A DNA stretch of 64,000 nt, taken from Chara braunii (lineage: Eukaryota > Plantae > Charophyceae). Numbering within the stretch: the first letter of the stretch is position 1; each line of letters starts with the position of its first letter. The position numbers were made by a program, and so were the translations under genes. The notes beneath the pieces were generated by a model that did not search any database, was not told the origin of the DNA, and was given only the letters and a program-made list of their open reading frames with translations. Below are positions 1 through 64,000 of this stretch, piece by piece. The stretch is from contig BFEA01000020.1 of the NCBI GenBank assembly GCA_003427395.1, forward strand, positions 2,272,747-2,336,746, in the 5' to 3' direction.

Positions 1-15
1 GCCAAGACACAAGTC

Positions 16-2184
16 TTGTACTTGGGCCACGTGTTAGACGGAGATGGCATTAAGCCTGAGGACAGCAAGATAGCGACAATTAGAGATTGGCCGACGCCCC
101 ACACACTGACTGAGTTGCGGTCGTTCTTATGCCTAGCTAACTACTATAGGAAGTCCGTGAGGAACTTCTCGACTATCGCCACTCCCCTTCGCAGGTTGCT
201 CAAGAAAGAGGCAATCGGGCAGTGGGATAAAGATTGTACGTCTGCGCTAAAGAAGTTGAAGCGCGCGTTAATATAGTATCTTGTCCTCAAAGTAGCAGAT
301 CTGTCCTTGCCATTTGTCGTCACCACGGACGCGAGTCAGTATGGTATAGGCGCCGTGTTACAGCAAGACGGCGACAATGGCAACAGAGCCGTAGAGTTCA
401 TGTCAGCGAGGATGCCCTCAGAGAAGGTCGCTACCTCGACATACGAGAGAGAACTCTACGCTCTCAGGCAGGCCTTAGAGCATTGGAAGCATTACCTGCT
501 TGGGAGGCACTTCAAGGTGTATTCAGACCATGAGACCCTTAGATGGCTGAAGACACAGGCCAAGATGACACCTAAGTTGACTAGGTGGGCCGCTGAGATA
601 GACCAGTACGACTTTGAGCTTAAGCCAGTTAAGGGCAAGTACAATGTAGTTGCGGATGCTCTGAGTAGGAGATCAGACTACTTTGGAGCTATAGTTCACT
701 ATCTGGACATAGGGAGTGACCTGCAGGAGAAAGTTAGACAGGCGCATGCGCATGACCCTATTTATAGTGACCTCCTCAAAAGAGTCGAGGAGGCCCTAGA
801 GACCGAACCGGACTACTGCGCTACAAAGGGACTGTTGTTTGAGAAGACTAATGTAGTAGACCGCCTGTGCGTCCCTAACAGCGAGGAGATTCGTAGTCTG
901 ATCCTAGGGGAATGCCACGACACAGAGGGATATTTCGGTTGGCAAAAGACTTTAGCCAATCTGATGTATGCGTATACCTGGTCAGGAATGAAAGCTGACT
1001 GCATAGAGTATGTCCGCAGTTGCAAAGTATGCCAGAGAAACAAGAGTACTACGCGAGCCCCTCTTGGTCTTCTCAGACCCTTACCTACTCCAGACCAGCC
1101 CGGAGACTCAGTGTCCATTGACTTTATGGATACCCAAGTCAAGAGTAGGCACGACAAGAGCCAAGTCATGGTCATAGTTGATAGATTTAGCAAATACGTT
1201 GTTTTTGTTCCTTTGCCTGCAGAGGCCCGTACTGAATTAGTGATTGAGAAGTTTTTTTATTTTTGGGTTAGTGAGCATGGAGTCCCATTGTCTATAGTTA
1301 GCGATAAAGATAGTCGCTTCACTAGCGAGAACTGGCAGGAATTGATGAAAGTCTATGGATCCAAGTTGTTGATGTCGTATGGCTGCCATCCAGAGACTAA
1401 CGGTCAGACTGAGCAAATGAACAAGATCCTGCAACAAGTTCTGCGCATGTATATTAGACCCGATCAAGTCAATTGGGACGAGATGTTGCCCAAGGTAGCC
1501 AGTGAGTACAACAACAGCGTGCACTTGTCCACCTGTCGCACTCCCAATGAGTTGCACAAGTCCTTTAGACCACGTGGACCATTTGAGGGACTTAACCGGG
1601 ATCAGATTCATAGGCTACCGCCCGATACCAGGGAGTTTGCGATACAGCACGAAAGAGAGCTAGCTACAGTTGTTGAGAACCTCAGGAAGGCCCAACATCG
1701 AATGATAGAGCAAGCCAATAAGCACCGTCGCCCATCGCAGTTCCGAGTAGGCGACTTAGTCTGGGTCAAGTCTAAAGAGTTTGCTCCTGAGGAAAACATC
1801 TCGCAGAAGTTACTGCCCGCGTATAGAGGACCACAACCAGTTCTAGAAGTTAAGGGCGGAGAGGATGGTCCGTCCTACACAGTAGAGATTCCAGCACACC
1901 TCCACACCTACCCTGTGTTTCACGCCTCAAAGTTGCTGCCGTGTGTCACAAGTCAACAGTTTCCATCTAGAAGATCCATGATTGCTCCAGACATGGACGG
2001 AAGGTACGACATTGACGACATTGTAGATGAAGACGTGTTCAGAACAGAAGGTAGAGGTCGTCCGCGGAAGCAGTATAAGGTCCGGTTTGCTTATCAGGAA
2101 CCAGAGGACGACCGCTGGTTTACCAGAACAAAACTTCTAGAAACAGCTCCCGACATAGTAAGAGCCTACGAAAGAGATAAGTAA
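16..2184 (+). pseudogene. pol: Ty3/Gypsy pol fragment (RT C-terminus, RNase H, integrase, chromodomain-like end), one in-frame stop
   Basis: ORFs 16-276 and 307-2184 share a frame. Motifs: YLGHV, TTDASQYGIG, ERELYA, YSDHETL, ADALSR, H..CKVC zinc finger, SIDF/IVSDKD/GQTE integrase core, YPVFHASKL, YKVRF..W. Confidence 0.95.
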
Positions 2185-2246
2185 GGTAAAGGTCCTGCCT
2201 TGGACTAAGTTATTCTCGGAGGACCTCGAATTTAGGCCGGCGGGAG

Positions 2247-3180
2247 TGAAACGGTATTCACCAGTTCGCAGTAGCTGATGCAGATCCCAGGACTCGATCC
2301 CTAGTCCTCACCTTACCTGTGTACAGTATCTGTGTCGACCCCGAGAGTTGAACCCGTGACCTGTGTATTTGTAACAGTTGGTAGACTGCCGTAGGGTCCG
2401 TAGCTAGCAGGGGTTCGATCTATAGACCTGTCGAGTAGAAGTCCTAGGGAGTTCTAGAAGTCATAGCTGTAGAACTTCTGAAAGGTCAAGGTCGTAGCTG
2501 CTACAGTCCTGAAGGGTCAAGGTCGTAGCTGCTACAGTCTTCGAAAGGCCAGGACCCTGACTTCCAGAAGGTCCTAGTAGTGGCCTTTCGAAGTTTGGCT
2601 GAAGCAAGTGGGCAAGTGGGCAAGTGGGCAAGTGGGCAAGTGGTGAGCCCAACTGCAGTACGTCGGCAGTGCGACTGCATCGAGTTGGCAGTGCAAACCC
2701 ATGCAGTCAGCAGTACCAGTCCCAGCCAGTCCTAGTCCAGTCAAGCAAGTACCGCATGGGACTGTGTGCACCACGGGCAAGGGAAACGGCCAGACCAACG
2801 AGCTACAGAAGTATAAATCAAAGGGCAGCGTCCAGCCATTCATTCATTCCTGCGTGAGCCATGCGGAAGCGCTGCCACAGCGACTTGTGTGAGGTGGTCC
2901 GCAGTGAGCCCGAAGACGAAGTGGGCGAGAAGGAGCTTAGCCATAGCGATAGCGTAGCAGCGGCCATAGCCGCCATAGCTGTAGATAGAGTGTAGCGTGT
3001 GTGTGTGTATGTGTGTGTACAGAGTATCGCGTGTGGGATATCCAGGGTGATCCTGTGTGTGCGAACAGAGAGTTGTGTGGGCGCTGCGTCGCCATAGCCA
3101 TCGAAGTGAACTTGTATCTGAACTGTGTTCTCGGCTACCATATCTCTGAGTTCTGAGTGGGCGCTCGTCGCCGGTTTGCT
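2247..3180 (+). repeat. 3' LTR of the first Gypsy element (right boundary approximate)
   Basis: Purine-rich tract AGGCCGGCGGGAG, then TGAAACGG at 2247. TATAAAT near 2812. Internal short repeats (GGCAAGTG)n. Confidence 0.65.
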
Positions 3181-3655
3181 GCACACCTGTTTGCATGCAT
3201 GTGAAGTGTGAAAGAGAGAGAGTCTGATTGCACAACCAAAAAAAACAGCGATGATCCTGCCCATACTTGCATGCCCACCCGATCGTCCGCTTCAATTGCC
3301 TTCCTCCTTCCCTCGATTATTCCCCCTTCGCAAGTCATCCCACCCACGGATGGCAAAAAAAGAAATCAGCGACGATCCTGCCCCTAGTTGCAAGCCCACC
3401 CAGTCCTCCGCTTCCAGCGACTTCCTCCTTCCCTCGATTATTCCCCTCTGCAAGTCATCCCGCTCAGATCGCGCCGTGCAGGGCCACCCATTCATTCACC
3501 TTTCTCCTTTTGTCAATTATTTTCCTTCGCGAATCGTTGTTTACTCGTCCCTTCCCATCTTCTGTCTTCCTCATTATCCTCCCTCAGTCTCAGCACTGTA
3601 CCATCTGATATCCGGTGGAACACGTGCTGCAGCCATCCAGTAGGGATCGCACCAG

Positions 3656-3658
<3 letters not shown>

Positions 3659-3746
<88 letters not shown>
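3659..3746. repeat. (AC)n(AG)n compound microsatellite
   Basis: Directly visible. Confidence 0.98.
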
Positions 3747-3747
<1 letters not shown>

Positions 3748-5597
3748 ATCCTTACCTTGATTCGCCATTGCTTCTCGGTTCGGCTCTCACACTCACGATT
3801 TGTTGCGGATACTCTGTTGCTATAATCTCTTCCTCGCCGTATCCGCTTTGGGCACTGTCCCCTCGCTCCCTCCTGTCGTCTTTCACTCCCTATCTGCTTC
3901 ATCCCCCTTCTCTCCGATCTGCTTCCCGATCTGTCCTCCCATCCGCTCTCTTTCGCTTCACTTTCAACAACGCTCCCACTTTTCTGTCTCCTCGCCCCTC
4001 TTCCACCGCTTGATGTCCCCAGTGTTCTCTCTTCTTGATGACGCTGCTGGCCGCTTCCGATCACTCACGGTGAATGCTGCACGACGCTGCCGCTCTCCTC
4101 CCTTCTCCTTTCCTTTCCCCTTCCTGCCCAGTCGTCTTCGTCATGTACCGCCACTCTCCCATCTGCACCATTCAACACTGCCAGCGTCCGATCTCCCACT
4201 TTGCTCGCTCCCCTCTCTTCCCTGCAAGTGCACCTCCCGATCGGCCTCCCTTCACACTCCTCCTAATCTTCACTCCACTCTTCTCCTTTGAACTGTGATG
4301 GGATCGCATGTGCCTAGCGGCCATTCCACTCGATCAACACGCCGCTTGCATGGCACACTGCGCTCCCCCGTTCTCCCTCGGACCGTATGTGCGCTGCCAC
4401 CCGCCGCCGTGTGCCCAACTCGACCCTCGCCCTGCGTTTTCCATCCAGCATTTGCTTGGGCCTGGCCCCTTTCCCACCTGTGTCCTCGGATGTCCATTGT
4501 GCCGTGCTGTGCATTTCCCCCGTCTCTTTTTTTTGGGCCTGGCCCCTCTCCCACCCGTTTTCCCAACACTGGAAACCGGGCCTCCCAACAGCATTACAGC
4601 AGGCCCGGGCTTCCCTTTATAAAGAGTATAGATATAGATAATAGATAAAATGCGGAAAGAAAATGACAGCTATGCTGCTACGGTGCAATCACGTCAATGT
4701 CCTTCCTGAACACAATTTGCACAAACAAAAATTCAAGTATTGACAATGTCGGGGGCATCCCGACATACAAGGACCCAGTTTACGAGGGTCATCAGCCGGG
4801 CAGCAACCCGGACAGTTCGGAACTGAGATTGTCACAACATCTCGAAGAAGGTTGCACTAGAGAGTTTGCTGGGAAAGGACAGGAGAGCCCAGGCGAAAGG
4901 TCAAACCCTTGTCCATCCCAACCTCAGGCCAACTCTCGAAGCAAGGGGGGTTCTAGTGGGCTGGACGGAGGATTCTTGACGGTGCTCCTTGCAGGCTGGA
5001 GCAAAGCACATTTTAGAGAGTCCTCACGGAATACCTAACAACACCTTTCTTGCATGGGATATTTGTTAAGCAGTGTGGTCGTGCCAAACCCTTCAATTTT
5101 TGAGATTCTACAGTGGTGTTGAAAGGCTCTAGGACTCACAAGCACACAATGTGACACCTGATGTTTGCTAGGAAACAATTGGTGATGTTCCGGGAAAGAG
5201 ACCAACGGTGCAATTAAGTTCAAGCCTAGGTTACCAGGTCCATCCCGCCGGCTGCCCAAACTGGGCGAGGGTTGGGGGGTCCGCCTGACCAATCCGGGCG
5301 GGCTGAAAACTGCACAAGAATTTTGTCTTTTTTTCTACAGATTGCGCTGTGTGAATGCGCTTGATAAGAAAATGCAGAATCCACCTGCAGACTCCACCAC
5401 TTCCTTCAACTTGGGGGGGGGTGGGGACGAGAGAACGGATCCAAATGGGTTTACAGCGGTTTAAGGGGTGTATATTGACTTCTTTTCTAATTTATTTTTT
5501 ACCTTGTCTTGAAATAAAGAAGCATTTGGGGACGACACAAGGTTTTCTTACTTTGCTGGCCGGTCATCCAGGCGCATGTCGTATGCCTGCCTTACCA

Positions 5598-5872
5598 TTA
5601 CCTGTTGCGCTTAGCACTCTCAATTTAATCTCGAAATAGTACGCGCTCCATCAAGCTGCCCAAGTACTTAGTTTTCCCCAAGTCCAGGGTCATGCCTCTT
5701 TCCTGGACTGTGCTCCTCAGTCCTGTGTGGTGAGTTACCTGTTGCGCTTAGCGCTCTCCATTCAATCTCGAAATAGTACGCGCTCCATCATGCTGCCCAA
5801 GTACTTAGTTTTTCCCAAGTCCAGGGTCATGCCCTCTTTCCTGTACTGTGCTCCTCAGTCCTGTGTGGTGAG
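5598..5872. repeat. Tandem duplication, ~137 bp x2
   Basis: TTACCTGTTGCGCTTAGC...TGTGTGGTGAG starts at 5598 and 5735. Confidence 0.9.
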
Positions 5873-6064
5873 TGGGTTTATGTCAAGCCTGCCTCTTCTC
5901 TGTTCCTCTCAGCATCAGTGCTTGTTTCACTCCACCTCAGCATAGAATAGAACTGAAAAGTGAAAACTGACAAATCATTAGCAGTCAGTCTATGTTGTCT
6001 GTGTCATTTCCTCTACTCCTAAGTTGATGCTTCACGGGTTGAGAGGAAATGAGGAGAACGGTAC

Positions 6065-6129
6065 CTGAATAGACACTGCCTCCTGGAAGACTTCCGAATG
6101 TTATGCTTGGCGGCTGATCTGTGGTGTAG
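6065..6129 (-). CDS. Putative isolated 65-bp host-gene exon
   Basis: Minus strand TGTTGTTGCAG|CTACACC...TATTCAG|GTACC, canonical AG/GT borders. One open frame reads YTTDQPPSITFGSLPGGSVYS. Confidence 0.35.
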
Positions 6130-6253
6130 CTGCAACAACACAATCAAGGCAGAAGGGAAGGTAAATCGATGGTTAAGAACATTTAAGGCATTGTTAGATG
6201 TTCACTGAGCTTCATTCAATATACAACTCTATTTGAGTCAGAGAAAACTCTCT

Positions 6254-6528
6254 CACTCTCAATGCAAAACCAGGGGAACAATTGACCCTACCACTCCAAG
6301 CCACAAAACTGAGAGACCCAGCATGCAGCCCTACCGTCCCGAATCCCATAGGGATTCCAACTCATCCTGGCCTCCTTACAAAAGGGAAACAAACACTCTC
6401 AATGCAAAACCAGGGAAATAACTGCCCCTACCACTGTGAGCCACAAAACTGAGGGGCCCAGCATGCAGGCCTACCTCCCCTAATCCCGTAGGGATTCCTA
6501 CTCATCTTGGCCTCCTTACAAAAGGGGA
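6254..6528. repeat. Tandem duplication, ~140 bp x2
   Basis: CACTCTCAATGCAAAACCAGGG starts at 6254 and 6394. Confidence 0.9.
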
Positions 6529-8518
6529 AAAGAACAAAAAACATTGCATTCAAATTGATTCAATGCTCAACATGGAAGGGAGTACGTAGAATGACAGAAA
6601 CGGATGTGCCTACATATAAGATATTCCAAATGCGGCAGGAGAGGCAGGTGATGACACATGTCCATCGATGGGTGGGCCACAACTACGAGGGCATGTGCTT
6701 GCCCCGGGTGTCAGCATCCCCGTTTGTCAGAACCTCAGCAAACGGGGAGGAATATGTGGTCATCATATACTTCTTCGAGGCTATCGCCAAGAAACCGGAC
6801 AGGCCACAGCTCAGTCTCATAGAAGCACAGTGGATGGACTTTGCCGAGGTGTGTGGTCCAGCAGCGTACCCAGCCAACTGCGAAAGTCGAAGAACGGCTT
6901 CGATGAAGCAGAAGGTAAGGTTTGGATAACGGACTTGATACGTGAAGCCGGTCCCATTCCGGGCCATACGTTACTGTCCACGTCTCAAGCAGGCGGCGGG
7001 CGTATACGTGGACAGTAAGCCACGGCTGAATTCGTGCTCGATGTCCATAGCGAGCCCGAGACTTGAGAATCCACGCGGCACTAGATTGCCTGAGAAGGTA
7101 CTCACGCAAGGACCTAAACCTTCAGGAGACAATTCAATTAAATTCGAGATCGTGGGAACTGGGGAAATAACTCCATACATGAGACCACACCAGTCATCTT
7201 ACAGGAAGTTAATGCCAGGCTCCAACCAGAGGATCACCTGGGGGGGGTGCTGTTCATGGAGAGGAGGGGGGGGGGGGGGGGGGTATATGGCAAAGGGGAG
7301 AACAAGGGTATTATTTTCCTGCAGGGTGTCACGTTGGACTGTGAAGCCCTCCCCATTGGGCATATCGAAAGGTAGTAGGGAGAATTGAGGAGACGGCGTA
7401 CGTAGGAGGTTAGAATAGGACTGCAGACGGCAAAGGGAGGGAGGAGGTGCAGTGGGTGTGGAGCTCTGGTACGTGTGAGAAGTGGCAGTTAAGTTTGATA
7501 AGGCTGGCTGCAGTATAAGGGGATGGCCAGGGCAAGGGAGGGAGCAGGCGCAAGGGGGTGGGGAGGTTTCAGCACGAGCAGGAAACAATAGCTAAGGTAG
7601 TCGATAGCTTGAGATATAGCTCGATAATGGGTTCGGTGTAGTGAAATTGGACAACCGTGGTGGCATCAAGGGAAGTAACAGGCCCAAAGTGATGACCGGG
7701 AACGTGTGCTGTATGGGAGCAAGATAGCTCCTTGTAAAGAGAAAGGAGTTGAAGAAGATAAGGAAGAAGGAGCAGGTGGATGTGATCTGCCTGCAGGAGA
7801 CAAAGATGGTGGAAAATAAGCTGGCCCCACGGTGCTGCGGTGGAAGGGGCAGCAAGTGTGGGCCCTGGCCACAGGCACAAGAGGAGGTGTAGCCATCCTT
7901 ACGCAATGAGTTGCAGTACCTAGCGCACTGCACGCTAACTACCTTGTTGTTTTCGCCAGTTTTGAGCCTTCCGGGGCTTTATCCCTGAACCGTCCCTTGC
8001 AGGGACTTCGCCCAGTTCTTTTTTTTTTTTCTTTTTCTTTTTTTTTCTTTTTTTTTTAACAAAACAGGGCCTTATGGTCCTGGCTCCTTCTATTCTGGGG
8101 AGCGTCAGTCCGGTTCCTATTCCACCGGCAAGTCAAAATAAACATTACATCAAGAACACTCACACACGCTTCCTTCCGTCAGGCCGAAGGATCCCTGAAC
8201 AGCATTGATTGCTCCACCGCAGTGGAGGATTGACTGTCAGCTTGCCCATCCTCTCTCTTTCCTATCAGACTGGACAATTAGGTCTGCCAAGTTTCCTCGC
8301 TGAATCCTAGAAAGAGTCCCTCTATTGTGATCATCAACCCGAGCCCTTCCCCTTCCACCTGCTTTACCTTTTACCTGAGCAACCACTAAACCCTGAACCC
8401 TAAACCCTCGTCCTTCTTAACGGCTCCCCGATATACCATTCCCATTTAACGATCGCCTTCCTCATTGCTCCGAGACTCTTCGCTTTGACCCTTTTACCTC
8501 CCTTGCTCGCCTTCATTA

Positions 8519-9004
8519 CTAGCTTGCATCCTGGTCTCCACTGTTGTACATCAAAAGTAGTGACCCGAAAGCAGANCTGTCTCGGTTAGATTCTGGCTCG
8601 AGGGTTCCATTCCCTGATTCCGTGCTTTGCTGTTCCAGATTCCTTCTTGAAGCGGAGTTGTGCCATTCCTTCCAACAGATGCGATCATTCCTCAACTCAG
8701 CNACCTTCCCCCCTGCCAACCATGTCTTGATGAACTTGTTTCTAGCCTTCTTCCGCTGCTNTTTATCGTCTGTCTATGTACTCTTGATCCTCTTCCATCT
8801 GCATANAATTTCTGCCTGTATCAGAACCTTTGTCCCCACCCAGACTCTCTCCCGTGNGTTTGCAGCCCCCTNCATCGTTCTGCTGCATCTTTCCTNCCAT
8901 ATGACCCAAAGGGAGGTCTTCCTGATGAACTCAAATCNGATCCTTTCTGCTTTCCGTGGCCACTTAGGGATGTCAATCAGAAGGAGAACTAGGCNTCCTT
9001 NCAT
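8519..9004 (-). pseudogene. Second, divergent copy of the LINE ORF2 C-terminal domain in the 3' region
   Basis: ORFs 8774-9004 and 8519-8719 share a frame. SLWVIWxERC...CRWKRI...KFIKTWLAGGKVAELRNDRICWK parallels ORF2 GLWIIWKRRC...AQWKRV...RFKQNTLGQGAIAEIEGTQLCFK. Confidence 0.75.
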
Positions 9005-9367
9005 TTGNCCGAAGGACCCCCGACNAGCATTGAATGCTCCACCTTGGTAGAGGATTTTCTGTCAGCTTGCCGTGCCCCTCTCTTTCCTCTCAGATCTGGA
9101 GTATANCACTACCAGATAGTGCTATGTCCCCTAGACTGAGTTCAGCCTTTGTCCCTGTCCGCCTGTGTCCTCACCGCTCTTCTGTCCTGCCCGTAGTGCG
9201 TGATATCTCCTTTCTTGAGTCTTGTGGGAAACCCGCGTGTCGTTTCTTCTCCGGTCTTCATCTTTTTGTCATTAGCCCGGTTTCTCTTATTTGCCTTTCC
9301 TCCTTGGGTCGTACTGCCTTGTCGAGATTTTTCCTCCCCTTTCCTTTATCTTACCTCATCTCTCCAT

Positions 9368-12300
9368 TCAAAGCATAGTTGTCCATTTAAAGCATAGTTG
9401 TGTACCCTCGATCTCTGCTATCGCCCCCTGACCCAACGTGTTCTGCTTGAATCTTTTAATTATCTCTTCCTCTTGTCCTGGTTGTTGCCGTACCTGCTGT
9501 CTCACTCTTTTCCACTGCGCCTTGAGATGTATTTCCATTGTCTTGAGGAGCATCTCCCTGGCTTCCTCTCTATGTATTAGCGTTCCTTCTATAGTGGCCT
9601 GACATCTCCTCTTCCAAATGATCCACAACCCATATTGCCTCAGTAGCTGGAAGATATGTCTCTGATAGGGTTGCATTCGTTTGGGTACCTCAGCCCCCAA
9701 AAGCCTAGCAACTCTTGACTCTGGAAAGGCAGTGTTCGCCACCAGTTTCCAAATTCCCCTGACTTGCTTCCACATCCCCTCTGCCTCCTTGCACTCCAGT
9801 AGACAGTGCACCAGTGTTTCCGGAAGTCCTTCTTGACACACTCTGCATAGTTCGGCTTCATCGCTTCTCTGGTTGTGACTTCTTCTTTCNTTGAGCCAAA
9901 CATTCACTGGCAGTGCCACATGTGCTATTAGCCATTGCATACTCCTCACTTGTCCCAGTCTTATTGATANAATATTTGCCCATGGTATGTCTGCCATTTG
10001 GCTTCTGGGGACCCCCACCTTTTCCTCCCAGCGCNTGAGCAGAGTAGGTCCCATAGNCAGGGATCTGTTCCTTAACCTGTAACCTANTCTTGTAGTGTAG
10101 TGAAGGATGTTGATTCTCCTTGCTACTCTTAATTGTCCCCCTCTAATGTTCCAGGCCCATTCACCAGGATCCNCCTCTAGTTCCTCAATTGGAACCGTTG
10201 GATTGTACACTGTAAACTCTTCCATCTCAATCACTCTTACCTTACGCAACCCTTGTTTGAGGATATACAGCGGCGCTTTCAATGTCCTATCCAATTGGGA
10301 CGTGGTATTGCGTGGCTGTATTATGTTGTATTTGTCTGCTATTAGCCATTCGTTCCTGTCTTTGACCGTATCCCATACCCTGTACACCTCTTTAGGTTCT
10401 GCGTCATCTTCCCATGTGGCCCAATCCCCCTCCCGTCATTGTTTTCCCCCCCTCAACAACTGCACCCAGGTTGGATGTATGGAGTCCGTGACTACCCTCA
10501 GGTTATCCTGAAGCTTATGACACCCCTTCAATGTCCTTCTCAGCTCCTCCGTTGTTTTCCATCTGTTGTTCTCCTCATCCCAAATGTGTTTAATCTGCCA
10601 TACCCCNTGNTCCAACCATCTACCCCATCTCGAATCCCNGCTTGTTAATGTTAGAGGCTTTCCGCCATTGTCTTTAATGCTTGCGTTGCAGAATAGCGGT
10701 TGTCTTAATACCTCCTCTCTTGTGGTAGGCTCTCTTACCCTCGCTGGGAAGACCTCTTTCCACAGTTGTATTAGTTGTAGCCAATAGGCTGAATTTTTGA
10801 CTCTTCCTCCTTGTATTTCCCTATTCCCCTCCCTGTGGCCTATTTTGGCCCAGTCGCTACACATAATCCCGAACGTCTCCATCATGTTGCTCGGTGTTTT
10901 GTACCTGGCTATCTGTCTAATCCTTTCTAATACTATTGAAGTCCATGGCAGCCTAGGCTGTGATATTAGCTTAACCACCCATTTCGTTTGAAGCGCTTTC
11001 AGCTGTTGACTTGGGTCAAGGATCCCCAAGCCCCCTTGCCCTTTGGGTCTAGTTACCTTTTTCCAAGCAACCTTAGCTATGAAATGCTCCTTGTTGTGCC
11101 TTGCCGTCCACAAGAAGGCTGCGGCCTTTCTTCTAAGNTGGGCCGACGTGGCCTTTGGCGGGGTCCAGATAGACCCTGCATACCACATCATGGAGAAAAT
11201 TGATGCATTCAAGATCAGTGCTCTTCCATATATAGAGGTGTATACTGCCNACCAAGCACTAAACTTTGCTAACACCTTGGCCATAATGTCCGCCGCCATT
11301 GATTGGTGTGCCCCCTCTTCTGTTATTTTGATCCCTAGATATCTGAACGGATGTTGTGGCGTCAACCATTGAAGCCCCTCCGGGCTTGTGACTGGAATCT
11401 GATTTTCTTGATCTAGTTCTGCTAGCCACCACCCCACTGTTTTGTGCCAATTAACTTTCATCTCTGAAGCCAGCTGGAACACTTCCATTACCCTTGTTAG
11501 CGCTTGAAAAGAGGAGTCTGTTGCTCTGATCAAAACCGTCAAGTCGTCTGCGAACAATATCGTCGTGGGGAGTTCGACCGTGTGTCCTCTCTGGTCTGGC
11601 GGTGCTATTAATCTCTCTATTGACGGGTCTTTTCTTACAAAAGAGGCTATTGCCTCTATTATGAAGAGAAAAATAGGAGCTGCTAAGGGATCTCCCGACC
11701 TAATTGACCTTGACATCGGGTAGGTCGAAGATAAGTGACCGTTAACCTGTACTTGCCCCCGCGCATCGTTATACAAGACCCTTATCCATTTCCTAAAATT
11801 TGGCCCTACTCCCATTCTTTCCATGCACAACTGCAAGAAGGGCCAACCGACCTGGTCATATGCCTTTTCAAAATCGAAAAAAAGAATGGCGGCATTGATT
11901 CTCTTGTCCCTTATATACCGGACAGATTCTGTTAGGCACATGACATTGTCAAGTATAAACCTTCCCGGAATGAATCCTGTTTGATCTAAATGAAAGCATC
12001 CTGCTGTGATTTTTGATAAGTGGTTAGCTAGCGCCTTGGCTAGTATCTTGTGTGTGAGGGTCAACAAAGTTATTGGCCTGTAATTCCGTATGTCCGTTGG
12101 ACTCCCCTTCTTGTAAAGCAGCGTGACTATTCCAGTTGCGGGCTCGCTACCTATGCCCTCCGCCTGCCAAGCGTGCTCTAGGAATGCCAGATATTCTTTG
12201 CCCAAAATAGGCCAGAATTCTAGCCAGAATTCTCTGGTCAGACCATCCTTCCCCGGGGTCTTGTTCGGAGCCATCGTTTTTACTGCATCCCATAACTCCT

Positions 12301-13603
12301 CCTGTGATAAAGGTTCATCCAGCATGGGCGCGTGTTGTCGTGATATTGTGTTCTGTAGGTAGTTCAGGAACTTTGATCTCGCTTCCTCCACTCTTACCCT
12401 TGGGAGCTGGTTTTCTGTAGATGTGTATAGTCTACTATAGAAATCGAAAGCCACCCTTAACATCCCTTCCTTGTCTGAGGTAAGCCCCCCTTCCCCTTCT
12501 ATGAGGTTATTCCTTCCCTTGGACTTTAACTTTTGGAAGAAGAATTTGGTCATTCTCTCCCTCTCCTCCCATTCCCTGACTCTAGCCCTCATTTGTAGGC
12601 CTTTCATTCTCAACCGTTGCCAGTCCGCCATCTCTTCCCTTGCCTTCTCCAGAACTTTTTCGTATAGTTCGTCTCCTGGGGAATTGATAGTATTACGCTC
12701 CGCTATCTCCATTGCTCGCGCCAACTCTTCTTCTCTTTCCCTCCTCTTTGCTGCCAGCCTCCTAGCCACTATTGTTGAAGCATTAGACAGTGCCAAAAGC
12801 AGCTCTGGGAATGTATGTGTGTCTGGGTTGTGTTCTTGACACACTTGTAAAACCGCCCGTCTCATTTCCTGAGTATTTAGGAGGGAGTTGTTGATTTTGT
12901 AGAACCCCCTACCTCTGATGACTTGTTTGTCTAGTGATAGACTCATATGGATAGGTTTATGATCCAGACCCAGACCGTACGGCAAGCTACCTATACTCAC
13001 TGATTGCAACATACCTATTACTCCTGAGGACGTTAAGAAATAGCCTATCCGGGAGGCCGACACATGTTGGTTGCGGTTCCTCTTGCGATAAGTGAATTGT
13101 CTTTCGCCCGGGTAATACAACCTATAGGGATCTATCAGTTCTAAATTCGTCATTAGCCTATGAATCGGTAGCGATTCTTCTGTCCACCCCTCCTCCTCTG
13201 ATCTAACCCCTCCTGATAGTCTGTCCAAGCTGGGATCTAAGGTGGCGTTCCAGTCACCTCCTAGAATCAGATGTTTGTTCCCTTCTAGGATCCCTTTAAG
13301 CCTTTCGATCGGATCCTCTCTCTGCTGAGAGTTATTCGGACAGTAAACCGAGAGTAACGTGTAGGGTTCCTCATGCAGTTCAAAGTCGATCTTAACCCAT
13401 CTACCCTCCTCCTCGTCAACCCTTGCTTCTGTGATGGGAATCCCATCTGATGCCGTAACCCTTTGGTTTTGAAGTATGACTACACCCGTGGAATGGTTAC
13501 TTGCCGCCTCCATCGGGGTCGTTAGGGAGGAGGAGGAGAAAGGAGGAGGAGGTGGCAAGAAGAAGACGAAGATCGCGCTGGAATGGTTACTTGCCGCCTC
13601 CAT
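9368..13603 (-). pseudogene. LINE ORF2 (APE endonuclease, RT, C-terminal zinc finger), one in-frame stop, endonuclease N-terminus missing
   Basis: SVYCPN, LGGDWN, LDHKPI, KTPGKDG, NYRPITLL, DFEKAYD, RSGDPL, LFADD, RYLG, CRVC..ETLVHCLLEC. ORFs 10436-13603 and 9368-10387 share a frame. Confidence 0.95.
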
Positions 13604-16501
13604 CTGAGCCTGAGCATTCCTCCATCGGGGTCGTTATCAGCTGCAAGGATTGTTTGATTGCCACCTCCCAGTCTGAGTGCCTCGCATTCCATCGACAGGG
13701 TAGGACCACTCTCCTCCTCATCTCATTCTTAATTTCCAGTCGGGCTGCAACTTCTATCTCCTTCCACTGACCCTTTGCTATTTTTTGTACGTTCACTGTG
13801 TCATCCTCCAACTCTCTGTTCTCATCCTTGAGTAGGTTTACCTGCACCACCAAGATCGCGGCTTGCCTTCTCAAGTCCTGCACGTCTTCCTCTTCTCTCT
13901 CTCCCTTCCCCTGATTTTCCTCCATGGTTGCACCCTCCGTTGAGTTATTCCCCCTACTAGTTGTACTGTCTTGCTCCTCTCCCGTTTGTGCCTTTCGTTT
14001 CTTGTCGTCCCTCTTCCTTTCCTTGTTGTGGTAGGTCTTCGGCCATTGAAATAACCTCCCATACTCCTCCTGCTGTATGTAGATCTCGTTCTTTACTGTG
14101 CAGCTCTTTCTTGCGTACTGAGATGCGTAAAACTCGTTGATTTCCCCTTCCCTCCTTAGCAGTTCGAACCTGTTTTCTGATGTAATGTCCCCCCCTGCNC
14201 TCTTTCTTGCGTACTGAGATGCGTAAAACTCGTTGATTTCCCCTTCCCTCCTTAGCAGTTCGAACCTGTTTTCTGATGTAATGTCCCCCCCTGCTTGTGT
14301 GGCCTGTTGGAGGTTCCTCAGGTGCTTATGGTGGGCCAGTCTGATTTCACACTCGATTGTCCTCCCCCATTCCANCTGTTCTACCTCTTTTATCCACCGT
14401 TCTCTNGTCCAATCTTCCACATCTGAGTCCNCTTGATCTTCCTCCTCCTCTTCCTNGTCGTCCTCTGATGAGTCTTCGCTCTTTGAGTCTGCTGAATTCT
14501 CCCTCTGGTCCTCCTCTGCCTGTAAAATCTGATCCACTGTCATGTTTTCAACGTTTTGCATGCCTCTTCTTCTCGCCCTTTCTCTTACCTTTTCTTCATC
14601 CTCCAATGCTCTCTGTCCCTGGGCGCCTTGGGCGCCNTGGGATCCGCTTTTGTCTTCTTCGTAATGAGAGGATCCTTCTGAGTGATCATTGTCTGTCGAG
14701 TCGTCCTCTCTCTCTCCTGCCGACCCTGTCCCTTCTTCCCTTGCCNTGCTTCCCTTTGAGGCTNCGCCATGTGAGCCTGAATCTGTTTCATTCTCCTTCC
14801 CCAAACTCCCTGANGATTCCTTGCTGGTTCTGCCCTCTCCCTCTTCCTCTTNTGTAGTGGGCCCCTTTCCAAATTGGGTNTTTTGTCTCCTTCTTCCCTN
14901 TTGTGACTCTCTTTCCTGAGTGTTGGACCCATCCTCTCCTCTTTCCTCTCCCTTCCTTTTTGTGGAAGTGTTTCCTCCTTCTGTTCCACCCTTCCCTCCT
15001 TGCTCACAGTACATATTGTACCCCTCACCCTCCTCCATTCCTCTTGAACTCTCCTCCTTGCCCCTTGCCTGTCCCTGCTGCTGTGCTCTGGCTTCTGCGT
15101 TTTCCAAGAATGCCAATTCTGCATTCTTCCCAACCTCATGCAGCTCCCTCATGAGCTTCAATCTCTGTTCCACATCCTACATTGCTTCTTCTTCCAACAT
15201 GGGTTTAATAAGGAATCCTGTTTCCTTATCCTCCATGCGTTTGGCTCCTGTGTGTCTCCACCTGCTGTCATAAGGAGGATAGATGTCTGGCTTGACTGTT
15301 GGCTCCCCTTTCATCACCCACACCCACTTTGGGTTTTCCAGATTGTCGTCAAAGATCCAACCCCTATACTGCGCTGCGTTTATGTACCATACTCCCGGAT
15401 TATTTTCACACTCCTGCATCATCGATTGCTTCAATACCATCCTTTTTCCCCCCTCTTCCCTTGAGCCCCCCTGTGGGCATGAAGTACCCAGATGACCTCT
15501 TCCTCTGCATTTGAAGCAAAAAGGATTGGTCTTGGATGAGATGAACACTGTGACTCTCTGCCCACTTTTCTTGAAGATCCACTGATCTGGGAATTTTGGC
15601 GGCGCCCCTGACGTTACTTCCAAGCATGCCACTCTTGCGTCGTGGTTTGGTGCCAGGAAGTCCGGGTTGGCCGTGAGCCATTCGATGATTGGGTTGTTAG
15701 GATACTCTGCTTGCAGCCTGCTTTGAACAAAGCTGTGCATCCCCTCCGACAGGTTATCAAACTGAACCCAGAAGTGGTTTCTCAGCATGGATTGTCTGTG
15801 CCTTGAAGCCTCAGCCTGCAGTGGCCTTGGTGGTTTCCAAGGTTGGATTGTCACCACCGACCCCTTGCATTTCAGCGATCTGATCGATATCAGATATTGC
15901 GCGTAAGTCGGATCCACGCAGACGATCATGACTGTAAACCTTCCCCTCCTGTGGTATGATAACTCTGGTTCCTTCCCAGGGACGTCTTCCATGGCTATTA
16001 GCCTATCCATCACCCATCTTCTCTTTTCGTTTAGTGAAAGCTCCCTACTTCGACCCGAAAAGTTGAACAGCACCGCATGTTTCTCGTACAAGTCATTCAG
16101 GGACTCGATGTCCTCCTCTGGGTATTTTCCCAAACCTCCACTTCCTCCTCCTTCCCTCCCTCCCCCTTGATTACTTCCTTTGTTACTTTGATCTCCGCCT
16201 TGATCTGAGTTTTCTCCAACAGGAATTNCATTGCNTTTTGCCCCAAAGTTCGTGACTTGGCAGCTTCCATCNTCGAGTTCGTGCCTGACTGAGATGGTAT
16301 CTGCCCTGAGTGGCTCATTGACTCTCCCCCTTGTCTTTTTGCGAACTCCCGCTTCTCCTTCTCACTCATTGCCCTTTGAGCTGCCTGGGAATATGAGATC
16401 GCCATTTNGCTCATTGACTCTCCCCCTTGTCTTTTTGCGAACTCCCGCTTCTCCTTCTCACTCATTGCCCTTTGAGCTGCCTGGGAATATGAGATCGCCA
16501 T
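13587..16501 (-). pseudogene. LINE ORF1 (CX2CX4HX4C knuckle, long acidic/coiled-coil C-terminal half), one frameshift and one stop
   Basis: CFKCRGRGHLGTSC in ORF 15177-16133. ORF 13587-15173 continues in the same frame after a TAG. Confidence 0.85.
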
Positions 16502-17613
16502 TTTTGGAAATGTCCTCCTAGGACAGAGTTAAGACAGATTGAAGAAAGCCCGTCTACGATTTTCAAACGTGACGGAGGATCGAGGCGATGGATGGATCAG
16601 TGTGAAAATAGGTGGGGGTCCAGGTAAGGATCTGTGTTGGGATCGTGTAAAGCTGAGAACGGAAAGGAATGGTTACTCGCCCAGTTCTTTTTGTTTTCTC
16701 TAGCTGTCCATTTTTTTCCAGTTTTCTGTCTAGGTACAAAGGTCGTAGATTGGTAGGCTGTAAGGTCTGTTCGTAGGCAGTCCAGTCCAGTCCAGTAGCC
16801 TAGGTCGGATCTCAAAATAGGTTGGAGACGATTGAGTTCGAATTTTGTCTTTGGCATTTCTTTTCATCTCGTTGACGGGAGGTCGTGTTCCGTTGTTGTG
16901 CTACTTTACAAGCAGCACAGCATCTCAACCTGGGTGGTGGCAGTCATATCCGGCCCTTACCTGCTTTTCCCTCAGGGGCGCTGGGCCTCTGGCCTCCAGC
17001 GCTGTAGGCACCTCCTCATTCTTGTGTCCTCGGGGTTGATAGGGCTGCTATGGAAGCCCTCCTTGGAAGTTCTCCACGAAATGGCCGCCACCTTCTTCTT
17101 CGTCAAGTTGGTGTTCTTCCTCTTGATCCTGGGAGCTGCGCTCCCCTGCTGAACAAACACTTCATATGCAGCGGGCCTCGTGATTGGTGCAGCTTAGTGT
17201 GTTTCAGGAGGGTGTGCGGCAATTGATGGGTCTGCTAGGTTGGGCGCTGGAAGTGGAAGTGCATAGCTGGAGCTTGACGTCCGAACAATCCATGTTGCCA
17301 TGCAGACCGGACATACATCATCATCATTCCATGGGGTGAAGGGGCCTGGCGCTCACACAGGAAGAATGCGCCGGTCCCCAACCATACACAGATGAAGAAG
17401 AGGGGAAGATGGGAATGTCGTCAACACCAAGTCTTCAATACAGGTCCCAAATAATCCCTCGTCAAATGTCTGAATCCCAATGTCGTGTCTGCACCCAAAT
17501 GTCGTCAAGTCCCAAAGTCACCAATCTCTCTCTCTCTCTCGTAGTCTGCAAATACTGAGAAGTCAGGTAGCGAGAGGGGGAGGAGGAGATGGTGGACTTA
17601 GAAGAGGAAGAAG

Positions 17614-17651
<38 letters not shown>

Positions 17652-20600
17652 ACCTGTGAAGGTGGCGCCTTGTTGCAGGTACATCGAAGACGAAGCTGGA
17701 GCTATGGCGCCACAGGTAAGTCTCCCTGGCCTCCGCCAACCATCTCTCTCTCTCCAGTACTACTCTAGCTCCTAATAGCGCCCAGTGCTGAAGACTACTG
17801 CTAACGCTACTGCTACTACTGCAGCGCTCCTCCAGAGTGCTGCTGCCGAATCCTGAAGACTGCCTCCTGCCTCCTGCACGTGAAATGCCTGGGAAGTTCC
17901 TATGAACTACCTCGTGACTGTCTGCAGCCTGTAGGGCGGTGTCGTACCAAATACCCTTACAAGGGTATTTGGCGTACTCCCTACAAGTCGCACTAGTGCA
18001 GCCTCGTCCGCTCAACAGCGCGCGTACAAGAGGAAGTTAGGTTCCCGCCACGGCGAGCGGGGCACGCGGGTTATCGGCGGCAAGTTGCAACCATGCGCGA
18101 TATGGGAGGGCGCAACATAGGTGTGCGCGGCGTCACGAGCCAAAGGGATGCGTGGCGCTTATTCTTATATTTATTATTTATTTATTTGTTTGTTTTTGTT
18201 GTTTTTTACCTCGGTAATCGGTTCTGAGGCCGACGCCGGGCACGGTGGCCGAAACGGCAGTCAAAGACCTTGAGCTCGCCCATCGAGACTCCGACGTGAC
18301 CAAGGCGCTGACGGAATCCTAATTGCGTGGGAACGTGGACCGAGGAGTTCAATGTGCATACGAGCCGGTGGGTGATTAGCCCGCAAGGCGGGAGAAACCT
18401 GGGTCACGCAGGCCCTTTGTGGGTATACCGCCACCATCCGCGAACCCGCTGTGAGAAGTTTGTGTGTGACCATGCCCTTTGGGACCCGGAAAGGTAGAGA
18501 GCCTCGCCAGACGCAGTGGGACGGGTACGCCCGGAAGGAGGTCGCGGGGCTGCAGGAGCTGGCCACAAGGAAGCCTTCTCCGCCTCGGTCTTCAAAGTTC
18601 CCATTTGAGCATTTACTACTACCACCAGGGATCCGCACTGGGACCCGCCTTGTTTAGCCCAGACCGCGGCGTTGCAGCAGGGCCTGAGCTTTCTCACTGG
18701 TCTCATCGCAAGGCAGGGGGGAGCAAGGGGGAGGCCGGCTGCGATGCAGACGTGCAACTCGGTCGTCGGAGTTGGGTGTAGGGGGGGAAGGGCCAAAATT
18801 TTGGTCAGATAGCTAGAGATAGAGGACTGTCCTTACTGTGCAATCGATAGGGTCGCGTGCTACGACCGAAGTTGACATCAACGTGAGGAAAAACGAACGG
18901 AGATGCTAGGCGATAGGAGATGCTGAAGAACGGACGAATCTGGGCCCGATAACGCACCGAATACATCCAACCACGAACATGGCGGGCGATGGGTCGAGCG
19001 CAGTTGGAGGAGAGTAAATCGCTTGACTCTCATCGGAACCGGGGGTAGGAGTAGGCGATTCCGAGGTTCTAAGCTATCGTGAGTCTAGTAGTGAGGTTAG
19101 TTTTGACAATAGGGGGCTAGTTTGAGAGCAGTAGAAGAGAGGAGTTGCGCGGAGCCATGGCGGACGGGGGAACGACGAGGGAGAGGGAATGCGATATCGG
19201 CCGCTACTCGAAGAGATCGGGCAGAAGAAAGCTCTACTTCGGGGCTTTTTGACGATGGCGACCCGAGATCTAGGGCTAGTTTTAGTAGAATGTTAGTGGG
19301 ATAAGAGCTACTAAGAAAACTAGTGCACGAAGGGGGCTATGGCGGGACGAGGAAGGAGAAAGGTAAAGGAGAGTGTTATTCGCTCGATCCTCAATGGATT
19401 CGAGCGGGGAAAGACACGGTATAGAGGTATTAAAGTGAGGTGAATTCGATTTTGTTGTTAGTTTGAGTGATTAGTAAGAGTAAAAAGAGGTAAGTAGAAA
19501 GAGTAGTGCGCGGTGAGGTCGGGGGAGTGCAGAAGGTGGGATTATGGGGCAAAGTTTTCGCTCGATTCTAGACGGAATCGAACAAAGTGAAGTGCTAGGT
19601 AAGGGCTTTCGAAGGTTGTGAACATGATGGTAGTGATAGTTTGGGTCATAAGTCAGCGGTTTGCCCGGGGTCAGTGCAAAGAGTTGCGCTCGGGGGCAGC
19701 TTTGAGAAAGAGATGAATCTTTCCGCTGTTTAGCGAAAGATTCATCAGTATTCTTTTATGCTCAGGCGTTATGATCGAAGCAGGGCGGGTTTAGTTGCGG
19801 AGTTGGAAGTGCCTGATGGATCGATGTGTTGCTTATCCCGATGGTAGAGTAGCCGCTCTCTACCACCCGTGTTTTAGCGGAGGAATCATCTAAAGTTTGG
19901 ATTGGGTGTCGATCGTCGAATCAGGAACAACGGGCGTAGCAATAAAGGTTCGCGCCGAGAAAGAGAGAGAGGGAGAATACTCACCTGGAAAACGGGCAAG
20001 CTGAGACGCTTGTGCTGTGCATACCGCTCGATCCTGTATGCTTCCAGAAGGGTGTCTGGTCAGAAAGCTGCTCGTGGAATCAGAACGGAACAACTGGAGG
20101 ATAGTCGAGAAATTGCAAGTGTAGCTGCAGGCTGGTGAGCAACCTGTCCTGTTGATCGAAGCAAGCTGCAAGTGGAGGCGGCTAGGAAGAAGCTTGCTTG
20201 CTGACCGACGTGACACTCTCCCCACCAGCCAGCGTAGCAACAGGCTGCTGAATTTTTGTTGCCAGTTGTGCCTACTGGGCCTACTGATTACTGATCTTGC
20301 CAGGCTTCGGGGCCAGTAGCTAGCGCTGCTATTTCGTTTTTTGAGAGGCGAAGGTGTTTCGTCTCAGCTTGTGGTTCGGAGTCACACTGGTGACCATGCG
20401 GACCGTTAGTTCCCATCGTGCAGCTCATTATTCCACGTACCTCACATCCTATTGATCGAAGCAGCAACGGGCAACCACGAAGGTGCGGACCTAGCCATTG
20501 GCCGGTGTTCTGCGCAACCAGACGTGCCGAGAAGTGAGAAGCGAACAATGAGCTTTGGAGGCTTACTTGCTGATTGATACGCTGCCTATCCTGCCGATCA

Positions 20601-21419
20601 AGGTAGTAGGAGCGAGATCGTGAATAGGGTGCTGGCCAAGGCTTGGCGAGGACTACACAGTCGGTATCTACACAGGCTCCGCCACGTTGCACGACTAGCT
20701 AGAAGCGTTGTTGCTTCATTGCTGAGAAGGAAAAGGTTGGGTTTTCGATTCACGACCCGTATCTTGGGTTGCGGCTTGGGCACTTCAGATCTCGAGCTGT
20801 GGAGGGCTGACCTCGTTGGAGAGGGATGTTGCTGTGAATCGGAAGGATTATCAGAAAGCCAACGGCCTAAGGTTTAACTTTAAATTTGTCAAGATTCTAC
20901 AAATAGGCCATCATTGCGGGGCCCTCAGGCGCATCAAGACAACTAGGCCCTCTCTTGGGAGTTGAGTTAGTCTCTTTCTTGTATCTCGAGCGTCCGAAAC
21001 CCCTATCTTCTATCTTTCGTACTCTAAGTTTAGTCCAGTTCAGAGAGGAAGGCGGCAGGCGGGATTGCAACCCGTAGGACCGCAACAAGACTCCGTGGGG
21101 AGTCATCCCACAGATTGCGGGAGCTCTGCCAGAACTCAGGAGGAGTTCTGGAGGCAGGGAAATGAGAGGTAATCATTGTTTTCCTTCTATAAACCCATTA
21201 TAACCCCTACTTGTATTCATTGTTGCGTTTTGACTGAGTATATTATATGCATCCCTACTTTGACTTTAAATTTGACTGTCATGACAAAACCAAACTAAGG
21301 AATGTATGCGCAATGTCAGTTTCAGTTTTTATTGTTTGACTTAAAGCAGATTGTGGGATTGCATCTCGGGGAAGGATGGGAGGAAGGCAGTATTGCATGT
21401 TTGACTGGGACAACCAAAG

Positions 21420-22085
21420 GCTGGGAGAGTCTCCATAAGATTGGAGGGTTGAGTGCTATGTTTACTTTTGATTGCCTGAAGGACCAGACACGTTCCCATA
21501 AGATTGGGTGGTCTGGTTGCTTTGATTTGTGAGGGCTGACTACGATTGACTTTTCAGGAACCAGGCATGTTCCATAAGTTTGGGTGGCTTGGTCGCCTTG
21601 TTTACTTTGGGTTTCTTTCAGTTTCTTTCTGCTTTGCTTTAAGAGAATGAACCAGGCTGAGGACCAGACATGTTCCATAAGTTTGGGTGGTCTTGGTCTA
21701 ATGCCACACACATGCTGGAACCAAAGGGATATAACTTGGCTATATTTTATTATTACTTTATCTATGAACAGGCTAGTCAGACAGGGTTCCATAAGTTTGG
21801 GTGGCCTGACTATAGCTTATCACCAACTGAAGAGAGTATCAACTAAGAGTAAACTTGTGGTACGAAGGGGCAGACTGAATCTTGAGCTAAAGATGTTCGG
21901 TTCAGTTATATGCTACCTCAAAAGACTAAGTGCAAATAATTATATAAAGTTGGGATACTTAAACAGTTCAGGGCGACTAGGGTGGCCTAGTCATATGCTC
22001 AAAGAAGAGAAAAGTTGTTGTGCCATGTGTTTGTGTATACTCAATGGTTGAGCCAGACATGTTCCATAAGTTTGGGTGGTCTAGC
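21420..22085 (+). repeat. Dispersed hairpin repeats CCA-TAAG(T/A)T-(T)GG in E1
   Basis: About 6 copies of (T)TCCATAAG(T/A)TT(G)GG(G)TGG, several enclosed by AGAC/GTCT-type stems. Confidence 0.8.
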
Positions 22086-24084
22086 TTTATGCCCTATGTA
22101 AGTTGGGTATAAAGGGATAAATCATTGAGAGACTCTGAACTATTGTTTGATAAGTTGACTTAGGGATGGTGAGAGTACTTACCTTTGTGGTTTGGTCTGC
22201 ATATAGCTGAGTGAGATTACTACTTAGTCTGACTTTCAGTTGATAGATAGTTGCTTTAGTTGCTCGCCACGTGCTAGAGCCATAGGAGTTAGTTTCAATT
22301 CTTGCATTTTCTGAGCTATGTTTTTTTTACTTAGGTCAATTTCTGCATTTTCTGGAATTTTTTATTATACTTGGTCTTGTATAAATCTTGGTAAGCCACT
22401 TTCTCTACGGGAAGCGCTGCCAAAATTTCTACAAAACCAAGGAGTTAGTCAGATTTTATCTTTTCAAAGTTCAGTTTGTCTGACTTTTATATATGACTTA
22501 GTAAAAATATAGAGAGTCTCCTTTTCTAAAGGGATTGCTGCCCAAATTTTTGCTAATTCAGGGAGTTATATAAAATTGGACCTTGAGAAGTCAAAGTCGT
22601 TTTAAATTCTGAACTTAGCTTTGTATAAATTTTGGTAAGTTACTTTCTCTACGGGAAGCGCTGTCGAAATTTCTGCAAATCCGAGAAGTTAGTCAAAATT
22701 TGACTTTTCAAAGTTCAACTTGTCTGAACTTTATATATGGCTTAGTAAAAATATGGGAAGTCTCCTTTTCTAAAGGGAGTGCTGCCCAAATTTTTGCTTA
22801 TTCAGGGAGTTAGACAAAATGTGACTTTGGAAAGTTGAAGATTATTTTTTCTAGAAAGACACTTTTCCTACGGGAAGCGTTGCCGAATTGTTTTTAGTTT
22901 AGAAGAGATAAATTATATTTTGACAGGTGGCAACTCTGGCAATCCACTCTATATGGGGGAGATTCTGCCATAGGTCTACCTTTCTTTGGGCACTGGCTTA
23001 GCTATCACGAGAGTCTTGAGTGAAAACGTGTCATTGGGATTTGATCTCCATACATTGACGATTTAGCTTGGACATTGATCTATCGTATGATACAAGTCTT
23101 CTTTGGACATTCGATCCAGGATTTGGACTAGCTTCAGCTTGATCCTACGAGGATCAATTTCTGTTTTCATTGATAACAGGTCGGTTGGTTGATCGCCGAC
23201 TTGTCGGCTTACGACACAACTTTGCTTACACCTGTACCTCAACTTGATTGCCTTAGCCCTAAGATTTGATATGTTTCTTTGAGGGTTTTAACCGGACTTC
23301 TTTTAATGGCCATTATAAAGAACTTATGAGATTTATGAAAAGTTGAACTATGACTGGGGCTTGAGTGTGTGAGGCGTGGTGTGAGTTACAAGGAACAGTA
23401 AAGTTGACCACATTGGTGTATGGCAATGTGGCGTTCGTCTGTGTCTGTGTTTTTATACATGTTAGTGTCTTGGAGTCTGTGTATGATCCTTTCTTTGGAG
23501 GTTGTGAGAATGACAACCATGAGTCGCACGATCTGCATACCTGATGGGTTTATGTTTCCCCTTTTTTTATTTTGTCTCGATATCTGATTTGATATATGAG
23601 TGATGGGATGTTTATTTATTTATTGGGTGATTTTGCTTGTTAATTTTTTATAGTCGGGCGTTGTAATCTGTGGCAACCGTCAAAGTCAAACCCCTTGACT
23701 TCTTTCCAGACCCTGGATGATAGAGCTGGCCTCCAGGGCAATAAGAGATGATTGTCACCACATATATTAACCTGTGTACCACCCACTCTCCNCAGGGTGC
23801 AGAAGAGGGTGTGGTTTTCAACCGCACTTGGCGGTTGTCCAGCGTCGAGAGATCATTCCCTCAAGGCGCGTGTCAGTCGACACTTCAGTGTCGAATGCGA
23901 CCCTCGAGATTAACGAGGACAGCACGAGTATGGGTACTACATAATACGTCATCATCGCGACTGCTCGTGTATTTATTCATTGCTAGTTGATATGAGAAGA
24001 CCCTGCGTCCGCGCAGTTTTATACTAAGTCTCCCGCGTGACGCCTATCCGATTTCCGCATCGGAGAGTTATGGGATGGTTACTA

Positions 24085-24520
24085 AGGGACTAGGAGTGTT
24101 GTTGCGTCGTTTGTTTTGTGTCGTTCTGTATATGTATGTGTGTGCGTGCGTGTTTCAATTTTTAAGTTCTTAGAGTGGTGTACGCGTGGTGCGTGGGATA
24201 CGTCCTAGTCGACCGACGACGGGTCGCGCTTGGGACTTCAGCCCCCCCAAGACGCCGGTTCGTGTGCGGGTCCGATAGAGGCGTAAAACCGCGCGTACCC
24301 CCTATACTGCAGCGAACGAGAAACGCCCTTGGATGGTCCACCTCTGCGATTGCAGCCGATTAGCTTTCGTACTGTGGATTGGTAGCTCGGCGGGGATACC
24401 CCCACCGAAGGGAGGTGACAGCTCCCGTAAGGTGGAGGTAAGTCGTGCCTCGTGTATGCCCTATCCTGTCGTACGGGCTCGCGAGAGGTATGGCTGGCGC
24501 ACTCGGTCGGAGCGGCTTGC
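24085..24520 (+). ncRNA. Structured 3' motif A, copy in E1
   Basis: AGGGACTAGG...GTCCTAGTCGACCG...CGAACGAG..ACGCCCT...GGTGACAGC...TATCCTGTCGTA...GCTGGCGCAC, shared by five copies. Confidence 0.65.
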
Positions 24521-24660
24521 GGAAGCTCCATGTATATATTCACGACAAGGATAAGACCAACTCTTGCGTGACGCGACTGGGAAGGTCCCGCCCCGTTTTG
24601 TGCGGTGCCGGACCGATGCGCTCGACAGCGGGCCAGTCTTATACAGTGCTGGCCCGTCCA

Positions 24661-26720
24661 GGAGGCTGCTCTTGCCAATGCCGAAACTTGCTAGACCCTG
24701 GCGTTGAAGTTCAAATAAGGGTTGTCTTGAAAACAGGCCAAAAATGGCCTGTTCTAGAACCCTCGTCTGGTGCCTAAGTTTCAGGGCAGGTTGATCTTAT
24801 GAGGGCCTGAAAATGGCCCTCTATTTCAGGCTGAAAAGACTCAGGGCCTGGAGGGCCCTGTTTTAGGCTGAAAAGACATAGGGCCTGTAGGCCCACGTTT
24901 TCAGGCTTTCAGGCTGAAAACGACACAGGCCCTGTAGGCCCTTGTTTTCAGGCTCTTAGGCTGAAAACGACACAGGGCCTGTAGGCCCTTGTTTTCAGGC
25001 TTTTAGGCTGAGAACGCTGGTCGGGCCCTGCAGGCCCGTGTGGCTGCGCCGTATGCCACAGGCTCAAGGCCTCGACGACCCCTATTGGGCCCTGTTTTCA
25101 GCAATGTCGGTCGCCCTAAGTGAAGGCAGGCCCGACCAAGGTCGAGAGGCCTATTTTTTGGCTACCACGCAACTGAGGAAATCCAGGCAGTTGCGCAACG
25201 CCATTTGGTTGAGAGCGCCCAGGCCCTGGTTGCCATTTTCATATGTAACTGAGGCAGGCCCTAGGCCAGATACGCAACATGGACCGAACACAGGCTGCAA
25301 GCAGTTGAACACAGGGAACCGCCATAGGCCCTGGGCCTGATTTGTTTGGACTACTTGGGGCCTACTGGAAGCTTCTGGGCAGGGGCCCAGCGCAGCAAGG
25401 CCGCACGCAGCAGGCACGCCACTTCCATTTAGGAAAGTGTCTGCCCTCGCATTTGGCATTCGAGCACTTGCCACATGCTGCGCTACTGGCAGGCAAGCGC
25501 CCACGCGTTCACGGGCGAGCTAGGGATACGCAGGCAGCCATAGCCGAGCTGGCCTGCGAGGTGCTGGATGGGGCGCATGGTGGTCATTGGGTGCACATGG
25601 CATTCTTGTGTGGGGGATCGAGGTTGTGAGTGATGCGAGAGACATACCTGGTGCTTGAGGCGAACGACATTGGCCGAGATCTGTGTGTGTTGGACAAAGG
25701 TTGAAGCCATACAGTCTTCCATTGTAGACACCCTAGACTCCATCACAAAGAGCCTTCCTACCCCCACTCCCTCTCCTAGCCCTACTCCTCAGTCACCTAA
25801 ACCCAAACCACTCTCCATTTCTGGTGCACCACCTCCCGACTCCCCCAAAGGAAAACCTGCTTCTCCAAGTTGCAGCGGCAGGTTGTCCTAGGGACTGGGG
25901 CCAGCCAGACACCTAGTGCAGGTCCGACTGCTAGCAGTTCAGGCCAGTAGGACTGGAGACCATCTTTCAGGGCCTAGAGGCGAGGTTTGCAGACAAGGAG
26001 AAGGCTCATAAGGCTGCAGATGAGTTGTCGGTCTTGGTCGCCCTGACCAAACTCAATGCAGACTTCGAGCGCCTTACCTCCACTCCGAGCTTGTCAATGT
26101 CAAAAAGTGACAAGTTAACATACTTTGTCAGGACATCACTTGAAAGGTATAGCATGGCCCTGTATTCTGCAGGCCACAAGAACTGGAGAGCCTTTGGTGG
26201 AACAGCCTTGGTCATGGAAGATGCACTCCATGTCCAGTCCACTCCCTAGCAGGGAGGCACATCCTCTTCCCAGAGTAGGAAGAAGGGAAAGGGAGGTGTG
26301 TATACCATGGAGTCTGATGATGACTCCGTCTAGCCAAAATCTTCGGTTGCATCATGACAGTTACATGTTGCGCCTGCAACAGGCTGCACGGGCCATTTCC
26401 AGGCCCGTGACGTTAAGGGCCTACAAGCCATGTGTCGTTTTAGCCTGAAAGCCATGTGTCGTTTTAGCCTGAAAGCCTGAAAACAAGGGCCTACAAGCCC
26501 TGTGTCGTTTCAGGGTAAATCAAGGCCTTTCCGACCCTGAGTGTTTTCAGCCTGAAACTGAGGGCCATTTCCGGGCCCTCATAAAACCGACCTGCCCCGA
26601 AACTCAGGCACCAGACCAGGGTTTTAGCTCAGGCCATTTCTAGCCTATTTTCAAGACAACCTTTGTTTGAGCTTCAACCCCAGGGTCAGGCACGTTGAGG
26701 CATTGGCAAGAGCAGCCTCC
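24661..26720. mobile_element. Non-autonomous element with ~350-bp terminal inverted repeats and subterminal repeats
   Basis: GGAGGCTGCTCTTGCCAATGCC at 24661 and GGCATTGGCAAGAGCAGCCTCC ending at 26720. Inverted similarity continues through the AGGCTGAAAA repeats. Confidence 0.85.
25051..26360 (+). mobile_element. Gypsy LTR + PBS-like TGGTGCTTGAGGCG + decayed gag-like start, nested in the TIR element
   Basis: 25051-25680 is an inverted homolog of 40175-40824. Confidence 0.7.
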
Positions 26721-26721
26721 T

Positions 26722-27562
26722 ACGGAAGTACTGTCATCCACATCAACACGAGTGGGATCAGTTGCTCACCGCTGCCGAGATCGCCTACAACAACGTTGTC
26801 TGTCCTTCCACTGACATGTCTCCATTCTACCTTGACCTTGGCTACCATCTGCGCCTGCCCTCTGATTTCCTGCTTCCCTCGCAACTCAACCCCTCCACAC
26901 CCTGCCCTTCCCTCAATGAATGGGTAGCAACAATGAATTGACTCCTCATAGAAGCAACCGAAGCCCTTAAAAGAACACAAGAACAACAAGCAAACAAGAT
27001 TAACAAACATAGACGAGACTTGCAATTCAAAGTAGGGGACAAAGTCTGGCTCTCCGCCAAATGCTTTGAACCCGAACATGGATTGTCAAAGAAACTCTCG
27101 AACAAATGGCTCGGACCCTTCCCCACCATTGAAAAAACCTCCGACGTCAACTACAAACTCCAACTCCCCCCCGACATGAGCCGCGTCCACTCGGTCTTCC
27201 ACGTCGAACACTTCAAAGAATATCATGAATCCCCACCCCAATTCGCTGACCGCCCATATCCTAGACCTCCACCTATCATGTTACCCACAGGCCCTGAATT
27301 CGTTGTTGAAGCAATCATAGGTCGACGAACTACTCAGGTATCTAACCACCCGGAACCAATCACCGAATACAAAGTCAGATGGACTGGATACCCCGGCGAA
27401 GAATCTACATGGGAACCTCTCTCGAATCTCAAGAATGCCATGAAACTTGTCCGCGCCTATGATCATGCTACTCCTATGTCTAGACACCCACGTAACTACA
27501 ACCCTAAACCCATGTATAAACCTTGCTACAACCTCACAACCCCGTTCTACACACACCCTTGA
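26722..27562 (+). pseudogene. pol: Gypsy integrase C-terminus with chromodomain
   Basis: WDQLLTAAEIAYNN, FKVGDKVWL, WLGPF, VHSVFHV, EFVVEAIIGRR..YKVRWTGYPGEESTWEP. Confidence 0.93.
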
Positions 27563-28483
27563 ACCCAGTCCACCCTCCCCTCAAATCCGATTCCTGATGT
27601 CTGATCTGCCCTTGCCCTTGCCTAGCCTTGTCCCATCTGTCCTCTCCACTACCTTGTCTCTCTTGTCCAAGGCTTGTGAACCTGCGTGACGCCGGCGATA
27701 AAGGATCTAATGGCTAGCACACGAGGACGATGGCCTGCTGCGTCACTGTTCATGGAGATTATGCAGCTGGTTTGACCACCATGCTGTTTCATCGGTCGGC
27801 ATCCCGACTCGCGGACTTCCTAGAGCAGCAACTTGTGACATGGATCTTTGCATCAGTCTGCGACCTCCTTGCTTCCAGATCAGACCTCATTGCAGTTCAT
27901 GTACCGGACGCACCCTAGCACTTGGACTTTGGACAATTGAACTACCGTTACGCTTCTTGGACTTCTACCTGTCGCAGCCGCTGAAGACCGCTTCTACCAC
28001 CTACTCCAAGACCTGATCAAGACCGCGGCAGATCCCCTTTCAAGACACTTGGACACTTTGTTCCTACATGAGATTCTGCTTCCGACTCCTTCGGACACAC
28101 CAGCCCTTGCCTCCTCTTACCCACTAGAATATCAATAGAAATTCCCTGTTCCCCTGACCATTGTTTCCCTTACCCACCAGAACATGAATAGAAATTCCCT
28201 GTTTTCCTGAACATCGTTTCCCCTACCCAGTAGAACATCAATAGAAATCCCCTGTTCCCTGAACATTGCTTAGCTTCCCCTATAGACCCACCCAGTCACA
28301 TCATACCTTCACCTGTGCAGAACACCAGACGGAATACCCTGTGACTTGCACCACTCCCCTTCTCCTTCTCTGACCAGTGATCGGCCCCGTCCCGTCCTTC
28401 ACAACTCTTTTTGTTTCCACAACTCTTTTTGTTTCCTTGGTTTTTTGGCAGCCGGGACGTTGCCTTTCAGAGGGAGGCGATAG

Positions 28484-28955
28484 TGTTACGGACTCCGCCA
28501 GGGCTCGATCCCTGGTCTATCTTTTTGCTGTTTCTGCTGCATCCCGTTTTCGGCCTGGCACCCTTTTTTCCAAACCCCTCCTTTGGTACCGTCGGATTTT
28601 GGACAACTGGCGCCATGCTGCAATTCGGGCGCCACTTTCAAATACCGCATTTTTCAGTTCTTCCCTCAGGGCTTTTGCGGAAATACCCCTGGTACCGTAC
28701 GTGTCACCGGTACTTATACCGGCTCCCCGTACAGTACGGGGACCAGTCTTGTACCAGTTTTCAGCTGCTCTAATTGTACTCAGTGTGACTTGCTGTTTCG
28801 GCATTCGGAATCCAAGACTTCGACTTTGTGCCCTTGCCACTGTGTCTGTGTCCGACCCTCAGTCGTGTCGAGTGAGTGAGTGTGTGTGTGTGCTCTCACT
28901 CTCTCACTCTCTCTCTCCTCTCCCTCGGCTCTCCCTCAGCCTCGCGCTCGTCACA
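28484..28955 (+). repeat. 3' LTR (TGTTAC...GTCACA)
   Basis: Preceded by purine tract AGAGGGAGGCGATAG. TG...CA ends. Confidence 0.8.
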
Positions 28956-29299
28956 AGGAGGGTGTGTGGCGATTGATGGGTCCGCTAGGTTGGGCACTGG
29001 AAGTGGAAGTGGCACCATACCTGGAGCTTGACGTAGAGGGAGGAAGAAGAAGTCTCTCGTTACTTGATTAACTCTGCCAATAATTGGTTTGTGGATGGTG
29101 TAACGTCGTTGGGATCCTGGGAATTTTGTGCTGCTGATTGAGTTGGAGATAGACAATATTGTTGAGAATTGATTAAATTCAATTCTATTTTTCGTTTGTG
29201 AGCTTCCGCTGTGTATTTTCATCATTGTCTGATATGGATTGCTCTCTCCATGTCTACTTGTCACTGCACATGTGTATGGGAACGTGTGAATGCCATGCT

Positions 29300-32200
29300 G
29301 GATTCATTTTCAATCAGGCACATGACACTTGTCTCCCCACGCTTCCGGGGTGAGGTGGTGGACTGGTGCTATGATTCCTGGGGGCGGTGGCCATGGGTAA
29401 AGATGAGATTGGAGAATGAAATATGAGGAATCACCACGGTGTTCAGGTCGGTGAAATTATTTTAGCCGGAGACTTTAACTGCGTGGTGTCACCCCCTCTC
29501 GATGCTGCAGTAGACAGATGTAATGACCCACCAAAAACACACACTGAGAACACTGCGGATTTCTGGGATTTGCCGCTGGAATGAATGCCTTGCTGAGATT
29601 CTCGCATTCTGCTGTGGTTTCCAAGTCTGTGTGTGTGTGCCTGCCTGATGGTTTGCATTCCTGTCTGAGTGCTTGTCGGCTGAGTGTGTGTGTGACCCGC
29701 AAGGGTACTTGTTGGTTGAAAGGGACCGCAGGGCCGGTACTTACCTGTGGCCGTGACTTTGAGGGTTGCAGCGGGGAAAAACACTCAAGTAGCGGGGGTA
29801 GGCCCGTGACACTTAGAGCAGCGGGAAAAACACTCAAGTAGCAGGTAGGCTGGTACCACTCAAGTAGTGGTAGAACTGTCGGGTACTGGAGACCGAGCAG
29901 AAGAAGACAAAAAGTTGGCATTTTTAGAGGCCCAGTAGCGGTAGGTTAGAGGTAGGCCGGTACCAGTCCAAGTAGCCCGGGTCTAGGGCCTGTCCGGACC
30001 GATAGCAGAGCCTGCAATGATGTTTCCCTCCGAAAGGGAGGAGGTACCGGTTGCTGGGAGGCCACTCGGCCTAGGAAGTCACCGCCCAAGAGGCCAGTAG
30101 GCAGCTATATTTTCGGGAGGAGCAAGCAGCTCCTCCTCTCATTTGCGGTATGCAAGGATTGGCAACATGCTGCTGGAGCACAGCACTGGACTGGTACAGC
30201 ACTGCCTGGAGGTGAAGGGCAGCTGGGCGCTCAGCCTGGCTATGGCGAGCAGCACAGTTTGAGGAGGAGGAAGAAGGGGGCTAGGGAAGAGAGTGGTGAG
30301 GCACCTACCTGGCTATGGTGGACACCATCCTCATCACCTTGTTGGGCGCTGCATCTGGAAGGCCCCAGTTGGGGTAGTGCCGCACCAAGGAAGCTCGAGG
30401 CAGAGTCAGGCATGGCGGCCTAGTCAGCAGCGGCATAGCTGCTTTGGGTTGTCCTTTGGACAGGAGTGCAGCGCCATAGCTGCTTTGTGTTGTCCTTTGC
30501 ACAGAGAGGAGCAGAGCCCTCAGTTGTCCGCCATAGCCTAGGTTTGTGAGAGGTGGGAGAAGGGGGGAAGCCATAGCTATGGTGGACCTGTTGTTGTTGT
30601 TGTTGTGTCAGCAGTAAGAGGGAACTTCGGATACTGATTCTGGTTCATCCACTCATTGTTATTATTATTACTGGAAGAAGAATAAGATTGGCGAAGTGAA
30701 GGAGGAGGAGGAAGGTGAAGAGAGAAGGGGGATTTGTCATTGGTTCTTCTTCTTCTTCTTCTTCTTCTTCTTCTTCTTCTTCTTCTTCTTCTTCTTCTTC
30801 TTCTTTCTATCTTCTTTGGTCTCTATCTCTTTGCAAGTGCTTTCATTTCTTTCGCAATTGGGTGGCATTGTCTTTCATTGTGAGTTTGCACTTTGGGAAT
30901 GACCAGGATTGTAACACAGATGGGTGGAGGCAGATTCACTGGCCCTGATTATGAGCATGGCCACGCTGGGTTGCAGCGACGCGTACCGGGCCCTGCACCC
31001 CGATGAAAAACCATTTACCTTCTAGAGGAACACTGCCATGCAATCCAGCCGTATTGACATGATCTTTCCTTGCAATCCAGCCGTATTGCATGATCTCATC
31101 CACTGCAGGACTCATCGACAAGCTGGAGCATGTGAAAATACACCCCACGGCAACATCTGACCACACTGCGGTCATAGCCAGCTACTTGCCACTTGGTGGG
31201 GAATTCGGACATGGGCAGGCCACCGAAGGCTATTCCAGCATGGGTCTTTAAGAGCCCGATTCTGGGAAGGTTGGGTGCAAGGCTGCCAACCAGACAATGT
31301 CTTGAGCCAGGTTGTTGATGCCATCCACGACCTCCGGACCCGGTTGGCGGTCGCCCTCTAGAATAGTTATTTGGCGCATCAACAGATGGGGGAGGAGTTT
31401 GCACACAGAGTTCAGGAGCCGTTTCGGGGCCGGACGGGAGGACAGATGAAAGTTGAATGGTGGGCGGAGCAGGTGGAGGCCGCCCTTGCATGGACGGAAT
31501 GGCAGGTGAAGGCGGTGGTGAAATGGGGCCGACGAACGAAGGGAACATGAACGCTGGTGGGAGAGCGGATGTCGAGGAAGTTTTTTGTGGCAGTGGGCAC
31601 CAGCAAAGCCCCGACGGTAATGTCAGCAACGGATCACCCGTTCAACGATCAGATGGGAAGGCAGCGGATGACACTGGTTATCCTGACGTGTGACACTGGT
31701 TATCCCGCAGAGGAGATGGACAGCGAGCCACAGCAGGATGTATGGCAGCATGTTCATGCTCAATTGGATCTGGAACGCAGCTGCAAACTGGAACACGAAA
31801 CATTTCACACGACGAGGTGAAGCGAGCCATTGCAGAGTTGCCTAGATTGAAAGCACCCGGTCTTGATGGCGTGCCACTGGTGTGGAGTTGTACAAGGACT
31901 TCAGGCACTTCTTTGTGCAACTCCTCCTGCTGGCATACAATGAGGCCTTGTGACATGAAGGTGCCGCTGGGGTTTGCAGACGCATATACTGTCCTGCTGT
32001 ACAAGAAAGGGCTCAGCGAGGATGTCCGCAACTGGCGCCCAATCTCCATCCCTCAATGCCATTTACAAAATCCTGGTGAAAGTGCTGATAAATGGGCTGC
32101 GCGAAGTGCTGCCTACGCTCATTCACCCCACTCAAACGGGGTTTACACTGGGAACGGCGGGAAGGGAGATTTTAGCAAAGGTAATTCTGGCGCACCAAGT

Positions 32201-33508
32201 GCTGGAGGAAGGCGAGTGTGGGGGACAAACCACGGCCTTTACCTCAATAGACCTGGAAAAGGCCTAGGATAGGGTTTGATGGGAGTTTCTGCTGCAGGGG
32301 CTGGCTCAGTGGGGATTTGGGGGCATGTTTAGAGGCTGGATTAGGTGTTCGCTGCGCTGGGCAACAACAATCATGCAGGTCAACAGGGTGAGATCCAAAA
32401 AGCTACAGGTCACCTGATCTGTGTGGCAGGGATGGCCGCTGTCCCTGGCCTTGTACGTCCTGTACATCCAGTTTCTGCACAAGATTCTGAGGGCCGACAG
32501 CAGACTGCAAGGCCTGAAGATGCAACCATACGAGCTGCTGCAGTCAACAGCTTTTGCCGATGATCCGGGGGCGGTGATCCCCCCCGCGGGGCCGCTAGCT
32601 GGCGCTGCTAAAGGAGGACTTCCCCCGGTGGTGGCACCGCTGACGGACTGGGACGTACCAACAGCTTTCTGCAAATATTCCGGGGCCCGGATTAATTGGG
32701 CCAAATCCAAAGCCATGCTTCCCCCGGTGGTGGCACCGCCGACGGACTGGGATGTACCAACAGTGGAAGGGGACCAGAGAGTGATGTTTCTGGGCACTAA
32801 TCTCACTCGCAGTTATGGAGCTGTGGAGCAGATGGCAATGCGGGCGGTGGCCGCTGTAGTACGACTCAATACATGGTCCTAACCGACTGGACTGGGCATT
32901 TCCAGTAAGGTGCTGGTCATAAAACACTCCATGCTCGCCACGCTGTGGTATGCAGGCGCTATTCACATGCCGGGCCACCGGTTCGTTTCAGTACCTAAGA
33001 CGAGCAATTCATGCATACTTGTGGTCCAACAATGCACACGCAGAGAACTCCATATGCAGGGTGGCGTGGACCAAGCTCATGCAGCCGTTGTGGAAAAAGA
33101 TTCGGATGCAAAATCAAATGTCCACCACGGCGGACGGAGCCCACAGCCAGCTGCTGTTCGGTAATAGGTTCATTTGTGACCGCAACGGGGACCCGTTCCC
33201 ATGGAGAGGGAGTAGGCACAGAGATGGTTTCACAGCGGCCCGATTTTGGAAGAGGTGGGAAGCGTACCCACTGCTGGTGGGCAAGGATCAACAGCGGGGC
33301 TTCCAGTTTGGTCACATCCTGCAACAACATGTGCTGCCGGTGGAATAGGAGCCACCAAGTACCATTAGGATAGTGCGAAAAAAAGGATTGTTGAATTGGT
33401 TAGTTAACTTAGTAGTTACTCATGACTTCTCCTAAATTTCCTTGAATTTTCTTAATTGATTCTCAGCCGAAGCCGGGTAATGGCCCCGGTATTTCAGAAA
33501 AAAAAAAA
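29300..33508 (+). pseudogene. Decayed L1-type LINE ORF2 with A-tail, interrupted by a solo LTR
   Basis: LAGDFNC, DAYRALHP, SRID, SDH, KAPGLDG, NWRPIS, DLEKA, QGWPLS, AFADD, FLG motifs. A-run at ~33498-33508. Confidence 0.85.
29519..30916 (+). mobile_element. Solo LTR with 4-bp TSD CAGA; contains (TTC)n at ~30743-30805
   Basis: CAGA|TGTAAT...GTAACA|CAGA. Removing it restores the LINE frame LDAAVDRWVEADSLAL. Confidence 0.85.
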
Positions 33509-35905
33509 GAAAGGATAGTGTACAGTATGTCAGAGATGGTGGGTGATAGAGTAGGGAGTGCTTGGGGGGGGGGAGAGGTTAGTTACCATGGTAGGATGAG
33601 ACGGGTCAAGGGCAGGGGGAGAGGGGGGGTGGGAGAAAACTTGGAAACTTGGAAAATATGGGGTCGGGGTAACGTCCTGGGAGGGGTGAGGGGAGGTTAG
33701 AAGAGGAGTACTGCTATAGTGGTTAGAATGGATGTCCGACAAGAGGAGCGGGCCTGTGGCGAATAAATGCAGGATTAGGTAGGAAGGGAGGCACGAGGTG
33801 GGGAAGTGGGGTGGAAGAAGGGATGGACGTAGAACACTGCTTCTATTTGGTGGGGAGGGAACTAAGGACGTAGAACACTGCTTCTATTTGGTGGGGAGGG
33901 AACTAAGGGGCAATAGTGGTACAAAATGGTGTGGCCATCCTGGAAAGCCTGTGAGGCCGGTAAGGCAACCAGCCCATGCCCTGTGCACCCATGGTTCACT
34001 TACTGTGTGACCGGGTACTGCTAGTAAGTCTCCTGACCACTAAATGAACCGGAAGGGGCCCAGGGGACAGGGAGGGAGGAGGTCCTTAAGTGGTGCCCCC
34101 TTGGCCAGGTGTCTAGGGCCGCAAGGGTAAGGCTGGTCTTATGCTGAGTGTTCGAACATTCGGTTTGTGTACTTGCTTGCCGGTGATGAGCAACTGGACT
34201 GATGGCCCACAGAATAGATGCCCATCCCCCTTAAAGGGGTAGTTTTTTTTTGTTTGGGGGGGGGGGAAGAATGACAGGGACGGACTGAAATTGGGTGCCG
34301 AATGGGCAGGGGCACAAGTAGAATTTGTTAAGGGCCGGTAGAGATTTTCCAGCAAGTCGGTTGGGCCTAGAAGGGTCCAGTAGGTAATGATGGTCCAGGG
34401 CCTGAATGTAGGTTGGTAGAAGTCCAAGTTCAGGGCCTGCAGGTAGATATCAGTCTGCAATGAAGTTCCCACCAAAAGCAGGGAACACCGGTAGGCCTAG
34501 TGCACCCAAAGGAGGCCGGGTAGAAGCAGGTAGTGCCCGGCCAAAAGGTACCACAGGCCATTTGGTGCAATTAGCGCTCATTCACCCAGCAGTCATGCCC
34601 TTGCTCCGCCAAGAGGAGAGTAGGGGAGCTCCTGGAGGTTGAAGGTGGATCTGGAGGGTGAAGGAGAAGACCTCAATGGCTATGGGGGTGTAGTTGGGAG
34701 AGGAAGCCATAGACCTAGGCTAAGGAGGTGAGGGAGACAGACCTCTAGCCGGGCTCTGGTGTAGTCGAGGTAGAGGAAGGAGGTGGAAAACAACAAGGAG
34801 ATTCACCTTTGGATACGGTGGACTTTATCTTCTTCTCTGCTTCAAGGAAGCCCCTGAGTGAGTACCGGTTCGGCATGGACTCCCTCCGGAGAGAGTAGGC
34901 ACGGTGGTAGTTGAGGGAAGTGGACATGCGAGTGTTTGCATTGTCCTTTGAACATCCGTGGTATAATTCGATGTCCCGCCATAGCCAGTAACCATACTGA
35001 GGTGGAAGGAAGGTGAAGAAAGCCAAAGGAGGCTCTTTCCAAGGCTGGCGGTAAGAGAGAACAATCGGACATTGATTTTTGGCTCATTCATTCATTGCCG
35101 TAGCCTATTATTGTTATTAAGACGTTGGAGATAATGTTGAGGGAGAGATGATGGGGAAGAGTTGAGGACGGTGACGACATTGGTTCCAACTTCTGTTTAT
35201 CTTTTTCTTTCTTCCATTGTTCTTCTTCCCTTGTCTCATTCTCCTTCTACGTGAGTTGCAATTGAATGCATTGTCTCTTCTTTGAATTCTGTATTATGAG
35301 CTGACCAGGATAATAGAACTTCTAAAGAAAAGAAAGATAGGGAAAGGGAGGGAAAGAAAGAGCAATTGTGATAACACAGACAACATGAAATGGGATGGGC
35401 TACTTACATTACAACATCGTTGCCAAGTGCAGCCTTGGCTCTGTTGACCAGGTGCTTCAGATACTGACTTTCATTCTTACTAGGTCTGTATGCACCAAAC
35501 TCATTTTCCACCTGGAAAATTGAATACCAATGATGACAATGAATAGGTGGTCAGGATTAAATGGAATACCATCACTGACAAAGACTGGGCAATCAGGATA
35601 ACATTATCCTTCTTTCAACCACGTGCTTCACATGTCGGCTTTCATCCTTACTCCGTCTGCATGCCCCAAACTCATTCTCCACGTGACAAATTGAATACCA
35701 ATGATTACAAGGAAGCGGCCGTCCGGATGAAATCAAATACCATCAATAACATGGCACGGACAATCAGGATCCAACCTTATCCCTCATCAACCAGGTGCTT
35801 CAGATACTAACTTTCATTCTTACTTGGTCTGTACGCGCTGAACTGATTTTCCACCTGGCAATTCAAGTGCCATCAATAACAAGAAATGGACAATCGTGTA
35901 CCAGT

Positions 35906-35964
35906 AGGCCTAGCTCAGTTGGTACACCCATGAACTGTTGAAATACAGACGTAAGCTTGAATCC
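35906..35964 (+). pseudogene. tRNA-derived head (A box, degenerate B box)
   Basis: GGCCTAGCTCAGTTGGTAC...GCTTGAATCC, similar to 39754 and 55445. Confidence 0.6.
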
Positions 35965-37077
35965 AACTTCCGTCTTCACCCGAATAGAATGCCCGGTAAT
36001 TATGACTGTACCTGGGCTGGAAATTGCACCAAATAGAGCTATAATGACCGGGTGTTCTATTCGGGTGAAGACGGTTGTTGAATGAGGCAGTCGATTCCAC
36101 GATAATATCTCAAGGTTGTCACCCTTTATAAAAAAAAAAGAACAAAGGGAAGAGACCAAGGAAGAGAGGAGGTAAAAGAACGATTCGAATATCACTATTA
36201 ATCAAACAGACACCAATAACAAAGACTGGACGATCGGGATCCAATCCTGTCCCTCTTTCTTCCCTTCTAGAAGCTGGCAATGTCCGAATTGCTGCACTTT
36301 GTGGCTTTCCTTTTCCCATCCTTACTTTCTTGTGGGGTAGGCAGTGGCAAAGACTATGATGATTTAACAAAGGTAAAGGTACATGACCAGTTACGAGTTG
36401 GGGTTGCTTCGAAAACAGAGAGCAAGAGACTGTGAGGCAGAAGGGAGCAGGGTTAGTGGGAACAGGCTGGTAAGGACAGAAAAGCTAAGAAAATAGGGTC
36501 AGTAACCCAGTGTCAACAAGGCCAGAATATGTGGCCCATTCTGACCCCCATAGAAAATGGGGGTTGCCTCTCATACCATGGTTCGCTGTTTGGCTGGTCC
36601 GACCATTCTTTCCCAAACTATTTCTGTGTCTTTTTTTTCCATCTCCCCTTCTCCCTTTTTTTTGTTTTTAAAGAAGAAAAAAAAACAGCTGCCTTCTCCT
36701 CGTATGGGAGACAGTTGCATTTTTTCCTACCCTATTATCTTCTCTCAATGTGTCTTACACTAGCTACCCATGTCTATGTCCTACCCTTAATCCTAAGGAA
36801 AGACCTGGAATCACAAGCAGCGAATAACCAACTAAGCTAGAATCACCAGGAGTGGGAGCGAAACGCCTTAAATACACTACTCAAACCTGAACAGCCGCAG
36901 GGTTATGGGTCTAAGCCTACCAATCTCTGCTCTGTGCAGGGAGCAGCACCCAAGCTCCTAACACCTGGCACGGGCTGGGAAGACCAATCACCACTTCCAC
37001 AACCAGCCAGGAGGCCCAAGCCGAACATCTCCGCTGGTGAAGCCGAAGCGTAACACAGGAGGCCGTGGGGGATTGAA

Positions 37078-37151
37078 TGGACGACGTGGGGAATCGAACC
37101 CGCAACCTCCTGAATACCACTTACGTGCTCAAACCAACTGAGCTAGCTCGC
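37078..37151 (-). pseudogene. tRNA pseudogene / tRNA-SINE head
   Basis: TAGCTCAGTTGG A box, GGTTCGATTCC B box, CCA end. Acceptor and anticodon stems are poor. Confidence 0.75.
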
Positions 37152-37704
37152 TTGGGCTATTTCTCTGTCTTATTCGGAACAAAAAGGGAAATAAAAAACG
37201 TTTGCATTTGTTGCTAGTCATCTCCCATTTTTTCCCAGTGAAGTGTGTGTATTTCTGACACATCACCAACGGTATTTGTCAACGCCCCCAACTAATTAGA
37301 AGTATGTCAAGCACTTGTCCCAACTAAATGGTAAGGATGCTTTTAAGAACCCATTCCTTTCGCCCTTTTAACAACTTGTTCCTTTTGTCTTGTGTCCATC
37401 AGGATAGACACCTAAGAAACATTATTATTGACAATACGCATGAAGGCACGATTGGTACCACAAAGTACTACATTGACCATAACATTGCAGCAGAGGCAGG
37501 CGTGCCACTTCATGGCCCACATCCAGTTTCAATTGCTATCCGTTTCCCAGCGAACAGCCATTAACTGCCATTTCGTCAAAACAAAGATTTTGTTTTTGTA
37601 TAAGGAAAATGGGCTTTGCTGGAAAGCCCAAAAAAAAAGGCCAAAACTGTTATGAGGGTTTGTCGGCCTTTGGAGAGAGAAGGTTAACAATAGTCGTATT
37701 TTTC

Positions 37705-38190
37705 ATCACCACTTCAGGACACCCTTCACCACTTCAGGATGCAGCCTGCCTAAATAGGTGGTTTTCAGGGTCTTCGGACCTTTCACCACTTCAGGACCAT
37801 TCAGGTCTGAAAATCCTGAATGGTCCTGAAGTGGTGAAAGCTCCGAAGACCCCGAAAACCACTTGTTTAGGCATGCTGCATCCTCAAGTGGTGAAGGGTG
37901 GTTTTCATGGTCTTCGGACCTTTCACCACTTCAGCACCATTTAGGATTTTCAGACTGCCATAAACTCTCACTTGACCACTTCAGGACACCCTTTCAGACT
38001 GCCATAAACTCTCACTTTACCACTTCAGGACACCCTTTCAGACTGCCATAAACTCTCACTTGACCACTTCAGGACACCCTTCACCGCTTCAGGATGCAGC
38101 TTGCCTAAACAAGTGGTTTTCAGGGTCTTCGGACCTTTCACCACTTCAAAACCATTCAGGATTTTCATACTGCCCAAAACTCTCACTTCA
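37705..38190. repeat. Palindrome with ~90-bp arms centred near 37810, plus 41-bp tandem repeats with CCACTTCAGGA core
   Basis: ACCATTCAGG-TCTGAAAAT-CCTGAATGGT at the centre. CAGACTGCCATAAACTCTCACTT x3. Confidence 0.85.
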
Positions 38191-38511
38191 GAATTTTCAT
38201 TCCTGAATTTTCAGCTATCCGATAACCGCTTGTGCCTTTGGACTCACTTCAGTCCAGATACTACATCCGACATTCGGGAGGGTCTGCCAGATCCTTAGAA
38301 GAGAAATTTTGATAATTTTTTGGCCTTTTTATTGAAGCTCACTTTCGTCCCCCCCCAAAAACAATCAAACCTTTCTTTTGAAGAAATGGCACTTCATTTC
38401 ACATCCTACAACAGTTATAGGTCAACGGGTCACACCAAACGAACAAAGAACTTCCCTTTTGGGGGGGAGCTTCTTCTCCCACGGGATCCTGGGATGGCTA
38501 GAGGCTACCGC

Positions 38512-40013
38512 TGTCGGCCCAAATACCCTTACAACTTACAAGGGTATTTGTCCATATTTTCGCAAGGCACAGAAACTGCATTTCTAGCGCAAGCTGGGGT
38601 AGTAGTGCGTCCATCCTTTTGTATAGGTCGCATCCAACTCTCAACAGTAAGAGGAAGGGAGGGCACTTTGTTTGTATTAGAGAGTGTGTGAGCACTTTGA
38701 GACACGCATTGATTATCTAGATGTCTGACGGTTCCGGGAACTGGTGGTCCGGCAAGAGATCTCGCACAATGGTGCAAGATAGAGAAATATTAAATTTTGA
38801 TAAGCATGCCCGCGCACACTGCAGGCGCGCGCGCAGAAGCAAGTATTTGTGTAACCGACATCAAGGTTGACTATTAGTGTCGTGATTCGAGCTGATTATT
38901 GTTGACTTGCTGAAGCAGCACCGAAGTCAATGTAGGACGGAGTGCATGAGGCACCTTGATTATTGTGTTGTGGCTTGTCGGTCGGATCCAACTGCAGCCT
39001 CGGCAAGGCATACGTAAACGGCGTCTGACACAGGTAATAGGTTGGGAGTTGTGTCCACTCAAGTACCGAGACCGTTGGCCAAAATAGTAAAACTACAGGT
39101 TGAAAATGGCCGCTCACACGGGCCTGGAATTGGAGGCGAGCACAACGCAGACATGGGCAGAAGCACGCACAGCAACAATAAACGGTTTCCAAATCTTCGC
39201 GTGGCAAGAGCAGGAGCTTGACGGCCGTGGGTTCAGTCGACAAGCCAAGTTGTGGCTTTGGCGCGGTTCGGTGGGCCAAGGTGTGGCCTTGCTTTATTTA
39301 TGCAGGTCTGGACACGGGGCAGATATATTCATAAGAAATTTGGCCCCCGCTACAACCAGACTTGCGCTTAGCCCTATTGGCTACGACATTTGACTTTCAC
39401 GTAACACGTATGGGGATGAAGGCCAGCTGACGGCGGAGGAGCAGCTGAGTTAATGGAGGAGTTGAGGGTCTGGCAAGACTATCCCCTGTGGTTTTGTCAT
39501 CGATCCCGGGCCCTCTCTGGCATGAACCGAGGGGTTGAGGGTCTGGCAGGACTATACCCCTTGGTTTTGTCGTCGGTCCCAAGCTCGGGGCCGAGTGGCG
39601 GGATCGAGGAAGTGCTAGTAATAACCTTTTCCCTCGCACTTCGCTTTTCTCGTTGTTTATTATTTAAAAATTTTAATTACTATTTTATCATCCCTTTTTA
39701 TCCCACTTTTGAATGGGCCCAGCACTGGCTCCGAGACTGATGGTGGAATCAACGGGCCTAGCTCAGTTGGTACATCTACGAACCATTGAAATAAAGACCT
39801 GAGTTTGAATCCGGATGATGGAACTTAACGAGTAAAACCAAATATTTTTTGTTGTTACCCTCGTGCTCAGTGTGGTCATGGTCATCCTCATTACCTGAGT
39901 GATTGACCTTGTTATCTGCATGGTCGTCGGCATGCACTTTTATGGACTGCTTGTGGTTGTCAGTGGTACCTGTAGTTAGCACCCTATGTCAGACTTCAAG
40001 TGCTAGTAATATC
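38512..40013 (+). mobile_element. E2: 5' end of a TGTCG element (left flank CCGC), with tRNA-like head at 39754-39812; 3' part absent or displaced
   Basis: CCGC|TGTCGGCCCAAATACCCTTACAACTTACAAGGGTATTTG. 39832-40012 is homologous to 62939-63335. Confidence 0.7.
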
Positions 40014-40213
40014 AGAACACAGCAAAAGCTCATAATTGACAATGCTGGAATAGTCTCATCATCATCAACGAAGAACCAATGTCGATATCCTATCTGGCAC
40101 TCGGCACCCAGACTACAAATGGCAGATCCTATCTAGCCTAGTCTACAATGCCGCCGATGATGTCAACAGCTCCCCGAGCAGATCTCGGCCAATGTCGTAC
40201 GCTTCAAGCACCA

Positions 40214-40824
40214 TGTATGTCTCTCGTATCACTCACAACCTCGTTCCCCAACTCACAGATGCCACATGCACCCAAGGACCACCATGCGCCCCATCCAGCA
40301 TACAGCAGCGCAGCTCGGCTACGGCTGCCTGCTCCTTCCATCTCGACCATGAGCACTGCCAGCGTTAGCGCAGCAGCACTTGCGCAGCATGCAGCCAGTG
40401 CCCGAATGCCCAATGCGTGTGCAGGCCCTTTCCTAAATGAAAGTGGCCTGCCTGCCTTGCATGCAGCCTGGCTGCACTGGGCCTCCGCCCAGAAGCTTCC
40501 AGTAGGCCCAGAGAGGCGGAGCCCCAGACCAAACGGATCACGCCCAAGGCCTGTGACGGTTACCCGTGCCCAACTGCCCGTAGCCTGAGTTGGGTCTATG
40601 CTGCGTATCTCGCCCAGGGCCTGACTCGGATGCATTTGATAAAGGAGGACAGGGTTTGGGCGCTTTTAACCAACTGGCGCTGCGCAACTATCTGAATTTC
40701 CCCCCAGTTGCGACGTAGTCCAAAATAGGCCTCTTGTCGTCTGTCGCGCCTGCCTTCACTTAGGGCGGCCGACACTGTTGCAAATAGGGGCCCAATATGG
40801 CTTATCAAGGCCTTGTGCCTCACA
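40214..40824 (-). repeat. Gypsy LTR flanked by both a PPT and a PBS-like site (shared LTR of a tandem)
   Basis: Minus strand GGAGGAGGGAA|TGTGAGG...CATACA|TGGTGCTTGAAGCG. Confidence 0.8.
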
Positions 40825-40860
40825 TTCCCTCCTCCATACTTCGGTAGTCCTCTGAGAAGT

Positions 40861-43127
40861 TCATTCAATCTGGCGCTTTCCTTTCCGCAACAACTTCTCG
40901 TAGTGGGCGACAACCTGTGGAGCGGTCTGCATTAGTTCCTCCCGAGTGAACCATCTATCCTCCTTTGGATCAGTATGGTTCCTGAACCGAACGCGGTACT
41001 GCAGCTTCGGCTTCGAAGGACGTCCCCTGCCTGAAGGTCTTGGAACCGACATTTCCCTGTGGTCCACGATGTCATCGCTGTCGACCTCTCCATCCATGGT
41101 TGGGGCGTCGCGAGGGAAGCTGGTCAGTTTCCTTGAATGGTGCAAGCTTGGAGGCGTGAAAGACAGGGTAAGTGCGAAGGTGACCAGGGATCTGAACTAC
41201 GTATGATGGACCATCCGGATCATCTCCGACTATATCCAGAACCTCCCAGGGCCCAAAATATTGTGGCATGAGCTTGTGGGAGATCCCGTGCTCCTGTCCC
41301 AGTTATGAAGACTTAACCCAAACCCTGTCCCCTATCTGGAATGTTGATGGGCGGCGGTGCTTGTTTTCTGATTCTATCATCGCCGCCGGTGCCTTGTGCA
41401 TCTATTCGACCGCCTGCTGCATCAGTTGTTCATATCGATAAGCAAATTCTAGTGTGCTAGGTGCAGCAGTTGGCTGGTTCTCAGGCAGTAGAAAGTCTAG
41501 GGGCAGTCTAGGTTTGAAAGTCAGTAGCAAACTGTTAGGGCTCAACCCAGTGGCGCTGTGCACAACGTTGTTGTACAGGTTGGCGATGAGAGCAAGTTTC
41601 TCATACCAGTCCACCTGATTGGGCTTGATGTAGTGCCGCAACATGTATTGTGCAGCGCGGTTTAACTGCTCTGCTTGCCCGTTTGCCTTTGGATGGTTTC
41701 CAGATGTCATCTGCAGCTGCGTTCCTTGTTCTGCGGCTGCGACCTTCCACAGCTCACTCGTGAATCTAACATCCCGGTAGCTCACAATAGACTTTGGCAA
41801 GCCAAAATCTCTGACCCAGTTTTCCTTAAACAGCCTAACGACGTACTCGTTCTTCGCTGTCTCTGGCATCGCAACTAACCTAGCGTACTTACTAAACCTA
41901 TCCACGATAACGAAGATGTGTCTCATTCCACTCTTGCTGGTGACCAGCATGTCCATGGAGTCCATGGACAGGCTCTCACCGGGCCTGTCCGGAATCGGAA
42001 GGGGCTTGAGAAGCCCAAGAGGGGCCTGTGTACGTGGCTTCATGACACTCTCCTAAAAATAAACTACGCAAAGACTCTTGATTAGGCACACACAAACGTT
42101 TATTCCTGACCTTCTCAAGGAACAGCAAGCCGTTGACCAACTCAAACTCGGAAGAAGTCACTTTGTCCTTCGCCTCGAGTCTGCGAATGATCTCAGACAT
42201 AAACGGATCCTCGCGATAGGCTTCCACCAAAGAGCGAGTTACATCGTCCGCAAGCCTGAACTCAGTAATCAGCGCACCAGAGAAATCAGGCCTACGTGAT
42301 AAGGCATCAACAACTTTATTGTACTCCCCCTTCAGATACTGGGGTTCAAAGTCATATTGTTCAATGACTTTGATCCAGCGCTTCAAGGCATCAGAAAGTA
42401 CTGGCTGGGTTCTCACCCACTTCAGGGTCTGATGATCAGTCCTGACGATGAAGAACCTCCCAAGGAGGTAACGTCTCCAATGGGTCAGTGCCTTATAAAT
42501 CGCGTAGAGCTCTTTCTCATAAGTGGACTTAGCCAACTTCTAAGACGACATCGTTTTGGACATGTACTCGATTGGCCTCAACTTTGGCCCCTCCTGCTGC
42601 GCGAGCACGGCGCCAATGCCATATTGGCTGGCATCTGTGGTTACTATGAACGACTTGTCAGGATCAGGAAGTTTCAAGACCTCATGATGCGTCAACGCAG
42701 GCTTCAGTTGTCTGAAAGCAGCCTTGCACCTGTCTGTCCACTCCCATGGGGTGGCGAGTCAGGTCAGTCAAAGGGGCGGCCACTATGCTATAGTTCTTCA
42801 CAAAATTACGATAGTAGCCGGTCATCCCTAAGAAAGACCTCATCTCAATCACAGACTAAGGATGCGGCCAGTCACGAATGCTGGCCACCTTCGCGTCACC
42901 GGGCTTCAAACCCTCCGCGGAAATCTTATGACCCAAGTACAAGATCCGGGTGCGACCAAACTCCCATTTCTCCCCGTTGATCTTGAACTTGTGCTACCGA
43001 AGGAGACTGAGGACTTTGTCTAAGTGTGCAACGTGCTCCTCGACAGTCCGACTAAAAATAAGTATGTCATCGAGGTACACGATGACAAACTTGTCCAAGT
43101 AGTCATGAAAGATCCAGTTCATAGCGT
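40861..43127 (-). pseudogene. pol: Ty3/Gypsy pol fragment (RT, RNase H, integrase, chromodomain-like end), frameshifted
   Basis: [61 protein letters not shown]. Confidence 0.95.
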
Positions 43128-44059
43128 GCTCAGGGTGCCCATCGGGAAATTGCTCCCCCAACCGTACATCCTGCGTCCCCATAACGGTTTGAGCGTGCAC
43201 ACTCCCCTTGGGGTTGTTGAGACCATGGGGGGACTCAGCCCTGTAGGGGGGTGGACTCAGTAAGAGGAGTACTGCCGGGAGTGATTGGACACCCCCCCCC
43301 CCTAGCGGGAGTGACGCTCATCCCCTGCGCACCAGGTGACTATGGTGCAATTGCTGCCTCCCGGCAGGGTGCAATGGGGATGCAGGACCCTGAGTTCGGA
43401 GGGGGTTGCTCCGAGCCGCGGCGCCTAGGTAGCACTAGTCCTGGGTGATACCGGCAGAGTGGGTGTGTGGCTAAGGTTTGAGCCTTGACTTGAGTGATTC
43501 TGTGTGTGGGTGAGGCCACCATGCCGATGGGTTGGCTGAATCTGGTGCATGAAGCCTCCCGCTGGCTTCCCTGTAGGAGTTGAATCCCCGACACCTCACA
43601 ACCCTTTTTAAAAAAAAAAAAGAAAGGTGCCAGACGGGTTCTTCCATAGCAGGGGTGGGCGCCACAGGGATAAGGGTGTGACTGGGTGCGAGAACGCCTC
43701 CCGACGCAAATGTCTCTGTGGCAACCGTGGTCTGAGTTCGGGGGCGCCCTGATGTGTTGCATGCGGCTACGAAGTGTCGGCCGTAGTCGAAACCTTCCCA
43801 TCTTCCAGGGTACGTGAGGGTGTGAGCTGTCTCGGAGTGTCTTCGCTGGTCCAATGAGTGTGTGTTAGGGCGTGTGGGGAGGGGGTGGAGCATACGACAC
43901 CATCGTGGGCAGGGCTGTCAGAGTGGGTCTCGCTTGGCGAGTGTAGTACCCGCTCCGAGAGCGTAGGAAGCCTCGCTCGCTGGTATTGGATGGGGGTAGG
44001 ATAGTCGATAGTCGATGCCCCCATAGTCGACTGGAGTTGCCTGGTCGGCAATTTCAATC

Positions 44060-45208
44060 AAGAAGGGGGTGGGTCGGGCCTTCCATTAACCGCCTCTCGT
44101 GCCAAGGAGAAAAAGAGTAAGAGGAAGGGAAAAGAGTCGGTAGAAGAAGAAAGCAGCAGTGAGAGCGAGGAGGAAGAGGAGCCGCCTCGTAAATCGACAA
44201 AGGCGGAAGAATGGCAGTGCTGGCGGTGGTTCGGCAGGACAAAGTTCCCAGGATCAGGGGCCGTTCCAGCCGCAGGGATAATGAGGCCGCGATCGAGGCT
44301 GTGGGAACGGACAACGAAACCGTTGGGCGTGGCAGCAGGAGGCCACATGTAACTATTGTGCAGAAAAGCGTCATATTATGCAATTTTTTCATCTTCTATC
44401 AAAAGATGAGAAGAGGGGATAGTCTTCACCACGATACGTGGTTAAGTCTTTGATTCTGCAGGGAATCTGATCGACCCCAACATTGAAGGGCGTATGAGGA
44501 AGGAGGTGTTTTGCCGACTGGGTCGTTCCCTTCCGGCGACGTTCCGGATTGCTTCCCCGGGAGAAGCACTGTTAGCCGAGGTCGAGGAGGCCATGGCATC
44601 GTTACATATTAACGACTCACCGGTGGAGTCGGAAGGGTTTAGGGAACAAGTGGTGGAACGAGCGCAAACCATCACTACGAGGCTTGCCCGATGCCGGGAC
44701 TCCATCATCCAACTTTGCGTGGACATGGAGGAAGTCTGGTCTGGATTGCTGAATGTCTTTCTCTTTGGCGAATGGGGTGATCAAAGGGAGGATGCGCCTG
44801 GCCAAGCAGGGACGTCTACACCGAGGGAAGTATTGCAAACTAGGCCGATGGTAAGCACGATGCGACCCAGACCTGTGCTAAAGAGAAGTGCCCCGACTAT
44901 AGTCGTTCAGACTCGGATGCGGCGACAAAGCGAGCAGAAGGAAAGAGGGCCTGAAAAGGCAATGGAAGAAGAGCCTATCCCCGTTAGTGAGAACGAGGAG
45001 GATAACGAGGATGAGAGGTTGCGGGCCGAAAAGGAAGAACGGGCTCGTCGACGCGCGCTAGAAAGGGAACCTGAGAAAGGGAAGGCCGAGGTAAGCGAGG
45101 AGGAGCCGCGAAAAAAGAAGAACATTTACTCAATCCCCGTGGCGCAGGGTATTGAAATTGAGCGACTTGTTGATAAGATCCTAGAGAGTCAGCGCAACTT
45201 GGTCACGT
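44060..45208 (+). pseudogene. gag: gag C-terminal part of the host Gypsy-related element (degenerate zinc knuckle), split by E3/E4
   Basis: CNYCAEKRHIMQFF at ~44348, then ORF 44494 up to ...SQRNLVT, continuing in frame at 56534. Confidence 0.75.
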
Positions 45209-45792
45209 TGTCGGGGCAGAAACCCTGACAAGGGTATCTGCCCGTGTTTTTCAACATCGGACGCTCTCTGATCTTTTCGCTAAATTGGAGGACTTGATGA
45301 GATTGACGTTGCCAAAGTTTATTCAGACCAGCACTATGACTGAGAGACCTAAACTTTTTTTTTTCGAACCTGACGTCGTCGACGCAGAACGACATCGACG
45401 TCCGTGCGGGATAGCGGTAGTCGGCACCGTCGTCCGCGATTTTCGACGAGGCCGCAGTAGTGTGCGGTCATGAGAAAACTAAAGTTAAAAACCTAGTCTA
45501 CCTATAATAAGGTCGCGCGACTGTACAGCCGCGCGATTCAAAGCCTAAGTGGGCTAAAAAGGGGTCGCAGCGGTAAGGATGGACCGCGGCGTGAAGGAAT
45601 GGTTTAGGGCCCACAAGGCTTTTGCGCCGAGGACCGGGGGCGAAGGCGTCGGGGCCGGCTGGGTAGGGCAGTCGTTAAGGCTGTCGGCTGCCGACCTCGC
45701 CTGCCAGCCACGGCGGCAAGTAGGCTTAGCAGGCACAGCCTGCTAGGCGTCGGAGGGGGGCCTGCTGGGCACCAGAAGCCCTTCATATAGAA

Positions 45793-46059
45793 GGGCTGCT
45801 CCTTCCTTGATGTGGGAAGGAGCTAGCCCAGTAGGTACCGCCGCTAGATTGTTACCCTGCAAGCACAGGGATCGAACCTGACTAACTGCACCATCGGGCT
45901 AGCTCCTTTTGGAGCAGCCCACGACATCGGGATGGGCACGGCCGATTTTGGCCGTGCGATCTTCGAGATTGCGCGGCTGAAATCAGCCGCGCCGAGATTA
46001 GCATGGCCCCTGTGCAAGGATGAAACGCATAAATTGAGAAATGTCCAAGTTTTTTTTTT
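45793..46059 (+). ncRNA. Multi-hairpin / U6 3'-half chimeric RNA ending in a T-run
   Basis: 45995 onward reads AGATTAGCATGGCCCCTGTGCAAGGATGAAACGCATAAATTGAGAAATGTCCAAGTTTT, matching plant U6. Upstream stems GGGCTGCTCC/GGAGCAGCCC and GGAGCTAGCCC/GGGCTAGCTCC. Confidence 0.85.
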
Positions 46060-46247
46060 NNNNNNNNNNNNNNNNNNNNNNNNNNNNNNNNNNNNNNNNN
46101 NNNNNNNNNNNNNNNNNNNNNNNNNNNNNNNNNNNNNNNNNNNNNNNNNNNNNNNNNNNNNNNNNNNNNNNNNNNNNNNNNNNNNNNNNNNNNNNNNNNN
46201 NNNNNNNNNNNNNNNNNNNNNNNNNNNNNNNNNNNNNNNNNNNNNNN
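46060..46247. other. Assembly gap
   Basis: Run of N. Confidence 1.
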
Positions 46248-47350
46248 AACTTACCTACCCCGCATCTGGACACGCAAGCGCCCAGATACGGGCTCCAAAG
46301 AGATGTGCAGGGAACCGAGATTCAACTGCTTTTCCGCATCTCTGCTTAAAACACGTTCGGATTCAGGAGCTCGATCCTGTCCTTTCGCAAGGGGGACCTC
46401 GGCCAGCAAGCCGTGGCTAGGCCACGACATGATGTGACCGTTGGCATAAGCCAACGGGAGAGAAAAAAAAATAAGAAAAAAAAAGGAAAAAAAAAGGGGG
46501 GAGAACCGAAACCGGCGCGCCATCTGGCGCGTTTTGAAGTGACTAGGAGCTTAAAGCCCCCAGTGAGGTGACAGGCGCCCGTTAGAAACGGGCAGCCACG
46601 TTTAGGTAGGTTCTTTTACTTTTTCGTTTTCATTTTTCCTTTTGTTAGATTTTGCTTAGATTTTATTTTTATTTTTTTTTTTTATTTTTTTTTTTTGGTT
46701 TAGATTTTTTGTTTTCTTTCTTTTTTTTTACCTGTTCGTTTTGAACGAACGGGCAGGTGCAGCCAGCCAGACTGTTTCGTCGGGGTTCCACCGACTCATC
46801 TGGGGACTTTGCCCCAACAACCCAGCTCCGGATGGACGAATGAATCTGCCGCCTACGGGCGGCTATGTGCTGGTAGTAGAGGGGGTGGTGAGATAGGTGG
46901 ACGTGACTGCGCCAGACTGTTTGGTCGAACTTTCACCAGGAGGCTGAACCTCGACAGTCGGCCAGTCTGGCTGGTCGGCCCGAATGAACCACCTGCGAAA
47001 GTGCAGCTGGATGCGGGCGAATCGAGGTGAGTGAGAGGGAGAGAGGTAGACGTTGGCGGCCAACAGGCAGAGTGCCCTTCGTTTTTGGGCAAGCTCTGAG
47101 CCGCGCGCCTGTACTTGGTGGCCGTTTGAGCCACATAAGGGCGCGGGGCATAGGGGAAAGAACCCCTTTAGCTTGAGCCTGTGGAGTGGTTGGGGAGGCT
47201 GCTCGTTTTCCAGAACGAGTTGCCTCTGCCCAAGGAAGGAGTAATGGCCACGTACGTGGCCGCGGGGGTAGTTTAGGTGCAGGGGCAAGAAAAAGAAGAA
47301 GAAGGGAAGGATAGGAGAGGGGGAATGTTGCGAATGTAGCCGCGACACAG

Positions 47351-47625
47351 GCCCAGATGCAATACTAGAAGCATCTGGGCTTTGATGAGACTGCAGACTG
47401 TTAGAGTTCAACAGTCTGTTGCAAATGGCTGAGTATAGCCATTTGTGCATTGCGTCTGGCCGCGGGTGAAGGCAAGATGCATTGCCTGGGCTCGGGACAT
47501 GGTTCCCCTAGGGGAACATCAAGTTTTCTGGCCCTTGATCGCGATTTAGATCAAGGGTCAGGCCCTGTTCCGAGATTTGGCTGGGGGCAAAGCAGCTGCC
47601 CTCAGCCTTCGGCCAGCTATAAAAG
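47351..47625 (+). promoter_or_regulatory. Palindrome ladder followed by TATAAAAG (47618)
   Basis: About six consecutive inverted repeats, then a TATA box. Conserved in E4. Confidence 0.6.
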
Positions 47626-49414
47626 CTAGCCTGCCACCCAACAGCCTCGCACTTGTGGCAATGCTACTGGGGCATTCTACTTGAGTAGATGCTGGCTGGC
47701 TGGCTGCTGGTGTAGTAAGGCGAAGTGCTGGAGGCCTGCAGAAGCACTTGGAGGAAGGAGGAGGCTGCCATAGCTAGAGGCTGGGAGCTTCTTGCCCCCC
47801 CTTTTGTGCTATGCTGCAGGCTATGAGGAAGCCGTAGCCGTGAGGCTGCAGCTGGATTGGACCGTGCGCCAAAGGGTTCGACGGGAAGGTGATGCCCGAT
47901 GGTCGGCACGCGACAAAGGGTTTTTGAGAAGGAGGCTGCGCCGCTGTACTTTTGAAAGGAGATGCTGTCGAAAATTTTGCGACAGCACCGGGTTAAGCAG
48001 CAGCACTGGTCTTCTTGGCGGTACGGCGGAAGCGCTGCCGAAATTTTTCGGCAGCGACACTAGTCTTCTTGGCAGTACGGCGAAAGCGCTGCCGAATTTT
48101 TTTTGGCAACAACGCTGGTTTACGGCAATACGGCAGAAGCGCTGCCGAAAATTTGCAGCGATTGCATTGGGATCTTGACGATAGTGCATGGCCTGCCGGG
48201 GTTTCACAGGTGGAAGCGGCAGTGTTATTGGCATTGAATACATATACGGTGGCTGGGCATCGGTACAAGGGAGTGTTGTTAAGGTAGTGGCATGTTTTGG
48301 AGCATTGGGAACGTGACACTGCTGTAGCTTGGTGACGTTGGACGCAAGTAACGTGGCTGGCGGTTGTCACGAGGGAATGGTGTGAATCGCCCTGGGATTA
48401 ACTTGGTGTGACGATCTTCTCACTTGAGGGCGTTTTGGCATACGTCACCTGCGGGGTTTTGTCAAGGCCGTGGTTATTTTTTTTGCGGCGCGTTGAGTAA
48501 GCGGGGATTGAGTTTGGGACCACCACATATTGTGGCGGTAGTGTGGAACCATCACGGACCATTCTGGGTCCAAGTGAGTGAGGCTGGAAATAAGTGTGGT
48601 GATCAAGCGTGGTAATTGGTGGGGATTGGAATTGACGATTGCGGTGGCGCTATTCTTGGTAGGAAGCGTGCCGCTGAGATCATAGTAAGACTGTGTGGGA
48701 TTTGAGAGTGGGGCACCCTCCTCAAATGGCGAGCTTGCTTCTGTCTAGGTGAGCGGCGTCTGGGTCAGTGGTGGCACTTGAAGGAGGGTGTGGTTCGTCC
48801 TTGTGAACGGCCGCAACGGGAGTTGTGCGGCCACACTTCTCTTGAGAAAATACTTGGCTTTCTTGAGCGGGCCTTCATAAAGTTCACTCAAGGTCAGTTG
48901 TGACTCGGTTTCCTTTGCACACCCGCGTGAACCCACACCTTGCATGACCTTGCTTTGAATTCAGGGGAAAAGGTAGAGTAAGTGTGTGACATCATGCGTG
49001 TGGGAAAAGGGCTGACTTTGGTTGGGGGATGGATGAATCTTTGGATTGTTTCTTTTCTTGACTGTGCAAGTGGATTGGAGGGTGCATGGAGGAAGGAATC
49101 AGCATTGTTTGCTCGAGAGAATGATGGAGATATTCCACTCAACCTGAATGCATGTGAGAAAAAAGGGGGAAATAATAATAATAATAATGAAAGTGCGAAT
49201 TGACGGGTGCCGAAAGAACGAAATTCGTGGGAAAGGGAAATGAAGATGAGGTAGCAATTTGGTGAATCCATTAGGACTCCCGTTCTATCCCAAATGGCCA
49301 CTTTCTTTCTATGCCCGTCCAAAAGAGTCTTACTTCCGTTTTCTTTTTGATTCGTCTAAGCCAACCCTTAGCTAGGAGGCATTGAGCAGTCGTCTGCACC
49401 TGAGGGTGTAGGCT

Positions 49415-49610
49415 TCTTCACTCTAGGAGGCATCTGAGGCAGGGGTTCGTCGCCTTAGGGGCCGGCCCTGTTATCAACTCGGAGAGGACCGCTTATGTGG
49501 GGGGATACCATGCTGTTGCGGTGGAGCCAGCCCAACTCCTGAGTCCTAAACAATGTGTTCGGGCGAGGAGGAGGGGTATTCTAGACCACTTCTAGAGGGA
49601 AAGGTGTCTT
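49415..49610 (+). ncRNA. Structured motif B, copy in E3
   Basis: CTAGGAGGCATC...GGACCG...GGGCGAGGA...CTAGAGGGAAAGG, homologous to 53000-53200 (-) and 57920-58110. Confidence 0.6.
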
Positions 49611-49890
49611 GAAGCTAGGACAGTCACCTCCTCGTGCTTTCAGGAGAAGGGGGAGTTGAATCTAGTACGTTGCTGGGTGGCCGTTTTAGGAGCCACCAAC
49701 GCGTGGGAGGGCTGGCGCCACAAGAAGCCCAGCTCGTGCTTCAGCTAGTGTTAAAGGAAGTGCAAGTAGGCACTACTCTCGCGGTTGGACCGTGACACAA
49801 GAATCACGGCTCGGGAGGGGGAATGAAAATTGAACATGGAAATTGGTATATCTAAATTTATTTTGACAAAGTTACCGCTTCGTCGTTCAG

Positions 49891-50364
49891 ATGCTTGCGG
49901 AGGCGGTGATCCTCCGATTGTTCAGCACACGCGAGGCGACGACCGATTGGTTAGCGGTGCCAACACGATCCCGCGCCGGCATGATACGGAAAGGAAGGCT
50001 GGTATACAACCCACTTGAAGTTTTCTCAGAACAGGATATGCCACAATTCTGGGACGGGAGCGTGATTGAACCAGGTCAGCACATTGTAGGATATGACTTT
50101 GCACCCCCTAATCCATTACGGGATTACGGAGACATGAGCCTCGTCGTGATTCATGAAGAGTGTCCAGGGATAGAAAGCATTCCTGAGGTTAGGGGAATGT
50201 TCCTCTATATTGTACTCCATTTGAACGATCAGCAAGGCCCGTTCAGCCTCCTTCATCATGTGAGACGGGTCCGAGCGAATAGATTTAATATCGTTCGCTC
50301 GGAACGTTTTGACGTCACCGCATTTTATGACGAGGCTTTTGAAATCTACGAGCGCCTCTTCTAA
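49891..50364 (+). CDS. Hypothetical 157-aa cargo protein in E3
   Basis: ATG-initiated, uninterrupted, globular-like composition. No recognised domain. Confidence 0.5.
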   Translation: MLAEAVILRLFSTREATTDWLAVPTRSRAGMIRKGRLVYNPLEVFSEQDMPQFWDGSVIEPGQHIVGYDFAPPNPLRDYGDMSLVVIHEECPGIESIPEVRGMFLYIVLHLNDQQGPFSLLHHVRRVRANRFNIVRSERFDVTAFYDEAFEIYERLF

Positions 50365-50387
50365 TAGGTGGCTCTTTCGATGTGCAG

Positions 50388-50939
50388 ATGCCTAGCGGGC
50401 GGCGGGACGTCACTCAAGCTAGGTATCTGTTGGTCCGCGATACTATGGACGAGGAGCTGATCCGGTGCGCGGAGCGATTACTACTGGTTCGAGATGGGGC
50501 GCCCACCCGTTGGAGTGGTTTTATTGGCCTGCTCAGCGATGGGCAGGGATTTTTTCCCAACTCGCGCGCAAATGTTTGTGCCAATGTGGCCTGGCTTCCG
50601 GAAGAAGCTCATGGATATACTTTGTACTTCCATCGCGCGAGCAACCTCCAATGCCTCTCACGGGTCATTGTGAGCATCAAAATTACCCTATCCGGGGAGC
50701 GCTACGGTGTCATCCGGATTAAGGACACCACGACCACGCACCTTTTTCGGATGCGTCAACCGTTTCACGTGAGAGTTTGGAAGCTCGCCTCACGGGTGGC
50801 TTCTCTCTATGATACGCGAAAGGTTCGGGTCTTGCGAGGCGGACACGTCTCCACCTTGATTTTTGACGATGAGGAACTTACACGACTCGGCCGGATAGAG
50901 GCTGAGGCCCGTGAGGGCCGACAGGTTTATCCCGGCTAA
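50388..50939 (+). CDS. Hypothetical 183-aa cargo protein in E3
   Basis: ATG 23 nt after the previous stop, in a different frame. No recognised domain. Confidence 0.5.
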   Translation: MPSGRRDVTQARYLLVRDTMDEELIRCAERLLLVRDGAPTRWSGFIGLLSDGQGFFPNSRANVCANVAWLPEEAHGYTLYFHRASNLQCLSRVIVSIKITLSGERYGVIRIKDTTTTHLFRMRQPFHVRVWKLASRVASLYDTRKVRVLRGGHVSTLIFDDEELTRLGRIEAEAREGRQVYPG

Positions 50940-51591
50940 GCGCGCCCTTTCGAATCAGGTGCCATGGTGAGTTGTCCTTATAGTAGGGTCACATTTATGC
51001 GACTCTACAAGGGTAATAACAACAAAAAAAAACAACAATCTTGCGTAAGTAGGCAAACCAGATGGATAGTATCTAGATTACCCCGATGATAGCACTATCA
51101 TGCTTATGCATTGAGGGGTAATCGATCGCTTAAAAATAAGCCGAGCAAAGTGAAAATCGGACATCTGAAAGGGTGGTGAGCAGAACGGCGAGGGAAAAGT
51201 ATTAGGAGACGAAACACTTCCATACCAAGTAACCTGGTGTTGGAGATTGATACGTCACCATTCGTGGAACAGAAAAAATATTTATCACCTAGGAGGACAA
51301 AGCGACCACCAAAATTACATTCACTCCTCCAAGTAGTCACCCATGATAAGGAGATGTGGTAAAACCGAGAGTTCAAACATCGACCAGGAACCAGATCACT
51401 TGTTGATCTGCTTGGTACCAGTGGTATTTACTTGTAGGAGCTATTCACGACGGATCTCCCGTCTTTGGACGGCGGTATAGTTGTCTCTTCGGTTATATAG
51501 GCGGGGAAGAATAACCTTGGCAGATCATCTCATCAAGTCAAAGCGTTGTTTATGTATTGATTATATTCATTTTATGAGTAGGGGATTAAAA

Positions 51592-51935
51592 AGGGGCTAG
51601 GATTGTATTGTGGGTTTCAAGTTTGCTTGAGGCCGTCCTAGTCGACCGACGTTCGTTCGTACCGAGGAGATTAGCGCCCTCGGGAACGAACAACATTCGG
51701 GTCCACTTGGCTTTAACCAAGAGTACCTATACTCCAGCGAGCGAGCAAACGCCCTCCGCTGACCTACCTTTGCAATTGCATGTAAAAGCTTTCGCATGTG
51801 GGTCAGTAGCTCGGTAAGGATACGCCCCTGAGGGTGGTGACAACCCCTTAGGGAAGGTTAGATGTGCCCCGCGAGAACCTATCCTGTCGTAGGGGACCGT
51901 GGGATGTACAGCTGGCGCACCCGGCTAGAGCGGCA
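51592..51935 (+). ncRNA. Structured 3' motif A, copy in E3
   Basis: Same conserved blocks as the other four copies. Confidence 0.65.
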
Positions 51936-63103: not shown

Positions 63104-64000
63104 TCTCCTTGATTTTCAGTTTTCTTTGAGCATCGTTATGGTAGGGCCATGTTGCTCGCGTAAACGTCGTGCGCACATTGGTTCCGATCACCCTCGTGCT
63201 CGGTGTGGTCATGGTCGTCCTCGTTACCTAAGTGATTGACCTTGTTATCTGCATGGTCGTCGGCATGCTTGTTTATGGAGTGCTTGCGGTTGTCTGTGGT
63301 ACCTGTAGTCACCACCCTGTGTCAGACTTCAAGTGAACCTGGTTGTGTTGACGACCAGGTTCATCGGGCCATTAAGGACGGTCGGAAGGGTGGGGTGGCT
63401 GAGACGCAAATGCTAGCCAAGTGGGAACAATAGGGGGAACAAATTCTCCAGAGTAAGAAGGTGGGGAGGAATGAGAAGAGGATGGAGTGAAGGGACAAAA
63501 GGGATGAACTGAGGAGAAGGTTGAGGAAGACAACGAAAGAGTAGGGAGGCGCAAGCACAACACAAGTATACGCCCGCGCGAGAGAGAGGGAGCCGCGCAC
63601 CATATTTGTTGCTGCTGGTGGTTGTCCCCAAGACGTTCGTCTCCGTTGCAGTGGTGTTCGCGGTCTTCTTTCCGTTGGTCGAAGGCAATCATCCTGGTGG
63701 ACTTGCTGCTTGTTGTTACGATCGTTTTGGTGGTGTTTGTCATCGCATGGTCGTTAGATCGTTCGTCATCATCGAGATCCTGTAGATCGTCGTGTTCATC
63801 GTGACAATTGTGCTCCACGTGAAGGCTGACAACTCTCAAGGTTGAGCGCACACGACTCCTCACATGAGAGGACTCTCAAGACAGAACACACATCCTCACG
63901 GTCATAAGTGTCGAAGAGGGTAGATAAGGTTAGGTGCAACATACCTCAAAATAGCTTCCCCCAACCACAGATATTCTCACCAGATGACCCGATGTTGATT

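What the first reader, a model, noticed from the sequence alone, without database searches (positions are those of the whole stretch)
45793..46059. Element-borne chimeric RNA: hairpin/tRNA-like 5' domain fused to the U6 snRNA 3' half
Seen: E3 and E4 (55831-56017, minus) both carry the U6 segment from AGATTAGC through the ISL to a T-run, 640-790 nt from their 5' ends. The U6 5' stem and ACAGAGA box are replaced by GC-rich hairpins (GCCGTGCGATC-TTCGA-GATTGCGCGGC; GCGCGGCTGA-AA-TCAGCCGCGC) and an A-box-like TAGCCCAGTAGG. Both copies share a C>T change in the ISL (CCTGTGCAAGG). By eye, the U6 part is better conserved than the flanks. Known: this half of U6 pairs with U4/U2 and binds Prp24/Lsm2-8, and U6 ends can be ligated to LINE RNA by RtcB. 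Inference: a selected Pol III transcript acting as spliceosome decoy, stability tag, primer or ligation handle.
Basis: partly seen in the sequence, partly recalled or inferred. Interest (0 to 1): 0.88.

Follow-up and report, generated by a model that had tools for sequence, protein, structure and literature searches.

The report
U6 half carried in giant LTRs
Half of the U6 splicing RNA sits behind a long hairpin inside two diverged copies of a large algal repeat that is likely a retrotransposon's terminal repeat, and its better-than-average conservation suggests the element likely kept it as a working RNA part, though no transcript has been shown.

Summary
Confirmed: Rfam finds the U6 3' half at 45995-46055 (+) and 55833-55893 (-), without the 5' stem and ACAGAGA box. 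It lies 787 and 641 nt inside two copies (E3, 6.9 kb; E4, 4.4 kb) of a repeat with TGTCG...C(G/A)ACA ends, no terminal inverted repeats and 4-bp NCGN target duplications. That target signature is reported for Phygy gypsy retrotransposons, so these are likely giant solo LTRs; the organism is Chara-like. One 23-28-bp hairpin, the most stable fold in each element, abuts the U6 piece; a tRNA-type A-box lies upstream in both, a B-box-like site in E3 only. The hairpin cassette is roughly in hundreds of copies (rough, from DNA depth). The U6 core is 42/46 identical between copies versus 80% in other alignable blocks (nominal p 0.04), but not above the 3'-terminal block (p 0.15). Against a Pol III chimera: internal T4/T5 runs, no B-box and a changed catalytic triad in E4. 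Poly(A) RNA shows only background and cannot test Pol III. Copy number and expression of the U6 part itself are untested. Verdict: likely a new, U6-based variant of the Cassandra/Helenus/Ajax kind; function plausible, unproven.

The parts
45209..52081 (+). E3: 6,873-bp element, TGTCG...CGACA ends, likely a giant solo LTR (contains the gap 46060-46247)
   Evidence: ends and ACGT/ACGT duplication; no TIR or internal direct repeat
52086..56533 (-). E4: 4,448-bp element of the same family, tail-to-tail with E3 at the same target site
   Evidence: flanks ACGT and ACGC on the + strand
45205..45208 (.). left target-site duplication ACGT (NCGN); repeated at 52082-52085 between E3 and E4; ACGC at 56534-56537
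45214..45243 (+). subterminal hairpin at the 5' end, shared by E1, E2, E3, E4
45824..45835 (+). A-box-like motif in E3, similar to tRNA-like heads elsewhere in the window
45870..45878 (+). B-box-like motif, 46 nt after the A-box start; E3 only
45939..45989 (+). long hairpin (23 bp) directly 5' of the U6 piece in E3; most stable 62-nt fold in the element
45995..46055 (+). U6 snRNA 3' half in E3 (U4-pairing region, ISL, 3' end), followed by a T-run into the gap
47618..47625 (+). TATA box in a conserved promoter-like block (47287-47634) of E3
51641..52081 (+). conserved, highly structured 3'-terminal domain of about 450 nt (also in E1, E4, E5, partly E6)
55973..55985 (-). A-box-like motif variant in E4; no B-box follows
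55892..55961 (-). long hairpin (28 bp) directly 5' of the U6 piece in E4; most stable 62-nt fold in the element
55833..55893 (-). U6 snRNA 3' half in E4, catalytic triad changed at 55887, followed by a T-rich tract
54696..54703 (-). TATA box of E4, same block as in E3
44446..45204 (+). gag part of the host Ty3/gypsy element that E3 and E4 interrupt
56534..57630 (+). continuation of the host gag-protease frame, broken by stops and cut off before the RT
17940..24627 (+). E1: distant family member (6,688 bp, GCGG/GCGG duplication) without a U6 piece

Best explanation
The 3' half of U6 snRNA sits behind a tRNA-type A-box motif and a long hairpin inside two diverged copies of a 4.4-6.9-kb repeat with NCGN target duplications that is likely the solo LTR of a Phygy-like gypsy retrotransposon, and the piece was likely captured once, spread with the element and likely kept by selection as the stabilising 3' end of a predicted short Pol III RNA. 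Steps. Shown: U6 half, hairpin, element ends, duplications, repeat status of the cassette. Inferred: the repeat is an LTR and the cassette lies in U3, 1.2-1.6 kb upstream of a conserved TATA box. Inferred: capture by template switching onto U6 RNA, or insertion of a SINE-like unit (tRNA-like head, hairpin, U6 tail), in an ancestor of E3 and E4. Predicted: A/B-box-driven transcription gives an RNA of about 240 nt in E3-type copies that ends on U6's own U-tail, would bind La and Lsm2-8 and could pair with U4, but could not splice because the ACAGAGA box is gone. The likely benefit is in cis, as proposed for small-RNA-derived LTR segments: an extra Pol III unit in the LTR. E3 and E4 themselves are old, decayed copies.
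For: U6 half in both copies above the Rfam cut-off. TG..CA ends, 4-5 of 5 terminal bases inverted but only 5-6 of 10, no internal direct repeat; 4-bp duplications in 3 of 3 complete elements (one with one mismatch) and NCGN at 4 of 4 independent sites, chance about 4e-6. Phygy: 4 bp NCGN in 100% of 186 elements, the only lineage with that preference (PMC6317226 passages and supplement row). Only 1,438 of 4,448 nt of E4 align with E3, and the hairpin-U6 block is one of the five major aligned blocks. U6 core 42/46 identical versus 1,014/1,265 pooled (Fisher p 0.04). Both copies share one change from the Rfam consensus, which the third U6-like copy in the window does not have: one capture fits. 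The hairpin is the most stable 62-nt fold among 1,313 and 878 windows. The A-box pattern (built after seeing the hits) occurs 5 times in 64 kb: in E3, E4 and three tRNA-like heads; in E3 a B-box-like site follows at tRNA spacing. DNA run X1: summed depth 4,256-6,364 on the A-box part and 1,369-3,798 on the hairpin part, against 1,017-1,986 just upstream, 34 on the flank and 5-10 for the listed long pieces. At 45938 and 45949 about 81-82% of the DNA depth carries a letter that pairs better in the hairpin than E3's does; the one at 45949 also shortens one T4 run. Break point is just 5' of the triad that pairs in U4/U6 stem I; Lsm2-8 binds the U-tail and keeps U6 nuclear (PMC5855946 passages).
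Against: No transcript shown: poly(A) runs gave 8 of 8.9 million and 24 of 16.2 million records, none 95% or more alike, no start or end peak; such libraries cannot test a Pol III RNA. E4 has no B-box; E3 has T4 runs at 45907 and 45946 and E4 T4/T5 runs at 55960 and 55947, which could stop Pol III before the U6 part. ARAGORN finds no tRNA in the E3 head even at a relaxed threshold. E4's catalytic triad is changed. The conservation test has two copies, was chosen after the fact, falls to p 0.07 over the whole piece and is not significant against the 3'-terminal (p 0.15), 5'-terminal (p 0.09) or hairpin (p 0.075) blocks; 49 of 1,090 sliding windows, all in the 3' block, do as well. No copy with PBS or internal region was seen, so the LTR reading is indirect; Phygy elements total only 7.7-10 kb. 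E1 lacks the cassette, so the family can do without it. That other hairpin copies carry U6 is assumed from 2 of 2.
Confidence: 0.4

Rival explanations
1. Passive passenger: a 5'-truncated U6 copy entered an ancestral LTR once, was amplified by hitchhiking, and looks conserved only by chance, by ascertainment or by a recent exchange of this segment between subfamilies.
For: Excess conservation is nominal (p 0.04 core, 0.07 whole) with n = 2. Triad changed in E4. No RNA signal beyond background. U6 is the snRNA most often captured by template switching, 5'-truncated U6 chimeras exist, and a few snRNA copies are associated with LTR elements (PMC4476161 passages). The window holds another decayed U6 copy. 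E1 has none.
Against: Two thirds of E4 no longer aligns with E3, yet this block does. Each copy matches 30 of the first 32 conserved U6 positions (read), while promoter-like blocks differ by 24%. The adjoining hairpin keeps its pairing through sequence changes. No direct repeat of 6 nt or more flanks the E4 piece.
Confidence: 0.3
2. The hairpin-U6 block is selected but works inside the element's long Pol II RNA, where U3 is copied near the 3' end: it would pair with U4 or bind U6 proteins to steer splicing, nuclear retention or export, or packaging. No separate short RNA exists.
For: Conservation is highest in the U4-pairing core, not at the tail. Missing B-box and internal T-runs do not matter under this model. 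Sense orientation relative to the TATA box in both copies. The family has other conserved RNA structure at its 3' end.
Against: The A-box-like motif and E3's B-box-like site would be unexplained; Lsm2-8 needs a free 3' end; no full-length element or transcript was seen.
Confidence: 0.2
3. The block is the tail of a U6-targeting transposon left on a beheaded U6 gene (Dada- or Utopia-like), later embedded in the repeat.
For: Both copies break at the same U6 position; Dada elements target U6 genes.
Against: Dada-U6 breaks U6 at positions 65-70 and leaves both halves; here the break is near position 46 and no 5' half lies at the other end. No RT or transposase was found upstream.
Confidence: 0.05
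4. The RNA acts in trans as a spliceosome decoy that titrates U4 or Prp24 and alters host splicing.
For: The retained half is the U4-pairing half and lacks the splice-site-binding box.
Against: Needs abundant RNA, for which there is no sign; a benefit to the element is hard to name.
Confidence: 0.05

Closest known systems
Cassandra, Helenus and Ajax (TRIMs with 5S- or tRNA-derived Pol III promoters in their LTRs; PMC10886601, passages and section 4.2 read)
   Same: A small-RNA-gene segment inside an LTR-type repeat, amplified with it, with short target duplications; proposed origin by SINE insertion into an LTR.
   Different: Donor here is U6 (plus a tRNA-like A-box); the U6 half is not itself a known internal promoter; the repeat is 4.4-6.9 kb rather than a miniature element and has its own TATA box; no PBS or PPT seen. 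The paper has no mention of snRNA.
Phygy non-chromovirus Ty3/gypsy elements of moss (PMC6317226, passages and one supplement row read)
   Same: 4-bp NCGN target duplication, TG..CA ends.
   Different: Phygy elements are 7.7-10 kb in all, mostly coding; the repeats here would be LTRs of 4.4-6.9 kb. PBS and RT lineage not established.
U6/LINE chimeric retrocopies and snRNA pseudogenes (PMC4476161, passages read)
   Same: U6 captured by a retroelement; 5'-truncated U6 pieces occur in platypus U6-L2 chimeras.
   Different: Those are single events with U6 5' of a LINE and flanked by duplications; here the piece is internal to a multicopy LTR-type repeat, no LINE follows, no flanking duplication.
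SINEU (U1/U2-headed SINEs; PMC4494074, passages read)
   Same: A repeat family that propagates spliceosomal RNA pieces.
   Different: U1/U2 at the 5' head with a poly(A) tail, moved by Tx1 LINEs; here U6 forms the 3' end of a cassette inside a larger element.
Ginger1 DNA transposons (PMC2836005, passages read)
   Same: TGTNR termini, 4-bp CG-centred duplications, 2.6-7 kb.
   Different: Ginger1 has 40-270-bp TIRs and CCGG/CCGT targets; these elements have no TIR and use ACGT, GCGG, CCGC.
Dada-U6 DNA transposons (PMC3706591, passages read)
   Same: Association of a transposon with a split U6.
   Different: Different break point, 6-bp duplication, both U6 halves flank the element.

Membership tests
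TRIMp3 (Cassandra/Helenus/Ajax) | Small-RNA-derived Pol III promoter (A and B or C box) in the LTR | tested here: inconclusive
   A-box-like in both, B-box-like in E3 only, no tRNA called
TRIMp3 (Cassandra/Helenus/Ajax) | Miniature element with two short LTRs, PBS and PPT | tested here: not met
   4.4-6.9 kb, no direct repeat between first and last 2 kb, target duplication directly after each end
TRIMp3 (Cassandra/Helenus/Ajax) | 4-5-bp target duplication | tested here: met
TRIMp3 (Cassandra/Helenus/Ajax) | Pol III transcription from the LTR | not testable with these tools
   the raw-read RNA runs listed are oligo-dT libraries
Phygy LTR retrotransposons | 4-bp NCGN target duplication | tested here: met
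   3 of 3 complete elements, 4 of 4 independent sites
Phygy LTR retrotransposons | tRNA-Trp primer site and gag-pol between two LTRs | not testable with these tools
   only solo or broken copies in the window; no genome held
Phygy LTR retrotransposons | RT/RH/IN group with moss Phygy | tested here: inconclusive
   for the host gag-pol family only: of 20 relatives looked up, 5 named Chara, 1 Riccia, 2 Smittium, none moss, 12 without organism; no tree built; link of the E elements to this family unproven
Phygy LTR retrotransposons | Total length 7.7-10 kb with short LTRs | tested here: not met
   the putative LTR alone is 4.4-6.9 kb
Ginger1 DNA transposons | 40-270-bp terminal inverted repeats | tested here: not met
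   12-13 of the first 40 bases match
Ginger1 DNA transposons | CCGG or CCGT/ACGG target | tested here: not met
   ACGT, GCGG, CCGC seen
U6/LINE chimeric retrocopy | U6 followed by LINE 3' sequence, flanked by a duplication | tested here: not met
   E4: no match downstream to the window's LINEs, no flanking direct repeat of 6 nt or more; E3 runs into a gap
Dada-U6 | Insertion at U6 65-70 with both halves flanking | tested here: not met
Functional U6 snRNA gene | 5' stem-loop and ACAGAGA box | tested here: not met
   model positions 1-45 unmatched
Functional U6 snRNA gene | Intact catalytic triad | tested here: inconclusive
   intact in E3, changed in E4

The most novel reading that the evidence does not exclude
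An LTR retrotransposon subfamily has domesticated the U4-pairing half of U6 as a functional RNA: hundreds of LTRs carry a tRNA-head/hairpin/U6-tail cassette whose transcript enters the U6 snRNP pathway (La, Lsm2-8, Prp24, U4) without being able to splice. It would be a spliceosomal-RNA counterpart of Cassandra's 5S segment.
Probability: 0.3. Interest if true: 0.85.

Novelty: new variant of a known kind. Interest (0 to 1): 0.56.

Why it matters
Small-RNA segments kept in LTRs are described for 5S rRNA and tRNA, where they supply an internal promoter. The U6 3' half is not a known promoter, so its retention would point to a different use: borrowing the host's U6 RNA-binding machinery. It also exposes a large repeat family in a charophyte alga, likely very long Phygy-like LTRs with CG-centred targeting and a 450-nt structured 3' end. 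Both can be tested at once on the public genome.

Tried and rejected
No whole genome is held, so copies could not be counted directly. Four exact-pattern scans found nothing: metagenome contigs twice, viral contigs, genome contigs; these collections need not hold this alga. Run search: no RNA holder listed, which is no evidence. Read data over the U6 segment itself were not obtained; only 45150-45985 was examined. ARAGORN: no tRNA in the window at default, none in the E3 head at a relaxed threshold. Rfam found nothing credible in the 3'-terminal domain; a group II intron or ribozyme reading has no support. The ORF remnants in E3 (49867-50939) have no Pfam hit; for the first, no homolog was found and only weak phosphatase look-alikes under 0.9. 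Rejected: insertion into a U6 gene (no 5' half at the far end), Ginger1 (no TIR), LINE retrocopy (no LINE, no duplication), U4 mimicry by the hairpin (no Rfam U4 hit). Attempt to place the host gag-pol with Phygy was inconclusive. tblastn of 56 related polyproteins on the window: 1 (P0038) runs from the protease into E3-type sequence in the same orientation, a weak hint of linkage. Earlier-findings look-ups by sequence, by long word list and by place were empty. Literature searches listed no paper on a U6-derived segment propagated in LTRs or on this family; most hits were seen as listings only, and the Chara genome paper and Repbase were not available, so absence from print is not established.

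Full report
Observation. An Rfam scan of the window finds three U6 matches above the gathering score. Two are 3' halves: 45994-46055 (+, 51.6 bits) and 55833-55897 (-, 48.2 bits), each lacking model positions 1-45, that is the 5' stem and the ACAGAGA box. They start at 45995 and 55893. Both share a C>T change (46013, 55875), which by my recall falls in the five-base loop of the internal stem-loop; I did not confirm the loop position in a paper. The third match (63015-63110) is a decayed near full-length copy that keeps C there. E4 also has G>A in the catalytic triad (55887). E3's T-run ends in an assembly gap.

The carrier. Both pieces lie in members of one repeat family. Searching for its ends gave three complete copies: E1 17940-24627, E3 45209-52081 and E4 52086-56533 (minus), plus a lone 5' end (38512) and a lone 3' end (59527). 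All start TGTCG followed by a hairpin and end C(G/A)ACA. Flanks are GCGG/GCGG, ACGT/ACGT and ACGT/ACGC; the lone ends abut CCGC and ACGT. All are NCGN; for four independent sites chance is about 4e-6. E3 and E4 sit tail-to-tail in one site of a gypsy gag frame, which resumes after E4 and leads to an aspartic protease. All 3 and all 53 relatives of that protease found in two searches are labelled Chara braunii, and several carry RT, RNase H or integrase domains, so the organism is that alga or a close relative. The elements have no terminal inverted repeat beyond about 5 bp and no internal direct repeat. E3 and E4 share a TATA box in a conserved block 1.2-1.6 kb downstream of the U6 piece. Neumann et al. 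2019 (PMC6317226; passages and one supplement row read) report NCGN 4-bp duplications in 100% of 186 Phygy elements and in no other lineage. Ginger1 has CG-centred targets too but needs 40-270-bp inverted repeats (PMC2836005 passages). I infer giant solo LTRs of a Phygy-like element (about 70%), with an LTR-less non-autonomous element moved by a related integrase as the alternative. No copy next to a primer site or internal region was seen. The attempt to tie the host gag-pol to moss Phygy was inconclusive.

The cassette. Directly 5' of the U6 piece each copy folds into one long hairpin, 23 bp in E3 and 28 bp in E4. It is the most stable 62-nt window in each element, -44.5 and -38.6 kcal/mol, while E1's best is -29.4. 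Further upstream both copies have an A-box-like motif. A pattern built from it hits five places in 64 kb: E3, E4 and three tRNA-like heads, one of which ARAGORN calls tRNA-Thr at a relaxed threshold. E3 alone has a B-box-like site 46 nt on (box consensus recalled). T4/T5 runs lie between A-box and U6 in both copies.

Copy number. On 45150-45985 a DNA run laid 2,918 of 10,067,109 contigs at 80% likeness or more. Summed depth is 56,698 at the 5' terminus, 34 on the flank, 4,256-6,364 on the A-box part and 1,369-3,798 on the hairpin part. With listed long pieces at a median depth of 8.6 this is roughly thousands of termini and 160-740 cassettes; the tool warns that summed depth is not a copy number, so this is an order of magnitude only. 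Sequence before the 5' end is diverse (agreement 0.36-0.39), as for dispersed insertions. Some contigs match both the 5' terminus and the cassette, so other copies carry it in the same context. At two positions most of the depth has a letter that pairs better in the hairpin than E3's, so E3 is a decayed copy. The U6 segment itself was not covered by read data: its copy number is inferred from 2 of 2 window copies.

Conservation. Only 1,438 of 4,448 nt of E4 align with E3. The U6 core is identical at 42 of 46 aligned columns (91%) and the whole piece at 54 of 61 (89%), against 1,014 of 1,265 (80%) in five other blocks: Fisher p 0.04 and 0.07. It beats the promoter-like and internal blocks (p 0.01) but not the 3'-terminal block (84.5%, p 0.15), the 5' terminus (p 0.09) or the hairpin (p 0.075). 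This is modest evidence for constraint from two sequences, chosen after the fact; recent exchange of the block between subfamilies would look the same.

Expression. Two oligo-dT runs gave 8 of 8,921,925 and 24 of 16,176,506 records, none 95% or more alike, on both strands, with no start or end peak. A contig set guessed to be RNA gave 20 of 700,747, mostly at the 5' terminus. This shows no abundant polyadenylated transcript of this region and says nothing about a Pol III RNA.

Mechanism. I commit to a captured, probably selected cassette in U3: tRNA-like head, hairpin, U6 tail, predicted to give a short Pol III RNA that ends on U6's U-tail. The retained half holds the triad that pairs in U4/U6 stem I and the tail bound by Lsm2-8, the nuclear retention signal; the lost half holds the box that reads the 5' splice site (PMC5855946 passages). 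Confidence 0.4. A passive passenger (0.3) and a role inside the long Pol II RNA (0.2) remain close rivals. A trans decoy and the remnant of a U6-targeting element are unlikely (0.05 each); Dada-U6 breaks U6 at 65-70 and leaves both halves (PMC3706591 passages).

Comparison. It would work like Cassandra, Helenus and Ajax but fails their size and structure tests, and their donors are 5S rRNA and tRNA; the Helenus/Ajax paper has no mention of snRNA. U6/LINE chimeras and a few snRNA copies tied to LTR elements are known as single events (PMC4476161 passages; the cited Giles 2004 paper was not read). SINEU uses U1/U2 heads (PMC4494074 passages). My searches listed no report of U6 propagated within an LTR family, but the Chara genome paper and Repbase could not be consulted.

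Verdict. The feature is real and not a lone pseudogene: it rides in a multicopy element and is better kept than most of that element. Its function is unproven. New variant of a known kind, interest 0.56; 0.85 if the RNA and its selection are confirmed.

Noticed in passing
window 51641-52081 (+), 52086-52535 (-), 59010-59527, 24198-24627, 62716-62942: A 450-nt 3'-terminal domain shared by all family members, even E1 which shares little else. It folds into a closed multi-branch structure; 25 of 122 predicted pairs change on both sides among four copies (structure derived from the same alignment, so biased). No Rfam match.
   Followed up: partly
window 45205-56537: Two family members inserted tail-to-tail at the same 4-bp site of a gypsy gag, sharing one ACGT.
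   Followed up: yes
window 63015-63110: Decayed near full-length U6 copy (53.5 bits). It lies between sequences that resemble two adjoining parts of the SINE-like element at 39755-40002.
   Followed up: partly
window 57630-59527: E5 is a 5'-truncated family member joined directly to the cut-off host pol in the same orientation; it could be the host's own 3' LTR after a deletion.
   Followed up: partly
window 49867-50939: Two overlapping ORF remnants (165 and 198 aa) inside E3, downstream of the TATA box; no Pfam hit for either, no homolog for the first.
   Followed up: partly
window 2940-3091, 30473-30570, 47767, 54400-54512: The motif GCCATAGC clusters downstream of TATA-like sites in unrelated elements, including a chromovirus LTR and E3/E4.
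   Followed up: no
window 35908, 39755 (+), 37085-37150 (-): Three tRNA-like SINE heads.
   Followed up: partly
window 37708-38190: Array of direct and inverted repeats forming long near-perfect hairpins; Rfam microRNA matches below gathering score.
   Followed up: no
window 8523-16361 (-): Near full-length LINE with RT and zf-RVT, many single Ns and two exact 96-bp duplications around an N, probably assembly artefacts.
   Followed up: no
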